DNA of 64,000 nt, taken from Rhizobacter sp. (GTDB lineage Bacteria; Pseudomonadota; Gammaproteobacteria; Burkholderiales; Burkholderiaceae_C). Under the pieces are notes generated by a model. It was given only the letters and a program-made list of their open reading frames with translations, ran no database searches and was not told where the DNA came from. Made by a program: the position numbers and the translations under genes. Every line of letters begins with the position of its first letter. Position 1 is the first letter of the stretch. This document shows, piece by piece, positions 1 through 64,000 of the stretch. The stretch spans positions 10,072 through 74,071 of the forward strand of contig JBJXEJ010000118.1 in the NCBI GenBank assembly GCA_046154125.1. The letters run 5' to 3'.

Positions 1-1820
1 CGCTGACGCCGGTCTACCCGACCAGCGCGTCGCTGCCGCAGGCCTACCTGCGGCGCGCGGTGACCTCGGCCTTGCAGCGCGCCGATCTGTCCGAGACGGT
101 GCCGGCCGAGCTGCTGCCGCGCGGCCTGGCGACGCTGCGAGACGCGCTGCACTGGCTGCACCACCCGCCCGCCGACGTGTCGCTGTCGGCGCTGGACGAC
201 CGCACGCACCCGGCCTGGCAACGCCTGAAGTTCGAGGAGCTGCTGGCGCAGCAGCTGTCGCAATTGCAGGCCAAGCGCGAACGCGCGAAGCAGCGCGCGC
301 CGCGATTCACCGTCAGCGCCGGCGGGCTGCAAGAGCAGTTGCTCGCAGCGCTGCCGTTCACGCTGACCGGCGCGCAGCGACGCGTCGTCGAGGAGATCGC
401 GGCCGACCTGCAGCGCGCACGCACTGACCAACGAGACGGTGACCGTGACCCGCATGCCGCCGCAGTGCCGATGCACCGCCTGCTGCAAGGCGACGTCGGC
501 TCGGGCAAGACGGTGGTCGCGGCGCTGGCGGCCGCCATCGCGATCCACAACGGCTGGCAGTGCGCGCTGATGGCACCGACCGAGATCCTGGCCGACCAGC
601 ATTTCCGCAAGCTGGTTGGCTGGCTCGAACCGCTGGGCATCGTCACGGCGTGGCTGACAGGCAGCCGCAAGGGCCGCGGCCGGCGCGAGATGCTGGAACG
701 CATCGCGTCGGGCGAAGCCGGCCTGGTGGTCGGCACGCACGCGGTGATCCAGGACGATGTGCAATTCGCGAAGCTGGGGCTGGCCATCGTCGACGAGCAG
801 CACCGCTTCGGCGTGGCGCAAAGGCTGGCGCTGAGAAGCAAGCTGGAGCAGGGCCTGCAGGACACCGCCGGGCCGCCCCAAGGTGGCCTGACCCCCTCGG
901 GGGGCGGCCACCGCCCACGGTGGCCTGGGGGCACCCTGACTCCCCACCTGCTGATGATGAGCGCCACCCCGATCCCGCGCACGCTGGCCATGACGATGTA
1001 CGCCGATCTCGACATCAGCACGATCGATGAACTGCCGCCGGGTCGAACTCCGATCGTCACCAAGGTATTCGCCGACGACAAGCGCGAGGCCGTGGTCGCG
1101 CGCATCCGAGACGAGGTGGCGCAGGGCAAGCAGGTCTACTGGGTGTGCCCGCTGATCGAGGAGAACCCCGACGGCGACGCCAGCCCGCTCAACAACGAAG
1201 CGAACTCATCCAGACGTCCCTTCGGCGAACGGCCCGAGTTGCAGAACGTGATCGACACGCACCAGAAGCTGACCGCCGCGCTGCGCGGTGTCGGCGTCGG
1301 GCTGCTGCACGGCCGCATGAAACCGAGCGAGAAGTCCGCGACGATGGCACGGTTCACTTCTGGCGAGCTGTCGGTGCTGGTCGCCACCACGGTGATCGAG
1401 GTTGGCGTCGACGTGCCGAACGCGAGCCTGATGGTGATCGAGCACGCCGAGCGCTTCGGGCTGAGCCAGCTGCACCAGCTGCGCGGGCGGGTCGGCCGTG
1501 GCTCGGTCGCGAGCGTCTGCGTGCTGCTGTATGCGGCGCCGTTGTCGGTCACCGGCAAGGCGCGCCTGAGGGCGATGGCCGAGACGACCGACGGGTTCGA
1601 GATCGCCCGGCGCGATCTGGCGATCCGCGGACCCGGCGAGTTTCTCGGTGCGCGTCAGTCGGGCGCGGCGCTGTTGCGCTTTGCCGACCTGAACGACGAC
1701 CTGCCGCTGCTGCATGCGGCACGCACGGCCGCCGACGCGATGCTCGAGCGCCATCCGGAGGCGGCCCGGCGTCAGGTGGTACGGTGGCTCGGCAGCCGAG
1801 CCGACTACCTGAAGGCGTGA
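1..1820 (+). CDS. recG: ATP-dependent DNA helicase RecG (N-terminus lies upstream of the window)
   Basis: The frame of ORF 60..1820 stays open back to base 3 (LTPVYPTSASLPQAYLRRAV...). SF2 helicase motifs are present: GDVGSGKT, DEQHRFG, MSATPIPRTL, TTVIEVGVDVPNA, QLRGRVGRG. Confidence 0.95.
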   Translation, partial: LTPVYPTSASLPQAYLRRAVTSALQRADLSETVPAELLPRGLATLRDALHWLHHPPADVSLSALDDRTHPAWQRLKFEELLAQQLSQLQAKRERAKQRAPRFTVSAGGLQEQLLAALPFTLTGAQRRVVEEIAADLQRARTDQRDGDRDPHAAAVPMHRLLQGDVGSGKTVVAALAAAIAIHNGWQCALMAPTEILADQHFRKLVGWLEPLGIVTAWLTGSRKGRGRREMLERIASGEAGLVVGTHAVIQDDVQFAKLGLAIVDEQHRFGVAQRLALRSKLEQGLQDTAGPPQGGLTPSGGGHRPRWPGGTLTPHLLMMSATPIPRTLAMTMYADLDISTIDELPPGRTPIVTKVFADDKREAVVARIRDEVAQGKQVYWVCPLIEENPDGDASPLNNEANSSRRPFGERPELQNVIDTHQKLTAALRGVGVGLLHGRMKPSEKSATMARFTSGELSVLVATTVIEVGVDVPNASLMVIEHAERFGLSQLHQLRGRVGRGSVASVCVLLYAAPLSVTGKARLRAMAETTDGFEIARRDLAIRGPGEFLGARQSGAALLRFADLNDDLPLLHAARTAADAMLERHPEAARRQVVRWLGSRADYLKA

Positions 1821-1890
1821 GGCGAAAACCGCGCGAGTTGGCTACATTGCCGGGGTCCCGCAACGCCGGTCGCACGCCAGCCTCCACACC

Positions 1891-2811
1891 ATGACCCTGA
1901 CCGAACTCCGATACATCGTTGCCGTGGCCCGCGAGCGCCACTTCGGCCGCGCTGCCGAGGCCTGCTTCGTCTCGCAGCCGACGCTCAGCGTGGCCATCAA
2001 GAAGCTCGAGGAAGAACTCGACGTCAAGCTGTTCGAGCGCGGCAGCAGCGAGGTCAGCGTGACGCCGCTGGGCGGCGAGATCGTGCGCCAGGCGCAGACG
2101 GTGATCGAACAGGCCGCCGGCATCAAGGAGATCGCGCGGCGCGGCAAGGACCCGGTATCGGGCCCGCTGCGCCTGGGCGTGATCTACACCATCGGACCGT
2201 ACCTGCTGCCCGACCTGGTGCGGCAGGCCATCGAGCTGGTGCCGCGGATGCCACTGATGCTGCAGGAAAACTTCACCGTCAAGCTGCTGGACATGCTGCG
2301 CACCGGCGAACTCGACGCGGCGATCCTCGCCGAGCCGTTTCCCGACGCGGGCCTCGCCATCGCACCGCTGTACGACGAGCCGTTCATGGTCGCCGTGCCG
2401 AAGAAGCATCCGCTGGCAAGGCGCAAGCGCATCAGCGCCGAGGAGCTCAAGAAGGAAACGATGCTGCTGCTCGGCACCGGGCACTGCTTCCGAGACCACG
2501 TGCTCGAAGTGTGTCCCGAGTACGCGCACTTCTCGAGCGACGCCGAAGGCATCCGCAAGAGCTTCGAGGGCTCGTCGCTCGAAACCATCAAGTACATGGT
2601 CGCGTCGGGCATGGGAGTCACGGTGGTGCCACAGCTCAGCGTGCCGGCCGACACCGACAAGCACATCACCTACGTGCCGTTCGCCCCGCCCGTGCCGACC
2701 CGGCGTGTCGTGCTGGCCTGGCGTCGCACCTTCACGCGCTATGAGGCGATCGCGGCGCTGCGCAACGCGATCTACGCCTGTCCGCTGGCCGGCGTCACGC
2801 GCTTGTCGTGA
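1891..2811 (+). CDS. oxyR: LysR-family hydrogen peroxide-sensing regulator OxyR
   Basis: LysR HTH N-terminus ([33 protein letters not shown]). A redox cysteine pair sits in [16 protein letters not shown] (equivalents of OxyR C199/C208). Located between recG and dps. Confidence 0.9.
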
Positions 2812-2893
2812 ATCAAGCGCACGACGGGCAGGGTCGATAGACTTGAACTTCCGGTTTCTCAACCGATCTGTTCACGACACGCAGGAGTTTCCG

Positions 2894-3421
2894 ATGGCCA
2901 AGAAATCGAAGTCGAGTGCCGCGCCCGTCACCGTGGCCGCTGCCCCGAGCCGGATCAATATCGGCATCAGCGAGAAAGATCGCGCGGCGATCGCTGGCGG
3001 CCTGAGCCACCTGCTGGCCGACAGCTACACGCTGTACCTGACGACCCACAATTTCCACTGGAACGTCACCGGGCCGATGTTCAACACGCTGCACCTGATG
3101 TTCATGGGTCAGTACACCGAGTTGTGGAACGCGGTCGATCCGATCGCCGAGCGCATCCGGGCTCTCGGCCACCCGGCGCCGGGTTCGTATGCGCAGTTCG
3201 GTGCGCTGACATCGCTCAAGGACGCCCCGTCCACACCGCCGAAGGCGCTGGACATGGTGCGCATCCTGGTCGAGGGCCACGAAGCGGTCGCACGCACCGC
3301 CCGCAGCATCTTCCCGTTGGCCGACAAGGCCGGTGACGAACCCACCGCCGACCTGCTGACGCAGCGCCTCACGGTGCACGAGCAGACCGCGTGGATGCTG
3401 CGCAGCCTGCTCGAAGACTGA
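2894..3421 (+). CDS. dps: Dps family DNA starvation/stationary phase protection protein (mini-ferritin)
   Basis: Dps motifs are present: [19 protein letters not shown] and [11 protein letters not shown]. The ATG at 2894 is preceded by GCAGGAG. The longer start of ORF 2705 would overlap the oxyR 3' end. Confidence 0.9.
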
Positions 3422-3453
3422 GAAGTTCACACCGCTCCAGCAGAGGGGTCACC

Positions 3454-4077
3454 GTGCGAATCGCCATACTGACTTTCGACGGCTTCAACGAAATCGATGC
3501 CTTCGTGCCGCTCGGGCTGCTGAACCGGTTGAGCGCGCGGGGCTGGAAAGCCGAGATCACTGGCCCGACTTCGCACATGACGTCGATGAACGGCGTGACG
3601 GTGCAGGCGCAGCAGCCGCTCGAGTTCGCCAACGAAGCCGATGCGGTGATCTTCGGCAGCGGCATCTACACCCGTGCGATCGCCGAGGACATCGGCCAGC
3701 GTGGAGCCCTGCTCGACCGGTTGCAACTCGACCCGCTGCGTCAGATGATCGGCGCGCAGTGTTCGGGCACCTTGATGATGGCGCGTCTGGGGCTGCTGGC
3801 CGACATGCCCGCCTGCACCGACTCCAACACCAAGCCCTGGGTCGTCGAAGCCGGGGTGCGCGTCGAGGAATCCCCGTTCCTTGCGCGCGGCTCGCTCGCC
3901 ACCGCGGGCGGTTGCCTCGCGTCGCAGTACCTGGCCGCCTGGATGATGGCGCGCGGCGCCGGCCTCGATGCGGCCGCGCAAGCGCTGCATTACGCAGCGC
4001 CGGTCGGCGAGAAGGATGCGTATGTCGAGCGCATCCTGGCAGTCATCCGCCCATTCCTGCCCGAAGCGACGGGTTGA
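3454..4077 (+). CDS. DJ-1/PfpI family protein (class I glutamine amidotransferase-like fold)
   Basis: VRIAILTFDGFNEIDAFVP N-terminus and a nucleophile-elbow cysteine in IGAQCSGTLMMARLGLL. GTG start at 3454 is in frame with ORF 3391..4077. Confidence 0.75.
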   Translation: MRIAILTFDGFNEIDAFVPLGLLNRLSARGWKAEITGPTSHMTSMNGVTVQAQQPLEFANEADAVIFGSGIYTRAIAEDIGQRGALLDRLQLDPLRQMIGAQCSGTLMMARLGLLADMPACTDSNTKPWVVEAGVRVEESPFLARGSLATAGGCLASQYLAAWMMARGAGLDAAAQALHYAAPVGEKDAYVERILAVIRPFLPEATG

Positions 4078-4239
4078 TTCGAAACGACCCTCGGCCCTCC
4101 GGGTCGCCAAGGCATCCGGCCCGGTTGGTCCGTCAAGTTCCAGTCGATAACGCCGAAGAACCGTTGTATCGCCATTTCCACGCCACCTCACCGGGCCGGG
4201 GAGGCGCCCTGCCTTCGGCCGACGAGAACCCGGATCTAC

Positions 4240-6240
4240 ATGCCCGCCTGCGTCCACAACGCTCACCAGCCCCTGCACGCTCGGCACTTGCGTCAACTGG
4301 CGCTGTGCGTCGCACTGGCGGCCGCGATGCCGGCACGAGCGGCGAAGGATGACCTCACCCGTCTTGACCTGGGAGAGCTCATGGAGCTCACGGTGGTGGG
4401 CGCGGCCAAGTACGAGCAGAAGCAGAACGAGGTCGCCGCTGCGGCAAGCATCATCACGCGCCAGGAAATACAGGCCTTCGGCTGGCGCACGCTGGGGGAT
4501 GCGTTGGCGAGCCTGCCCGGCGTCTACACCACGAACGATCGTCAATACACCTACCTCGGTACGCGTGGCTTCGGACTGTCCGGTGACTACAACACCCGCG
4601 TGCTGCTGACGATCAATGGCAATCGGGTGAACGATCCGCTGTATGACGGGTCCAGCTTCGGCCGCGACTTCCCGCTCGACATGGACCTGGTCGAGCGCAT
4701 CGAATTCATTCCCGGCCCGGGAAGTGCGGTGTATGGCCAGAACGCGATGTTTGGCGTTGTCAACGTGATCACGCGAAACGGCAGCGCTGTCGGGGGCGCC
4801 GAGCTAGCGATGGCCTACCAGAGCCCGCAGTCATTGCGTGAAGGTCGCGCCAGTTGGGGCAAGGTGCTGGACAACGACGTCGACCTGCTGATCTCGGTTT
4901 CAGGCATGCATGCCCGGGGCGCGGATCACTTCTTTGATTTTGGCGCCGCAGGTGTTTCCGGTGTGGCGACCGGCCTCGACGCGGAGCGCAACCACCAGTT
5001 CTTCGCGCGCGCGGCCCGCGGCCCATGGTCGATGGAATTCGTTCATGGGTACCGCCGCAAGGATGACCCGACCGCAGCGTATTTCTCCGATCCGATGGCG
5101 TCGGGCCAATACGAGAGCGATGCCTACTCGCTGGCGCAACTCCAGTATCAGGACGTGTTCGCTGAAAACACGCTGCAGGTGGCGGCGCGCCTGTTCGCCG
5201 GCCAGCAACGCTTTCGCTCGGTGTTCATCTATGACGACGTGCCTGCGCAAGCGCCAGGAACCAGCGACTGGCGCGGGGCCGAGTTGCGGCTGATCTCGAC
5301 GGCACTGACCAATCACAAGTTCATGCTGGGGCTGGAGTACCAGGACAACAACCGCATTGACCAGGGCGTGCCAATCCCGGGGGAACCCAACAGCCTCAAC
5401 TCGCTTTCGACTCCCGGCTACCGAGCGGGCGTGTACGTACAGGACGAGTGGCACTTCGCGAACGCGCTGACGGCCACCCTCGGCTTGCGGGCAGACCGCA
5501 ATGCTGTCACGGGAAGCGCCATGAGCCCGCGCGCCGCCGTGATCTGGCAGGCCGCCCCAGCGACCACGCTCAAGGCGCTGTATGGCGAAGCCCACCGTGC
5601 GCCCAATGCGTACGAGAGCAATTACACGGATGGCCTCACGCAGGTGGCCAACGGCGGGTTGAAGGACGAAAAGATCGAGACGCTGGAAATCGTGGCGGAT
5701 CACCGCGTGAGCCGTGACCTTGCCCTGCGGGCAACGGCCTACAAATGGACGCTGAACAGGCTGATCGTCGCCGGGATCGATCCGCAAAGCGGGCTGACGC
5801 AGTATCAATCGGGCAGCACGGTAACCGCCCGTGGACTGGAATTGAGTGCCGACCGGACGTGGGATCACGGCGCACGTCTGCGCGGAAACGTGTCGATCCA
5901 GCATGTGACGGCCGCGCACGGAGGCGATCAACTGAACTCGCCCACAGTGCTGGCACGGCTCAATTTCTCGACGCCCCTGCCGGTTGCCGGCCTGCGCCTG
6001 GGATACGAACTGCGTTTCGACTCCAAGCGCCGCAGCGTTGCAGGCACGGACCTGGGGGGACAGGCCATTTCGGGCCTGCACTTGAGCACCTCGGCGTTGG
6101 CCCCGGGTCTGGATTTGTCCTTGGACATCCAGAACCTCTTCGACAAGCGCTACACACACCCGGCGCCCGACAGCAACTGGCAGAACGCCATTCAGCAGGA
6201 CGGACGCAGTGTCGGTCTCATGCTGCGCTACCGGTATTGA
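4240..6240 (+). CDS. TonB-dependent outer-membrane receptor (plug + beta-barrel)
   Basis: Signal-like N-terminus (LALCVALAAAMPARA). Plug motifs: ITRQEIQAFGWRTLGDALASLPGVY, TRGFGL, NGNRVNDPLYDG, IEFIPGPGSAVYGQNAMFGVVNVITR. Long barrel-like C-terminal part ends in an aromatic residue (RYRY). Confidence 0.85.
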   Translation: MPACVHNAHQPLHARHLRQLALCVALAAAMPARAAKDDLTRLDLGELMELTVVGAAKYEQKQNEVAAAASIITRQEIQAFGWRTLGDALASLPGVYTTNDRQYTYLGTRGFGLSGDYNTRVLLTINGNRVNDPLYDGSSFGRDFPLDMDLVERIEFIPGPGSAVYGQNAMFGVVNVITRNGSAVGGAELAMAYQSPQSLREGRASWGKVLDNDVDLLISVSGMHARGADHFFDFGAAGVSGVATGLDAERNHQFFARAARGPWSMEFVHGYRRKDDPTAAYFSDPMASGQYESDAYSLAQLQYQDVFAENTLQVAARLFAGQQRFRSVFIYDDVPAQAPGTSDWRGAELRLISTALTNHKFMLGLEYQDNNRIDQGVPIPGEPNSLNSLSTPGYRAGVYVQDEWHFANALTATLGLRADRNAVTGSAMSPRAAVIWQAAPATTLKALYGEAHRAPNAYESNYTDGLTQVANGGLKDEKIETLEIVADHRVSRDLALRATAYKWTLNRLIVAGIDPQSGLTQYQSGSTVTARGLELSADRTWDHGARLRGNVSIQHVTAAHGGDQLNSPTVLARLNFSTPLPVAGLRLGYELRFDSKRRSVAGTDLGGQAISGLHLSTSALAPGLDLSLDIQNLFDKRYTHPAPDSNWQNAIQQDGRSVGLMLRYRY

Positions 6241-6497
6241 GCGGAAATGATTCGCCTCTCCTGCGCAGCCATCACGCTCGCCACGATCCCCGGCCGATGC
6301 CGATGCCTCATCGGCGGGGGCCTGAGCGTCCTGGCAGTTTCCATTCAGTGTGCCGTCCTCCCGCTGAACCTAGAGCAGTTGCTGCAGTTGCCGCTGGATC
6401 GATTGCTCGAGCTGAAGGTCGCAGGCGCTTCGGTTCCTGCCCAGCACGACGGCACGGCTGCTGCGCCTCGGTTTCGTGTCGGTGCAGAGGCATCTCG

Positions 6498-7028
6498 ATG
6501 AGGCACAGCTCCCGCCTCATCCGGACAGCGCTGAGCCTCGTTGGCCTGCTTTTGCTGGCAACGGCTGCGCGGGGCGCTGACCTGCCTGAATACCGACTGA
6601 AGGCCGCCTTCATCTACAACTTTGCGGTTTACACGGAGTGGCCCGCAGAGGTCGGCACCAGGCTCAACCTGTGCGTCCTGGGCCAAGATCCGTTCGATGG
6701 AGAGCTGCAGCAGCTCAGTGGCAAGGTGATCGGCACACGCAACATCGCAGTGCAGAACATGACCACGCGCAAGCCGATCACGGACTGCCAGCTGCTCTAC
6801 ATCGCGCCTTCGGCGATCAGCGAACTGCCACAGGTGCTCGGGGCCCTGAACGGGCAGAAGGTGCTGGTGGTGACCGACAGCCCAGGTGCTGCGCGCGACG
6901 GTGCGGCCATCAACATGGCCGTGCAGAACTCGAAGATCCTGTTCGAGGTCAATCTGAAGGCCGTACAGGACGCGCGCCTGACCTTGAGCTCCAAGTTGCT
7001 GCGCCTCGCGAGGGAGATCTATCCATGA
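6498..7028 (+). CDS. YfiR family (DUF4154) periplasmic protein
   Basis: Signal peptide [27 protein letters not shown] followed by the family hallmark [19 protein letters not shown]. The ATG at 6498 is in frame with ORF 5745..7028, whose upstream part overlaps the receptor gene. Confidence 0.75.
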
Positions 7029-7074
7029 CCCGGCACCCCCAAGGTTGGCCAGGCCAGGCCACATCGGGACAACC

Positions 7075-9465
7075 ATGCACGCACGGCTGAGCAACCTCTC
7101 GATCCGCTTCCGGATCATCGCCGTCGCCGTGGCGACAACCGCACTGGCACTTCTGTCGGCGTCGACGATTTTCGCGGTGAACCAGACCGCGGCGGCCAGG
7201 GAAGCGCTGGTGTCCTCGGCAACCTCACTGGCACGTGTGTCGGCGATCAACGCAGAGGCCGCACTGGCATTTCGCGACCAGACTGCCGCAGCCGAAATCG
7301 CCACGGCGCTGTCCAAGGAAGACGATGTGCTGGCGGTCGATATCGACCTGGTCGACGGCACGCACTTCGCAGCCGCCCAGGGCAGCAAGGCAGGAATGCA
7401 GGATCTGTTGGCGCACCTCGCGCATGGCAGCGCTCCGCGTGAATCGGAGGCGGCAGCGCTGAAGGACGGCGTTGCGGCATGGCACCGTTTCGAGGGCGAC
7501 CACCTGTTGCTCGTCCACCGCATCATGGTCAATGGCAAGGCGGTGGGCCGACTCACGCTGATGGTCGCTAGCACTCGACTTCAGGCACAGATCAACCGGC
7601 AGCTCGGGTTTGCGGCGCTGGTGTTTGTCGGAGCGCTCTACGTGGCTTATCTGCTGGCATCACGGCTGCAGCGCATCATCTCAGAGCCACTGCTGAATCT
7701 GGCGGAGACCATGGCTGAGGTGTCGCGCCAGGGCGACTACGCGCTGCGCGCGCGAAAGACGACCGGCGCAGAAACCGGTGTGCTGATCGACGGCTTCAAC
7801 ACGATGCTGGATCAGATTCAAAACCGCGATGCGGCGCTGGCTCAGGCTGTCAGCGAGCTGAAGATCGCCAAGCAGCAGGCCGACGCTGCAAACGAGGCCA
7901 AGTCGCAGTTTCTCGCAACGATGAGTCACGAGATTCGCACTCCAATGAACGGCGTGCTGGGGATGGCTGAGCTCCTGCTCAACACCGAACTGGCGCCCAA
8001 CCAGCTGCAGTACGCACAGACCATCAGCCACTCGGGCCGGATCCTGCTTGCGATCATCAACGACGTGCTCGACTATTCCAAGATTGAGGCGGGCAGACTG
8101 GTCCTGGATTGCGTCGAATTCGATCTCGTTGAGACCGTCGAGGAAGTTTCCGTGCTCATGGCCGGGTTGGCACAAGGCAAGGGCCTGGAGCTTGTCACCC
8201 GGTTTGGTCCCGGGCTTCCGGCAGTGGTAGCGGGAGACCCCGGTCGGCTGCAACAGGTGCTGCTCAACCTCGTCGGCAACGCAGTCAAATTCACACCTCA
8301 CGGCGACGTCGTGATCGCTGTTGATTCTGTGGCGGCGAGCGATCTGGGAGTGCGGCTGCGCTTCGAGGTACGCGACACGGGTATCGGGCTCGAAAAAAAC
8401 GCCCAAGCCGGCATCTTCGATGCCTTCACGCAGGCCGACAGTTCGACCACGCGAAACTTCGGTGGAACCGGCCTGGGTTTGACCATCGCCAAGCGTCTGG
8501 CCCACCTGATGAATGGCGAAATCGGCGTCGATAGCATCAGCGGGCTCGGTTCGACATTCTGGTTCACCGCAAATTTCGCCAGCCCGACGAGCAGCAACAC
8601 TCAGCAGCCGACGCACGAGGCAAGACAACCGCGGGTGCTGGTGGTCGACGACAACGCAGCCAGTCGGGAAGCGTTGCATGACCAGATGATCGCCTGGAGC
8701 ATCAACGCAAGCCGCGCGAGCGGGGCCGCAGAGGCACTCGACTTGCTGCGCGATGCGGCGGCCTGCGGCGCCCCGTTTGACGTCGCATTCATCGACATGC
8801 AAATGCCCCGCGTCACTGGACTTCAGCTGGTGAAACAGATTCGCGAGCAGGCCGACATCGCTGGTGTTCGCATCGTCTTGATGACCCCTGCCGAGGTGGT
8901 TCCGGGATCGGCCCAGCTCCAGGCCTGGGGGGTACAGACGGGTCTGACCAAGCCGGCGAGGCGCTCGCAGCTGCTGGCTTGCATGGCAGAGGTTCGACCT
9001 GCACGCAACGTGCGGAAACCGTCGCCGCCCGCCACAGACCGAGCCGAGCGACCGGCTCGCATCCTGGTTGCAGAAGACAACCCCGTGAATCAGCAGGTGG
9101 TGCTCTGCCTGCTGGAGTCGATGGGATACGCGGCAGAGCTGGCGTCCAACGGTTGCGAGGCGCTGACAGCGTTCGCGGCGAACGACTACGACCTGATCCT
9201 CATGGACATGCAGATGCCAGAGATGGACGGCCTGGAGGCCACGCGCCGGATTCGTGCCCTGGAGCGAGGGTCGCCAGACCGCGTCTCAGTGCCCATCATC
9301 GCGCTGACAGCCAATGCACTTTCCGGAGACCGTCAACTTTGCATTGCGGCCGGGATGACCGACTACTTGAGCAAGCCGGTCGCAAGCACCGCCCTGCGAG
9401 CGGCCCTCATAAAGCACCTGGAGAGGCCGGTCCGGGAGACACGTCCGTCAGATGGTCTGGTCTGA
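7075..9465 (+). CDS. Hybrid sensor histidine kinase/response regulator (CHASE8-like periplasmic domain, HAMP, HisKA, HATPase, two receiver domains)
   Basis: H-box [11 protein letters not shown]; N/G boxes [31 protein letters not shown]. Receivers: [15 protein letters not shown]...[14 protein letters not shown] and [15 protein letters not shown]...[14 protein letters not shown]. The N-terminus is TM / about 150-aa loop / TM. Confidence 0.9.
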
Positions 9466-9546
9466 TCCCGCCAGGACCCCTGCCCGGCGCGACCGGATAA
9501 TTCGAGGTTTCCACGAGCCGCGTGCCCTCCGGGTGCGCGACGCCCC

Positions 9547-11214
9547 ATGTCCACCGATCCCACAACGTCCGCGCTCGACAAGGAAGTCCGGCGCCGCCGC
9601 ACCTTCGCGATCATTTCGCACCCCGACGCCGGCAAGACCACGCTGACCGAGAAGCTGCTGCTGTTCTCCGGCGCGATCCAGATCGCCGGCAGCGTGAAGG
9701 CGCGCAAGGCCACGCGCCACGCCACCTCCGACTGGATGGAGATCGAAAAGCAGCGCGGCATCTCGGTCGCGTCGAGCGTGATGCAGATGGAGTACCGCGA
9801 CTGCGTCATCAACCTGCTGGACACGCCGGGTCACCAGGACTTCTCCGAAGACACCTACCGCGTGCTGACTGCGGTCGATGCCGCGCTGATGGTCATCGAC
9901 GCTGCCAATGGCGTCGAACCGCAGACGCGGCGCCTGTTGCAGGTCTGCCGGGCGCGCAACACGCCGATCCTGACCTTCGTCAACAAGATGGACCGCGAGG
10001 TCAAGGACCCGCTGGCGCTGATGGACGAGATCGAGCGCGAGCTCGGCATGGAAGTGGTGCCGTTCACCTGGCCGGTCGGCATGGGCAAGCAGTTCCACGG
10101 CGTGATGGACCTGCGCGAGAAGCAGATGCGCGTCTTCAGCCCGGGCGAGGACCGGCATCACAAGGACGGTGAACGGGGCAGCGACGAGATCCTCGCCGGT
10201 CTCGACAACCCGGCCTATGCCCAGCGCTTCGGCATGCAGTACGACCAGGCTCAGGGCGAGATCGAACTGCTGACCGATGCGGCGCCGCCATTCGACCGCG
10301 CCGAATTCCTGGCCGGCCGGCAGACGCCGATGTTCTTCGGCTCGGCAGTCAACAACTTCGGCGTGCGAGAGGTGCTCGACGCTTTGGTCGATCTGGCACC
10401 GTCGCCGGGACCGCGCATGGCGATCCAGCGCGAAGTGAAGCCTGCCGAACCGAAGTTCACCGGCGTCGTCTTCAAGATCCAGGCGAACATGGACCCGGCG
10501 CACCGCGACCGCATCGCCTTCCTGCGCGTGGCCTCGGGTCACTTCGAGCGCGGCATGCGGCTGAAGGTGGTGCGCTCGGGCAAGGAACTGCGCCCGAACA
10601 CCGTGGTCAGCTTTCTGAGCCAGCGGCGAGAGCTGCTCGATGAAGCTTTCGCCGGCGACATCATCGGCATCCCGAACCACGGCGTGCTGCAGCTCGGCGA
10701 CACGCTGACCGAAGGCGAGGCGCTGCAGTACACGGGGCTGCCGTTCTTCGCGCCGGAGATGTTCCGCTCGGTCGAGGTGGCCGACCCGCTGAAGACCAAG
10801 CAGCTGAGGGCGGGGCTGACGCAGCTCGGCGAGGAAGGTGCGATCCAGGTGTTCCGTCCGGTCGGTGGCACGGTGCTGCTGCTGGGCGCAGTCGGACAGT
10901 TGCAGTTCGAAGTCGTCGCACACCGGCTCGAGCACGAGTACGGGGTCAAGGCGCGCATCATGCCGAGCCGATTTCAGGTGGCCCGTTGGGTCACCTGCGA
11001 AACCGGCGAAGGTGCTGCCGCCGACGAGCGCGAGCTCAAGCGCTTCATCGACGGCAACTCGCACCGCGTGGCCTACGACGCGGTCGACGCGCCGACGGTG
11101 CTGGTCGAGTACGCCCCAGAACTGCGCGCGATCGAGGCCAACTGGCCGAAGATCAAGTTCCATGCGCTGCGCGAGCACGCGGGGCTGGTGTTCCAGAAGC
11201 AGCTCGACGGTTGA
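9547..11214 (+). CDS. prfC: Peptide chain release factor 3
   Basis: GTPase motifs AIISHPDAGKTT, DTPGHQDF and NKMD. The layout is full-length RF3-like. Confidence 0.95.
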   Translation: MSTDPTTSALDKEVRRRRTFAIISHPDAGKTTLTEKLLLFSGAIQIAGSVKARKATRHATSDWMEIEKQRGISVASSVMQMEYRDCVINLLDTPGHQDFSEDTYRVLTAVDAALMVIDAANGVEPQTRRLLQVCRARNTPILTFVNKMDREVKDPLALMDEIERELGMEVVPFTWPVGMGKQFHGVMDLREKQMRVFSPGEDRHHKDGERGSDEILAGLDNPAYAQRFGMQYDQAQGEIELLTDAAPPFDRAEFLAGRQTPMFFGSAVNNFGVREVLDALVDLAPSPGPRMAIQREVKPAEPKFTGVVFKIQANMDPAHRDRIAFLRVASGHFERGMRLKVVRSGKELRPNTVVSFLSQRRELLDEAFAGDIIGIPNHGVLQLGDTLTEGEALQYTGLPFFAPEMFRSVEVADPLKTKQLRAGLTQLGEEGAIQVFRPVGGTVLLLGAVGQLQFEVVAHRLEHEYGVKARIMPSRFQVARWVTCETGEGAAADERELKRFIDGNSHRVAYDAVDAPTVLVEYAPELRAIEANWPKIKFHALREHAGLVFQKQLDG

Positions 11215-11277
11215 TCTGACACAGGAGCGCGGTCATCGCAAGTGGCTAGACTGCGCCTCCCAGCTCCAGGAGGCACC

Positions 11278-11883
11278 ATGAGCCTGACCGTCGACTACTA
11301 CCTGTCACCACAGTCACCGTGGACCTACCTGGGTCACGAACGCTTCCGTGAAATCGCCCGCGCCGCGAAGGCGATCGTGCGTGTGCTGCCGGTCGACCTC
11401 GGGGGCAAGGTGTTTCCGGTGTCCGGCGGCGTGCCATTGTCGAAGCGCGCTCCGCAACGACAGGCTTACCGCCTGCTCGAGTTGAAGCGCTTCAGCGAAG
11501 CGCTTGGGCAGCCGATCACATTGCAGCCGAAGTACTTTCCGGTGTCCGGCGACGACGCAGCGCGGTTGATCGTCGCCGTCGACATGCAAGACGGTACCGA
11601 GGCGGCGCTGGCGCTGACTGGTGCCGTGCTGAGGGGCGTTTGGGTCGACGACCTGAACACCGCCGATGCAGGCGTGCTGGCCGCGATGCTCGCCGCGCTC
11701 GGCCTGCCGGCCCGGCGACTGGACGACGCCTACTCGCAGGCCGCGCATGCGCGATACGAGGCCGACTCGGCGCTGGCGATCGAAGCTGGCGTGTTCGGCG
11801 CGCCAAGCTACGTGATCGACGGCGAGATCTTCTGGGGCCAGGATCGGCTGGATTTTGTTCAGCGCCGTCTCGCGCGCGGATAG
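11278..11883 (+). CDS. 2-hydroxychromene-2-carboxylate isomerase / DsbA-like thioredoxin-fold protein
   Basis: YLSPQSPWTYLGHERF N-terminus and GVFGAPSYVIDGEIFWGQDRLDF C-terminus are typical of the HCCA isomerase family. The ATG at 11278 follows CCAGGAGG. Confidence 0.7.
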   Translation: MSLTVDYYLSPQSPWTYLGHERFREIARAAKAIVRVLPVDLGGKVFPVSGGVPLSKRAPQRQAYRLLELKRFSEALGQPITLQPKYFPVSGDDAARLIVAVDMQDGTEAALALTGAVLRGVWVDDLNTADAGVLAAMLAALGLPARRLDDAYSQAAHARYEADSALAIEAGVFGAPSYVIDGEIFWGQDRLDFVQRRLARG

Positions 11884-11904
11884 GCGCCGCAGGCAGGCGC
11901 ACAA

Positions 11905-11936
11905 GAAAAAAGCCGGCGTGTTGCGCCGGCTTTTTC
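11905..11936. terminator. Bidirectional intrinsic terminator between convergent genes
   Basis: AAAAAAGCCGGCG-TGTTG-CGCCGGCTTTTT: an 8-bp GC stem flanked by an A-run and a T-run. It sits between the isomerase stop (11883) and the SWIB gene stop (11981). Confidence 0.7.
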
Positions 11937-11980
11937 ATCGATCAGCAGCGCCGAAGCGCCGTTTTCACTGACCCAGACGT

Positions 11981-12361
11981 TCAGCTCAGGTGAGCGCTGA
12001 CCAGCTTGGTCATCTCGAACATCGAAACCTGAGCCTTCTTGAAGATTTCCTTCAGCTTGGCGTCGGCGTTGATGTTGGTCTTCTTGGCCGCGTCCTGGAG
12101 CTTGTGGGCCTTGATGTACTCCCACAGCTTCTTCGTCACTTCGGTGCGTGGCATCGGGGTCGAGCCGATGATCGCAGCCAGTTGCGGGCTCGGCGTGACC
12201 GCCTTCATGAACGCGGCATTCGGCGAGCGCTTCTTCGCGGGCGCTGCAGCCTTGGTGGCCGCAGTCTTGGCCGTCACCGTCTTCGCGACTGCGGCCTTCT
12301 TTGCAGGAGCCGCTTTTTTCGCAGGAGCCGTTTTGGCCGGAGCCTTCTTCGCAGTTGCCAT
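11981..12361 (-). CDS. SWIB/MDM2 domain protein with histone H1-like Ala/Lys/Pro-rich N-terminal tail
   Basis: N-terminus MATAKKAPAKTAPAKKAAPAKKAAVAKT.... C-terminal SWIB-like LAAIIGSTPMPRTEVTKKLWEYIKAHKLQD...KLKEIF. The ATG at 12361 is in frame with ORF 11981..12502. Confidence 0.8.
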   Translation of the reverse strand: MATAKKAPAKTAPAKKAAPAKKAAVAKTVTAKTAATKAAAPAKKRSPNAAFMKAVTPSPQLAAIIGSTPMPRTEVTKKLWEYIKAHKLQDAAKKTNINADAKLKEIFKKAQVSMFEMTKLVSAHLS

Positions 12362-12622
12362 TTCAAATCTCTCCATCAAATAAAGGGTTGATGTGCCGGG
12401 CTGGTGGAGAACCGCATGAGCCCTCTTCATCGCAGCTGTCGTGCGCCGCCGATCGTACTGCCTGCCCTGTGCATTGAGAAGCGCGTTTCCCAGGAGAAAC
12501 ACGCATTCTTGCTCCTTGCCACGAGGATTGTCGTGTCCGCGTCACGAAGTGGCACGTGAACGGTGCGTGTTGTCGACGCGCGAGCCGCGGTGCCGGAGAG
12601 TCGCGGGCGTTATCCTTGCCGC

Positions 12623-12979
12623 ATGAAGATCATTGTTCGCTGGCTCCTGCTCGCCGCCGCCTTGCTGCTGGTGGCCTATCTGTATCCGGGCGTCTCGGTC
12701 CAGAGCTTCGGCGCGGCGATGATCGCGGCCTTCGTGCTCGGGCTGCTCAACACGCTACTGCGGCCCGTGCTGGTTCTGCTGACCCTGCCGGTCACGCTGA
12801 TCACGCTGGGCTTGTTCCTGTTCGTGATCAATGCGCTGATGTTCTATTTCGCTGCGAACATGCTGTCGGGCTTCAACGTCACCGGCTTCACGGCGGCGCT
12901 GATCGGCTCGCTGATCTACAGCCTGTGCGGCATGGTGATCGACGTGGCGATCGAGCGGTTCTTTTCCTCGAAGACCTGA
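12623..12979 (+). CDS. Phage holin family 4-TM membrane protein (PF04020-like)
   Basis: 118 aa with four hydrophobic segments. Contains LLNTLLRPVLVLLTLPVTLITLGLFLFVINALM, typical of this family. ATG at 12623. Confidence 0.6.
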   Translation: MKIIVRWLLLAAALLLVAYLYPGVSVQSFGAAMIAAFVLGLLNTLLRPVLVLLTLPVTLITLGLFLFVINALMFYFAANMLSGFNVTGFTAALIGSLIYSLCGMVIDVAIERFFSSKT

Positions 12980-12985
12980 CCCGGT

Positions 12986-15148
12986 TCAGCGGGCAACTGC
13001 GGCCGGCTTGACGGCGGCACCGCGCACCTCGAAGCGCACCGTCTGCAGCGTCCGACCCTCGCGCCCTCGCAAGGTCAACTGGTGGCGGCCGGGCCAGGGC
13101 GTCCAGTGCAGGCTTGAGCCTCGCCCGACGACCTGACCATCGAGAACCCAGGTGCCCGCCTCGCCTTCGAACGTGATCCGCTGGGCGCGTGGCGGCATGT
13201 CGGGATCGATCGCGTACAGGCTTCCCGAGCGCGGTGAGCGGATGCCGAAAGCGCTCGCTGCAGGCAGCATCCCGGGTGCGGCCTGCATGTTCGGAAGCGG
13301 CCGGGGCGATTCGGTCCCGGCGATGAACAGTTCGTCTCGCACCGGTTCACGGGCGCCTTCGAAGCGTGTGCGTGCGATGACGACTCCTGCCGGCGCGGCC
13401 GCCCGACCCGCCGGCACCGCCTCGTGCAGATGCTGCATGACCGAGCGCCACACCGGCGCGGCACCGCTGATGCCACTGACGTCGTGCATCGGCGCGCCGC
13501 TCGCATTGCCGACCCAGACCCCGACCGTGTACCGATCGGAGTATCCGATGCACCAGTTGTCGCGCAGGTCCTTGCTGGTGCCGGTCTTCACCGCGACCGG
13601 AGCGCGCAAGGCCAGCGCACTGTCGAGCCCGAAAGTCAGGGCGCGCGCGTTGTTGTCGGACAGGATGTCGGTGACCAGGTAGGTGGCTGCCGCGCTGGCC
13701 ACGCGTCGCGGCGCGGCGCGCGACGCAGCGGATGTGACCGCTGAGGAGGTCGAAGGCCGCAGCAGAGTCACCGGCGACATCATCCCGCCGTTGGCCATCG
13801 CACGGTAGGCGTTCGTCAGCGCCAGCAAGGTCACATCGGCACTGCCGAGCGCCAGCGAATCGCCGTAGTAGCCGCCGCTTTCCGGCAGCTCGAAACCGAA
13901 GGCGTTGAGCCGCGCCCACAGCGCCTCGGCACCCAGCATCGCACCCACCCGAACCGCCGGGACATTCAGGCTCGATCCCAGCGCGGTGCGCGCGCTGACC
14001 CAGCCCTTGAAACCGCGGTCGTAGTTCTGCGGCAGGTACAGACCGGTGGCGGTGGCAAGCTGCGCGGGCGAGTCGTCAAGCAAGGTGGCCGGCGTGATCA
14101 GGCGCTGCTCGAACGCGAGTCCGTAGACGAAAGGCTTCAGCGTCGATCCCGGCTGGCGCCGTGCCAGCACGCCATCGACCTGCGCGGCGTCGGACAGGTC
14201 GCCGCTGGAGCCGACCCAGGCCAGCACGTCGCCGCTGGCGTTGTCGAGCACCAGCACCGCACCGTCCTCGACCTGGCGACCCGCCAGCTCCACGAGCTGG
14301 CGGCGCAGCGCTTCATTGGCGACGCGCTGCGTGGATGCCTCGATCGTGGTTCGAAGCGTCGCCTGCGGCTTCTTGACCGATGCCAGCGCGTACCGGGCAG
14401 CATGCGGCGCCAGCTGCTCTGCGAGCGCCGGCCCGCCGCGCCGCACGAGCGCGAGTTCGACGAGCGTGCCCAGTCCGCCGCAGCTCAGGCCCTGGGCCTG
14501 CAGCACGCCGCAGGCGCGCTGCGTGACGACCGCTGCACTCGCGTTCGGGCCGCGCACCAGCGCCGCCGCCACGGCGGCCTCATGTGTGTCGAGGCCGCTG
14601 GCGTGCTTGCCAAACAGCGTCTGCGACAGCGCATTGATGCCGACCAGTTCGCCCCGCCAGGCAACGCTGTTCAGGTACGCCTCGAGGATCTGCGCCTTGC
14701 TCCAGCGGGCTTCCAGCTCGCGCGCCCGGGCGATCTGGCCGAGCTTCTGCGTCACGCTGCGTCCGCCGACCGGCCGCTCCAGCCGCTCGTCGAGCAGGCC
14801 GGCCAGCTGCATGGTCAGCGTCGATGCGCCGCGCGTCCGGGTGTTCCAGGCGTTGGCCCAGGCACTGCTCGCCAAGGCGCCCCAATCGACGCCACTGTGT
14901 TCGTGGAAATGACGGTCCTCGCTGAGCACGATCGCGTGCAGCAGGGCCGGCGACATCTCGCTCAGCGGCAACCACGGCAGGCGCCGCACCGAGGCGTCGG
15001 TGCGCAGCGTCTGGATCGGCGTGCCGTGGCGATCGAGCAGCGTGGTGTCGGACGGCGCGTGCAGCGCGCGCACATCGTCGAAGCGCGGCACGACGGCGCC
15101 GGCCTCCAGCGCCAGCAGCAGCGCTGCGGCACAGACGACGCGCATCAT
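12986..15148 (-). CDS. pbpC: Penicillin-binding protein 1C (transglycosylase/transpeptidase)
   Basis: Glycosyltransferase motifs SEDRHFHEHSGVDW and RGASTLTMQLA. Transpeptidase motifs PGSTLKP (SxxK) and KTGTS. A C-terminal PBP1C-type extension is present. The start overlaps the A2M stop as ATGA (15145-15148). Confidence 0.9.
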   Translation of the reverse strand: MMRVVCAAALLLALEAGAVVPRFDDVRALHAPSDTTLLDRHGTPIQTLRTDASVRRLPWLPLSEMSPALLHAIVLSEDRHFHEHSGVDWGALASSAWANAWNTRTRGASTLTMQLAGLLDERLERPVGGRSVTQKLGQIARARELEARWSKAQILEAYLNSVAWRGELVGINALSQTLFGKHASGLDTHEAAVAAALVRGPNASAAVVTQRACGVLQAQGLSCGGLGTLVELALVRRGGPALAEQLAPHAARYALASVKKPQATLRTTIEASTQRVANEALRRQLVELAGRQVEDGAVLVLDNASGDVLAWVGSSGDLSDAAQVDGVLARRQPGSTLKPFVYGLAFEQRLITPATLLDDSPAQLATATGLYLPQNYDRGFKGWVSARTALGSSLNVPAVRVGAMLGAEALWARLNAFGFELPESGGYYGDSLALGSADVTLLALTNAYRAMANGGMMSPVTLLRPSTSSAVTSAASRAAPRRVASAAATYLVTDILSDNNARALTFGLDSALALRAPVAVKTGTSKDLRDNWCIGYSDRYTVGVWVGNASGAPMHDVSGISGAAPVWRSVMQHLHEAVPAGRAAAPAGVVIARTRFEGAREPVRDELFIAGTESPRPLPNMQAAPGMLPAASAFGIRSPRSGSLYAIDPDMPPRAQRITFEGEAGTWVLDGQVVGRGSSLHWTPWPGRHQLTLRGREGRTLQTVRFEVRGAAVKPAAVAR

Positions 15149-18021
15149 GGAATCACCTCGATGGCAGGGTTCGGAAGTTCGCCGAAGGTCTCGGGCGCAT
15201 ACATCGCCTCGATGCGTGTCGGCGGCAGCGCAAAGCGGCCGGCGGCGTTCAGGCGCAAGGTGTATTCGACGACATGCCGACCGCGCGGCAGCTGGCCGTA
15301 GTAGCGGCGAAAGGCCTCGAAGCTGCGCTCGTCGAAGGCCGTCCAGGCACTGCCGAAGTCGGTGTCCGCCTCGGTCGACCGGCCCTGTGCCGCGATCGCG
15401 CTGTCACGACCGAGCCCCGAGCCCAGCAGCGTCGCACCTGCCGGCACAGGATCGCTGACGACGACCCAGCTCATGTCGGTTTGCGCGTCGATCTCCAGCC
15501 GCACGCGCAACACATCGCCGCGCGACCATCGCGAAGGGTCCTTCCGCGACACCGCCGTGATGTGGCGCGTGAGGCCGTAGCCCGCGCGGACCGGTCCTTT
15601 CAGTGCGATCGCGGCCAGGCTTTGCACCGTCAGCCACGGCGCGCCGCTGCCCTGCTGCCGAACCGTCAGCAGCGCCGGCTCGGCAGGCCATGGCAGATTC
15701 ACGGAGCCGCCTGCGGGCTGCTTCGCCCAGTCGACGGCACCCGATGCCGGGGCAGGCGACACCGACGCAGCACCCGAGGGCTTCGCGTCGATCCGCACCG
15801 TGCTCGACCCGGTCGGCGCCTGCGATTCGAACTTCGCCGAGAACTTGTCGAGCGCGATCGCGCCCCACAGGTTGGCGGTGGTGGTCGACCACGCGCCGTC
15901 TCGCTGGCGGCCCAGTGCACCGACCACCAGGCGCGGCAATTCGTCGCGCCAGGTCGGCTCGTCCAGCACCGCCAGGATCAGACGAGCCGCGTTCGCGTCG
16001 GCGCTGTCCATCAGCCACCACCAGTGATCGCTGACCTCGTCGCTGAACTTCAGCGTCGTACCGCCCAGCGCAAGGCGGCTGCGCAGGATCTGCTGCGCCT
16101 GCTCGATGCGCCTGGCGTGATCGGACACGATGATGTCCTGCGCGCGCAAGCGCCGCAGCAGGTTGAACCAGTCGATCACTGCCGCGGTCGGCCACAGGTT
16201 GGGCGTCACGTTGATCGAGCCCAGCATGCGGGCCTGCACGCGGCCGTGTCGCGCCAGCGCATCCAGCGCCGCGAGCTTGCGCACCGCGAGGTTCAGGCCC
16301 TGCGCCGACGCGGGCGCCCACGGCCGGCGCTCGATGCGGCCTTCGACAAAGGCCGTGAGGCCGGCGAGCATGGCGCTGCGCGCCGCATCGGGCAGCGCGA
16401 AGCCAGCCTCGTGCGCCGTCGCGATCAGTTGCGCGGTGAGCCGGTCGTTGCCGCCGGGTGCATCGCCCGCGCGCGGCGGGAAGTAGCCGGCGAGTCCGTC
16501 GGCATCGAGGTAGGTCGGCAGCGTCTCGAGCAGCGTGCTCCAGAGAGCCACGTCGCCGAGCCCCAATGCCTTGGCAGCCTTCTGTTCGAGGCACGAGTAG
16601 GGGTAGGTCTCGAAGTAGCGCCGCAGCCCGGGCAGTGCACTGCCGAGCCGAGGTTGCAGCGCGACCCGCAGGCCGCCGCGCTTGACGCCGCTCTCCGGCA
16701 GCGCCTCGGCCGGCGCCGCGACAGGCAGCGAGTAAGGGCCGTCGAGCCGCGCGATCGTGGCCTGCATCACCCGCACCGGCACGGCTTCGGCGACGAGCTG
16801 CGTGACCTTGATGCGGTCCTTCGCCACCGCAGCGCCCGAAGCACTCACCGCTTCCACCGAGGCGTCCCAGGCGATGCTGAATGCTTCGATCGGCACCTCG
16901 ACCGGCCAGGTGATTTCCTTCGCCGACCCAGCCGGCAACACCACCTCCTGGGGCACGAACGACAACGGCACGCGCACGATCTCGGTCGCGCCGCGGTTCG
17001 CGGTGCCGGCGAGCGTTGCGCGCACCTTCATCTCGCGTGACGTCGTGTTGCGCAACGTCAAGAGTGCGCTGAAACGATCGCCGCCTCGCACCAGCGGCGG
17101 CAGCCCGGCGAGCACTTGCAGGTCCTGTGTCACGCGCACCGTGGTGCTGCCGGTGCCGAAGGTCGGCGTGGCCGCACCGACCGGCCCGTCGGCGATGGCG
17201 ACCAGCCGGAACCGCGTCAGCGAATCGTTCAGCGGCACCTCGACCGTGGCCTCGCCGCGGGCATCGAGCACGACCACCGCCTTCCACAGCAGCAGCGTGT
17301 CGAACAGCTCGCGCGTGCCGCCGCGACCTCCGCCGCCGCCGGCGGCCACCGCCTTGCGGCCGTAGTGACGCCGGCCGATGATCTCCCCCTGTGCGGTGCT
17401 GGTCTCGACACCCCAGGCACGGCTGCGGATCATGGCGTTCAGCAGGTCCCACGAGTCGTTCGGACGCAACTCGAGCAGGCTCTCGTCGACCACGGCGAAC
17501 GCCACCTCGGTGCCGGCCGGAGCGGGTGTCTGGCCGTCGGCCGACTGAGTCACCTTGATGCGCGCCTGAACCTTCTGTCGCACCGCGTACTGCGGACGGT
17601 CGGTCGTCACGCTGACCTTCAGTTCATGGGCCGCGATGCCGATCTGCAGCGCCGCCACGCCGAACTTGAACGACGGCTTGGCCAGGTCGACCATCGCGGT
17701 CGGCGCCTGGTACTCGCGGCCGTCGTACCAGAACGATCGCGCCCAGCTCAACGGCTCCTTCCAGCCCCAGGTGAAGAAGGAGTACCAGGGCACTTCGCGC
17801 AACCGGCCGCGCAGCGCCAGCACGCCGACATACACATTCGGCCCCCACGACTTCTCGATCTTGAGCGTCAGCGTCGGGTCGTCGCCACGCAGCGTCACGA
17901 CGCGGGTGTCGATCAGCCCTTCGCGCTCGACGGTGACCAGCGCCGTCGCCTCGCGGTAGGGCATGCGCACCTGCAGCCGGGCGGTCTCGCCGGGCTCGTA
18001 GCGCGGCTTCTCGGGCAGCAC
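15145..18021 (-). CDS. Alpha-2-macroglobulin family protein, C-terminal part (carries the thioester); same frame as 18058..21201, separated by one TAA
   Basis: The sequence reads on as ...RIDVLPEKPRYEPGETARLQVRMPYREATALVTVEREG. Thioester motif CLEQ at 16582-16593 (YPYSCLEQKAAKA). The gene is paired with pbpC. Confidence 0.85.
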   Translation of the reverse strand: MLPEKPRYEPGETARLQVRMPYREATALVTVEREGLIDTRVVTLRGDDPTLTLKIEKSWGPNVYVGVLALRGRLREVPWYSFFTWGWKEPLSWARSFWYDGREYQAPTAMVDLAKPSFKFGVAALQIGIAAHELKVSVTTDRPQYAVRQKVQARIKVTQSADGQTPAPAGTEVAFAVVDESLLELRPNDSWDLLNAMIRSRAWGVETSTAQGEIIGRRHYGRKAVAAGGGGGRGGTRELFDTLLLWKAVVVLDARGEATVEVPLNDSLTRFRLVAIADGPVGAATPTFGTGSTTVRVTQDLQVLAGLPPLVRGGDRFSALLTLRNTTSREMKVRATLAGTANRGATEIVRVPLSFVPQEVVLPAGSAKEITWPVEVPIEAFSIAWDASVEAVSASGAAVAKDRIKVTQLVAEAVPVRVMQATIARLDGPYSLPVAAPAEALPESGVKRGGLRVALQPRLGSALPGLRRYFETYPYSCLEQKAAKALGLGDVALWSTLLETLPTYLDADGLAGYFPPRAGDAPGGNDRLTAQLIATAHEAGFALPDAARSAMLAGLTAFVEGRIERRPWAPASAQGLNLAVRKLAALDALARHGRVQARMLGSINVTPNLWPTAAVIDWFNLLRRLRAQDIIVSDHARRIEQAQQILRSRLALGGTTLKFSDEVSDHWWWLMDSADANAARLILAVLDEPTWRDELPRLVVGALGRQRDGAWSTTTANLWGAIALDKFSAKFESQAPTGSSTVRIDAKPSGAASVSPAPASGAVDWAKQPAGGSVNLPWPAEPALLTVRQQGSGAPWLTVQSLAAIALKGPVRAGYGLTRHITAVSRKDPSRWSRGDVLRVRLEIDAQTDMSWVVVSDPVPAGATLLGSGLGRDSAIAAQGRSTEADTDFGSAWTAFDERSFEAFRRYYGQLPRGRHVVEYTLRLNAAGRFALPPTRIEAMYAPETFGELPNPAIEVIP

Positions 18022-18057
18022 GTCGATGCGGTCGTCGTTGTCCAGTGCAAACCAAAG

Positions 18058-21000
18058 TTATCCCTGCTTCGTGATCCACACGCTGGTGGCGGCCTGCGCC
18101 ACGCGGCCCGCCTCATCCTTCGCCTGCGCGATCAGTTCGACCTGGCCAGCCGCCGACAGCGTCGCGTCGCAGGCCAGGCCGCCTCGCTCGTCGGTGCTGC
18201 CGCTGCAGACCACGCCGATGTCCTTCAGCTCGGTGCGGTTGTCGTAGGCATAGAAGCCGCCGACGATGCGGGTTCGGTTGCTCAGCGTCTGCGAGAGCCG
18301 GCCTCGCACCTCGACGCGCTGGCCACGGATCGGCTGGCCGCGGGTGTCGAGCGCGAGCACGTTGAACTGAACGCGGCCGCCGCGCTGGCTGGCCCACGAA
18401 CGCGTCTTGATGCCGAGCACCACCGCACTCGGCCACAGGTCGATGCGGGTCGACACGGTCTGCACCTCGCCATTCGGGTCGGCGTAGGTCAGCTCGCTGT
18501 GCAGCTCGCTGGCACGGGTCAGCGGCGGCAGGTCCTTGAGCAGCAGCGTGGCCGCGCCCTGCGCATCCGTGAGCAGCGGCAGCTTGTCGGCGACGAGCCG
18601 ACCCGCGCGCTGCGCCGTGTCGGCTTCGTCTTCGGGTTCGCCGTCCGGAGACATCTCGCGCGGCGGCTCGAAGCTGAAGCCGTCGTGGCCGGGAAACGCG
18701 GGCACACGCGGCTTCAGCAGCGCCGACACCGCCGCTGGCGACTTCGCCATCGCGCCGCCCGACAGGTAGCCCATCTGAACGCTCAACGGCAGCTCGCGCG
18801 GCGCGATCGGCACCTGGCTCGGCCCGCTCAGGCGCGCATCGATCAGCGGCAGGCGGAATTCCTCGACACGGAAGCTGCCGCTGGTCCAGCTGCCGCGCTG
18901 GCGTTCGCTGACGACATCGCGCTCCAGCATGACCTCGTACAAGCCGAGCTTGGCGGCCGGCGGAATGTTCCAGGTCGACACCGCGTGGCGCGTGCCATTC
19001 CACACCAGAGGCTGCACGATCTGCTGCCCGCTGCCCTGGTGGACGATCTTGACGCGCGTCGGCAACGCAGCGGCGTCCCACGGCGCGAGTCCCGCCGAGG
19101 TTTCGGCGCGCAGGAAATGCTTCATCGACACGGTTTCGCCGGCACGCAGCAGCGTTCGGTCGAACACCGTGTGGGCGACCGCATCGCGCTCGGAGGCGTT
19201 GCTGGTCGGCAGGTTGAAGCGCCACGGCTCGATGCCCTTCTGCCAGCTGGTGAACACGAAGGCGGTGTCGACCACCTGGGGCGCACGCGGATCGGCATCG
19301 GCCTTGCGGGCGGTCACGAAGTAGCCCGCTTCATTCGGGCATTCGCCGACCTGCAGGTCGAGCGCGAGCTTGACGATCGCCAGTCCGCGTGCGTCGGTGC
19401 GCCCGGCCCACAGCCGCTTGCCGAGGCAGTCGTTGATCGCCACGTCGGCGCCTTCGACCGGGCGACCACGGTCTAGCGAGGTGACCCACACCGCGCTGTT
19501 CTCACGGCCCAGCTTCACGTGCACGCCGAGGTTGGTGACCAGCACGCCGGTGCGCACGTACATCGGCGCGCGCGGATCGAGCAGCGCCTGTCCGAGGCGC
19601 GCCGATTCGATCTCGACCACGTGGTAACCCGGCTCGGCGAGAGGGAGGCCGACGACCTCGAACGGGCGCGGGTCGCCACCTTTCAGTTGCGGCAGATCGA
19701 GGCGCCTTGCAGTGGCATCGGACTTGAGCAGCGACAGCGTGCGCGTCTGAACCCGGCGTTCGACCTGATGCTTCGTCGTGCGCCCGCGCCCGTCGATGCG
19801 CGATTCGCTGGTGAACCACTCTGCCTTCGGCAGGCCGGCCTCCTGTGCGCTCAGCTCGGACTCATGGAAGCGGTGCAGCTTGTCGTACCAGGCCAGCATT
19901 TCCGCATCGGTCTGCAGGCGTTTGACGCGCACCGAGCCGGTGGGAGCCGACGGGCGCAGATCGCCCTGCACATGGCGCAGGGTGAGCGGCAGCATCGGCG
20001 GCGACGACGATGCCGCGCCTGGGCTGGCTGCTTCGCCGTAGCGCTCGAAGATGCCGAACGGGGCGGCGGAGAACCTGGCGATCGGCGGCGCGTCGACCGT
20101 GCTCACCTTCATCGGGAAGGCGCCGGCGTTCGCGAGCCCGCGGCCTGCGGCATCCTTCAGGTTCGGCGGCACCTCGACCGTGAATGCCGCGTTTTCAGCC
20201 ACGCGCATCGCGAGCGTGATCGAGCTGACCTCGGGATCCTTGTCATCCTTGTCGAACGCCGGCGCGATCGGCTTGCCGCCGGCCGGCACCAGCCTGACCA
20301 GTTCGGCCAGCTTGCGATCGATCGGCGCTGAGAACCGCAGCACCAGCGGGCGGATCGGCAGGCACGGCGCGGTGGCGCGTTCACGCTCGCAGCTGAACTC
20401 GGCTGTGAAGGCCGGCCGCACGCGAAAGCCGAAACGCTGCTCGACGCGGGTCGCCACGTCGGGGTTCACCGCCGCGGCGATGCCGCGGCCCCACACCAGG
20501 CGCATCGGTGTGTCGGTCGGGAGCGGGCGCGGGCAGGCCAGCACGACGAGCCGCGACTGGCGCTCCGCCTCGCGCTTTGCGTCCTTCAGCGGCCTCGGAC
20601 CGGCGACGCTGGCGATGCGGTCGCGCAATGCGCCGGTCACGATCCGAACCGGCAGCCGGTCGCCCAGCCCCTCGACCTCGCACCACGCGTGGGTGGCGAC
20701 GCTGCGGTCGGTGGCAGCACCGTTGACGGTGAGCAGGAAGTGCTGGTCCTCCTCGATCGTCGCGCCTTCATCGGGCTGGATCGATTCCACCGCCGGTCCG
20801 CCGGTGCTGAAGGCGAACGAGGTGGCGCCGGTCAGCGCCGTTTCACTGCGTGCCGAGCCCGGCGCGCGCGGCTTCCAGTCGGGCCGGACCTGCGCGAGGC
20901 AGCGCACGCCGGGCGGCAACGGCAGTTCGAAATTGAAGACCCAGCTGCGGTCGCTGGTCCACAGGCCGGCACCCCGGGTCGGGGAGCCCACGCAGGACAC

Positions 21001-21201
21001 CGCCATCGGGTCGGGCAACCGCGGATCACCGAAGGCGGCGACGGCCTCGGAAAACGTGACCGCCAGTTGCCGCACCTGCGCCACCTCGCCTTGCGGGCTG
21101 ACGCCGACGATCGTCGCGGCATCGGCAGCGAAGCCCGTCAACGACGCGAGCGCCAGCAGCGCAACTCCCCACCTCTGGATCCAAGCTCGCACCACTCGCA
21201 C
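18058..21201 (-). CDS. Alpha-2-macroglobulin family protein, N-terminal part (ends at in-frame TAA 18058-18060)
   Basis: Signal-like WGVALLALASLTGFAADA followed by repeated MG-domain-like beta-rich sequence. I chose GTG 21201 as the start because the ORF start at 21309 would overlap the M48 gene. The start is uncertain. Confidence 0.8.
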   Translation of the reverse strand: MRVVRAWIQRWGVALLALASLTGFAADAATIVGVSPQGEVAQVRQLAVTFSEAVAAFGDPRLPDPMAVSCVGSPTRGAGLWTSDRSWVFNFELPLPPGVRCLAQVRPDWKPRAPGSARSETALTGATSFAFSTGGPAVESIQPDEGATIEEDQHFLLTVNGAATDRSVATHAWCEVEGLGDRLPVRIVTGALRDRIASVAGPRPLKDAKREAERQSRLVVLACPRPLPTDTPMRLVWGRGIAAAVNPDVATRVEQRFGFRVRPAFTAEFSCERERATAPCLPIRPLVLRFSAPIDRKLAELVRLVPAGGKPIAPAFDKDDKDPEVSSITLAMRVAENAAFTVEVPPNLKDAAGRGLANAGAFPMKVSTVDAPPIARFSAAPFGIFERYGEAASPGAASSSPPMLPLTLRHVQGDLRPSAPTGSVRVKRLQTDAEMLAWYDKLHRFHESELSAQEAGLPKAEWFTSESRIDGRGRTTKHQVERRVQTRTLSLLKSDATARRLDLPQLKGGDPRPFEVVGLPLAEPGYHVVEIESARLGQALLDPRAPMYVRTGVLVTNLGVHVKLGRENSAVWVTSLDRGRPVEGADVAINDCLGKRLWAGRTDARGLAIVKLALDLQVGECPNEAGYFVTARKADADPRAPQVVDTAFVFTSWQKGIEPWRFNLPTSNASERDAVAHTVFDRTLLRAGETVSMKHFLRAETSAGLAPWDAAALPTRVKIVHQGSGQQIVQPLVWNGTRHAVSTWNIPPAAKLGLYEVMLERDVVSERQRGSWTSGSFRVEEFRLPLIDARLSGPSQVPIAPRELPLSVQMGYLSGGAMAKSPAAVSALLKPRVPAFPGHDGFSFEPPREMSPDGEPEDEADTAQRAGRLVADKLPLLTDAQGAATLLLKDLPPLTRASELHSELTYADPNGEVQTVSTRIDLWPSAVVLGIKTRSWASQRGGRVQFNVLALDTRGQPIRGQRVEVRGRLSQTLSNRTRIVGGFYAYDNRTELKDIGVVCSGSTDERGGLACDATLSAAGQVELIAQAKDEAGRVAQAATSVWITKQG

Positions 21202-21220
21202 CTCGCCTAGAAGGCTTCGT

Positions 21221-22969
21221 CTACTGGTACCCCAATTGTTCCGTGAGAAGCTGGCGACGTTGCGCCTCGATCGTGCGCAGCCGCGAATCGATGACCGACG
21301 ACTCGACAAAATCGACCGCCGTGGTGGAGCTGCGAGCCAGCCGCTGACCCGCTTTCAAGCGGTCGATCGCACCGGGCAGATCACCCGACGCATAGCGTGA
21401 CTCGGCTTCGGCGCGCAATGACCGCAGCGCCCACCCGAGTTGCGCGGAGACGCGGCCCAGCATCGACCAGACCTCGGCATCGTCGGGGTAGCGTGCCACC
21501 CAGGTCTGCAACTGGTCCGCACTCGATCGCAGTGGTGGGCTGTCGTTCCTGGCCGGCCCCGAAACCAGCGCGATCTGAGCACTCAGCAGCATCACCGGAC
21601 GCGAGGTGTTGGAGGCGTCAGGCGCCACCGGTCCGACGGTCCGCGTCAGCGGCTCCAGCGCCGCCTGGGCCTGCACCGGCTCACCTCGCTGCAGCAGCGA
21701 TTCCACCTTCAACAGCGTGACCGCTCGTTCACCGCGCAGATCTCGTTGCGGCAACGCACCGGTTGCTGCCACATCGGCGATCGAGGCCACCGCCGCCGAG
21801 CCACCGCGGGCCACGTCCAGCGCCTTCTTCATCGAAGCATCTGCGCGTGCCCAGTCGCGCAGCAGGCTCGATGCCAGTGCGCTGGAATAGGCGTCTGCGA
21901 AGCGCTCGGCCAGCGTCGCGTTGACGGAAGCACGGCCTTCGGCATCGAGCCCCTGCCAGCGGCGCAAGGAATCCACGCGGGTGTCCATCAGCACGCGAGC
22001 GCGGGCCAGCGCCGCAGTGTGTTCGAGTGCCGTCGATGGCGAGCTGACCAGCGGAGGGGTCGACGTGAGGCCGGCCGTGCCGAGACGGGCACGAGCCTCA
22101 CCGATGCGTTCGGTGGTCAGCGGGTGGCTGCGCAGGTACGGATAGCCGCCGTTGTCATTGAGGCGAGAGGACTGCTGCAGCCTCTCGAACATCGACGCCA
22201 TGCCCGCCGGCTCGAAGCCGGCACTGGCCATCATCTGCGAGCCGATGCGATCGGCCTCCCGCTCCATGTCGCGAGAGAAATTCAACTGCCCCTGGATGCC
22301 CGCAGCCTGACCCCCGACGATCATCGCGTTGGCGGCATCGCCTCCCCCCGATCGGGTGGCCGCCAGCACGCCGATGATCATGGCCGCGGCGCTGATCAGC
22401 GACTGGCGCTTGCTGTTCGCAAAGCCGCGCGCGATGTGGCGCTGGTTGATGTGGGTCATCTCGTGAGCCATCACCGAGGCCAGCTCGTCGCGGGTCTGTG
22501 TGATCGCCATCAGCCCCAGGTGAATGCCCATGTAGCCGCCGGGCAGCGCGAACGCATTGACGCTGCGGTCGCGCACAAGAAAAGGCTGGTAGGCGAAGCG
22601 CTGGTTCAGTTCCTCGCCGAGGTCACCCCGAAGTCGGGCGGCGGCCAGCAGCGGCTGCCACAGCGACTGCAGGTACTCCAGCAGGATCGGATCGTCGAGG
22701 TAGTCGGGGTCACGCCGTATGTCCCGCATGATCGCGTCGCCCAGATGCCTCTCGGTGCCGATGTTGAAGTCCTCGGAGGCGGTGTCACCCAGCGACGGCA
22801 GGTTCACCTGCGACTGCGCCGCAGGCGACATCACGCTGCCGAGCAGCGTCATGCAGAGCAGTCCCGCCATCACCCGCTGGCGCAATGGACGCGAAGCACC
22901 CTCCCGACCACCGGATGCCGGGCGCTCGGCCGCATGAGGATCGCGGGTGGGGGAAGGGTTTTGAGTCAA
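21221..22969 (-). CDS. M48 family zinc metalloprotease with C-terminal TPR-like repeats (BepA/YfgC-like)
   Basis: VMAHEMTHINQRH (HExxH) and ALPGGYMGIHLGL motifs, plus a signal-like MAGLLCMTLLGSVMSPAAQS. The start could instead be the internal ATG at 22870. Confidence 0.8.
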   Translation of the reverse strand: MTQNPSPTRDPHAAERPASGGREGASRPLRQRVMAGLLCMTLLGSVMSPAAQSQVNLPSLGDTASEDFNIGTERHLGDAIMRDIRRDPDYLDDPILLEYLQSLWQPLLAAARLRGDLGEELNQRFAYQPFLVRDRSVNAFALPGGYMGIHLGLMAITQTRDELASVMAHEMTHINQRHIARGFANSKRQSLISAAAMIIGVLAATRSGGGDAANAMIVGGQAAGIQGQLNFSRDMEREADRIGSQMMASAGFEPAGMASMFERLQQSSRLNDNGGYPYLRSHPLTTERIGEARARLGTAGLTSTPPLVSSPSTALEHTAALARARVLMDTRVDSLRRWQGLDAEGRASVNATLAERFADAYSSALASSLLRDWARADASMKKALDVARGGSAAVASIADVAATGALPQRDLRGERAVTLLKVESLLQRGEPVQAQAALEPLTRTVGPVAPDASNTSRPVMLLSAQIALVSGPARNDSPPLRSSADQLQTWVARYPDDAEVWSMLGRVSAQLGWALRSLRAEAESRYASGDLPGAIDRLKAGQRLARSSTTAVDFVESSVIDSRLRTIEAQRRQLLTEQLGYQ

Positions 22970-23112
22970 GGGGGCTTTCGCAGCAAGGGCGATGGTGAGA
23001 CCGCTGGCACGCCGCCGAGTTCAGGTGGTTCGACCGCAAGGCAGCTGTCTGACGGCTTCAGCATACGGGCTGACTATGATGCCAGCCTGACTTTGCTGCA
23101 TTGTTTCGCGCC

Positions 23113-23634
23113 ATGACTGCACCCGCCGACGTTCCTTCACCCGTGCCTGCGTCGGCGTCACCGCTGACGCACTTCGACGCGACCGGGCAGGCGCACATGG
23201 TCGATGTGTCGGCCAAGGCCGAAACCCACCGCATTGCACGCGCCAGCGGCGAGATCCACATGCTGCCGACCACGCTGGCGCTGATCGAGAGCGGGCAGGC
23301 CAGGAAAGGCGACGTGCTGGGCGTCGCCCGCATTGCCGCCATCCAGGCCGCCAAGCGCACCGCCGAACTGATCCCGCTTTGCCATCCGCTGCCGATCACC
23401 CGCGTGGCGGTGGATTTCGAGATCGATCGCGCCGGCAGCCGGGTCACCTGCACCGCGCAGGTCGAAACCCTGGGGCGAACCGGTGTCGAGATGGAAGCGC
23501 TGACCGCCGTCCAGATCGGCCTGCTGACCATCTACGACATGTGCAAGGCCGCCGATCGCGGCATGGTGATGGGGCAGATCCGCGTGCTGGAGAAGCAGGG
23601 CGGGAAGTCGGGGGACTGGCTGGCGCCAGCCTGA
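23113..23634 (+). CDS. moaC: Cyclic pyranopterin monophosphate synthase MoaC
   Basis: Motifs [38 protein letters not shown] and IYDMCKA. Confidence 0.95.
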
Positions 23635-23681
23635 ACGCTCATGCTGACCAAACCCCAACCAACGCCCAGCCCCGACATCCC

Positions 23682-24803
23682 GTGAGCGCAGACAAGCCCA
23701 TCTACGTCACCCAGCCCTTCCTTCCGCCGCTGGACGATTTCATTCCGTACCTGCGCGAGATCTGGGACGCGAAGGTGCTGACCAACGGCGGGCCGTTCCA
23801 CCAGCGGCTGGAAGCGGCGCTCGTCGAGCACCTGGGTGTCAGGCATCTGTCGCTGTTCACCAACGGCACGGTCGGCCTGCTGACGGCCTTGCAGACGCTG
23901 GAGGTGACCGGCGAGGTGATCACCACGCCGTACTCGTTCGCTGCGACCGCCCATTCGGTGATGTGGAACAACCTGACCCCGGTGTTCGCCGACATCGATC
24001 CGGTCACCTGCAATCTCGACCCGGAGTGCATCGAACAGGCCATCACGCCGCGAACCACCGCGATCATGCCGGTCCACTGCTACGGCACGCCGTGCGACGT
24101 GGACCGCATCAAGCAGATTGCGGACGCCCACGGGCTGAAGGTGATCTACGACGCCGCGCACGCGTTCGGCGTGCGGTACCGCGGCGAAAGCCTGCTCAAC
24201 CACGGCGACCTGTCGGTGCTGAGCTTTCACGCCACCAAGGTCTACACGACCCTCGAAGGCGGCGCGATCGTCTGCCCCGACGCCACGACCAAGAAGCGCA
24301 TCGACCACCTGAAGAATTTCGGTTTCGCCAACGAGGTGACCGTTCTGGCGGCCGGCATCAACGGCAAGATGAACGAAGTACAGGCGGCGCTCGGCCTGTT
24401 GCAGCTGGCGCATGTCGATCAACTGATCGCACGTCGGGCGCAGATCGCGCGGCTCTACGACGAAGGGCTGGGCTCGATCGAGGGCATCCGCGTGGGACGC
24501 ACGCTTCCGGACGTGCAGCCGAACCACTCGTATTACCCGATCTTCATCGGCGACCGTTTCCCGATCAGCCGCGATGAGGTCTACACCCGCCTGCGCGAAC
24601 ACGGTGTCTATGCACGTCGCTACTTCTACCCCTTGCTGAGCGACATGCCGATGTACCGCGACATGCCCTCGGCGGAACCCGCGAACCTGCCGCACGCGGC
24701 AAGAACCGCACGCGAGGTGTTGTGCCTGCCGATCTATCCCGCCCTGCAGGACGACGACGTGATGCGGGTGATCCAGCTGATCCGGTCCTGTCGGGCAGGT
24801 TGA
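23682..24803 (+). CDS. DegT/DnrJ/EryC1/StrS family PLP-dependent sugar aminotransferase
   Basis: Family layout IYVTQPFLPPLDDFIPYLREIWDAKVLTNGGPFHQRLE with the PLP-lysine context LSFHATKVYT. GTG at 23682 is in frame with ORF 23379..24803. Confidence 0.85.
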   Translation: MSADKPIYVTQPFLPPLDDFIPYLREIWDAKVLTNGGPFHQRLEAALVEHLGVRHLSLFTNGTVGLLTALQTLEVTGEVITTPYSFAATAHSVMWNNLTPVFADIDPVTCNLDPECIEQAITPRTTAIMPVHCYGTPCDVDRIKQIADAHGLKVIYDAAHAFGVRYRGESLLNHGDLSVLSFHATKVYTTLEGGAIVCPDATTKKRIDHLKNFGFANEVTVLAAGINGKMNEVQAALGLLQLAHVDQLIARRAQIARLYDEGLGSIEGIRVGRTLPDVQPNHSYYPIFIGDRFPISRDEVYTRLREHGVYARRYFYPLLSDMPMYRDMPSAEPANLPHAARTAREVLCLPIYPALQDDDVMRVIQLIRSCRAG

Positions 24804-24843
24804 ACCGACGCGCCAGGGGTGTTTGGGCCCAAGGTGATGCAAC

Positions 24844-25653
24844 TCATGGCTGGAACCGGTGATCCAGTTCGTCGAGCGGCTCGCGGGAGATGCTGAAGCT
24901 CGACGTGTCGGGATAGGCGCGGTCGATGAAGCCAGGCTCGGCAAGGTCGTTGAACCGGATGCTGACCGCCACTCGCAAGGCGTCGCCTTCGGGGCTGGAG
25001 CGATGAACGGTGAATGCCGAAAACGCAACCAGGTCACCGCGACGCAAAGCCAGGCGCACCGGCTGCATCGTCAGCGCAGAGTCATGCACTCTGGACCCGC
25101 AGCGAGATACGTCGTAAGGCAACACACCGCCAAGGTGACTTCCCGGGTACATATCCAAGCTGCTGTGCTCTTCACCCACATCGTGCAAGGGAAACCAGAC
25201 CACCAGGCCATTGTGCGAACCCTGCATGACCGGCCACTCCTGGTGAGGCGGACGAATGTTGTACCCACCCTCGAAGTGCAGGTCGGCGGCGATGACGATG
25301 GGGTACGGCTTCAGGGCCACGACGGGATGCTGCAGTCCGAGGTCCCTGAGCACGCCCTGCAACGCCGGTTCAGCCGCGGCGGACAAGACCGCGACATCCA
25401 GTTGCGAGACCTTCAGCGCACTGAGATATCGGTCGGGTGCCTGTTCCTTCAAATCGCGCATGAGCGCTTGGCGCACGGCCAGGGGATCCTCGATCGTGAA
25501 CCGACGCCCCAGCACGTGCGCAGCCTGCAACGCGATGGGTTCAAAAATGGCATGTTCCAGGGCATCGAGGTACCGAGAGGACAGGACCTGGCGCGCGATG
25601 TGAAACCCGTCTCGGCGGTAAGTCATGTTGTCTGTCGCAGCATGCGTGATCAT
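24844..25653 (-). CDS. Phytanoyl-CoA dioxygenase (PhyH) family Fe(II)/2-oxoglutarate oxygenase
   Basis: Typical PhyH start YRRDGFHIARQVLS. Candidate facial triad: PPHQEW (H-x-E) and distal FTVHRS. An alternative start is ATG 25626. Confidence 0.65.
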   Translation of the reverse strand: MITHAATDNMTYRRDGFHIARQVLSSRYLDALEHAIFEPIALQAAHVLGRRFTIEDPLAVRQALMRDLKEQAPDRYLSALKVSQLDVAVLSAAAEPALQGVLRDLGLQHPVVALKPYPIVIAADLHFEGGYNIRPPHQEWPVMQGSHNGLVVWFPLHDVGEEHSSLDMYPGSHLGGVLPYDVSRCGSRVHDSALTMQPVRLALRRGDLVAFSAFTVHRSSPEGDALRVAVSIRFNDLAEPGFIDRAYPDTSSFSISREPLDELDHRFQP

Positions 25654-25676
25654 GGTGAATGTGACGGTTTCAGGTA

Positions 25677-26130
25677 TCAGCGTGGCGAGCGAACGACGAT
25701 CTGCCCGGGGACTCGATCATTCCCGTGGCGAAGAAGCGGCAAGCCGGCAAACTGCTCCAGTGCCCATCCCACTTCGTCGCCGCCCGGCAGCGCTCCGACG
25801 CGGGTCGCCCCGGTAAATCGACCGTTGTACTCGCAGATCGCAAACCGGCCATCGACGCACCGCTGGCAATGCACATTCAGCGGACCGCGGCAACGCAGTG
25901 CAAAGGCAGCACGCGTGCGCCAGACCCGGCCATGGTGCCCGAGGCGCAAAAGATCCTCGCCAGCCCGAGCCGGTGCGTCACCGCCAGGCTGACCTTGACG
26001 CCGAATTCGTGCGGGCTGCGGGGCCTGAAATGCGCAGAGCTTGCTCTTGTCCTTCGGTCGCTCAGCTTGCCGCCGGCGCTGCCCAATCGAGCCGAGGTGC
26101 CGAAGAGGCTGGCGCCTTCGGCACGCGACA
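25677..26130 (-). pseudogene. Remnant of an ATP-grasp ligase gene (3' half only, frameshifted), paralogous to 27175..28230
   Basis: ORF 25677..26213 ends GPLNVHCQRCVDGRFAICEYNGRFTGATRVGALPGGDEVGWALEQFAGLPLLRHGNDRVPGQIVVRSPR. By my count this matches the intact gene tail at 50 of 69 residues. Further upstream, similarity continues only in another frame (LGLARIFCASG versus LALRVARTFSEAG). There is no N-terminal half. The 5' limit is approximate. Confidence 0.7.
25680..25886. repeat. Direct repeat copy A (ATP-grasp 3' end, diverged)
   Basis: Nucleotide and protein similarity to 27199..27405 in the same orientation, for example GGCAAACTGCTCCAGTGCC and AATCGACCGTTGTA. I estimate 75-80% identity by eye. 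Confidence 0.75.
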
Positions 26131-26212
26131 TGCAAGAGTTGCTTTGCGCCGAGACTTGTCGGCTGAGCAATTTCGCGCCGAATTGGAGTTGCGCCTTGAA
26201 CGCTCACCCCCA

Positions 26213-26234
26213 TGATCCACCGAATGGTGGATCA
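26213..26234. other. Perfect 9-bp stem hairpin at the high-GC/low-GC boundary
   Basis: TGATCCACC-GAAT-GGTGGATCA, followed immediately by AT-rich sequence upstream of the low-GC gene. Confidence 0.6.
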
Positions 26235-26307
26235 GAAATGAAATCCAATCCACGCCGATTCATTGTTTTATTCTCGAAAACAAACAGGCAATGAGGCTTG
26301 AGCGGAA

Positions 26308-27198
26308 ATGATCATCGATGTCAGATGCAGATTTACAGGCGGCAAATCAGCCGACTACTATAGAGAGCAACTCAGAAAGAATGGAAGACTTCACCTGATC
26401 GAGTCTTTAAAGGAAGGGACTGAGGATTCCTTCTTCAAGGAGATCGAAGCAGCAGGAATCACGACGGCAGTATCCGCATCTGGATTTAATCCAGGAGCCA
26501 GCCTAGGAAAATACAACTTTTCGGATCGCACGACAAGTAACGATGAACTTGCCGAAATTCAAAAACGACACCCGAAAAAATTCATTGCTTGCGGAGGTTT
26601 AGATGTGAGCAATAATTTTCACCATTGCCTCGATGAAGTACTGAGATGTCATTATGAATTGGGAATCCATGTTTTCAGCATAGAGCCTGGTAGAGCGCCT
26701 GGCTGCCTCCCTTCCGATGAGAGCCTTGATGAAATTTACAGGCTGCTTCAGGAATTGAATTGCACCGTCATAATTCAAACCTCAGGATTGAAAGGCGGGA
26801 AATATTTAAACTACGCCGATCCTCATCACATCGAAATCATTGCGGAAAAATTTCCCTCCCTGCGGATAATATGTGCCCACGGATGTTATCCCTACGTAAG
26901 AGAGGCAATTGTGATAGCCATGAGGAGAAACAATATCTGGTTGAGTCCCGAAGGTTATTTATGGCATTTGGGGCATGAAGATTGGCTGCGGGCAATCAAC
27001 AAGGATTTCGAGGGTTTTTCAAACAAGTTTCTTTTCGGATCCGCTTATCCATTGACACCCATCAAAGCCTTTGTCGACAACTTCAAGGCGCTGTCGTTTT
27101 CCGAAGAGGTTCTACCGAAGCTCCTGTACAGAAATGCCCTCACCGCGCTCAATTGGAATGAAAACGAAGCATTTTCAAACGGCCGGCCTCAGCCATGA
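26308..27198 (+). CDS. Amidohydrolase_2 (PF04909)-like TIM-barrel protein, low-GC, apparently lacking most metal ligands
   Basis: Intact 296-aa ORF with an ATG start. Family-like landmarks are IIDVRCR (HxH position), VIIQTSG, IICAHGCYPY, LFGSAYPL and LYRNALTAL. GC is about 43-45% by hand count, versus about 65% in the flanks. Confidence 0.7.
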   Translation: MIIDVRCRFTGGKSADYYREQLRKNGRLHLIESLKEGTEDSFFKEIEAAGITTAVSASGFNPGASLGKYNFSDRTTSNDELAEIQKRHPKKFIACGGLDVSNNFHHCLDEVLRCHYELGIHVFSIEPGRAPGCLPSDESLDEIYRLLQELNCTVIIQTSGLKGGKYLNYADPHHIEIIAEKFPSLRIICAHGCYPYVREAIVIAMRRNNIWLSPEGYLWHLGHEDWLRAINKDFEGFSNKFLFGSAYPLTPIKAFVDNFKALSFSEEVLPKLLYRNALTALNWNENEAFSNGRPQP

Positions 27199-28230
27199 GC
27201 GAGGCGAGCGCAAGACCCGCCGACCCGCGACTCGGTCTTCTCCGTGGCGACGAAACGGCAAGTCGGCAAACTGCTCCAGTGCCAAGCCCACCTCGTCGTA
27301 GCCCAGCAGCGCCCGGGCGCTGGTCGCACCTGTGAATCGACCGTTGTATTCGTAGATCGCGAACCGGCCATCGGGGCACAGCTGACACTGCGCATTCAGC
27401 GGGCCACGCCAGCCCGCTTCGGAAAACGTCCGGGCCACACGCAAGGCCAGCGCTTCCAGTTGCGAGTCCACCCAGACCTCGACCTGGGCGCTCTTTCCCT
27501 GCTTCATCGAATGACAGGTCACCAGGTGATCGACGATGTCACCGGCCGGCCCGATGAAGATCTGCAGCGAACACTTGAGCTCCTCGAAACTGTTGAAGAG
27601 CGGGGCGCCCAGGCGCTCCAGTTCATCCAGGTAACTCACCAGGGCATCGCGCGAACCCAGGTACTCCTGCACCAGCATGGCGGGATTGCCCAGCACCGCT
27701 TCCAGCTGGTTTCGCTGGCGCAGGATGCGCACACCGAGCGACGCAAAGCCTGCGCGTGGCTTGGCGATCAGAGGCCAACCCACGTCATCGAGCAAGGCCT
27801 CCACGGCGATGGGATCGGCGGCCGGCGCCGAACGGGCAAACGGCAGGCCCCGGGCCACAGAAAACTGCGCGCTGCGCCACTTGTCAACGATGCAGGCAGC
27901 CGCAGTGGGACTGCCCACCAGTGCCTGCGCACCGAGGTCACGCAGTTCTCCAGCCCAATGGGCCAACCATTGCACATCATCGTCGCGGCACGGAATCACC
28001 AGTGCCGGCCGCTCTTCCTCGACCAATTGCATCAACAACGTCTTGAAAGACTGCGGATCTCCGGATGTCGGCGGCGCCAGGCAGACGCGATCCATCCGAT
28101 CGAGACTCGGTGCCCAGGGCTGCGTGTTGGTCGCGACCAGGCGCAGCGCCGAGCACCGATCACCGAGGGCATCGACCACGTTCTCGCCCACCAGCGAACC
28201 CGCGCTCAACAACAAGATTGCGGGCTTCAT
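27175..28230 (-). CDS. ATP-grasp domain ligase (carbamoyl-phosphate-synthase-like type found in glycan clusters)
   Basis: Motifs WPLIAKPRAGFASLGVRIL, AMLVQEYL and AIYEYNGRFTGA (E-x-N Mg site). The ATG at 28230 (MKPAILLLSAGS) is in frame with ORF 27175..28254. Confidence 0.8.
   Translation of the reverse strand: MKPAILLLSAGSLVGENVVDALGDRCSALRLVATNTQPWAPSLDRMDRVCLAPPTSGDPQSFKTLLMQLVEEERPALVIPCRDDDVQWLAHWAGELRDLGAQALVGSPTAAACIVDKWRSAQFSVARGLPFARSAPAADPIAVEALLDDVGWPLIAKPRAGFASLGVRILRQRNQLEAVLGNPAMLVQEYLGSRDALVSYLDELERLGAPLFNSFEELKCSLQIFIGPAGDIVDHLVTCHSMKQGKSAQVEVWVDSQLEALALRVARTFSEAGWRGPLNAQCQLCPDGRFAIYEYNGRFTGATSARALLGYDEVGLALEQFADLPFRRHGEDRVAGRRVLRSPRSWLRPAV
27199..27405. repeat. Direct repeat copy B (3' end of the intact ATP-grasp gene)
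   Basis: Counterpart of 25680..25886. See that entry. Confidence 0.75.
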
Positions 28231-28423
28231 GTCAGCTCGCGATGCGCGGGACAACTGGCTTGGGCCATGCGGTTCGATTCAGCTCCGCACCCCGGCGGCG
28301 GATTCCGGGAAATTCGGTCGCTTGCGCGAAGCCAGCAACGCTTGAGGGTCGGCACGAGATTCACCGGTCCAATGGATGCACACGATTTACTCGATCGCCA
28401 AGTCGGTGATGCCATGCAGCAAC

Positions 28424-29086
28424 TCAGATCGTGGTGCTCGCCGCGTGGCTGATGCGGCGCGCCGGGTTGCCGATGTAGACGCCTTCGGTCTCGGTGTCGG
28501 CAAGCATCACCGCACCAGCCCCGATGAAGGTTCGGGGCGCAATCGTCAAGCCGTGCTTCAAGACGGCACCCAGGCCAACGAACGATTGCTCGGCGACGCT
28601 GACGTTGCCCCCGATGTGGGCTCCCGCGGACACGAACACATGGCTGGCAAGCGAGCAGTGGTGCGAGATGATCGCGCCGCTGCGAACGATCACGTTGTCG
28701 CCGATGCGCGCGAATGGCTGGACGATCGCCTGGTCGAAGACCATGCAGTTCTCGCCGACCTGCAGGTCAGGCCACACGCCGGCCCGACCCGAGACGTAGC
28801 TGACGAATCGGTAACCCTGCGACTTGGCCGTTTCGTATCGCGCGCGGCGCAGGCCGTTGATCTGCTGGTAGCCCATCGGGATCAGCAACTGGACGTCGTC
28901 GGGTGGGCAAGCCACCGACAGGTCTTCGAACGGCACCACGGGCAGGCCTTCATGGACGCTGCCGGACATGAAGGCCCTGTCGACCGTGAACGCCACGACC
29001 TCGTGCTCACTGTCGTGCGTCAGGCAGTACCAGGCCAGGCTCGAGAAGGTACTCGCACCGAAAACGACAACGCGGGTCGCGGACAT
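28424..29086 (-). CDS. NeuD/PglD-like sugar acyltransferase (left-handed beta-helix)
   Basis: N-terminal Rossmann-like VVVFGASTFS plus hexapeptide repeats IGDNVIVRSGAIISHHCSLASHVFVSAGAHIGGNVSVAEQSFVGLGAVL. The ATG at 29086 (MSATRVV) is in frame with ORF 28424..29236. Confidence 0.8.
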   Translation of the reverse strand: MSATRVVVFGASTFSSLAWYCLTHDSEHEVVAFTVDRAFMSGSVHEGLPVVPFEDLSVACPPDDVQLLIPMGYQQINGLRRARYETAKSQGYRFVSYVSGRAGVWPDLQVGENCMVFDQAIVQPFARIGDNVIVRSGAIISHHCSLASHVFVSAGAHIGGNVSVAEQSFVGLGAVLKHGLTIAPRTFIGAGAVMLADTETEGVYIGNPARRISHAASTTI

Positions 29087-29103
29087 GGTCTGGTGGTTTC
29101 CTT

Positions 29104-31215
29104 TCAAGGCAGCGGCAGCGTGATGTCCAGGTGCTCTGCGGGCAGCCCCTGACACCAGCGTCGCCACATCTGGCGCGCCGCAGCCTCCAGGCCACGAGCC
29201 ACCAGGGTCGGTTGCCGCAAGGGCGCACTTCGCCATCGGTCACGCATGCCGGAGCGCAACTCAGCGAGAGCCCCCGGGTCGCTGACCATCTGCAAGGCTC
29301 GCGCGACGAAATCATCGGGATCCGTCGCGATCCATTCTGGAAGACCCATTTTCCCCATGCCGGAAGCAGCCTGGCAGTGGGCCCGCGAAGGGCCCATGAT
29401 CGTCAGCACCGGCACACCCATCCAGAGCGCGTGGTTGGTCGTGGTGCCGCCTGTGTAGGGCCAGGTGTCCAGGATCATGTCGACCTCGTGGTGCAGCCGC
29501 AGATACTCGTTCAGCGGCACGGCAGGTCGCAGATCCAGCCGATCGGCCGCGATGCCATGGCTTTCGAATCGCTCGACCACGCTGCGACGCACCTGCTCGT
29601 CGGATGCATTGCCGATCAGCATCCGCGAGCCGGGAACGCCATGCATCACGCGCGCCCAGGTGGCGACCACCTTGTCACCGAGCTTGCTGATCCGGTTGAA
29701 ACTGCCAAAGGTGACGTGTCCGCTTGCCAGCATCGGCAGTTCGCCGACTGGCGGCGCATCGAGGTTCTGGACGAACGCGCCCGACGTCGGGATGCGGGCG
29801 AATTTTTCGGTGTAGTAGCGCTCGAACAAACCATGCGGTGAATTGAATCGATCGCACAGCATGTAATCCATCGACAGCAAACCGGTGGTGTTCGGATAGC
29901 CCAGCCACGTCACCTGCACCGGCGCCGGCTTCCGGCAGAACGCCTGCAGCCGGTTGTAGGCTGTGTGGCCGGACAGATCGAACAGCACATCGATCCTGTC
30001 GCTTCGAATCTGCTCGGCCAGTTCGTCATCCGTCATCGCCTCCACTTGCCGCCAGGCATGGCAGTGCTCGCGAAGACGCGCCGTGACGAAGTCCTGCTCG
30101 CCGCATGAGTGATAGACGAGAATCTCGACCTGCTCGCGGTCGATCGCGGCCCACACCGGGTGGATGAAATAAGCCACCGCGTGACTGCGCAGGTCGCCTG
30201 AGACGAACCCCACGCGCAACTTTCGATCCGGGTCTCGGTTGTTGGCGTGCGCCACCGGGCGGACGCGATCAGGCGCTTCGAAATGGGCGCCGAACGCCCG
30301 GTGTGCATCGAACAGCTCATCCCAGCTGACGTCCTCGTCCTGTGTCAGGCAGAACAGGTGGCTGCTGCGGATCTGGGCGTCGTCGGGCCTGAGTCGAATG
30401 GCCTCGCGCAAACACGCGGCAGCCTGCGTCAATCGCCCCGACTCGCTGAGGATCGAGCCCAGCTGCGCCAGGCTGGAAGGCTCTTGAGGCGCGATCGCCA
30501 GGGCCCGTCGGCAACTGGCTTCGGCCGCGGCCCATTGCTTCTTTTCCGCCAGCACTCGCCCCAGCCCTTCGTGAGCCTGATGCAGCTGCGGCTGCAACTC
30601 GATCGCCTTCCCGAAGGCGACTTCGGCCTGGTCCCACAGGCGCGTCTCGATGCACATCAGGCCGAGATTGCAGTGGATTCCAGCCATCTGCGGCGCCCGC
30701 GCCAGCGCGTGCTCGAAGCAGGCGCGGGCCTCGGCATGGCGGCGCTGCGCCTGCAGGATGGCACCCAGGTTGGCCAGGTTCTGCGGGCTGTTTGGTGCGA
30801 GAGCCAGCGCATCCCGGAAGCACGCCTCGGCGCCGCGGAAGTCGCCCTGCGCATGCAACGTGATGCCCAGGTTGCCGAACGCCGATGCCATCTTCGGCTG
30901 CAGCGTCACCGCCCTGGTGAACAGCGCCTGTGCAGGCTGCAGCTCACCCTGCGACAGGCAGACCACACCGAGCTTGTTGTTGATCTCAGCGTCGTCGGGA
31001 GCGAGCTTCAGCGCAGACTCCAGACACTCTCGGGCCTCCCGCAGTCGGCCGGCGCCCTGGTGGATCGAGCCCAGCACCTTCCACGGAAGGAAGTGATTCG
31101 GCATCCTCCCGGTCAATGCGGTGGCGAGCGCCAACGCTTCGGCCTGCTGCCCCGCGGCATGAAGTCGGGCGAGGCGGTCCAGCTCGGGGTTCGACGATCT
31201 ATCAGTGGCGGTCAT
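29104..31215 (-). CDS. TPR-repeat protein fused to a GT41 (O-GlcNAc transferase/SPINDLY-like) glycosyltransferase domain
   Basis: About 300 aa of TPR repeats (...AFGNLGITLHAQGDFRGAEACFRDALALAP...). These are followed by VGFVSGDLRSHAVAYF, VTWLGYPNTTG, TFGSFNRISK and DTWPYTGGTTTNHALWMGVPVLT. Confidence 0.85.
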   Translation of the reverse strand: MTATDRSSNPELDRLARLHAAGQQAEALALATALTGRMPNHFLPWKVLGSIHQGAGRLREARECLESALKLAPDDAEINNKLGVVCLSQGELQPAQALFTRAVTLQPKMASAFGNLGITLHAQGDFRGAEACFRDALALAPNSPQNLANLGAILQAQRRHAEARACFEHALARAPQMAGIHCNLGLMCIETRLWDQAEVAFGKAIELQPQLHQAHEGLGRVLAEKKQWAAAEASCRRALAIAPQEPSSLAQLGSILSESGRLTQAAACLREAIRLRPDDAQIRSSHLFCLTQDEDVSWDELFDAHRAFGAHFEAPDRVRPVAHANNRDPDRKLRVGFVSGDLRSHAVAYFIHPVWAAIDREQVEILVYHSCGEQDFVTARLREHCHAWRQVEAMTDDELAEQIRSDRIDVLFDLSGHTAYNRLQAFCRKPAPVQVTWLGYPNTTGLLSMDYMLCDRFNSPHGLFERYYTEKFARIPTSGAFVQNLDAPPVGELPMLASGHVTFGSFNRISKLGDKVVATWARVMHGVPGSRMLIGNASDEQVRRSVVERFESHGIAADRLDLRPAVPLNEYLRLHHEVDMILDTWPYTGGTTTNHALWMGVPVLTIMGPSRAHCQAASGMGKMGLPEWIATDPDDFVARALQMVSDPGALAELRSGMRDRWRSAPLRQPTLVARGLEAAARQMWRRWCQGLPAEHLDITLPLP

Positions 31216-31272
31216 GGTGGCGCAGTTCGTCAGGCCGGAGCGGGAACATGGATTCTGTCGCGACGCGCCGCC

Positions 31273-33072
31273 TCAGCGGAAATCGCGATCGTCCATCACG
31301 GTGGTCGGCGGCACGCACTGGAACGGTACCGGCGTCACGTCTTCGCTGCACGTCGCGAAGAACTCCCTCGACGCCGGGTTGTGGAATTCGCGCAGCCGCG
31401 CAGCGATGTGACGCGCTCGCTCGACATCACCGCTGTCGGCCAGCGCCTGCGCCCAGGCCATCATCAGCCGCGTGTCGAGCAGGAAATGCCTGGCGCCGTC
31501 CATCGCGCGCAGCACCTCTGCGGAAGACGCGTGGGTGGTGGCGGCCGCGTAGTCGGCGTGGTGCGAGAACAGCACGCTGCGCCGACCCGCGGCAATGCGT
31601 TCGGCGAGTGGCGGCGCGTCTTCACCGGGCTCGAAGATTGCCACCACCGGGATGTAGTCGATCACCGACAAGGCGCCGCACGCAGTCAGCGTCATCGAGG
31701 CGAACCAGAGTGACCTTGCGGGAGTGCGCGTTGCCGATGCGGGGTTCGTCGGTCGCACAGTCAGTGGCTCGGCGCCGAGGCACAGGCCCCAGGCAAAGGC
31801 GGCCGGCAGCAGGAAGTACGCGTACCACAGCGGGTATTCGAGCAGGCTGTGCCAAGCCACCAGCAACACCATGATGCAGGCAAACCGCGCCAGCGCAGGC
31901 GACGCACGGCCGAGTTCGGACCCAGTTGCGCCGCCGGCCTTCCAGGCGCGCCACAGCGGCCAGGTCAGCAACGCCGTCACGACCAGCGCCAGCGGCACCC
32001 CGAGCTCGACCACGAACTGCAGCATCAGGTTGTGGGTGTGGTCAAAGAACGCGACCGGCCGCCCGGGAAACGGGGTCAACGACCAGGCCAGGTTGAACTC
32101 GCCCCAGCCGACACCGAACCACGGCCGCTGCGCGATCAGGCCCAGCGTGTCGGCCCAGATACCGAAGCGCGAACTGGAGATGTCGGCCTCGCTGCGCAGC
32201 CGTGCGGCACCGCCGAAGACATGGCCGCTGGCGTCGGCCCAAGCCGTCAGGCCGAACCAGCACACCGCATAGATCACCGGGGAGAGACAGAGCAGCAGGC
32301 GCGTTCGGCGCGACAGGTTGCGATCGAGTGCGCCCCAGACGGCCAGCGCCAGCACGCCCAGCATGCCGGTGCGCGAGGCGCTCAGCACCAGGCCGAAGAT
32401 GAGTGCCAGCAGCCCGGCGTACAAACCCGCGAGCCAGCCCGGCCGTGCCGACAGTCGCCCGGTCTCGACCGATTCGGCCAGCCACAGCAAGGCCACGACC
32501 GACCACAGCAGCAAGCTGCTCAGGTGATTGGGCTGTCGCAGGTTGCCGGCCGCGCGCCCCTCCAGCGCCGTGATCGCGATCCACTGCCCATCGGCCCAGT
32601 GCGGCACAAACACCTGCACCGCGCCCACGGCCACGCTGAGCAGGCCCGCGATCAGCAGCGCGATGCACAACGCCCGGAACGCTGCCACACCCTGGCCGGC
32701 AGACATCGCCGCCGCACCGACGCAAGCCACCAGCCCGGCCGCCGACAGCATCCCGATCGCCGACAGCGCCAGCGACGCCGGCAGGCCGGTCAGCGCCCAC
32801 GACCCCGCGCAGGCCGCGATCAACAGCATCAGCGCAGCCAGCAGCGCCTTCAGGCCAGCGCCCCAGCGCAACGACACGCCCGCGGGGGCGGACGCCAGGC
32901 GCCACGCCGCCACGGCACAGAACACGCCCCATCCCGACACCGCTGCGGCCTGGTTGAGAAAGGTCGCCGACGGGGGCAGGTTGGCGGCCAGCAACGCCGC
33001 CGGCACGACCGCCAGACAGGCAGCGACGGTGAGCCCCACTGCGTTGGCAGGCGCAGCGTCGCTGCGCGACAT
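31273..33072 (-). CDS. O-antigen ligase/PglL-like polytopic membrane protein with Wzy_C_2-type C-terminal domain (putative O-oligosaccharyltransferase 2)
   Basis: Many TM segments. Wzy_C-like motifs LSASRTGMLG, FFDHTHNLMLQFVVELG and HSLLEYPLWYAYFLLP. Soluble C-terminal domain ...RHFLLDTRLMMAWAQALADSGDVERARHIAARL. ATG at 33072. Confidence 0.75.
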   Translation of the reverse strand: MSRSDAAPANAVGLTVAACLAVVPAALLAANLPPSATFLNQAAAVSGWGVFCAVAAWRLASAPAGVSLRWGAGLKALLAALMLLIAACAGSWALTGLPASLALSAIGMLSAAGLVACVGAAAMSAGQGVAAFRALCIALLIAGLLSVAVGAVQVFVPHWADGQWIAITALEGRAAGNLRQPNHLSSLLLWSVVALLWLAESVETGRLSARPGWLAGLYAGLLALIFGLVLSASRTGMLGVLALAVWGALDRNLSRRTRLLLCLSPVIYAVCWFGLTAWADASGHVFGGAARLRSEADISSSRFGIWADTLGLIAQRPWFGVGWGEFNLAWSLTPFPGRPVAFFDHTHNLMLQFVVELGVPLALVVTALLTWPLWRAWKAGGATGSELGRASPALARFACIMVLLVAWHSLLEYPLWYAYFLLPAAFAWGLCLGAEPLTVRPTNPASATRTPARSLWFASMTLTACGALSVIDYIPVVAIFEPGEDAPPLAERIAAGRRSVLFSHHADYAAATTHASSAEVLRAMDGARHFLLDTRLMMAWAQALADSGDVERARHIAARLREFHNPASREFFATCSEDVTPVPFQCVPPTTVMDDRDFR

Positions 33073-33255
33073 CGGCGAAGGATCCGGGCCCTGCCGACCC
33101 GCGGAGCTCACGATGTCACCCAACGAACACACCGGTTCCTTGAAGACGGACGGGTAGGGTGATCGGTGTCTCGGCCATGTCGCTTCCTTGAGAAGACGAC
33201 GATCGTAATGCGGCCCCGCAGCATGACGGGCGCACTCGCTGCGGTCAGCGTCCGA

Positions 33256-34023
33256 TCAGAAGAATCCTTCCACCGGCAGATGACCAACGACTCGCGCACC
33301 GGGAGCCGCGACCAGCGAGACCCAGCTCGCTCGACGCGACATCAGCGGCAGGAAGCGCAGCGCCGCCGGCGGCTGACCGGCGGCCTGGGCGATGGCGGCC
33401 ACGTCGGGCGCCAGCCGCGGGTACTGGGCCAGCAGCACCGAGACCGGGCGGGCGACCCGCCAGACCTGGTCGGCGTGTGCCGCGTACTCGCGCCATTGCT
33501 TGGGTTGCATCGCCAGGTCGACGCCGGACAGCCCCAGTTCGATCGACTTCATCTGGTCGTCTGGGTTGTCGGGCTTGACCGCCGCGATCAGCTTCGGCCC
33601 GGTCCAAGACAGGCTCCCCAGACCCGTCGGCGCGTCGCCCAGCATGGCCGGATCGATGTCGGCCGCCGTGACCACGCGCAGGCGATCCACCTCGAAGGCC
33701 AGCAGCACCGGCCGAGCCAGCGCCATCGTGTACAGCCCGTAGCCGAACGCCGCCAGCTGGATGACCACGATCACCGCCAGATCACGGGTCAACTCCGCGA
33801 GTGCCTTGCCAGGGCTGGCCACCACCGCGGTCAACGCGGGCCCGAGGACGACGTCGACGCTGACGATCAGCAGAAAGAGGCCGGCGCCTCCGGCCAGCGT
33901 GTCGTAGGGCTGGGGATACCAGACCAGGAAAACCAGCGCCGCAGAAAGCGCTGCGACCAGGCCGCTGGCGAGAAGGTGGATACCGGCCGCCCTGAGGCGG
34001 GTGATCGGGGAACGAGCCTTCAT
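33256..34023 (-). CDS. TfpX/TfpZ-like type IV pilin accessory membrane protein
   Basis: The layout matches my recollection of the family: IHLLASGLVAALSAALVFLVWYPQPY, DVVLGPALT, RPVLLAFEVDRLRVVTAADID and C-terminal LRFLPL...GHLPVEGFF. It lies between two OTase-like genes downstream of pilA. Confidence 0.6.
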   Translation of the reverse strand: MKARSPITRLRAAGIHLLASGLVAALSAALVFLVWYPQPYDTLAGGAGLFLLIVSVDVVLGPALTAVVASPGKALAELTRDLAVIVVIQLAAFGYGLYTMALARPVLLAFEVDRLRVVTAADIDPAMLGDAPTGLGSLSWTGPKLIAAVKPDNPDDQMKSIELGLSGVDLAMQPKQWREYAAHADQVWRVARPVSVLLAQYPRLAPDVAAIAQAAGQPPAALRFLPLMSRRASWVSLVAAPGARVVGHLPVEGFF

Positions 34024-34089
34024 GGGTGAAACGCTTGCTGTACGAAGTTCTTCCTGGTCAGCCCAGGGCCGGATGTTCGACCTGCCCTG

Positions 34090-35760
34090 TCATTCTGGCA
34101 AGGCCTGGTCGAGCCCGCGCAGGCCTTCCTGTTCAACGACGACCCGGTCGTGCAGATCCTTGCGGATCTTCCGGTACATCGCGTCTCCATGCACATAGCG
34201 GATCTTCTTGAACATCGAGATCGCGTCGGGCAAACGCCCGTTCAGGGCCCAGGCCCACGACATCTTGGCCATCACGCCGGAATACGGAAAGCGCTTCACA
34301 ACCGCTTCCATCGACGCCAGCTCGGCGGCGGTCATGCCAGGCGTCGGTTTCGTCCGGATGAACATGAGAAACGAGGTCTGGCTCGACAGAAAGGGCGCGT
34401 CCGGCGCCGACCCGGCGGCTGCCATCGGGCCGATGCGGAGGTTCTCGAAGCGCACGCGCCGGGCATCTTCCTCGACTTGCGGGTAATCGCGCCACATGCC
34501 CGCGACCATCACGAACGCCAGCGCCACGGGCACCCACCTCAGGGCGGCCAGCTTGCGGGTTCCAGGTGTTCCGCAAGCATGCTCGACATGACCGATCCAC
34601 AAGCCGACCGGGATGAGGAAGTAGGCGTAGTGATAAGGCAGTTCGAGCATGCTGTGGATACCGAACAGGGTAACGCTCAGCAGGCCGACGACCCCTTCGA
34701 CGGACGCCACCCGCCACCACCGGCTTGCATACCAGAACAAGATCAGGCCGCTCAGAAACACGCCGAGCGGATAGCCGCACCACAGCGCCAGTTCGAGAAA
34801 AAGGTTGTGGGCCTGCTGCCACACCCCGTGCAGCGGCGGGTAGCGATCCGCCACCGCCAGTTGCGCGCTGGCGGTCTGCAACCACCCCACGCCTTTCCAC
34901 GGCGATTGCGACAGCGCGTCTACGAACATCGCCCAACCCTGGAAGCGGCCCGCGTCCATGCTGCGCGCACTGAGCGAGGCCGTGGTGTCCAGCAGCAAGG
35001 CGTCCTGCAGCACCGGCCAGCCCCACGACATCAACCAGTGCGCCAGCGTGGCCGCGCACACCGCGAGCAGGCTGACGCGAAGCGCCACACCGCGCTGTCG
35101 GGCGATGAACAATCCCACGAGCACGGCCGGTCCGAACAGCATCGCCGTTCGCGACTGGGAGGTGGCCGCGCCCAGCAGCAGGAAACCCAGCAGCAAGCCA
35201 GCCACCCACGCACCGAGGCGCCGTTGCTCGTGGAGCAGCAGCAGGCCCATCGCACCCAGACCGAGCAGGGTGGCCAGGTTGTTGGGCTGGGCCAGATTCG
35301 CGCAGGCACGGCCTCCGGTGCACAAGCCCAGACTCAACAGCCCCAGGTTACCGACCCGCAGACCCTGGAAAAGAGCGATCGCCGCCGACAGCACGCTGCC
35401 CAGCACGATGGTGCCGGCCAGAAGAGCTGCCGATCCTTTGGCATCGCGCCGGGCCCAGGTGAAGCCTGTCAGGACGGCGATTGCAAGCCCGAGCACATAG
35501 ACGCTGCCGACCACCGCATCGCCCGTGAAGGCCAGCTGTCCCGCGGTCCATTGAATCCATGGAATGGCAGCGACCGCGACCACCACCCAGAACGCCGCCG
35601 GGACACGGGCCGGAGTCGCCCCGCGCCTGAAGGTGCCGAGCAGCAGCAGCATCAGGCCCAGCGCCATGGCACTGTCGTTGTAGGCAGACAGCCACGGGAG
35701 GTAGTGATCGGGGATCAACCAGGCGGCCGCGATGGCGGCCGAACCGAACAGTTCGAACAT
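34090..35760 (-). CDS. PglL/TfpO-like O-oligosaccharyltransferase (Wzy_C + PglL-type N-terminus + Wzy_C_2 C-terminus), putative OTase 1
   Basis: Motifs LIPDHYLPWLSAYNDS, ATSQSRTAMLFG, QQAHNLFLELALWCG and HSMLELPYHYAYFLIP. Located immediately downstream of pilA. ATG at 35760 (MFELFGS). Confidence 0.8.
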   Translation of the reverse strand: MFELFGSAAIAAAWLIPDHYLPWLSAYNDSAMALGLMLLLLGTFRRGATPARVPAAFWVVVAVAAIPWIQWTAGQLAFTGDAVVGSVYVLGLAIAVLTGFTWARRDAKGSAALLAGTIVLGSVLSAAIALFQGLRVGNLGLLSLGLCTGGRACANLAQPNNLATLLGLGAMGLLLLHEQRRLGAWVAGLLLGFLLLGAATSQSRTAMLFGPAVLVGLFIARQRGVALRVSLLAVCAATLAHWLMSWGWPVLQDALLLDTTASLSARSMDAGRFQGWAMFVDALSQSPWKGVGWLQTASAQLAVADRYPPLHGVWQQAHNLFLELALWCGYPLGVFLSGLILFWYASRWWRVASVEGVVGLLSVTLFGIHSMLELPYHYAYFLIPVGLWIGHVEHACGTPGTRKLAALRWVPVALAFVMVAGMWRDYPQVEEDARRVRFENLRIGPMAAAGSAPDAPFLSSQTSFLMFIRTKPTPGMTAAELASMEAVVKRFPYSGVMAKMSWAWALNGRLPDAISMFKKIRYVHGDAMYRKIRKDLHDRVVVEQEGLRGLDQALPE

Positions 35761-35793
35761 CAGATCAGGACCGTCGATGCGTTTGCAGGATTG

Positions 35794-35821
35794 AAAAAGG
35801 GCAGCCTGCGCTGCCCTTTTC
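35794..35821 (-). terminator. Intrinsic terminator/attenuator just after pilA
   Basis: The minus strand reads GAAAAGGGCAGC-GCAG-GCTGCCCTTTTTCAA: a 9-bp GC-rich stem followed by a T-run. It lies 18 nt after the pilA stop and before the OTase start. Confidence 0.65.
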
Positions 35822-35838
35822 ACATTGAGACATTGAAA

Positions 35839-36489
<651 letters not shown>

Positions 36490-36543
36490 TCAGGTCGGGC
36501 CGAACGCGCTTCGGCGGGCCTGCGCGCCGGAGCGCGTTACCGC

Positions 36544-37341
36544 TCAGCCCAGCGACATGACCGCGCCAACGGCCAGCGCCTGCACGCGATGCGGCAGCTC
36601 GAGCCGGCCGATCTCGGCCATCACCGAGAACATCTCGCCGGGCTTGATGTGGGTGATGCGCACATCGACGCCGCCGGCCAGTTGCGCCAGTTCGCGGCCG
36701 AGTGCGGTCGGGCACAGATGGCGGCTGACATGGGCGAGTTGCTGCTCGTCGTCGCTGAAGGCGGTTTCGATCACCAGGTGCGACACCGTCATCGTGCGCA
36801 GCCGCTGCCACAGCGCCGGGTTGGGACCGGTGTCGCCTGTGTAGACCCACCAGCCCGCGCCGGCGCCCGCCTGTCCGGCTTCGACGGCGAAGCCGACGGC
36901 CGGCACGGTGTGGGCGGCAGGCAGCACCTCGGCGCGTCGGCGGCGCGCGCCCACGGTGAGCACGTCACCGACCGCGAACGGCACCAGCCGCAGCGCCGGC
37001 TTGTCGACGCTGGGCAGTCGGGTGAAGTCGGGCCAGATGACGCCGTTGAAGATGTGGTCGCGCAGGGCGGCCAGGGTTTCAGGCAGCGCATGCACCTGGA
37101 TCGGCCCGCGGCCCTGCGCGACGCGCGAGCGCATCACGCTGTCGGCCAGCAGTGCGATCGACAGCACGTGATCGAGATGCGAGTGGCTGACCAGCACGTG
37201 ATCGATGCGAGCCAGCGCGTCGAGCGGCAGGTCGCCGACACCGGTGCCGGCGTCGATCAACACGTCGTCGTCGAGCAGGAAGGCGGTGGTCCTGCACCCT
37301 GCAGCGATCGCGCCGGAACAGCCGAGGACGCGCAGGGTCAT
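36544..37341 (-). CDS. Class II 3',5'-cyclic-nucleotide phosphodiesterase (MBL fold)
   Basis: Class II PDE signature HSHLDHVLSIALL and N-terminal LRVLGCSGAIAAGCRTTAFLLDDDVLIDAGTG. The ATG at 37341 is in frame with ORF 36544..37428. Confidence 0.8.
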   Translation of the reverse strand: MTLRVLGCSGAIAAGCRTTAFLLDDDVLIDAGTGVGDLPLDALARIDHVLVSHSHLDHVLSIALLADSVMRSRVAQGRGPIQVHALPETLAALRDHIFNGVIWPDFTRLPSVDKPALRLVPFAVGDVLTVGARRRRAEVLPAAHTVPAVGFAVEAGQAGAGAGWWVYTGDTGPNPALWQRLRTMTVSHLVIETAFSDDEQQLAHVSRHLCPTALGRELAQLAGGVDVRITHIKPGEMFSVMAEIGRLELPHRVQALAVGAVMSLG

Positions 37342-37486
37342 GGTGTGGAGGAGAAGTCGGACACGGGGCAGCCTGGCGCGCAAGAAATGCGCGAGGAGGA
37401 TGCTGACTCCGGTGCCCCGCTCCGACAAGGTGCGGAAGTCTCGTTTGCCGGGCGCTCAGGCCCCGACCAGACAGCCTGCAGGCGAT

Positions 37487-37528
37487 GCCGTGAAAAGCGT
37501 CACGGCCAGCGCCCGCTGCGGGCGCTGG
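37487..37528 (-). terminator. Tandem hairpins downstream of the FHA gene (possible terminator)
   Basis: Two hairpins: GCCGTGA-AAAGCG-TCACGGC and CCAGCGCCC-GCTGC-GGGCGCTGG. They begin 12 nt after the FHA stop. The T-tract on the minus strand is weak. Confidence 0.4.
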
Positions 37529-37539
37529 CAGAAATTCGA

Positions 37540-38193
37540 TCAGCGATTGATGAACTGCATCTGGGTGCCGGCCAGCTCGATCACGTCGCCGTCCTTCAGC
37601 TGCGTGGTCTCGGTCACCAGGGGGTTGCCGTTGACCGTGGGCCGTGCCGAACCTTCGACGTGTGCAAACACGTATCCGGTGGGGCGCTTGGTGATCGATG
37701 CCACCTGCACGCCAGGCTTGCCGATGGTGGTGACGACCTTGGTCAGCGAAACCTCGCGGCCGGCTGCGGCCCCGTTGAGCACTTTGATCGACGCCGTGGT
37801 GCCGAGCGCGCCGAAGGTGGAGGCGGGCTGCAGGCCCGGCTGCACCGGAGCCGCCGAAGCATGCGAACCCGGTCGCATGATCTGCGTGGCCTCGTAGTCG
37901 GTGCCGTCGGCCACGAGGTACTTGATCTTGTACTTGCCGATCTCGACCGTGTCGTTGTGCACCAGCAGCTGCTTCTTGATGGCCTTGCCGTTGATGTAGG
38001 TGCCGTTGGTGCTGTTCAGGTCTTCGATGAACACGTCAGCGCCCAGCATCTGGAGCACGGCGTGCTCGCCGCTGACAGCAAGGTTGTCGATGACGATGTC
38101 GTTGTAGGGACGGCGGCCGAGCGTGGTCTTGTCCTTGGTGACTTGCACTTCCTTGATCACCACGCCATCGAGCGATACCACCAGTTTGCCCAT
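37540..38193 (-). CDS. FHA domain-containing protein (N-terminal FHA plus a second FHA-like C-terminal domain)
   Basis: FHA motif TLGRRPYNDIVIDNLAVSGEHAVL...STNGTYINGK. The second module is TTIGKPGVQVASI...VNGNPL...LKDGDVIELAGTQMQF. Confidence 0.85.
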   Translation of the reverse strand: MGKLVVSLDGVVIKEVQVTKDKTTLGRRPYNDIVIDNLAVSGEHAVLQMLGADVFIEDLNSTNGTYINGKAIKKQLLVHNDTVEIGKYKIKYLVADGTDYEATQIMRPGSHASAAPVQPGLQPASTFGALGTTASIKVLNGAAAGREVSLTKVVTTIGKPGVQVASITKRPTGYVFAHVEGSARPTVNGNPLVTETTQLKDGDVIELAGTQMQFINR

Positions 38194-38270
38194 GCTTGAC
38201 CTCGTCTGTTGTTGTGTCTACGTGGTGGAAACCATCGCTCGAGCGGTTGAAACGAAAGCCGGCGCCGCGA

Positions 38271-39053
38271 TCACCGCTTGAACGGCCACCAGGACCGGGC
38301 GGTACCGGTCGGGCCCTGAACACGCACCAAAATGACAGCAATGTTATCTTTTCCGCCAGCCTCGTTGGCCGCTGCGATCAGGGCGCGAGCGCCTGTTTCG
38401 ATGCTTTCGCACGCTTGCAGCAGCGTACCGATGCGCTCGTCGTCGAGCATGTCGGACAAGCCGTCGGAGCACAGCAGCACGAGGTCACCGGGCAGCAGGT
38501 CGTGCAGGTGCGACTCCAGCATCACCGTGTCCTCGACGCCCACCGCACGCGTGACCAGGTTCTTGTTAGACGAGAACGCAGCCTGTTCTTCAGTGATGAG
38601 ACCGGCGTCGATCTGCTCCTGTAGCAGCGAGTGGTCGTGCGTGATGCGCGTGAACTCGCCGGCACGCAGGCGGTAGCCGCGGGAATCGCCGACATGGCCC
38701 AGCAGCAGCCGGCCTTCACGGAATACGCCAACCACCAGCGTCGTGCCCATGCCTGCGTACTGCGGATTCGAGTTGGCGGCATTGAAGATCGCGCGGTTGG
38801 CGTTGTCGACACAGATGTCCATCGCGCGCCGGACATCGGCATCGGTTGCGTTGGACGAGGCCTCGGTCAGCCAGCGGCCGAGTTCGGTGAGGATGAACGA
38901 GGTGGCCATATTGCTGGCCACTTCACCGGCGTTGTAGCCGCCCATCCCGTCGGCCAGCACGACCAGCGCTGAGCCGGTATCGACCGCGACCGAGTCCTCG
39001 TTGTTGTTGCGCGCGCGACCGGTGTCGGTGGCACTGAAAAACTCGAACGGCAT
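38271..39053 (-). CDS. PP2C-family Ser/Thr protein phosphatase
   Basis: Motifs TDTGRARNNNEDS, LADGMGG, GDSRGY, LLCSDGL and GGKDNIAVILV. ATG at 39053 (MPFEFF). Confidence 0.9.
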   Translation of the reverse strand: MPFEFFSATDTGRARNNNEDSVAVDTGSALVVLADGMGGYNAGEVASNMATSFILTELGRWLTEASSNATDADVRRAMDICVDNANRAIFNAANSNPQYAGMGTTLVVGVFREGRLLLGHVGDSRGYRLRAGEFTRITHDHSLLQEQIDAGLITEEQAAFSSNKNLVTRAVGVEDTVMLESHLHDLLPGDLVLLCSDGLSDMLDDERIGTLLQACESIETGARALIAAANEAGGKDNIAVILVRVQGPTGTARSWWPFKR

Positions 39054-39134
39054 AAGTTTCGGACCGGCACGAACAAGGAACGGCGATGCGTCAGAGCGAA
39101 CGCCTAGGTCCGCCAGCGACGCGCGCAAGGGCAA

Positions 39135-40460
39135 TCACAAGCCGGAATTGTGCCCCGGATCAGTGCGAAGGATTCTCACGGTGGCAGCGAAAGCATCCGA
39201 ATCGGGGGATTCCGACTGCACCACTGCCGCGGCGGACGCACCACCCGGGGTCAACGCGCTCTCGGGCCACAGGGCCGCCACCTCGCGCAACGCCGTCGCC
39301 AGCTGGCGTCCATCGGCATGGCGTGCTTCGGGTTGCTTGGACAGCGCACGAGCCACCAGCAGCGCCAACGCTTCGGGAATCTCGGGGCGCAGAGCGCGCA
39401 GATCGGGCGCTGGCTCATTCGCGATGGCATACATCAGCTTGGCCATCGATTCGGCGCGATGCGGCAGCTGCCCGGTCAGCAACTGGAACAGCATCACGCC
39501 CAGAGAGTAGAGGTCGGCGCGCCCGTCGACACGGCGCCCGGACATCTGCTCGGGTGACATGAAGGACGGCGTGCCGAGCACCATGCCGGTCCGCGTGCGA
39601 CTGGAGTCGGTGATGCGGGCAATTCCAAAATCGGTGACCTTCACGACGCCGCTCGCCAGATCGACCATGACGTTGGCAGGCTTGACGTCGCGGTGCACCA
39701 CGCCCTGGGTGTGCGCATGGGCCAGCGCATTGGCCACGCGCTCGCCGATATGAACAACCAGCGGCAATGGCAGCAGCTGAGACGACTGCGTGTGGCGCTG
39801 CAGGTCGTGCCCGCGCAGGAACTCCATCGCGATGTAAGCCAGCTCGTGGTCTTCACCCGCGTCGAAGATGGTCACGATGTCAGGGTGCTGCAGGCGGCCG
39901 GCGGTTTCGGCCTCGCGGAAGAAGCGCTGACGCGCCTCGACGAGTTCGGCGCCTTCGAACTCCGAGGCCAGTGCCATCGTCTTGATCGCGACCAGACGAC
40001 CGATCTGCGGATCGCGTCCCAGGTACACCGCACCCATCGCGCCACGACCGAGCTGGCGCTCGATGTGATATCGGCCGAGGGTGGCGTGGTCGGAGGCATT
40101 CGCCGCAGCGGGTGCCGAGACCGGCGGACCGGGCGGCGTGGGCGTTGCCGGCTGGGCGACGGTCATCGGAAGCGCCGGGACCGTCCGGCGCCCTGCGGCA
40201 CGACCCAACGACCAGCCCGCGTGTCCGGTCAGCAGGGCGGCGGCAGCGGCCAACAACACGGCGATCCATGCGCCGGCACCCGGCACCAGCAGACCGCTGA
40301 AGACTGCCGCAGCGACCAGCATGACGGAAAGCGACCCGGTCAGCGACCAAGCCACGGCCGACGACAACCGGGGCAAGGCGAGTAACAGGTAGGCGCCCAG
40401 CGCCAGGGCCAGCAGCCCTCCGCAAAGCAAGGCAGCACCTGAACCGGCTGGAAATGACAT
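39135..40460 (-). CDS. Hanks-type Ser/Thr protein kinase with N-terminal transmembrane region
   Basis: Kinase motifs GRGAMGAVYLG, VAIKT, HRDVKPANVMV, DFGIA and GTPSFMSPEQ. They are preceded by about 90 aa of hydrophobic segments. Confidence 0.9.
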   Translation of the reverse strand: MSFPAGSGAALLCGGLLALALGAYLLLALPRLSSAVAWSLTGSLSVMLVAAAVFSGLLVPGAGAWIAVLLAAAAALLTGHAGWSLGRAAGRRTVPALPMTVAQPATPTPPGPPVSAPAAANASDHATLGRYHIERQLGRGAMGAVYLGRDPQIGRLVAIKTMALASEFEGAELVEARQRFFREAETAGRLQHPDIVTIFDAGEDHELAYIAMEFLRGHDLQRHTQSSQLLPLPLVVHIGERVANALAHAHTQGVVHRDVKPANVMVDLASGVVKVTDFGIARITDSSRTRTGMVLGTPSFMSPEQMSGRRVDGRADLYSLGVMLFQLLTGQLPHRAESMAKLMYAIANEPAPDLRALRPEIPEALALLVARALSKQPEARHADGRQLATALREVAALWPESALTPGGASAAAVVQSESPDSDAFAATVRILRTDPGHNSGL

Positions 40461-41182
40461 CAGTCAGCGCCCTGGCGACGCGTCTGCAGCGCCTTGCCGA
40501 TGGCCAGCACCAGCAGCGCTCCGGCGACCCCGGCGACGTACTTGACTGCATCGGTCAGCGGCAGCTTGGGCAACTGCGGCAACACCTCGGGGCTGATCAG
40601 GGCGGGATCGCTGACCGCCATCGTGCCGGCGATCCAGCCCAGCAGCATCGCACCGAAGGTGATGATCGCGGGGTAGCGATCCATCAGCTTGATCACCAGC
40701 TGGCTCCCCCAGACGATGATCGGAATGCTGACCAGCAGACCGAAGATGACCAGCGGCATCGTGTGATCGCCGCCGGCGGTCTCGGCCGCACCGGCAATGG
40801 CGATGACGTTATCGACGCTCATCACCAGGTCAGCCACGATGACCGTCTTGACGGCGCCCCACAGCCGGTCGCTGCCCTCGATGTGGGTGTGGCCGTCCTC
40901 GTCCTCTGGGAGCAGCAGCTTCACGCCGATCCACAGCAGCAGGATCGCGCCGATGACCTTCAGGAACGGGATCGACAGCAGCTGTAGCGCGAAGAAGATC
41001 AGGATCACGCGCAGCACGATGGCGCCGGCGGTACCCCACAGGATGCCCCTGGTTCGCTGGGCCGGTGGCAGCTTGCGGCATGCCAGGGCGATCACCACCG
41101 CGTTGTCGCCGCCGAGCAGGATGTCGATCATGATGATCTGGCCGACCGCGATCCAGAACTCGGGAGTCATCAGGGCTTGCAT
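40460..41182 (-). CDS. TerC family integral membrane protein
   Basis: Duplicated TerC motifs DILLGGDNAVVIALA and VMSVDNVIAIAGAA. The start is ATG 41182 (MQALM...) or ATG 41170 (MTPEFW...), which would give a TGATG overlap with the P450 stop. The rest of ORF 40460..41761 overlaps the P450 gene out of frame. Confidence 0.85.
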   Translation of the reverse strand: MQALMTPEFWIAVGQIIMIDILLGGDNAVVIALACRKLPPAQRTRGILWGTAGAIVLRVILIFFALQLLSIPFLKVIGAILLLWIGVKLLLPEDEDGHTHIEGSDRLWGAVKTVIVADLVMSVDNVIAIAGAAETAGGDHTMPLVIFGLLVSIPIIVWGSQLVIKLMDRYPAIITFGAMLLGWIAGTMAVSDPALISPEVLPQLPKLPLTDAVKYVAGVAGALLVLAIGKALQTRRQGAD

Positions 41183-42546
41183 GCGTTCTCTGGGTGTGCG
41201 TCCGTGGAACGAGGCGGCAGTGTAGGGGCCGAGCTTGCCTGACCTGTCGGTCGCCTGACTGGCTGCAGGAGCAGCTCCGTCACGCCGCGGTACAGCGGGT
41301 TGCCCGTCCAGGTAGCCGAGTTCGACTGCACGAGCGCGAGGTCCGGCCAGCGCTCGATCGCCTGCGAGAAGACCGTCTGCGCCTCCAGAAGAGTCAATGC
41401 AGCGCCGATGCACGCGTGCGGCCCCTGGCCGAACGCCAGTGGTGCGCCGGGGCGTCGGGTAATGTCCAGGGCGTCCGGCAGTTCGTGGCGGGCAGGGTCG
41501 CGGTTGGCGGCGCCGATCAGCGCCACCACGAGGTCGCCCCGGCGAAGGCTTTGCCCGTGCAACTCGAGATCGGTGACGACCCGACGACCGGTGTACTGGA
41601 CCGGGCAGTCGTAGCGCAGCAATTCGCGAACTGCACCGGGCAGCAGGGCCGGGTCGCAGCGCAGCCTCTGCCAGGCGTCCGGGTGCGAGAGCAGCAGGCG
41701 CAGCCCGTTCGCCAGCAGGTGGCGCGTGGTTTCGTGGCCGGCGAACAGCAGCATCACGCACTGCGCCATCAATTCGGCGCTGCCGTGGATCGCGCCAGAG
41801 CGCTCGGCCAGCAGCAGGCGATCGATGACGTCGTCGCGCGCGTCGGCACCGCGATCAAGCGCGGCCCGACGACGCGCGAGCAACGCCTCGAAATAGCGTG
41901 CCATCGCGAGCAGCGCCGTCTGCGCACCCAGTGCCTGCAGGCGGGTCGGCTCGGGCGCACCGATGAAGACCGCCAACTCGTCTGACCACGCGACAAAGTC
42001 GCAAGGCTCTTCGTCGATGCCCATCAGCATGCCGATCACCTGGGCAGGCAGTGGACGCGCGAGGGCGGGCACGAAGTCGAACGCACAGGACGGATCCACC
42101 GCATCGAGACGTTCGGAGACTGCGCGCTCGATGCGCGGCGTGAGCCGCTGCAGATCGGACGGCCGGAAGCCGGCGGCGAGCACCTGTCGCACGCGGGTGT
42201 GGTCAGGCGCATCGAGAAAGATCATCGCCCGGGCGAACAGGCGCTGGAAACCGCGCAACTCGGTACGCGACTCCTCGGTGCGCATGACCCAGCCACCGGT
42301 TCGCTGCGCCGAGAAGCGCGTGTCGCGCAACGCCATCTCGACATCGGCACAGCGCGACATCAGCCATGCGCCGCCGAAGAATTCGTCGCTCCAGGCCAGC
42401 GGAGCGATCTCGCGCAGAACGCGGTAGGTCGGGTACGGATCGCGCAGGAAATCGGCTTCGAGCAGGGCGTGCCCGAGCAGCGCCCGGGCGTTCGGAGCGC
42501 CGGGCGGCGGCGCATGGATCGCCGAAGCCCGGCGCGTCTCCGCCAT
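41170..42546 (-). CDS. Cytochrome P450
   Basis: I-helix FAGHETTRH, ExxR in VRELLRYD and heme-thiolate loop FGQGPHACIG. The ATG at 42546 overlaps the sucD stop (TGATG). Confidence 0.9.
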   Translation of the reverse strand: MAETRRASAIHAPPPGAPNARALLGHALLEADFLRDPYPTYRVLREIAPLAWSDEFFGGAWLMSRCADVEMALRDTRFSAQRTGGWVMRTEESRTELRGFQRLFARAMIFLDAPDHTRVRQVLAAGFRPSDLQRLTPRIERAVSERLDAVDPSCAFDFVPALARPLPAQVIGMLMGIDEEPCDFVAWSDELAVFIGAPEPTRLQALGAQTALLAMARYFEALLARRRAALDRGADARDDVIDRLLLAERSGAIHGSAELMAQCVMLLFAGHETTRHLLANGLRLLLSHPDAWQRLRCDPALLPGAVRELLRYDCPVQYTGRRVVTDLELHGQSLRRGDLVVALIGAANRDPARHELPDALDITRRPGAPLAFGQGPHACIGAALTLLEAQTVFSQAIERWPDLALVQSNSATWTGNPLYRGVTELLLQPVRRPTGQASSAPTLPPRSTDAHPENACKP

Positions 42547-43439
42547 CAGAGCAGCTTCTTGAGCAGCTTGGCCATTTCGGACGGGTTGCGCGTCACGGTG
42601 AAGCCGCTGGCTTCCATCACCTCCAGCTTGGCGTCGGCGGTGTCGGCGCCGCCCGAGATCAGTGCACCGGCGTGGCCCATGCGCTTGCCAGCCGGCGCGG
42701 TGACACCGGCGATGAAGCCGACGATCGGCTTCTTCATGTTCGCCTTGCACCAGACAGCGGCTTCGGCCTCGTCGGGACCACCGATCTCGCCAATCATGAT
42801 GACGGCATCGGTGTCGGGGTCGTCGTTGAACAGCCGCATGATGTCGATGTGCTTCAGGCCGTTGATCGGGTCGCCGCCGATGCCGACTGCGCTGGACTGG
42901 CCGAGGCCGATCTCGGTGAGCTGCGCAACGGCTTCATACGTCAGCGTGCCGGACCGGCTGACCACGCCGATGCGGCCCTTGCGGTGGATGTGGCCCGGCA
43001 TGATGCCGATCTTGATCTCGTCCGGCGTGATCAGACCCGGGCAGTTGGGGCCGAGCAGCAGCGTCTTCTTGCCGCCCTTGGCTTCCTTCTGGATCATCTT
43101 GTTGCGCACTTCGAGCATGTCGCGCACGGGAATGCCTTCGGTGATGCAGATGGCGAGGTCAAGGTCGGCCTCCACGGCCTCCCAGATGGCCGCGGCAGCG
43201 CCCGCCGGTGGCACGTAGATGACGCTGACGGTGGCGCCGGTGGTCTTGGCGGCCTCCCTGACGCTGGCGTAGATCGGGATGCCTTCGAAGTCTTCGCCAG
43301 CCTTCTTCGGGTTGACGCCGGCGACGAAGCAGTTCTTGCCGTTCGCGTAATCACGGCACATGCGGGTGTGGAACTGGCCCGTCTTGCCGGTGATGCCTTG
43401 CGTGATGACCTTGGTGTCTTTGTTGATCAGGATGCTCAT
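42546..43439 (-). CDS. sucD: Succinate--CoA ligase subunit alpha
   Basis: Motifs [11 protein letters not shown] and SRSGTLTYE, plus the phosphohistidine loop MGHAGA. Confidence 0.97.
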
Positions 43440-43464
43440 GTGTGTGTCCTTGGTCTCGGGGCGC

Positions 43465-44628
43465 TTACTTCTTCAGCGCGGCCATCACGGCTTGCGCGGC
43501 GTCGGCCATCGACTCGGCAGTGATGATCGGCAGGCCCGAATCCTTCAGCATCTTCTTGCCGATGTCCTCGTTGGTGCCCTTCATCCGCACCACCAGCGGC
43601 ACGTTCAGGTTGACGGCCTTGCACGCGGCGATCACGCCTTCGGCGATGGTGTCGCAGCGCATGATCCCGCCGAAGATGTTGACCAGGATGGCCTTCACCT
43701 TCGGGTTTCCCAGCATGATCTTGAAGGCTTCGGTGACCTTCTCGGCGGTAGCGCCACCGCCGACGTCGAGGAAGTTGGCCGGCTCGGCACCGAACAGCTT
43801 GATGGTGTCCATCGTCGCCATCGCGAGTCCGGCGCCGTTGACCAGGCAGCCAATGTTGCCGTCGAGCTGGATGTAGGCCAGGTCGAACTTGCTGGCCTCG
43901 ATCTCGGCCGGGTCTTCCTCGTCGAGATCGCGGTAGGCGACGATCTCCGGATGGCGGAACAGCGCGTTGCTGTCGAAGTTGAATTTCGCGTCGAGCGCCT
44001 TGATGTTGCCCGAGCCTTCGAGGATCAGGGGGTTGATCTCGGCGAGGCTCGAATCGGTCTCCATGTAGCAGGTGTAGAGCTTCTTGAAGACATCGACCGC
44101 CTGCGTCTGGCTGGCTGCGGGAATGCCGATGCCGGTGGCCAGTTGCAACCCTTGCGCATCGGTCAAGCCGATCAGCGGGTCGACAAACACCTTGATGATC
44201 TTCTCGGGCGTGTCGTGCGCGACCTGCTCGATGTCCATGCCCCCTTCGCTAGACGCCATCAGCACGACCTTCTGCGTGCCGCGGTCGGTGACCGCCGCGA
44301 CGTAGTACTCGTGCTTGATGTCGGCGCCTTCCTCGATCAGCAGTCGGCGCACCTTCTGGCCTTCGGGGCCGGTCTGGTGGGTCTTCAACTGCATGCCGAG
44401 GATCTCGCCGGCCAACTTCTTGACGTCATCGAGCGAGCGTGCCAGCTTGACGCCACCGCCCTTGCCACGACCGCCCGCATGGATCTGCGCCTTGACGACC
44501 CAGACCGGCCCGCCCAGCTTCTGCGCCGCCTCCAGGGCCTCGTGGACGCTGAATGCCGGGTAGCCCTTGGGAACCGGGATGCCATAACGGCTCAGCAGCT
44601 CTTTGCCTTGGTATTCATGGATTTTCAT
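43465..44628 (-). CDS. sucC: ADP-forming succinate--CoA ligase subunit beta
   Basis: Motifs [12 protein letters not shown] and [17 protein letters not shown]. The layout is full-length SucC. Confidence 0.97.
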
Positions 44629-44926
44629 GCGGAGGCTTTCTTGCAGAAGATGAAGTCGAGGAGCCCGAAATGAGAAGAATGGCCGTGGAAGCTGCGATCC
44701 CGGTCGAGCAAACGATCAGTCCAGCGGCGCCGAACAGAGGGGGAAACGTCGGTCGCACACAGGTCTGATGTCCTTGCGTTTGCTTGGACAGTCGGCAGAT
44801 GAGGCATCACACACGCCCAGCCCCTGGCATTTCGCGCGGGCAATGTAACATGCTGCGCTGCACCAACCCGACGTTCGGATGGCGGGCGGTTGAGGGTGGG
44901 CCGGATGCGACGAGCAGGCTCTCGGC

Positions 44927-45523
44927 TCAATCCGCTTCGTCATTGAAAGGCGCTTCCTGGAGGTGCCGTGCGTCGAGATCCTCGTGTGTGGCGTCGAGAT
45001 CCATGTCCCGCTGGCCGGATGTGCGCAGCACCTGTCGTACGACATCGGAAGAAAAGCCGCGCGCCGTGAGAAAGCGTGCCTGCCTGGCCCGTTCGGTCAG
45101 GGTTGCCGGCGGTCCGCCGAACTTGCGTTGCCGCACCTCGACAGCACGAGCCTGCTCGCTGTTGCGGAGATCGCCAGCCAGATCTGGCGTCAGCCCAACG
45201 CCGTGCTGCGACAACTCCCTGCGTATCCGCAGATTGCCGTAGCGTGCCGATCGAGCGTGGACACGGCTTTCGACGAAGCGCTCGTCGCTGAGGTAACGGT
45301 GTGCGAGCAGCCAATCGAGCAGCGTGTCCACCTCGATCTCGGGATCAAGTGAGTCGCGGGACCCGGCGCTGCCAGCAGACTCGCTTTCGGGAGGGTCGCC
45401 GTCGGCCTCTCGACGAGCGTCGCGCAACCGCCGCAGCAACTTGCGGCGCAGTTCGAGGCGACTGTGTTCGCGCTGGGCGAGCAGTTGCAGCGCACGCCCC
45501 TTGAGCGACAGCGGCGTCTTCAT
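44927..45523 (-). CDS. recX: Recombination regulator RecX
   Basis: Located immediately downstream of recA. RecX-like helical repeats are present (ALQLLAQREHSRLELRRKL..., YLSDERFVESRV..., GNLRIRRELSQHGV). Confidence 0.85.
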   Translation of the reverse strand: MKTPLSLKGRALQLLAQREHSRLELRRKLLRRLRDARREADGDPPESESAGSAGSRDSLDPEIEVDTLLDWLLAHRYLSDERFVESRVHARSARYGNLRIRRELSQHGVGLTPDLAGDLRNSEQARAVEVRQRKFGGPPATLTERARQARFLTARGFSSDVVRQVLRTSGQRDMDLDATHEDLDARHLQEAPFNDEAD

Positions 45524-45550
45524 CGCGGAGGGCGAACCGACGCCTCAGGC

Positions 45551-46627
45551 TCACTCCTTGGCAGCGCGCTCTTTGGCAACCTTGGGCGCTTCGGCGCCGT
45601 CCAACGGAGGCAAGGCGGGGATGCCGACAGCTGCGCGGACCAGGTTCTCGATTTCGAATGCCAACGCCGGGTTCTCGCGCAGGAACTCGCGGGCGTTGTC
45701 CTTGCCCTGTCCGATCTTCTCGCCCTTGTACGCATACCAGGCACCGCTCTTCTCGAGCACCTTGGCCTCGACGCCCATGTCGATGATCTCGCCCTCGCGG
45801 CTGATGCCCTCGCCATAGAGGATGTCGAACTCGGCCGTCTTGAACGGCGGTGACACCTTGTTCTTGACAACCTTGACCTTGGTTTCGTTGCCGATGACCT
45901 CTTCGCCCTTCTTGATGCTGCCGATGCGACGGATGTCGAGCCGCACCGACGCGTAGAACTTCAGCGCGTTGCCACCGGTGGTGGTCTCGGGAGAGCCGAA
46001 CATGACACCGATCTTCATGCGGATCTGATTGATGAAGATGACCATGGTGTTGGTCTTCTTGATCGTGCCGGTGAGCTTGCGCAGAGCCTGGCTCATCAGC
46101 CGCGCCTGCAGCCCGGGCAGCGAATCGCCCATCTCGCCTTCGATCTCGGCCTTCGGCGTCAGTGCCGCCACCGAATCGATGACCACCAGATCGACTGAGG
46201 CCGAGCGCACCAGCGCATCGACGATTTCCAGCGCCTGTTCACCGGTGTCGGGCTGGCTGATCAGCAATTCCTGCAGATTCACGCCGAGCTTTTGCGCGTA
46301 GGCGGTGTCGAGCGCGTGCTCGGCGTCGATGAAGGCGCAGGTGCCGCCGACCTTCTGCATCTCGGCGATGACCTGGAGGGTCAGCGTCGTCTTGCCGCTC
46401 GATTCGGGACCGTAGATCTCGACGACGCGACCGCGCGGCAGACCACCGACGCCGAGCGCGATATCGAGGCCCAGCGATCCGGTGGACACCACTTCGATGT
46501 CGTCGATCACTTCGCCCTCGCCCAGACGCATGATCGTGCCCTTGCCGAACTGCTTTTCAATCTGCGCCAGCGCGGCCTGCAGGGCCTTGGCTTTCTCGGT
46601 ATTCAGGGCTTTGACGGGTGCGTCCAT
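45551..46627 (-). CDS. recA: Recombinase RecA
   Basis: Motifs [10 protein letters not shown], Walker [13 protein letters not shown] and IDAEHALD. Confidence 0.98.
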
Positions 46628-46664
46628 GGGGTTCTCCGGGATGTGGCTTCGATTATCGCAAAAG

Positions 46665-46680
46665 CTGGATGTTTGTACAG
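46665..46680. promoter_or_regulatory. LexA (SOS) box upstream of recA
   Basis: CTGGATGTTTGTACAG, compared with the CTGT-N8-ACAG consensus (one mismatch). It lies 38-53 nt upstream of the recA start, in an AT-rich patch. Confidence 0.6.
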
Positions 46681-46852
46681 TATTTTATCTGCCAATTTCT
46701 GCAGCGTCGATCAACCGGGGTGGTGCCCCCGTTCGGACGACGTCTACGGGTATACAGCCACCCTTGAAACCGTCTTCACCCCGGGTCTGAACCCTAAACT
46801 TCCTGAACGCGCAACGCGGCGCGATGACGGATCTGCCAGGGGAGACACACGG

Positions 46853-47524
46853 ATGCGGGTTCTGATCGCCGAAGACGACCAGGTGCTGGCGGATGGCCTG
46901 TTGCGCTCGCTGCGCAATGCAGGCTATGCCGTCGATCAGGTGAGCAGCGGCAGCGAGGCGGATGCGGCGCTGACCTCGCACGAATTCGACATGGTGATCC
47001 TCGACCTGGGGCTGCCCAAGGTGCACGGGCTGGAGGTGCTGCGCAAGCTGCGGGCGCGCGGCTCGAGCGTGCCGGTGCTGATCCTGACCGCTGCCGACAG
47101 CGTCGACCAGCGCGTCAAGGGCCTCGACCTCGGCGCCGACGAGTACATGGCCAAGCCGTTCTCGCTGCAGGAACTCGAAGCGCGCGTGCGTGCGCTGACG
47201 CGTCGCGGGCTGGGCACCGCATCGAGCGTCATCAAGCACGGGCCGCTGACCTTCGACGCCACTGGCCGCGTGGCCTACATCAACGACCAGATGATCGAGC
47301 TCTCGGCACGCGAGATCAGCCTGCTCGAGGTGCTGCTGCAGCGTGCCGGCCGGCTGGTCAGCAAGGACCAGCTCGTCGAGCGGCTGTGCGAGTGGGGCGA
47401 AGAGGTCAGCAACAACGCGATCGAGGTCTACATCCATCGCCTGCGCAAGAAGATCGAGCAAGGCCCGGTTCGCATCGCTACCGTGCGAGGCCTGGGTTAC
47501 TGTCTGGAGAAAATCGCGGCCTGA
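46853..47524 (+). CDS. OmpR/PhoB-family response regulator
   Basis: Receiver motifs MRVLIAEDD, MVILDLGLP and MAKPF. Winged-helix motifs IELSAREISLLEVLL, VYIHRLRKKI and TVRGLGY. The ATG at 46853 is in frame with ORF 46292..47524. Confidence 0.9.
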   Translation: MRVLIAEDDQVLADGLLRSLRNAGYAVDQVSSGSEADAALTSHEFDMVILDLGLPKVHGLEVLRKLRARGSSVPVLILTAADSVDQRVKGLDLGADEYMAKPFSLQELEARVRALTRRGLGTASSVIKHGPLTFDATGRVAYINDQMIELSAREISLLEVLLQRAGRLVSKDQLVERLCEWGEEVSNNAIEVYIHRLRKKIEQGPVRIATVRGLGYCLEKIAA

Positions 47525-47540
47525 GCAGCTTTGACTCTCC

Positions 47541-49085
47541 ATGGCCAGCCCGCACGAACAACGCTCCCTCTTCGGCGAGATCCTCGACTGGATGCTCGCA
47601 CCGCTGCTGGTGCTGTGGCCGATGAGCGTCGTGCTCACCTGGCTGGTTGCGCAAGGCATCGCCAACCAGCCCTACGACAGGGAACTCGCCAACATGGCGC
47701 GGGTGCTGTCAAAGCAGGTGGTCGTCCAGTCCGAGCAGGGATACGCGACGGCAAGCTTCGCCCTGCCGGCAGGCGCCTCGGAGATCCTGCGCGCCGACGA
47801 GGCTGACGACGTCTACTACCAGGTGCTGGGACTGCGCGGCGAGTACCTGAGCGGCGACAGCACACTGGCGGTGCCGGCTGAAGAAGACCGCGTGCCACCC
47901 GGCGAACTCCGCTATCGCGACGACACGATTCACGACGAGAACGTCCGGGTGGCCTACATGTGGGTTGACGTGCCGGGCCGCCCCGCCGAGGCGGCACCGC
48001 TGGTGCAGGTGGCCGAGACGCTCGGCAAGCGCTCGCGGCTGGCCACCGAGATCATCAAGGGCGTGATCCTTCCGCAGTTCGTGATCCTGCCGCTGGCGGT
48101 GCTGCTGGTGTGGCTGGCGCTCGCACGCGGCATCGCACCGCTGAACGAATTGCAGCAACGTATCCGCAAGCGCGACAGCAGCGACCTGAGCCCGATCGAC
48201 GAGCGCGATGCGCCCGAGGAGGTGTCGCCCCTGGTGCGCGCGATCAACGACCTGCTCGCGCGGCTCGACCGCTCGATCGGTTCGCAGAAGCATTTCCTGA
48301 CCGATGCCGCTCATCAGCTGAAGACACCGCTGGCCGGCTTGCGCATGCAGGCCGAGCTGGCACAGCGCGATATCGACGCCGGCAAGAACGACCCGGCGGA
48401 CATCAAGCGCTCGCTGCAGCAGATCGCGCTGTCGAGCCAGCGCGCCGCACACACAGTCAACCAGTTGCTGTCGATGGCACGCGCCGACGACAAGGAACAG
48501 GCTCTGCGCCTCGGCCCGGTCGACCTCGCGGAGCTGGCCGTCGAAACGGTGCGCGACTTCGTTCCGCACGCACTCGAGAAGCGCATCGACCTCGGCTATG
48601 AAGGTCCGGGGCGTGACGTCGGGGGGGGTCTCGAGACGCCGGCGACCGGCGGCCTGAAGGTGCTGGGACACCGCGTGCTGCTGGGCGAGCTGATACGCAA
48701 CCTGGTCGACAACGCGCTGCACTACACGCCGTCGGGCGGCACGGTCACGGTACGCGTGATCGACGACCCGTTTGGCCAGGTGGTCGTGCTGCAGGTCGAG
48801 GATTCGGGACCGGGCATTCCGGCGGCCGAGCGCGAGCAGGTGTTTCGCCCGTTCTACCGCGTGCTCGGCACGCAGGTCGACGGCTCCGGCCTCGGGCTGG
48901 CGATCGTTCGCCAGATCGCCACCCAGCACGCAGCCGAGCTGCTGCTCGAGGACGCCAACCTGCGACACCGCGCGGGACTGAACGATCAGGCCGGAGCGCC
49001 GTTCGGGCCGGGTGCTCGCTTCACGCTGCGTTTCACGGCCGTCCGCGAGCAACGGGTGGAGGCGGACAACGCGGTCCTACACTGA
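47541..49085 (+). CDS. Sensor histidine kinase (two-component sensor N-terminal domain type, TctE/QseC-like)
   Basis: H-box FLTDAAHQLKTPLAGL, N-box LIRNLVDNALHYTP and G-boxes VEDSGPGIP and GSGLGLAIV. It follows its cognate response regulator. Confidence 0.9.
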   Translation: MASPHEQRSLFGEILDWMLAPLLVLWPMSVVLTWLVAQGIANQPYDRELANMARVLSKQVVVQSEQGYATASFALPAGASEILRADEADDVYYQVLGLRGEYLSGDSTLAVPAEEDRVPPGELRYRDDTIHDENVRVAYMWVDVPGRPAEAAPLVQVAETLGKRSRLATEIIKGVILPQFVILPLAVLLVWLALARGIAPLNELQQRIRKRDSSDLSPIDERDAPEEVSPLVRAINDLLARLDRSIGSQKHFLTDAAHQLKTPLAGLRMQAELAQRDIDAGKNDPADIKRSLQQIALSSQRAAHTVNQLLSMARADDKEQALRLGPVDLAELAVETVRDFVPHALEKRIDLGYEGPGRDVGGGLETPATGGLKVLGHRVLLGELIRNLVDNALHYTPSGGTVTVRVIDDPFGQVVVLQVEDSGPGIPAAEREQVFRPFYRVLGTQVDGSGLGLAIVRQIATQHAAELLLEDANLRHRAGLNDQAGAPFGPGARFTLRFTAVREQRVEADNAVLH

Positions 49086-49121
49086 GGCCGATGCCGACTT
49101 GACACGCTTCGGAGTTGCCAG

Positions 49122-50639
49122 ATGAATGCTCGCGATCCCGCTTTGCCAATGTCCGAACCCGTGGCCCCGGATCAGACTTCGGCGATCGCCGCTTTCTGCG
49201 ATCGCGCCTGGGACGAGACCATCGTTCCGGCCCTCGTCGACTACATCGCCATTCCCGCCAAGAGCCCGATGTTCGACGCCGACTGGCAGGCCCACGGCCA
49301 CATCGATCGCGTGATCCGCGACGCCGCGCAGTGGGTCGAGCGGCAGCCGGTGACCGGGCTGAAGCTCGAGGTAGTGCGCTTGCCGGGCCGCACGCCGGTC
49401 ATCTTCTTCGACGCGCCTGCCACTCGCGCCGGCGGCAACGCGCGTGACAGCGAGACGGTGCTGATGTACGGCCACCTCGACAAGCAGCCGGAGTTCACCG
49501 GCTGGCGCAACGACCTGGGCCCCTGGACGCCGAAGTACGAGAACGGCCTGCTGTACGGCCGTGGCGGTGCCGACGACGGCTACGCGGTCTACGCCGCGCT
49601 GACCGCGATTCGCGCGCTCGACGAACAAGAAATTCCCCGCCCGCGCTGCGTCGGCCTGATCGAGAGCTGCGAGGAAAGCGGCTCGTACGACCTGCCGGCC
49701 TACATCGACGCGCTGAAGTCGCGGCTCGGCCGCGTCGGGCTGGTGGTGTGCCTGGACAGCGGCGCGGGCAACTACGACCAGCTGTGGTTGACGACCAGCC
49801 TGCGCGGCATGGTCAGCGGCGTGCTGAAGGTCGAGGTGCTGACCGAAGGCGTTCACTCGGGCGACGCAAGCGGGCTGGTGCCCTCGAGTTTCCGGATCCT
49901 GCGCCAGGTGCTCGACCGTCTCGAGGACTCGAACACCGGCGAGTTGCTGCCCGCAGGCTTCCATTGCGAGATTCCCGCCGACCGCATAGAGCAGGCGCGC
50001 GCCACCGCGGCGGCCCTCGGGGACGATCTGTGGAAACGTTTCCCGTGGGCCTGTGGCGCCGATGGAGGCCCGACCCTGCCGACCACCAGCGACCCGTTCG
50101 ATGCGCTGATCCGACGCACCTGGAAGCCGACGCTGAGCGTGACCGGCGTCGACGGCTTCCCCGAGATGCGCAGTGCCGGCAACGTGCTGCGGCCGTACAC
50201 AGCATTCAAGCTGAGCCTGCGCCTGCCGCCATTGATCGATGGCAACGCGGCGGCGGCCCAGCTGAAGGCGCTGCTGGAGGACAACGCGCCCTACAACGCG
50301 AAGGTCACGTTCAGTGCCGACGGCCGTTCGGGCGGTGGCGGTGGCGGCCAACCATCCGGCGCGACGGGCTGGAACGCCCCGGCACTGGCACCCTGGCTCG
50401 AACGGGCCTTGAACTCCGCCTCGCAAACCCATTTCGGCGCGCCGTGTGGCTGCATCGGCCAGGGTGGCACGATCCCCTTGATGAGTCTGCTGCAACAGGG
50501 CTTCCCGGCAGCGCAGATGATGGTCTGCGGCGTGCTCGGCCCGAAGAGCAATGCACACGGGCCGAACGAATTCCTGCACGTGCCCTACGGCAAGAAACTC
50601 ACCGCCGCTGTAGCCCAGGTGATCGCCGCCTGCAGGTGA
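49122..50639 (+). CDS. M20 family metallopeptidase (dipeptidase-like)
   Basis: Motifs LMYGHLDKQP, GRGGADDGY and IESCEESGS, plus the C-terminal NAHGPNEF. Confidence 0.8.
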   Translation: MNARDPALPMSEPVAPDQTSAIAAFCDRAWDETIVPALVDYIAIPAKSPMFDADWQAHGHIDRVIRDAAQWVERQPVTGLKLEVVRLPGRTPVIFFDAPATRAGGNARDSETVLMYGHLDKQPEFTGWRNDLGPWTPKYENGLLYGRGGADDGYAVYAALTAIRALDEQEIPRPRCVGLIESCEESGSYDLPAYIDALKSRLGRVGLVVCLDSGAGNYDQLWLTTSLRGMVSGVLKVEVLTEGVHSGDASGLVPSSFRILRQVLDRLEDSNTGELLPAGFHCEIPADRIEQARATAAALGDDLWKRFPWACGADGGPTLPTTSDPFDALIRRTWKPTLSVTGVDGFPEMRSAGNVLRPYTAFKLSLRLPPLIDGNAAAAQLKALLEDNAPYNAKVTFSADGRSGGGGGGQPSGATGWNAPALAPWLERALNSASQTHFGAPCGCIGQGGTIPLMSLLQQGFPAAQMMVCGVLGPKSNAHGPNEFLHVPYGKKLTAAVAQVIAACR

Positions 50640-50804
50640 TGCCACGACCGATGCGCAGGTCGGGCCGCAAGCGGAACTGGCCATTCGCGCGCTCGATCGA
50701 TGCTCGTGTGATGCTTCGCACAGGTACGCTGCGTCACGACGGTTCGGCCGTGCGCGGCGACGATAGAGTCCACCCGAACGACCTCCTTGCGTTTTCCTTT
50801 GTCC

Positions 50805-51296
50805 ATGGCACGACCCATCTCCGATCGCACGCGCGTTGCGGCGGCGCCACCGCCGAATCAGGCCAGCGACCGCCTGTGGCTGGCCTACGTGCTGGCGGGC
50901 GTCATCCTGCTGATCGGAATTCCGGTCGCGGTGGCGATCGGCGCGTCGTGGGTCCGCCTGTCCGAGCCGGCGAAGACTGACCGGCCGGCACCGAACTGGG
51001 TGCGGTCGGAGGCGGTGCAGGCCACCACCAGCAATGGCGACTCGGTCAAGGCGCAGGTCGCCTTCGATGCGGCCGAAGGCAGCACCCGTGCCGTTCTGGA
51101 AGCCAACCGCACCCAGGTGGCGCTGCTGATGCAGATCAGCCTGGGCGCTTACGACCGTCCCACGATCCAGGACGCCCAGGGCATGCAGCGGTTGTCGAAG
51201 GACATGCGCAGTCGGCTCAACGCGTTCCTCGCGGAACACGGCGCCGCGCCCGTGCGTGAAGTGATCATCCAGGACCTGTTCTTCAGCAAGTTGTGA
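50805..51296 (+). CDS. Single-pass membrane protein, FliL-like
   Basis: One TM segment (LWLAYVLAGVILLIGIPVAVAIGA) followed by a FliL-like pattern (VKAQVAFDA...LEANRTQVALLMQISL...LSKDMRSRLNAFL...VREVIIQDLFF). The family assignment is tentative. Confidence 0.4.
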   Translation: MARPISDRTRVAAAPPPNQASDRLWLAYVLAGVILLIGIPVAVAIGASWVRLSEPAKTDRPAPNWVRSEAVQATTSNGDSVKAQVAFDAAEGSTRAVLEANRTQVALLMQISLGAYDRPTIQDAQGMQRLSKDMRSRLNAFLAEHGAAPVREVIIQDLFFSKL

Positions 51297-51317
51297 CGCA
51301 GCCCGCCCCGGCAGGCG

Positions 51318-52160
51318 TCAGCCGAGGCGTCGGTGGCTCAGCGCCGGGAGTTGGGCGCGCACCGAGGCGAGCCGATCGAGGTCGAGGTCGGCAAGCACGA
51401 CGCCCTCGCCTTCGGCCAACACGGCAATGACTTCACCCCAGGGATCGATGACCATGCTGTGGCCCCAGGTGCGTCGACCGTTGTCGTGCAACCCACCCTG
51501 CGCCGCAGCGATCACGTAGCACTGGTTCTCGACCGCACGTGCACGCAGCAGCAGCTCCCAGTGCGCCCGACCCGTCGTGTGGGTGAAGGCAGCTGGCACT
51601 GCGATCAGGTCGCACGGCGGCTGGCCAGGCATCGCCATCAGCGCACGGTACAGCTCCGGGAAACGCAGGTCGTAGCAAATGCTCAGGCCGACCTGCAGAG
51701 GAGCCGCCGGGGGGCCGTCCCCATTGGTCGTCCCGCTCACCGCCACCGGTTGGGTGCCCGCGCGCAAAACCCGGCCTTCGTCGTAGCGCTCGCGCCCGTT
51801 GTCGAAACAGAACAAGTGGATCTTGTCGTAGCGCGCCGCCAGGCTGCCGTCGGGCCCGTAGACGCAACAGGCATTGAAGACGCGGTCGATGGCGTCGCTG
51901 CGGATCGGCAGGGTACCGCCGATCAGCCACACGACGTTCTGACGCGCGGCGTCGGAGAGCATCTTCTGGATCGGGCCGTCACCAGCCGCCTCTGCGATCG
52001 CCAGCTTGTCGCGGTCGTTGTGGCCCATCAGGCAGAAGTATTCGGGAAGCACGACCCAACATGCGCCGGCCGCTGAGGCCTGAGCGATCAAACGCACGGC
52101 GGTTGCCAGGTTGTCCTCGACGTCGGGGGTCGACACCATCTGCAGGGCGGCGATCTTCAT
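51318..52160 (-). CDS. Carbon-nitrogen hydrolase family protein (Nit/omega-amidase-like)
   Basis: Catalytic E-K-C contexts VVLPEYF, YDKIHLF and SICYDLRFPE. Confidence 0.85.
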   Translation of the reverse strand: MKIAALQMVSTPDVEDNLATAVRLIAQASAAGACWVVLPEYFCLMGHNDRDKLAIAEAAGDGPIQKMLSDAARQNVVWLIGGTLPIRSDAIDRVFNACCVYGPDGSLAARYDKIHLFCFDNGRERYDEGRVLRAGTQPVAVSGTTNGDGPPAAPLQVGLSICYDLRFPELYRALMAMPGQPPCDLIAVPAAFTHTTGRAHWELLLRARAVENQCYVIAAAQGGLHDNGRRTWGHSMVIDPWGEVIAVLAEGEGVVLADLDLDRLASVRAQLPALSHRRLG

Positions 52161-55100
52161 GGCTTGGGGCTCGGTTCATTGGCGGAGGCAGCCGGCAGGT
52201 TGGCCGGCATCGACGAACTGGGCGCTGGAATGTCGGGCACCGGCGCACCGAACTTGCGATCGACCTTGTCGACCTTGGGATCGGCCCAGGTGCCGGTGAT
52301 CCGGAACTCGCGCGTGTTGACTGCGATCAACGGCTTGCTGAACAACGCCTGCGCCAGGAAGGCACCGAGGCCGAGCGCCGGGTTGATCGCGGCATAGGCC
52401 AGCGATGCGGTACCGGCGTCGATCTCCGGCACGACGATGACCCGAAGGTCCTGCGTTTCCTGCTCGATGTCGGCCTTGCCCTCCATCAGCACCGCCGCCT
52501 GCACGCCGCGCATGCGCAGGTTGTTGGTCTGCGCGACGCCCTGGGTGATCTGCACGTCTCCGCTGATGTCGTCGAAGGCGAAACCTTGCTGGAACACGTC
52601 GCGGAAATCGAGCACCAGACGCCGCGGCAGCGCCTGCAGGCTGAGCACGCTGAGCAGACGCCCGACGCCCGGCTCGGCCTTCAGGAACTGGCCCGCGGCA
52701 ATCGAGATGTTCACCTGGCCGGTCAGACTGGGGTAGTCCAGCGCGAGCGGCGAGCCCGACCACGCGACCTGACCAGACATGCCACCCTTGCCTCCGCGCA
52801 CGATCTTGCCGAATCCGAGCCGCTCGACCAGCGCCCCGCTGTCGCTCAGCTCAAGCTTGAAGCTCAGCACGACCCGGCGCGCGGCCGATGATGCGGCTCC
52901 GGACACCGCGCCCGCGCTGACACCGGCGCCCTGCGCGGCCCAGTTGCCACTGGCAGTCAGCTTCGCCTCCGGGGTGGTGAGTGCAAGCCGGTTAAGCCGC
53001 CATTCCCGCGCACCCTGCCGATTGGTGGCCTCCAGCTCCATGCGCCCGAGGTGCTTGCCTCGCAGTTCGAGGTCGTCGACGACGATGTCCAGTGCCGGCA
53101 CGCTCTGCGCCGCCGGCTGATCGAGCAGACTCTCGACATCGGTCACGTCGTCCTTGGGCAGAGACAGCCGGCTCAGCCGCGCGTAGACGCGACCGGCCGC
53201 GTTCGTCGTGCCGGAAGGCGCGTTGCCCACCGACGCACGCGGCGCCCGGTACTCGAGGTAGCCGCTGGCCTGGTCGGAGTCGAGATTTACCCGCCAAACC
53301 GTGCCCTCCTGCGACAAGCCGGCCACCACACGGCTGAAGCGCCGCGAACCGACATGCAACTCCTGGGCGCGCAGGCCGATCGTGTTCGGAGCATAGGCGG
53401 CGTAGCCAGGGACCGCGTCGCCGCCCGAAGGACCGAGCGTGGCGGCGCCCGCCGAACTCGCCGGCACGCCGGCAGCCACCTGCTCCCAGGCATCGACGTT
53501 CAGGCTGGACAGGTTGAGGTTGGCGGTCACTCCACTGGCTGGATTCGGTGCCGGCTCCATCACTCCGAGACCTCCGCGCAGCACGCGCGGCACCGCACCG
53601 GACACATCACGCACGTACTGCACCTGCACCAGGTTCCCGAGGTCGAGTCGGATGACGTCTTGCGTCGCCGTGGCACCGACCCCGCCTTCGGTAGGCGGCG
53701 CGTTCTGGAACCGCAGCGCCAGCGGCGCATCGGCCGCCTTGTTGAGCGGCGCCGGCAGTTCGCTGGCCAGGCCGACCAGGTTGCTCGTGACAATCAGGTC
53801 AGACTGTCCGCGCACCAGATTCAACGCGACACGGTAGCTGGCCTGCCCGTTCAGCGAGTTGGCGAGGTGGGCCAGTGCAGCGCCACCAACGTCGATGCCG
53901 CGCCGCAGACCATCGGCGGTCGCGATGCCCTGGCCCACGAAGCGCATCGACCCGTCGGGCTGAAGTCCCCCGTCGACGTTCAGGTCGCCGCCTAGCAACC
54001 GGCCCGACATGCCGACGATCGAGAACCCCTTCTGGGAAAAATCGACGCGACCGCGCGCGGCGCCGAACTGCGGCGTATCGGGTCGCAGGCGAAAGTCAGT
54101 GGCCATCAGCATGACGCTGCCGCGCACCGACGTTGCAGCCGGGTCCGCCAGCGGCACGGACAGCGCGAGTGTCAGGTCGGCGCTGCCGGAGGCCGCGCTG
54201 CGGGACAGTGCGTTGCCGATCCACCCGCCGACCGGAGACGCGTTGACGAAGCGCAGCATGTCGGCGGCGGCACCACGCCCCGCGCCTTCGAGCATCAGCT
54301 CCGATCGATTGGTCAGAGTCCTGATGCCACCGTGCACGCCACTGAGCTTCACGCCCTGCACCCGCGCCTGTGCGTTGCGGATCTCCATCGCCTCGCGATC
54401 GAAGACCAGCTCGCCACTCAACTCGTCGAGCAGCGGCCAGGTCGAGACGTAAGCGGGCTCGGTCGCGCTGGCAGGCCAGCTTGGAACGTAAGCAAAGGAG
54501 GCTTTGTCGACCTGCGCGGCAATACGGAATTCGCTGTCCCTGGTGCTGCCGGCGGGAAACGGGAAATCGTTCAGATCGCCCTTGACGCGGAAGGTCGCAC
54601 TGGTCACGCGGCCGCCACGCACCGCGTGCTCGACGTAACGGCGCACACCACCCGAGACGCCCAGCGGCAGGTAGCGAAAGACCCGCGTGGCATCGACCTG
54701 CGTCAACTTGGCGTCGAGGTCAAGACGTCCTGGATAGCGTGGACTGCGCTTGCCGATCGTGGTGTCCGGCCCGGTGCTCCAGTTGCCGCGCAGCTCACCC
54801 TGCAGGTCGGCGTTGGCGAACTGCCCGTCCTTGACCTGCACCGTGACCTGCGGCGGCAGGTCGGTGGCGGCCGAAGCCTCGACACGCCAGTTCAGCTGCG
54901 CGCTCAGACGATCGAACGGCAACAGCGGGTCTTCGAGCAGGCCGGGGAGGTCGAACCCGCCGTGCGTCATCGTGATGCGTGCCTCGCCGCCACTCTGATC
55001 GGCGGTCAACTGGAGATCGGCCTGCCTCACGCCCGGCCTGCCCGCGGTTTGCGCATCGCCCGCCGGCGCTGCGGCCAGCGACAGCCCGCTGACGCCGGCG

Positions 55101-56425
55101 CGCAACTGGTAGCGGGGCGGAAGAGCCACCGCGACCGCGGCCGAGGCCGCCATTGCCGGCGTGCGGGCAACGGCCGGCACCCCGTCCCAGCGCAGGCTGA
55201 GCGCCGTTGCGGTGCCGCGAGGATCGAAGTCGGCCAGCAACCGGTGCGCTTCGTCGCCCACCGGCAGACGCCTCACCACCTGGGTCGTCAGCGCGAGGTC
55301 GAGCCGCTCGGCCGACAGCTCCCCGCCAGTCACATCACCGTCCGGCGACCGGCGCCACTTGAGTGCAACGTTGCTTGCCGGCCAGCGCACGCCATCCGAG
55401 GTGACGAAGCCGAACTGACGTGCCGCGAGCTCGGTATCGCGGTCGTCCCGTCGTCCGACCAGACGCCCGGTCACCTCGGCGAATCCCAGCGGGTCGAGTT
55501 CAGGCTGCAGCCGCAGCGCCACGTCGCGCAGCGCGACATCCAGCGTCGCGGCTGTGGCTTGCCCGTCCACCACGTCGATCCATGCCCGCAAGGCGCCTTG
55601 TCCCTGCGTGAGATCGAACGGCAGTGTCGCGTGCCGACGAAGCGTGCGGACGTCGGCATCGGGCAAGGTGGCATAGACCGCGCCGCGCCAGCGCTTCCAG
55701 TCGGCGCTCTCCGCCAGCAGCGGCTGGGTGAAACGGCCCGTGACGCTGAATCGTTCGCCCCAGACGGCTGGCGGGGTCGCATCGATGCGCACGTCGTGGT
55801 GGCGCAGCGAATTGCGCACCACCAGTTGCAAGTCGCTGAGCTCCAGCGGCTCTGCCGGGTGCAATTCGTCAGTCCAGCGCACCGAGCCGCCGCGGATCAC
55901 GAATTCGTGCTGCTTGAAGAACCAGTTGGCTGGCGCACGGTCGGTGCGGCCAGGCACGCTGAAATCGAGGCCGGCGACAAAGAGCCGGCCGGCGGCGTCG
56001 CGGTGGATCTCGAGGTGAGCTCCATCGATCAGCAGTTGCACGAATCGGGGCTCCATCGACAGCAGCGAATGCGCCGAAAGCGCTGCGACCACGCGCGGCA
56101 GGCGCAGCGCCGGCTTCGCCTGGGCATCGAGAAGCACCACATCCTTCAACTCGAAGGCCGGCACCAGTCCACTCGACGTGACCTGCACTGCGCCGATGCG
56201 CACCGGTTGCCCGAGCAGCCGTGAGGCCTGCTGTTCGATCGGGGCGCGCCACTGATCGATGTGCGGCAGAATGAACCAGTGAATCGTTGCCCAAGCCAAG
56301 ATCAACAGGCTCCAAGCCGCAATCAGCAGCAGGCCCAGACCCTTCAAAATGCGAATCAACAGCCGGGCCAAAGTCAGTCGGGTGCCAGGAGACAGATCGG
56401 AGTCGTCGACTTCTTGGACAGGCAT
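52157..56425 (-). CDS. yhdP: YhdP family (AsmA-like) large envelope protein
   Basis: N-terminal anchor LLLIAAWSLLILAWATIHWFILP, followed by about 1400 aa of beta-rich sequence with an AsmA-like C-terminus. The stop overlaps the hydrolase start (ATGA, 52157-52160). ATG 56425 was chosen within ORF 52157..56551. Confidence 0.75.
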   Translation of the reverse strand: MPVQEVDDSDLSPGTRLTLARLLIRILKGLGLLLIAAWSLLILAWATIHWFILPHIDQWRAPIEQQASRLLGQPVRIGAVQVTSSGLVPAFELKDVVLLDAQAKPALRLPRVVAALSAHSLLSMEPRFVQLLIDGAHLEIHRDAAGRLFVAGLDFSVPGRTDRAPANWFFKQHEFVIRGGSVRWTDELHPAEPLELSDLQLVVRNSLRHHDVRIDATPPAVWGERFSVTGRFTQPLLAESADWKRWRGAVYATLPDADVRTLRRHATLPFDLTQGQGALRAWIDVVDGQATAATLDVALRDVALRLQPELDPLGFAEVTGRLVGRRDDRDTELAARQFGFVTSDGVRWPASNVALKWRRSPDGDVTGGELSAERLDLALTTQVVRRLPVGDEAHRLLADFDPRGTATALSLRWDGVPAVARTPAMAASAAVAVALPPRYQLRAGVSGLSLAAAPAGDAQTAGRPGVRQADLQLTADQSGGEARITMTHGGFDLPGLLEDPLLPFDRLSAQLNWRVEASAATDLPPQVTVQVKDGQFANADLQGELRGNWSTGPDTTIGKRSPRYPGRLDLDAKLTQVDATRVFRYLPLGVSGGVRRYVEHAVRGGRVTSATFRVKGDLNDFPFPAGSTRDSEFRIAAQVDKASFAYVPSWPASATEPAYVSTWPLLDELSGELVFDREAMEIRNAQARVQGVKLSGVHGGIRTLTNRSELMLEGAGRGAAADMLRFVNASPVGGWIGNALSRSAASGSADLTLALSVPLADPAATSVRGSVMLMATDFRLRPDTPQFGAARGRVDFSQKGFSIVGMSGRLLGGDLNVDGGLQPDGSMRFVGQGIATADGLRRGIDVGGAALAHLANSLNGQASYRVALNLVRGQSDLIVTSNLVGLASELPAPLNKAADAPLALRFQNAPPTEGGVGATATQDVIRLDLGNLVQVQYVRDVSGAVPRVLRGGLGVMEPAPNPASGVTANLNLSSLNVDAWEQVAAGVPASSAGAATLGPSGGDAVPGYAAYAPNTIGLRAQELHVGSRRFSRVVAGLSQEGTVWRVNLDSDQASGYLEYRAPRASVGNAPSGTTNAAGRVYARLSRLSLPKDDVTDVESLLDQPAAQSVPALDIVVDDLELRGKHLGRMELEATNRQGAREWRLNRLALTTPEAKLTASGNWAAQGAGVSAGAVSGAASSAARRVVLSFKLELSDSGALVERLGFGKIVRGGKGGMSGQVAWSGSPLALDYPSLTGQVNISIAAGQFLKAEPGVGRLLSVLSLQALPRRLVLDFRDVFQQGFAFDDISGDVQITQGVAQTNNLRMRGVQAAVLMEGKADIEQETQDLRVIVVPEIDAGTASLAYAAINPALGLGAFLAQALFSKPLIAVNTREFRITGTWADPKVDKVDRKFGAPVPDIPAPSSSMPANLPAASANEPSPKP

Positions 56426-56568
56426 GGGTGGGTTCGGGCGCCGGGTGGGCGGGGATCGGATGAGCAGATTCAGCGTGGGGGCCTGCGGGGCTTGCACGAT
56501 GCACTCGACATCCTGAACAACCCTCCCGTACACCTCGAAGCAATCTAGCACAGAGCCCCTTTCGAACC

Positions 56569-59352
56569 ATGGGTTCCCTGCACTCCGACACCACTGCGAA
56601 ATCCAGTCCCGCAGACCCGGCCCCCGGCGCAGCGGCCCGCCCGGCGCGCGCCGACCACAGTCGCTTCGTCCAGCGCATCCGCCGCCGGTATGTCGACGAG
56701 TTGTCCCTGCTGCCTGAAGGCCTTCCGCGCAGCGCGGTCATCGCCGCGCTGATCAACCGGCTCGTCGCTGACGGCCGTTCGCTGGTCAGTGCGCTGCGCG
56801 TGACACGCCAGCTCGTGCTCGAGCGGCTGGCAGTGCTCGACGTCGAGCAGGGTGCAGGCATGGCCGACATCACCCTGGCAATGACCGAGCTGGCCGAGAC
56901 CACGCTGGATGTGGCGCTTGCGAAGGCCATGGCCGAGCAGGACGAACGCTGTGGTCCGCCGCTGAACGCGGCCGGCCAGCGCATCGAGTTCTGGATCGTC
57001 GGCATGGGCAAGCTGGGCGCGCGCGAGTTGAACGTCTCCTCCGATATCGACCTGATCTACGTCTACGAGGACGGGGGCGAGACGCCCGGACCCCAGCGCG
57101 TGAGCGCACACGAGTATTTCTCGCAGGTGGTGCGCGGCTTGTATGCGCTGATCGGCGAGACGACCGAGGACGGCTTCGTGTTCCGCGTGGACCTCGCGCT
57201 GCGCCCGAACGGCAACTCCGGCCCACCGGTCGTCAGCCTGCCCATGCTGGAGGAGTACCTTCAGGCGCATGGCCGGGAGTGGGAGCGTTTCGCATGGCTG
57301 AAGAGCCGCGTCGTCGCACCTCGGTCCGGCCTCGAGACGCTGCAGATCCAGGCCCTGCGCAGCATGGTCAACGCCTTCGTCTACCGCCGCTATCTCGACT
57401 ACGGCGTGTTCGAAGGCCTGCGACAGCTGCACCGCAAGGTGCGCGACGAGGCACAGCGCCGCGCCGCGGGCCGGCCCGAACGCGCCAACGACGTGAAGCT
57501 GTCGCGCGGCGGCATCCGCGAGATCGAGTTCATCGTGCAGTTGCTGCTGGTCGTGCGCGGCGGGCAGTTCCCCGAGATCCGCACGCGCTCGACGCTGAAG
57601 GCACTCGACAAGCTCGCCGCCGGCGGCCTGATGAAGCCGGCCAGCGCCGCCCAGCTGGCCGAGGCGTACATTTTCCTGCGGCGCCTGGAGCATCGCATCC
57701 AGTTCCTCGACGACCAGCAGACGCATCTGTTGCCCACGTCCGACGCCGACCTGCGCTGGATCGCCGGCAGCCTGGGCATGCGCTGCACCGCCGATGCCTG
57801 CGAGCTGCTCGACCGGCTGTGCGAGACCCGCGAGTTCGTCGCCACAGAGTTCGACGCCTTGCTGCATGAGGGTCAGCCGGCACCCGCGAACCCGAATGGC
57901 GTCACCTGCCGCGGCTGTGTGCCGACCCTGCAGCCGGTCGACAGCGGTGACTTTCTCGCCAAGCTTCCCGAGGAGCTGGCGGCACGGGTCAAGCCGTGGT
58001 GCGACCATCCGAAGATCAAGGTGCTGCGCGACGAGAGCAAGGCGCGCCTGGCGAGGCTGGTGCTGCGCGCCGCTGACGCCGTGAAGGACGGTCGCTGCAC
58101 GATTGCCGCGGCAGCACGCTTCATCGATTGGCTGGAGCCTCTGCTTCGCCGCGAAAGCTATATTGCACTGCTGGCCGAGCGTCCGGAGGTGCAGAACCGG
58201 CTCTTGCGCCTGCTGGGCCTGGCGCGATGGCCGATCCGCTACCTGATGCTGCACCCGGGCGTCATCGATGAGCTGGCCGATGAACGGCTGCTGCACGGCC
58301 GCTTCGATGCGACCGAATTCACCGCCGACCTGGAAGCGCGCTACGCCGCCTGGGGCCGCTCGGGACAGGTCGACGAGGAAGCGCTGCTCGATACGCTGCG
58401 CCGTGCCCACCACGCAGAGGTATTTCGCACGCTGGTGCGTGATGTCGAAGGCCACATCACGGTCGAGCAGGTGGCCGACGATCTGTCCGCACTGGCCGAT
58501 GCCACGCTCGCCTGCGCGCTGCGCTGGGCCTGGAAGCACTTGAAGCAGCGGCATCGCGAGCAACCGCAGATCGCCGTCATTGCCTATGGCAAGCTCGGCG
58601 GCAAGGAGCTGGGTTATGGCAGCGACCTCGACGTGGTGTTCCTGTACGACGACGCCGGCGAGCCCGACGCCGACAAGGCCAGCGAGGTCTACGGCGCGTT
58701 CGTTCGCAAGCTGATCGGCTGGCTGACCCTGCGCACCGCGGCCGGCGAACTGTTCGACATCGATACCGCACTGCGACCGAATGGCGGCTCGGGGCTGCTC
58801 GTGACCTCGATAGCGAGCTTCGAGAAGTACCAGACCGGCCGAGGAAGCAATACGGCCTGGACCTGGGAGCACCAGGCGTTGACACGCGCACGCGTCTGCG
58901 CGGGAGACTCCGCCCTGACGATACCGTTCGACGAGGTGCGCCGCACGGTGCTGTCGGCGCCGCGCGATCCGGCGGGTCTTCGCGCCGAAGTGCGGGCGAT
59001 GCGCGACAAGGTTAGCGCAGCCCACCCGGTTCAGGGTGAAAGGTTCGACCTCAAGTACAGCCAGGGCGGGATGATGGATGTCGAGTTCGCCGTGCAGGTC
59101 CTGGTGCTCGAACACAGCCGGCTGCACCCGGAACTGATCCCCAACGTCGGCAACATCGCGTTGCTGCAAAGAGCCGAGGCAGCAGGGCTGTTGCCGCCGT
59201 CAGTCGGTGCCGCGGCAGCCGACGCGTACCGGGAACTGCGCCGGGCCCAGCATGCGGCGCGTCTCGACGAGCAACCAACCCAGGTGCCACTGGATGCCAT
59301 GCCCGAACAGCGCGCCGCGGTGCTGGCGCTCTGGCACGCGGTGTTCGGCTGA
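56569..59352 (+). CDS. glnE: Bifunctional glutamine synthetase adenylyltransferase/adenylyl-removing enzyme
   Basis: Two nucleotidyltransferase modules: GMGKLGARELNVSSDIDLIYVY and AYGKLGGKELGYGSDLDVVFLY. Confidence 0.95.
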   Translation: MGSLHSDTTAKSSPADPAPGAAARPARADHSRFVQRIRRRYVDELSLLPEGLPRSAVIAALINRLVADGRSLVSALRVTRQLVLERLAVLDVEQGAGMADITLAMTELAETTLDVALAKAMAEQDERCGPPLNAAGQRIEFWIVGMGKLGARELNVSSDIDLIYVYEDGGETPGPQRVSAHEYFSQVVRGLYALIGETTEDGFVFRVDLALRPNGNSGPPVVSLPMLEEYLQAHGREWERFAWLKSRVVAPRSGLETLQIQALRSMVNAFVYRRYLDYGVFEGLRQLHRKVRDEAQRRAAGRPERANDVKLSRGGIREIEFIVQLLLVVRGGQFPEIRTRSTLKALDKLAAGGLMKPASAAQLAEAYIFLRRLEHRIQFLDDQQTHLLPTSDADLRWIAGSLGMRCTADACELLDRLCETREFVATEFDALLHEGQPAPANPNGVTCRGCVPTLQPVDSGDFLAKLPEELAARVKPWCDHPKIKVLRDESKARLARLVLRAADAVKDGRCTIAAAARFIDWLEPLLRRESYIALLAERPEVQNRLLRLLGLARWPIRYLMLHPGVIDELADERLLHGRFDATEFTADLEARYAAWGRSGQVDEEALLDTLRRAHHAEVFRTLVRDVEGHITVEQVADDLSALADATLACALRWAWKHLKQRHREQPQIAVIAYGKLGGKELGYGSDLDVVFLYDDAGEPDADKASEVYGAFVRKLIGWLTLRTAAGELFDIDTALRPNGGSGLLVTSIASFEKYQTGRGSNTAWTWEHQALTRARVCAGDSALTIPFDEVRRTVLSAPRDPAGLRAEVRAMRDKVSAAHPVQGERFDLKYSQGGMMDVEFAVQVLVLEHSRLHPELIPNVGNIALLQRAEAAGLLPPSVGAAAADAYRELRRAQHAARLDEQPTQVPLDAMPEQRAAVLALWHAVFG

Positions 59353-59355
59353 TCG

Positions 59356-60030
59356 GTGACCGGTTCCCGCGCCGACACGACTCCAGCATCGGCCTGGGCC
59401 TGGATCGCCCTCGCGCTGGCGATGGCCGGCGCATCACTGATGGTGCACCTGGCCGGCGCAGGTGCGGCATCCAGAGCACCGTCTCCCTGGATGCAAGCGC
59501 TCGACTGGCAGCCCGCGCTCGCCCGGGCGGAACCGTGGCGCGCCTGGACTGCGGTGTTCGTGCATTACAGCGATCTGCATCTGGCAGCGAATCTGGCCGG
59601 ATCGCTGGCGGTGGCGGCCTGGGGCGCGGTCGCCCGCGTGCCGGGTCGCAGCGTCATCGCGTGGCTGATCGCGTGGCCGCTGGTTCAGTGGGGCCTGGCG
59701 ATGCAGCCCGAGTTGCGACACTACGGGGGGCTGTCAGGCGTGCTGCATGCGGGAGTTGCGGTGGTGGCAGTGCACCTGGCCTGCTCCGGGTCATGCGCCC
59801 AACGGCGCATCGCGGTGGCGGTGCTGGCGGTGCTGGTCGGCAAGCTGCTGTCCGAAACACCATGGGCCGGCCCGCTCAGCCACCCGCCGGGCTGGGACAT
59901 CGCGGTGGCGCCGGCTGCGCACGTCAGCGGTGTGCTGGCGGGAACGATCGTCTCGGTGTTGCTGGAGGGCGGATCACGCACCGTCGCAGCCGTGCGCGAG
60001 GCGCTTGAGGTGGTCGAAACCCACGGGTGA
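59356..60030 (+). CDS. Rhomboid family intramembrane serine protease (rhombosortase-like size)
   Basis: WRAWTAVFVHYSDLHLAANLAGS, catalytic Ser in GGLSGVLHAG and catalytic His in AAHVSGVLAG. About 6 TM segments. The GTG start is 3 nt after the glnE stop. Confidence 0.7.
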   Translation: MTGSRADTTPASAWAWIALALAMAGASLMVHLAGAGAASRAPSPWMQALDWQPALARAEPWRAWTAVFVHYSDLHLAANLAGSLAVAAWGAVARVPGRSVIAWLIAWPLVQWGLAMQPELRHYGGLSGVLHAGVAVVAVHLACSGSCAQRRIAVAVLAVLVGKLLSETPWAGPLSHPPGWDIAVAPAAHVSGVLAGTIVSVLLEGGSRTVAAVREALEVVETHG

Positions 60031-60059
60031 GGCAGCCCCCGGCGCTGTGCGAACGCTGC

Positions 60060-60533
60060 TCAGCCGCGGATGCGTTGCACCAGCGCCGTCGTCGAATGCC
60101 CATCGACGAACGGCAGCGCACGCGCATCACCGCCCCAGCTGCGCACCAGCACCGTTTCGGCCAGGGATTCGACGTCGTAATCCCCGCCTTTCACGTACCA
60201 CCGCGGGCGCACGCGCTTCAGCAACTCGACCGGTGTCGGCTCGTCGAAGCCGATCACCAGGCTGACGCTTTCGAGTGCGGCGAGGACACAGGCGCGATCC
60301 ACCTCCGTGTTCAGCGGCCGGTCCGGCCCCTTGCCGAGGCCGCGCGTCGACGCGTCGCTGTTGAGTCCGACCACGAGGCTGCCACCCAGGGCCCGCGCCT
60401 GCGCGAGGTACGTCACATGCCCCCGATGAAGGACGTCGAACACCCCGTTGGTGAACACGACGGGCTGCGGCAGCGCAGCCACGCGAGACTCGACCTCACC
60501 GAGTGCGCACAGCTTGTCGGTGAAGTCGCTCAT
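60060..60533 (-). CDS. hldC: D-glycero-beta-D-manno-heptose 1-phosphate adenylyltransferase (RfaE domain II type)
   Basis: Cytidylyltransferase fold signature FTNGVFDVLHRGHVTYL. Single domain of 157 aa. Confidence 0.85.
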   Translation of the reverse strand: MSDFTDKLCALGEVESRVAALPQPVVFTNGVFDVLHRGHVTYLAQARALGGSLVVGLNSDASTRGLGKGPDRPLNTEVDRACVLAALESVSLVIGFDEPTPVELLKRVRPRWYVKGGDYDVESLAETVLVRSWGGDARALPFVDGHSTTALVQRIRG

Positions 60534-60561
60534 GCCCTACGGCGACCTCGCGCCGCGCCGC

Positions 60562-61437
60562 TCAGACGGGCTGCGCAGCAGCCACCTTGGCAGCCGCGGC
60601 GATCGACGCGATGACTTCCTTGCGGTAGCGGTTGAGCTCCTGCACGGTCGCGAAGCTTCGCTCCATCAGCAGGCTCATGTTGTGCAGGATGCGGTCGACG
60701 ACCTTGCCTTCCCATTCGGCGTCGAACTGGATCTGTCGATCGAGCCAGGCTTCGAGCCAGACGGGATCGGGCAGACGGCTTTGCACGGTGTCGCGAGGGA
60801 AGAGGCTTTCGTTCACATGCAGGTTGGTCGGGTGCAATGCCTGCGCAGTACGACGGGCGCTGGCCATCAGCACGCCGACCTTGGCGAAGGCGAGTCGGGC
60901 CTCGTCGCCGACCTTGTTCAGCGCACGCTTCATGTAGCGAAGGTACGCACCGCCATGCCGTGCCTCGTCACGCGCCAGTGTTTCGTAGATCGCCTTGATC
61001 ACGGGCTCGGCGTGCCATTCGGCCGCACGTCGGTACCAGTGGTTGAGCCGGATCTCGCCGCAGAAATGCATCATCAGCGTCTCGAGCGCCGGGGCGGGAT
61101 CGAACTCGAAGCGCACCGCGTGCAGCTCGGCCTCGGTGGGCACCAGGTCGGGACGGAAACGGCGCAGGTACTCCATCAGCACCAGCGAGTGCTTCTGTTC
61201 CTCGAAGAACCACACGCTCATGAACGCCGAGAAGTCGCTGTCGTCGCGGTTGTCGCGCAGGAACATCTCGGTGGCGGGCAGAGCAGCCCATTCGGTGATC
61301 GCATTCATCTTGATCGTCTGCGCCTGCTCATCGGTCAGCTGACTGGCGTCGAAACGGTCCCACGGAATGTCCTTGTCCATGCTCCAGCGAACGGCTTCGA
61401 GCTGCTTGAAAAGTTCAGGGTAGAGCATCGTGGACAT
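60562..61437 (-). CDS. Ferritin-like di-iron carboxylate protein (acyl-ACP desaturase/R2-like fold)
   Basis: Two ExxH motifs: FFEEQKHS and ARDEARHG. The ATG at 61437 (MSTMLYPELF) is in frame with ORF 60562..61527. Confidence 0.65.
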   Translation of the reverse strand: MSTMLYPELFKQLEAVRWSMDKDIPWDRFDASQLTDEQAQTIKMNAITEWAALPATEMFLRDNRDDSDFSAFMSVWFFEEQKHSLVLMEYLRRFRPDLVPTEAELHAVRFEFDPAPALETLMMHFCGEIRLNHWYRRAAEWHAEPVIKAIYETLARDEARHGGAYLRYMKRALNKVGDEARLAFAKVGVLMASARRTAQALHPTNLHVNESLFPRDTVQSRLPDPVWLEAWLDRQIQFDAEWEGKVVDRILHNMSLLMERSFATVQELNRYRKEVIASIAAAAKVAAAQPV

Positions 61438-61523
61438 GATGAAAGCGACCTTTTTCGAGGTGCCTGAGTTTAGACGTGTTGACCTGCCGAAGCGCCCCGC
61501 AAGGCCGCGCCGCAGATGGACAT

Positions 61524-63098
61524 TCACAGGGTGTCGAGATTCTCCAGTACGCGCCGCGCATCGACGCGGATGCGCTCACGGTGCGCCGCATCCAATCGGG
61601 CCACGTTGCGGGCCATCAGGGCAGTGCGCGGATTGGCACTCAGTGCGACTTCGTGGCGATCGAGGAAGTTCCAGTACAGCGCGGTGTAGGGGCACAGCGG
61701 TCGGCCGGTGGTCCCCGCCGATTTCGCATCCGGCACGTAGGTGCAGCGGTCGCAGTGGTTGCTCATCCGCTGGATGTAGGCACCCGACGCGATGTACGGC
61801 TTGCTGGTGAAGCGACCACCATCAGCGTACAGCGCCATGCCGGCGACGTTGGGCAACTCGGCCCATTCCACCGCATCGACGTAGACCGCGAGGTACCACG
61901 CGGCGACCTGCTTCGGGTCGATCTCGGCGATCAGCCCGAAGAGGCCGGTCACCATCAGCCGCTGGATGTGGTGCGCGTAGCCGTACTGCAGCGTCTGCTC
62001 GATGGCGTCGCGCGCGCAGGCCATCTTGGTGTCGCCGGTCCAGAACCAACGCGGCAGCGGCCGCTGGTGACCGAAGTGGTTCGCCTCGGCCATCCCAGGC
62101 ATGTCGAGCCAGTAGACGCCGCGGATGAACTCGCGCCAGCCGAGGATCTGACGGATGAAGCCCTCGACACCGGCGAGCGGTGCGCGGCCGTCCCGGTAGG
62201 CGGCTTCAGCCGCAGCGATCACCTCGCGCGGGTCGAGCAGATGCAGGTTCAGGCTGCTGGCCAGCAGCGAGTGCCAGCCGAACGGCGTGCCAGACCACAT
62301 CGCATCCTGGTGATCGCCGAAATGGTCGAGCCGGCTGTCGATGAAGGTGTGCAGTGCACGCAGCGCCTCGACCCGCGTCACCGGCCAGGCAAAGTGCGCG
62401 AGCGAGCCAGGGTGGTCGGGAAACCGCTGAGTGATTTCGGCCAGTACCTCGCGCGTCAGCGCGTCGGGCTCGAAGGCTTCGGGCTGCGGGATCAGCCCCG
62501 GCCCGGCCTTCGGGTAGCCCTTGCGGTTTTCGGCGTCGAAGTTCCACCGCCCGCCTTCTGGCTCGCCGACCTTCGATGAGGTCTGGTCGAGCAGCACGCC
62601 GTGCAGGCGGCGCATCTCGCGATAGAAAAACTCCATCCGCAAGCCGGCCGCGTACCGGCCGGCCCATCGCGCAAAGTCGGCGCGCGAGCAGAGGAAGTGC
62701 GGGTCGTCGAGCAGATGCAGCGCAACGCCGGCTTCGCGCGCGGCGGCGGCGATGTCCTGCTGCAGACGCCATTCCCCCGGTTCCAGCAGATGCAGGGTCT
62801 TCGGCTGCAACCGGGCCAGCTGCCGCTCCAGGCGACCGGCGAGCGTCGGCTCGTCGCTGTCGCCCAGGCTCACGTAGTCCACCACGAAACCCGCGGAACG
62901 CAAGGCCTCCCGAAAGTGCCTCATCGCCGAAATGAACAGCGCAATGCGCGCCTGATGACTCCAGACGGCAGTCGCCTCGCCGGGCGCCTCGATCATCAGC
63001 ACGCGGTCGCGCGCCGGGTTGAAATCCGCGAGCGCCGGGCTGGCCAGCGTGAGCTGATCGCCGAGCACCAGAACCAGACGGCGCACCGGGTTGCTCAC
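61524..63098 (-). CDS. FeS-containing bacterial cryptochrome/photolyase family protein, (6-4) photolyase PhrB/CryB type
   Basis: The N-terminus matches the family of deoxyribodipyrimidine photolyase-related proteins (RLVLVLGDQL...). FAD-region motifs WREFIRGVYW and AHHIQRLMV are present. Four Cys residues are spaced as an FeS cluster ligand set (KMACARD, NHCDRCTY, RPLCPY). GTG 63098 overlaps the upstream stop (GTGA). Confidence 0.8.
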   Translation of the reverse strand: MSNPVRRLVLVLGDQLTLASPALADFNPARDRVLMIEAPGEATAVWSHQARIALFISAMRHFREALRSAGFVVDYVSLGDSDEPTLAGRLERQLARLQPKTLHLLEPGEWRLQQDIAAAAREAGVALHLLDDPHFLCSRADFARWAGRYAAGLRMEFFYREMRRLHGVLLDQTSSKVGEPEGGRWNFDAENRKGYPKAGPGLIPQPEAFEPDALTREVLAEITQRFPDHPGSLAHFAWPVTRVEALRALHTFIDSRLDHFGDHQDAMWSGTPFGWHSLLASSLNLHLLDPREVIAAAEAAYRDGRAPLAGVEGFIRQILGWREFIRGVYWLDMPGMAEANHFGHQRPLPRWFWTGDTKMACARDAIEQTLQYGYAHHIQRLMVTGLFGLIAEIDPKQVAAWYLAVYVDAVEWAELPNVAGMALYADGGRFTSKPYIASGAYIQRMSNHCDRCTYVPDAKSAGTTGRPLCPYTALYWNFLDRHEVALSANPRTALMARNVARLDAAHRERIRVDARRVLENLDTL

Positions 63099-63268
63099 GG
63101 CGTCGGGACCTCCCGGCGCGCGGCGTCCCGGCACCGGTCGGAACAATATTTCACTTCGTTCCAGTTCTTCGCCCAGGCCCGTCGCCAGACCATCGGCCGC
63201 TGGCACTGCACGCAGAGCTTGTCCGGCAGCGACGACTTGTTGCCACGGAATCCCGCTGCGGCCGGCAT
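63095..63268 (-). CDS. DUF2256 small zinc-ribbon-like protein
   Basis: KLCVQCQRPMVWRRAWAKNWNEVKYCSDRCR matches the DUF2256 pattern (CxxC...CxxxC). The ATG at 63268 is in frame with ORF 63095..63385. Confidence 0.7.
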   Translation of the reverse strand: MPAAAGFRGNKSSLPDKLCVQCQRPMVWRRAWAKNWNEVKYCSDRCRDAARREVPTP

Positions 63269-63975
63269 CAGACGCTGCCGTGTCGCCAGCGCTCGATCTG
63301 CGACCGGATGTCCTCGAGCGACGCGAACGCCATCACGCCATCGATCGTTCGGCGGTGCAGCACCGGTGCGGCCCCTCCGACCCACAGTTCGACCTCTGGC
63401 GGCAGCTTGCTGCGCAACTCGGTCAGCCCGTCGACCACCTGGTTGGGGTTCATGCAGCCCGTGAATCCCAGCGCAACGATGTCACTTCGGTGCGCCACCG
63501 CCGCCAGCGAGATGTCCCATACCGGCGTCTGCACACCCAGCGAAACCACGCGCGCACCTTCGAGGGCCAACAGGGCTTCCGCCAGCAGCAGGCCCAGGCT
63601 GTGCGGCTCGCCGGGCAGTGTGGTCAGCAACACGCGCGGACGGTCGAGCGCGGCGGCGTCCGGAAGTCCGCCGAGTGCCTGACGAAGAACCCCGTGCAGG
63701 CACTCGATGTACGAATGCTCCTCGAAGATCTCCAGCTGCCCGCGCATCCAGGCGTCGCCCACCATCGTATTCAGAGGCACCACCACTTCGATGACGAAGC
63801 GCGCCAGCCCGATCCGCATCTGCGTTTGCAGCAGCAGGCGACGCAACGCGTCCACATCATGCGAACGCATCAAGACCAGGCAGGACTTCAGGTCGGGGAC
63901 CGCGATGCAGTCCGCCGTCCGACGCGGCGCATCGACCGTGCTCGAACTGAGCTGGGTCAGCGCGTTCATGGACAT
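63268..63975 (-). CDS. Cobalamin (B12)-binding CarH/AerR-like photoreceptor domain protein (no HTH seen; frame open to the window edge)
   Basis: Wx9EH motif WMRGQLEIFEEH (63715-63750) and lower-ligand motif GEPHSLG (ExHxxG). The Rossmann-like part is RVVSLGVQTP...IVALGF. The reading frame upstream of ATG 63975 has no stop up to base 64000. Confidence 0.7.
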   Translation of the reverse strand: MSMNALTQLSSSTVDAPRRTADCIAVPDLKSCLVLMRSHDVDALRRLLLQTQMRIGLARFVIEVVVPLNTMVGDAWMRGQLEIFEEHSYIECLHGVLRQALGGLPDAAALDRPRVLLTTLPGEPHSLGLLLAEALLALEGARVVSLGVQTPVWDISLAAVAHRSDIVALGFTGCMNPNQVVDGLTELRSKLPPEVELWVGGAAPVLHRRTIDGVMAFASLEDIRSQIERWRHGSV

Positions 63976-64000
63976 CGGAACCAGCCGGCCTGGCCGATGT

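Follow-up and report, generated by a model that had tools for sequence, protein, structure and literature searches.

A low-GC amidohydrolase-fold gene in a Rhizobacter pilin glycosylation island, probably acquired from Bacteroidota and lacking the canonical metal ligands

Results

The barrel gene and its surroundings

We analysed a 64,000-nucleotide stretch of a Rhizobacter sp. contig (JBJXEJ010000118.1), referred to throughout as the window, and compared it with related loci fetched from other genomes (L numbers). The gene of interest encodes a TIM-barrel protein, called here the barrel, and the features around it are the following.

23197 to 23634 (approximate), plus strand: MoaC gene (Pfam, 194 bits), which opens the plus-strand group and has a collinear counterpart in L006, L010 and L019
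23730 to 24803 (approximate), plus strand: DegT/DnrJ/EryC1 sugar aminotransferase (Pfam, 353 bits), DesI/PseC-like but under the equivalog cut-offs
24844 to 25653, minus strand: PhyH-family dioxygenase (Pfam, 44.8 bits), part of an insertion of about 1.4 kb which separates DegT from the barrel gene and is missing in L006
25665 to 25892, minus strand: diverged copy of the ATP-grasp 3' end (last 76 or so codons; 79% nucleotide and about 70% amino acid identity), found by tblastn and blastp, forming repeat family D1 with 27184 to 27411
26214 to 26233: perfect palindrome GATCCACC-GAAT-GGTGGATC, read from the sequence, exactly on the 5' GC switch
26214 to 27175 (approximate): low-GC tract, probably foreign (GC 0.448), made up of a 94-nt leader and the barrel gene to about codon 290, delimited by a fine GC profile and junction alignments
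26308 to 27198, plus strand: barrel gene, ATG start, 296 aa; Amidohydro_2 (PF04909), BB4693-like D-x-R-x-R branch
27175 to 27198: 24-nt overlap between the 3' ends of the convergent barrel and ATP-grasp genes, likewise in L006 and L010
27175 to 28230, minus strand: partner ATP-grasp ligase, 351 aa from the ATG at 28230 (longest ORF to 28254), of the PRK12767 "carbamoyl-phosphate-synthase-like" type
28424 to 29086, minus strand: NeuD/PglB/VioB-family sugar N-acetyltransferase with hexapeptide repeat (TIGR03570, 172 bits against a cut-off of 160.8; Pfam Hexapep)
29104 to 31215, minus strand: TPR and GT41 glycosyltransferase (Pfam)
31273 to 33132, minus strand: PglL/Wzy_C-type O-oligosaccharyltransferase-like gene, second copy (Pfam Wzy_C, Wzy_C_2, PglL_A)
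34090 to 35823, minus strand: PglL/Wzy_C-type O-oligosaccharyltransferase-like gene, first copy (Pfam)
35839 (or 35842) to 36432, minus strand: type IV pilin, presumably the protein that is glycosylated (Pfam Pilin, N_methyl)

A preliminary description of this DNA placed the gene in a pilin island, at a position where glycan-tailoring enzymes are expected; the first point is borne out by the minus-strand pilin and the two PglL/Wzy_C-type genes, and the second is supported. It also took the barrel gene to stand alone on the plus strand within 11 kb of minus-strand genes, which has to be corrected, as 1.5 kb upstream both MoaC and DegT are plus-strand genes. In the relative L006, where DegT has 86% nucleotide identity to that of the window, the same two genes immediately precede the barrel gene; the minus-strand reading frames at 23058-23531 and 23532-25037 are spurious antisense frames with no Pfam match, the comparison with L006 showing plus-strand MoaC and DegT instead. 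The PhyH gene is absent from L006 and L010 and present in L019, at a nucleotide identity of 97-99% against 79-93% for its flanks. The copy of the ATP-grasp 3' end forms the C-terminus of a doubtful 178-aa reading frame (25677-26213), whose GC3 of 0.65 is low for the genome. In L006 the NeuD-family acetyltransferase is 220 aa long.

The GC content of the tract lies 6.1 standard deviations under the mean of 900-nt windows (0.665 +/- 0.036; z = -6.1), the minimum for any such window elsewhere in the 64,000 nucleotides being 0.606, and the GC3 of the barrel gene is 0.48 as against 0.65-0.87 for its neighbours. The earlier hand counts over 60-nt lines proved exact (0.450 at 26308-26367, 0.433 at 26521-26580 and 0.650 at 27421-27480 in the ATP-grasp gene), as did the intact 296-aa product and the 24-nt convergent overlap. 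At the 5' border the palindrome is degenerate in L019, and at the 3' border the barrel gene of L019 has its own stop codon followed by a spacer of about 130 nt instead of the overlap. The final seven or so codons of the window gene (NGRPQP and the stop) are the antisense of the ATP-grasp 3' end; Algoriphagus proteins end differently.

Probable horizontal acquisition

The suggestion that the gene was acquired horizontally and intact finds strong support in its composition, in a barrel tree at odds with that of the ATP-grasp ligase, and in the defined, one-gene extent of the tract. The barrel is 78-80% identical to proteins of Algoriphagus, compared to 48-57% for other copies from Burkholderiales and betaproteobacteria. 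In neighbour-joining trees of 31-32 taxa (not maximum likelihood), 197 of 200 bootstraps unite the clade of the window with Bacteroidota-type barrels, and 149 unite it with the Algoriphagus-like set. For the adjacent ligase, which has about 41% identity to those of Algoriphagus, none of 200 bootstraps recovers such a grouping, so that a joint transfer of barrel and ligase from Bacteroidota is rejected. In Algoriphagus the GC of the barrel gene equals that of the host. The preliminary description had also considered that the nearest homologs might come from the same high-GC lineage; trivially they do, since the best matches are sister-genome orthologs, themselves low in GC and located at the same site; Algoriphagus follows next.

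One might ask if the low GC could have arisen with no transfer at all, through a chimeric assembly or through local selection for an AT-rich composition in a native gene. Glycan loci are indeed often rather AT-rich, and in many genomes the barrel gene lies a few points under its flanks. However, the same junctions recur in an independent assembly (L005, 99.9% identity) as well as in the more diverged L006, L010 and L019, and since five assemblies share them a chimera is rejected. The deficit of 21-25 points is confined to the clade of the window, as against 0-10 points elsewhere, and native-type betaproteobacterial barrels, only about 50% identical to that of the window, have 62-68% GC. Together with the tree conflict these observations leave this explanation very improbable; we regard it as effectively refuted already.

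Transfer of the barrel gene from Bacteroidota is thus our reading with high confidence. Four related Burkholderiaceae-type assemblies carry the low-GC gene, and the transfer would therefore be old. The ancestor of a small Burkholderiaceae-type clade would have gained the barrel gene alone from an Algoriphagus-like donor, as a tract of one gene with its 94-nt leader, the 3' end of which would have become fused into the antisense of the 3' end of the resident ligase; acquisition from such a donor, with the 3' fusion, would account for the 45% GC of the gene. A single ancient transfer is not the full explanation, given that the synonymous divergence of the barrel inside the clade (from 0.47 to saturated) is two to six times that of the flanking genes and that its branching order is unlike that of the ligase.

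A TIM barrel without the canonical ligands

Membership of the PF04909 TIM-barrel family, proposed earlier from the order of landmarks, is confirmed by Pfam (73.6 bits against a cut-off of 26.4, residues 75-281) and is precomputed on all 120 homologs listed for the protein; NCBIfam has no model for it. An AF2 model (pLDDT 90, pTM 0.90) has eight strand/helix units, and the structural comparison that had been proposed shows the predicted (beta/alpha)8 fold to superpose on solved PF04909 members, with Foldseek matches at probability 1.00 and TM 0.55-0.71 to LigW2, gamma-RSD, LigJ, LigY, ACMSD and a LigI-like structure.

The by-eye mapping of the metal ligands also holds. Alignment by hhalign to human ACMSD (96.5% probability) sets Q157 opposite His174, H191 opposite His224 and A246 opposite Asp291; HMMER alignments agree, and place A246 also opposite the Asp of "AADYP" in 3NUR. 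The canonical strand-5 His and strand-8 Asp are therefore missing, and the histidine of the AHG motif, at the end of strand 6, is the one that is kept. For strand 1, which no profile alignment of the barrel protein itself reached, the placing of R6 and R8 at the His-x-His positions is supported by motif and residue number (IIDVRCR compared to KIDIHSH) on the predicted strand, and indirectly by a paralog beginning MLIDFRLRPP that meets the Pfam model at profile position 1 from its residue 3. His-x-His or Glu-x-His is absent there, and R6 and R8 are invariant in all 37 sequences of the close family. These sequences share 59 invariant columns, D99, H105 and C193 among them, and their mean column identity of 65% is above that of the ligase. 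Invariant residues are concentrated at the C-terminal ends of the strands (28 of 72 positions compared to 31 of 219 elsewhere, p = 1.5e-5). We infer the positions of R6, R8, E126 and H191 in space from the barrel topology only, so that any arrangement of them is to be taken as a model.

The closest solved structure is BB4693 of Bordetella bronchiseptica (PDB IDs: 3IRS, 3K4W), an "uncharacterized TIM-barrel protein" solved in 2009, which is the best PDB match both by sequence (E 4e-33; profile E 1e-51) and by fold (Foldseek E 2e-18, TM 0.78); a PDB search with the N-terminal 71 residues alone gave noise. BB4693, whose N-terminal sequence was reached through a closer paralog, resembles the barrel in strand 1 (IIDFRLRPP), strand 5 (MMTGGN, with no His), strand 6 (SSHGNWP) and strand 8 (FGTAYP). 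It differs in being only 29% identical and in lacking the close-family invariants R129, Q157, C193, R198 and D225-W226, and its own closest homolog among the fetched loci (L047, phmmer E 9e-104) has sugar oxidoreductases around it and no ATP-grasp partner.

We define a BB4693-like D-x-R-x-R branch by that motif on strand 1, an acidic residue on strand 4, H-G on strand 6, [FY]-x-x-[ASG]-Y-P on strand 8 and 3IRS as the closest solved structure, all of which the barrel shows. The branch holds at least 171 clusters (50% identity) at E<=1e-30. Among 125 full-length representatives R6 is found in 115, R8 in 118, Glu or Asp at 126 in 116 and H191 in all, with His157 and Asp246 in none; position 157 is T, M, S or Q and position 246 is A, S, G or T. 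C193, H105 and R129 are not conserved across the wider branch, whose alternative residue set is D4, R6, R8, E126 and H191, and the motif is kept by paralogs of 27-34% identity. The absence of the His/His/His/Asp set described earlier is thus real, but its loss by this gene is not: it is an ancient trait of a deep branch that includes the Bacteroidota donors and BB4693. A literature search found no paper on BB4693/3IRS and no activity for any branch member, and nothing relevant on PF04909 with ATP-grasp, on metal-independent amidohydrolases, or on amidohydrolase and ATP-grasp in O-antigen N-acylation.

The dN/dS of the barrel gene is about 0.07 (0.064-0.084), which indicates strong purifying selection and by which a recent decay of the gene is rejected. 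That it is a real, selected gene and a member of the D-x-R-x-R branch is, in our view, almost certain.

The partner ligase and a two-gene module

The ligase of the window has weak Pfam matches to PylC-like_N and ATP-grasp_3 and scores 123 bits, under the cut-off, with NF009402 of NCBIfam. It is not of the Bacteroidota type, and is 41-47% identical (E 1e-74 to 1e-82) to ligases that adjoin barrel genes in other phyla. In 28 of 39 genome loci the barrel gene has a ligase ortholog no more than 2.4 kb away, in many cases with translational coupling; the remaining 11 (L038-L048, with barrels of at most 51% identity) have no ligase nearby, and ligase orthologs with no barrel are also found, so the coupling is frequent and not obligate. 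DegT (in about 10-13 loci), GT2 and NeuD-type acetyltransferase genes recur as neighbours of the pair. We call the association a barrel and ATP-grasp glycan-tailoring module, a class defined in the present analysis, and the window belongs to it in that a PRK12767-type ortholog of about 360 aa adjoins the barrel gene, though here the two genes are convergent and not co-transcribed. Putative functional coupling of barrel and ligase in glycan tailoring is, on this evidence, likely.

A similar picture emerges for an enzyme of unrelated fold. In Thioalkalivibrio paradoxus and Zoogloea dura an MmgE/PrpD-family enzyme precedes the same ligase family in the barrel's stead, in Zoogloea with a gene 39% identical to the TPR-GT41 gene of the window ahead of both, and in the ligase tree the PrpD-paired and barrel-paired ligases interleave. 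Three loci (L025, L026 and L033) have both modules, and the two may therefore be parallel rather than substitutes for one another. Within the window there is neither a second barrel copy nor a PrpD remnant, and a profile search with the ligase family returned only direct orthologs among the matches listed. MmgE/PrpD enzymes are dehydratases and decarboxylases of di- and tricarboxylic acids, such as 2-methylcitrate dehydratase and cis-aconitate decarboxylase.

For the ligase itself an analogy is offered by Neisseria PglB2, an ATP-grasp protein in a type IV pilin O-glycosylation locus that changes N-acetylation to N-acylation with a hydroxy acid, giving glyceramido-acetamido-trideoxyhexose, and that was gained as an inserted fragment, "pglB2-ORF8" (PMC11130364). 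PglB2 may serve as a parallel to the window ligase and to its modular, recombination-driven locus, and not as an established homolog; it differs in being fused to a phosphoglycosyltransferase.

Discussion

What the barrel might do is suggested in part by its relatives. ACMSD, LigW/LigW2, gamma-resorcylate decarboxylase, LigJ and LigY share its Pfam family and its (beta/alpha)8 fold and act on carboxylated substrates; the nearest characterised fold relatives as a whole are decarboxylases, hydratases and lactonases of such compounds. The metal-dependent decarboxylases and hydratases differ from it in being only 12-20% identical and in having His/His (or Glu/His), His and Asp where the barrel has R6/R8, Q157 and A246, and ACMSD has an insertion after strand 1 that the barrel lacks. 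Catalysis without metal has a precedent in the fold, as LigI, the 2-pyrone-4,6-dicarboxylate lactonase of cog3618, is a metal-independent member of the amidohydrolase superfamily. LigI, however, keeps His-x-His, His and Asp and employs them without a metal, and since the barrel (a distant fold match to the LigI-like 4i6k, TM 0.60, 13% identity) has none of these, its chemistry cannot equal that of LigI in detail.

We propose that the ligase would activate a carboxylic acid as an acyl phosphate and join it to the amino group of the DegT-made amino sugar, a step modelled on Neisseria PglB2 with its glyceramido sugar, and that the barrel would make or reshape that acid, or the acylated product. 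Arg6 and Arg8, with R129 and R198, would hold carboxylate or phosphate groups where the relatives use metal, and H191 and E126 would serve as acid and base. That the barrel performs metal-free, acid-processing chemistry of this kind is put forward tentatively.

Other readings of the missing ligands have to be weighed against this one. The preliminary description left open a pseudoenzyme, a ligand-binding protein or a catalyst with new chemistry. A barrel that does not catalyse, whether a pseudoenzyme that binds a ligand or a scaffold or specificity subunit of the ligase, would fit the absence of all four canonical metal ligands, the close and often translationally coupled adjacency to the ligase, and the lack of a reported activity that extends to BB4693, solved in 2009. 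Purifying selection and the invariants of the catalytic face speak instead for the catalyst: a dN/dS of about 0.07 makes a pseudoenzyme unlikely, the barrel is better conserved than the ligase, each of the eight strands has invariant polar residues at its C-terminal end, and H191, of the general-base type, is kept in every one of the 125 clusters. Moreover the family occurs in 11 loci with no ligase to serve, and where the barrel is absent it is a bona fide enzyme family, MmgE/PrpD, that takes the slot. Just as unlikely, in our estimate, is a relocated site, in which one metal is bound by E126 on strand 4 and H191 on strand 6 together with D99, C193 or H105. E. coli NagA, which has Q-x-N for H-x-H and a single metal at the beta site, would be the model; binuclear amidohydrolases have beta-metal ligands on strands 4 and 6, an acidic residue at 126 and H191 are conserved branch-wide, and the close family never varies at D99, H105 or C193. 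Yet the strand-5 His that completes a beta site is never there, C193, H105 and R129 vary in the wider branch, the positive charge of the two invariant arginines at the mouth would make a cation there unfavourable, and, as weak evidence, the PDB titles of 3IRS name no metal.

The barrel might also act on the sugar and not on an acid, for instance as a lactonase, isomerase or epimerase of an oxidised or keto sugar, its arginines holding a nucleotide diphosphate or a uronate carboxylate. In favour of this, there are sugar lactonases among the characterised PF04909/cog3618 enzymes, DegT and GT2 genes are neighbours, and distant R-x-R paralogs are surrounded by genes for an MFS transporter and for oxidoreductases of the GFO/IDH/MocA, epimerase/dehydratase and FAD types. 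This would leave unexplained why MmgE/PrpD, whose substrates are small polycarboxylic acids, occupies the same position beside the same ligase, and no dehydrogenase is conserved beside the barrel/ligase pair; we consider it slightly less probable again than the two preceding readings.

Taken as a whole, a selected D-x-R-x-R barrel from an Algoriphagus-like donor, paired with the ligase and contributing metal-free acid chemistry to a pilin glycan, is the explanation that we favour on balance. A more general proposal is speculative and rather doubtful: that the D-x-R-x-R barrels form an unrecognised metal-free class of the amidohydrolase fold in which an arginine pair replaces the metal in anchoring and polarising the substrate, and that with a dedicated ATP-grasp ligase they would attach unusual N-acyl groups, from polycarboxylic or hydroxy acids, to the amino sugars of surface glycans, that of pilin included, doing the same job as MmgE/PrpD in a module that spreads between phyla gene by gene.

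With this analysis, what looked like an oddity (a barrel short of its ligands) becomes a defined and testable family for which a crystal structure has been available since 2009. That its members are paired with a ligase in glycan loci, and alternate with MmgE/PrpD, gives this family its first functional handle and points to carboxylic-acid chemistry that would feed amide ligation. If true, it would be of interest to amidohydrolase enzymology as a case of arginines replacing the metal site throughout a branch, and glycobiology would gain the prediction that a Burkholderiaceae pilin glycan bears an unusual N-acyl substituent. For the islands themselves, the locus suggests that they diversify by single-gene replacement across phyla and through a variable cargo slot, here the interval from DegT to the barrel gene.

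The barrel gene and its surroundings

The product of the barrel gene matches PF04909 (Amidohydro_2) with 73.6 bits, and score and fold together bear out the family assignment made in the preliminary description. The gene occupies a low-GC tract (~26214-27175, GC 0.448 in a fine profile) that lies 6.1 SD under the mean of 900-nt windows across the 64 kb (0.665 +/- 0.036), where the minimum elsewhere is 0.606; its GC3 is 0.48 against 0.65-0.87 in the neighbours. The GC values first counted by hand on three 60-nt lines are exact (45.0%, 43.3% and 65.0%), and the barrel and ATP-grasp genes do overlap convergently by 24 nt. The barrel gene is not the sole plus-strand gene in 11 kb, as had been claimed, because MoaC and DegT genes lie just upstream on the same strand; the minus-strand ORFs over that stretch are spurious. 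The setting in a pilin island is confirmed by the minus-strand gene order, which runs from pilin through two PglL/Wzy_C-type genes, TPR-GT41 and a NeuD/PglB/VioB-family N-acetyltransferase to the ATP-grasp gene.

Genes of the island and its plus-strand neighbours

~23197-23634, plus strand: MoaC, just upstream of the barrel gene
~23730-24803, plus strand: DegT, just upstream of the barrel gene
26308-27198, plus strand: barrel gene, ATG start, 296 aa
27175-28230, minus strand: ATP-grasp (ligase) gene
31273-33132 and 34090-35823, minus strand: two PglL/Wzy_C-type ligase genes, downstream of the pilin gene
about 35842-36432, minus strand: pilin

The PglL/Wzy_C-type pair is ~29% identical over 136 aa, and the unannotated ~0.9 kb between its members (33166-34029) has long ORFs on both strands and gave no Pfam match. 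The stretch 37540-40460, just past pilin and a gene of the metallo-beta-lactamase fold, holds a cluster for an FHA-domain protein, a PP2C phosphatase and a Ser/Thr protein kinase.

A branch of barrels lacking the canonical metal ligands

We mapped the ligand positions by profile-profile alignment of the family to human ACMSD (96.5% probability), whose sequence was matched residue by residue to 2WM1. This pairs Q157 with His174, H191 with His224 and A246 with Asp291, and HMMER alignments to ACMSD and 3NUR concur. The local alignments exclude strand 1, and R6 and R8 were placed by motif, residue numbers and predicted strand: 'IIDVRCR' falls in the predicted first strand with residue numbers matching 'KIDIHSH' of ACMSD, and a paralog with the N-terminus 'MLIDFRLRPP' meets the Pfam model with profile position 1 at residue 3. 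The earlier by-eye mapping, which had left H191 as the only canonical ligand, therefore holds. The protein thus departs from the canonical metal-dependent enzymes on three of their four ligand criteria, and it is not of LigI type either, since LigI keeps the residues replaced here; it is accordingly filed in the BB4693-like branch of PF04909.

BB4693 of Bordetella bronchiseptica (PDB IDs: 3IRS; 3K4W), itself uncharacterised, is the best solved relative by sequence (E 4e-33; profile E 1e-51) and the best fold match (Foldseek E 2e-18, TM 0.78); its motifs covering the four positions are IIDFRLRPP, MMTGGN, SSHGNWP and FGTAYP. The next-best structures, at 12-20% identity, are the metal-dependent LigW2, gamma-RSD, LigJ, LigY and ACMSD, which are decarboxylases, hydratases and hydrolases. 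The branch was already implicit in this 2009 structural-genomics entry; a literature search found no description of its R-x-R signature, its ATP-grasp pairing or any function. One comparison locus (L047, 2342-12762) holds four tandem R-x-R paralogs, 27-34% identical to the window's and one of them a close BB4693 homolog (E 9e-104), interleaved with GFO/IDH/MocA, epimerase/dehydratase and FAD oxidoreductase genes and adjoined by an MFS transporter.

Among 37 homologs (48-84% identical, mean column identity 65%), R6, R8, E126-P-G-R129, S159-G160 and H191-G-C-Y-P never vary, and Q157 and T158 hardly do. When 1.84 billion representatives were searched exhaustively with the profile, 171 clusters reached E<=1e-30 and 1,083 reached E<=1e-10, and D-x-R-x-R is kept even in the paralogs of 27-34% identity.

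Residues at branch positions, counted in 125 full-length cluster representatives

Position 4: Asp, 120/125
Position 6: Arg, 115/125
Position 8: Arg, 118/125
Position 126: Glu or Asp, 116/125
Position 157: T/M/S/Q; His in none of 125
Position 191: His, 125/125
Position 246: A/S/G/T; Asp in none of 125

The preliminary description spoke of a lost active site. The ligands are indeed absent, but they were not lost here: judging from the 125 clusters, their absence is a trait of the whole branch and not decay. Invariant residues cluster at the C-terminal ends of all eight strands (28/72 versus 31/219 elsewhere; odds ratio 3.9, p = 1.5e-5), and dN/dS in the window's clade is 0.064-0.084 for the barrel, 0.22-0.27 for the ligase and 0.14-0.18 for DegT. 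Such constraint is the pattern expected of a working active site, and makes the pseudoenzyme that had been offered as one option unlikely.

The partner ligase and a possible chemistry

A scan of species-representative genomes, which also underlies the transfer analysis, yielded 39 loci. When neighbours were clustered across all loci, the only near-universal partner was the ligase, found within 2.4 kb of the barrel in 28 of the 39; DegT occurs in ~10, GT2 glycosyltransferases in ~19 and NeuD-type acetyltransferases in some. Orthologs of the window's ATP-grasp gene (41-47% identity, E 1e-74 to 1e-82), ~360-370 aa long, lie beside the barrel gene in Algoriphagus, Pseudohoeflea, cyanobacteria, Chlorobiaceae and many betaproteobacteria; they are co-directional with it in several genomes and overlap it by 4 nt in Pseudohoeflea. 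The ligase resembles PRK12767 'carbamoyl-phosphate-synthase-like' ATP-grasp proteins, with a score under the model cut-off. The two genes are thus coupled in their genomic placement, within glycan loci, and functional coupling of barrel and ligase is probable.

The reverse test took the ligase as its starting point, with orthologs from cultured isolates. The loci of Thioalkalivibrio paradoxus (L049, 5569-8080) and Zoogloea dura (L050, 3554-8131) have no barrel gene, and an MmgE/PrpD-family gene precedes the ligase; the Zoogloea order is TPR-GT41, PrpD, ligase, TPR-GT41 lying directly upstream as it does in the window. Neither barrel nor PrpD is present in a Methylophagaceae locus (TauD, DegT, GT2, ligase). 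Three loci that have a barrel gene (L025, L026 and L033) contain PrpD orthologs as well, and two of them (L026, L033) carry a second ligase paralog; PrpD-paired and barrel-paired ligases interleave in the ligase tree.

In barrel-less loci, then, the ligase-adjacent slot can hold a member of the MmgE/PrpD family, which are dehydratases and decarboxylases of polycarboxylic acids; these enzymes, like the closest characterised relatives of the barrel, act on carboxylated substrates. ATP-grasp enzymes convert carboxylates to acyl phosphates, followed by ligation to amines. The ligase might use a non-acetyl acid to N-acylate a DegT-made amino sugar in the pilin glycan. Neisseria has an ATP-grasp variant, PglB2, which N-glyceroylates the pilin sugar in place of N-acetylation (PMC11130364). 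The barrel would make or reshape this acid, or the acylated product, with R6 and R8 (and R129 and R198) binding anionic groups in place of the relatives' metal and H191 and E126 serving as acid and base.

We hold this metal-free acid-processing chemistry only tentatively. The barrel may instead be a non-catalytic partner of the ligase. The metal site could have been relocated to E126/H191, for which the Q-x-N site of E. coli NagA offers a comparison, or the barrel could act on the sugar and not the acid, given that distant paralogs are located among sugar oxidoreductases.

Probable transfer of a single gene

Barrel identity to the window is 93% in L019 (Burkholderiaceae MAG), 83% in L010 (Pseudomonadota MAG) and 84% in L006 (metagenomic), then 80-82% in Algoriphagus spp., 78% in Chlorobiaceae, 76% in Salinisphaerales and 73% in Saprospiraceae, and only 48-57% in other Burkholderiales and betaproteobacterial copies. 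Each of L019, L010 and L006 aligns collinearly with the window (81-90% nt identity) and carries, at the matching site, the same low-GC gene (GC 0.42-0.48 versus flanks of 0.63-0.68), and a Logan assembly repeats the window junctions at 99.9% identity; an assembly chimera is therefore ruled out. One shared site in all three relatives places the acquisition before these lineages diverged.

In neighbour-joining trees (200 bootstraps), 197/200 replicates unite the window clade with Bacteroidota-type barrels and 149/200 unite it with the Algoriphagus-like set, whereas its ligases join Algoriphagus in 0/200, Bacteroidota and Chlorobi being monophyletic without the window clade in 188/200. Identity to Algoriphagus is likewise ~80% for the barrel and ~41% for the ligase. 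This conflict indicates that the unit transferred was one gene. The direction follows from composition, barrel GC equalling host GC in Algoriphagus, and from nesting inside Bacteroidota diversity. Horizontal acquisition, proposed from the outset, is thus well supported by GC, tree conflict and shared junctions.

The 3' junction of the tract lies at the ligase's stop codon, so that the last ~7 barrel codons (NGRPQP*) are antisense of the ligase 3' end; C-terminal ends differ in the Algoriphagus proteins, and L019 has its own stop codon and a ~130 nt spacer. Exactly at the 5' GC switch is a palindrome with a perfect 8-bp stem, GATCCACC-GAAT-GGTGGATC (26214-26233), which abuts the start codon of a doubtful 178-aa minus-strand ORF (25677-26213, GC3 0.65) and is degenerate in L019. 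The C-terminus of this ORF belongs to a diverged second copy of the ATP-grasp gene's last ~76 codons, a 228-nt direct repeat across the barrel gene (25665-25892 versus 27184-27411; 79% nt, ~70% aa); the N-terminal half of the ORF (25893-26213) had no matches, and 25813-26118 is missing from L019. The region looks like a recombination scar.

Across the relatives, the gap between DegT and barrel (window 24804-26307) is a variable cargo slot: empty in L006 (1862-2027, 166 nt), with a hexapeptide-transferase paralog in L010 (~8474-10000), and occupied by PhyH plus the ligase fragment both in L019 and in the window. The segment of the PhyH-family dioxygenase gene (24844-25653) is 97-99% identical to L019 in nucleotides and the flanking genes 79-93%, which suggests recent exchange of the cassette between these lineages.

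Within the clade, dS of the barrel (0.47 to saturated) is 2-6x that of its flanks (ATP-grasp 0.25-0.34, DegT 0.35-0.59), and it branches as (window, L019) and (L006, L010), differently from the ligase. Faster synonymous change off compositional equilibrium, allele exchange and repeated acquisition could each contribute. The Bacteroidota-type allele also lies 8-11 GC points under its flanks in L015 (Chlorobiaceae MAG) and in L016 and L003 (Salinisphaerales MAG), which suggests additional independent transfers of this allele type. Transfer into a glycan island is an ordinary kind of event, of which the barrel gene provides an unusually clean case.
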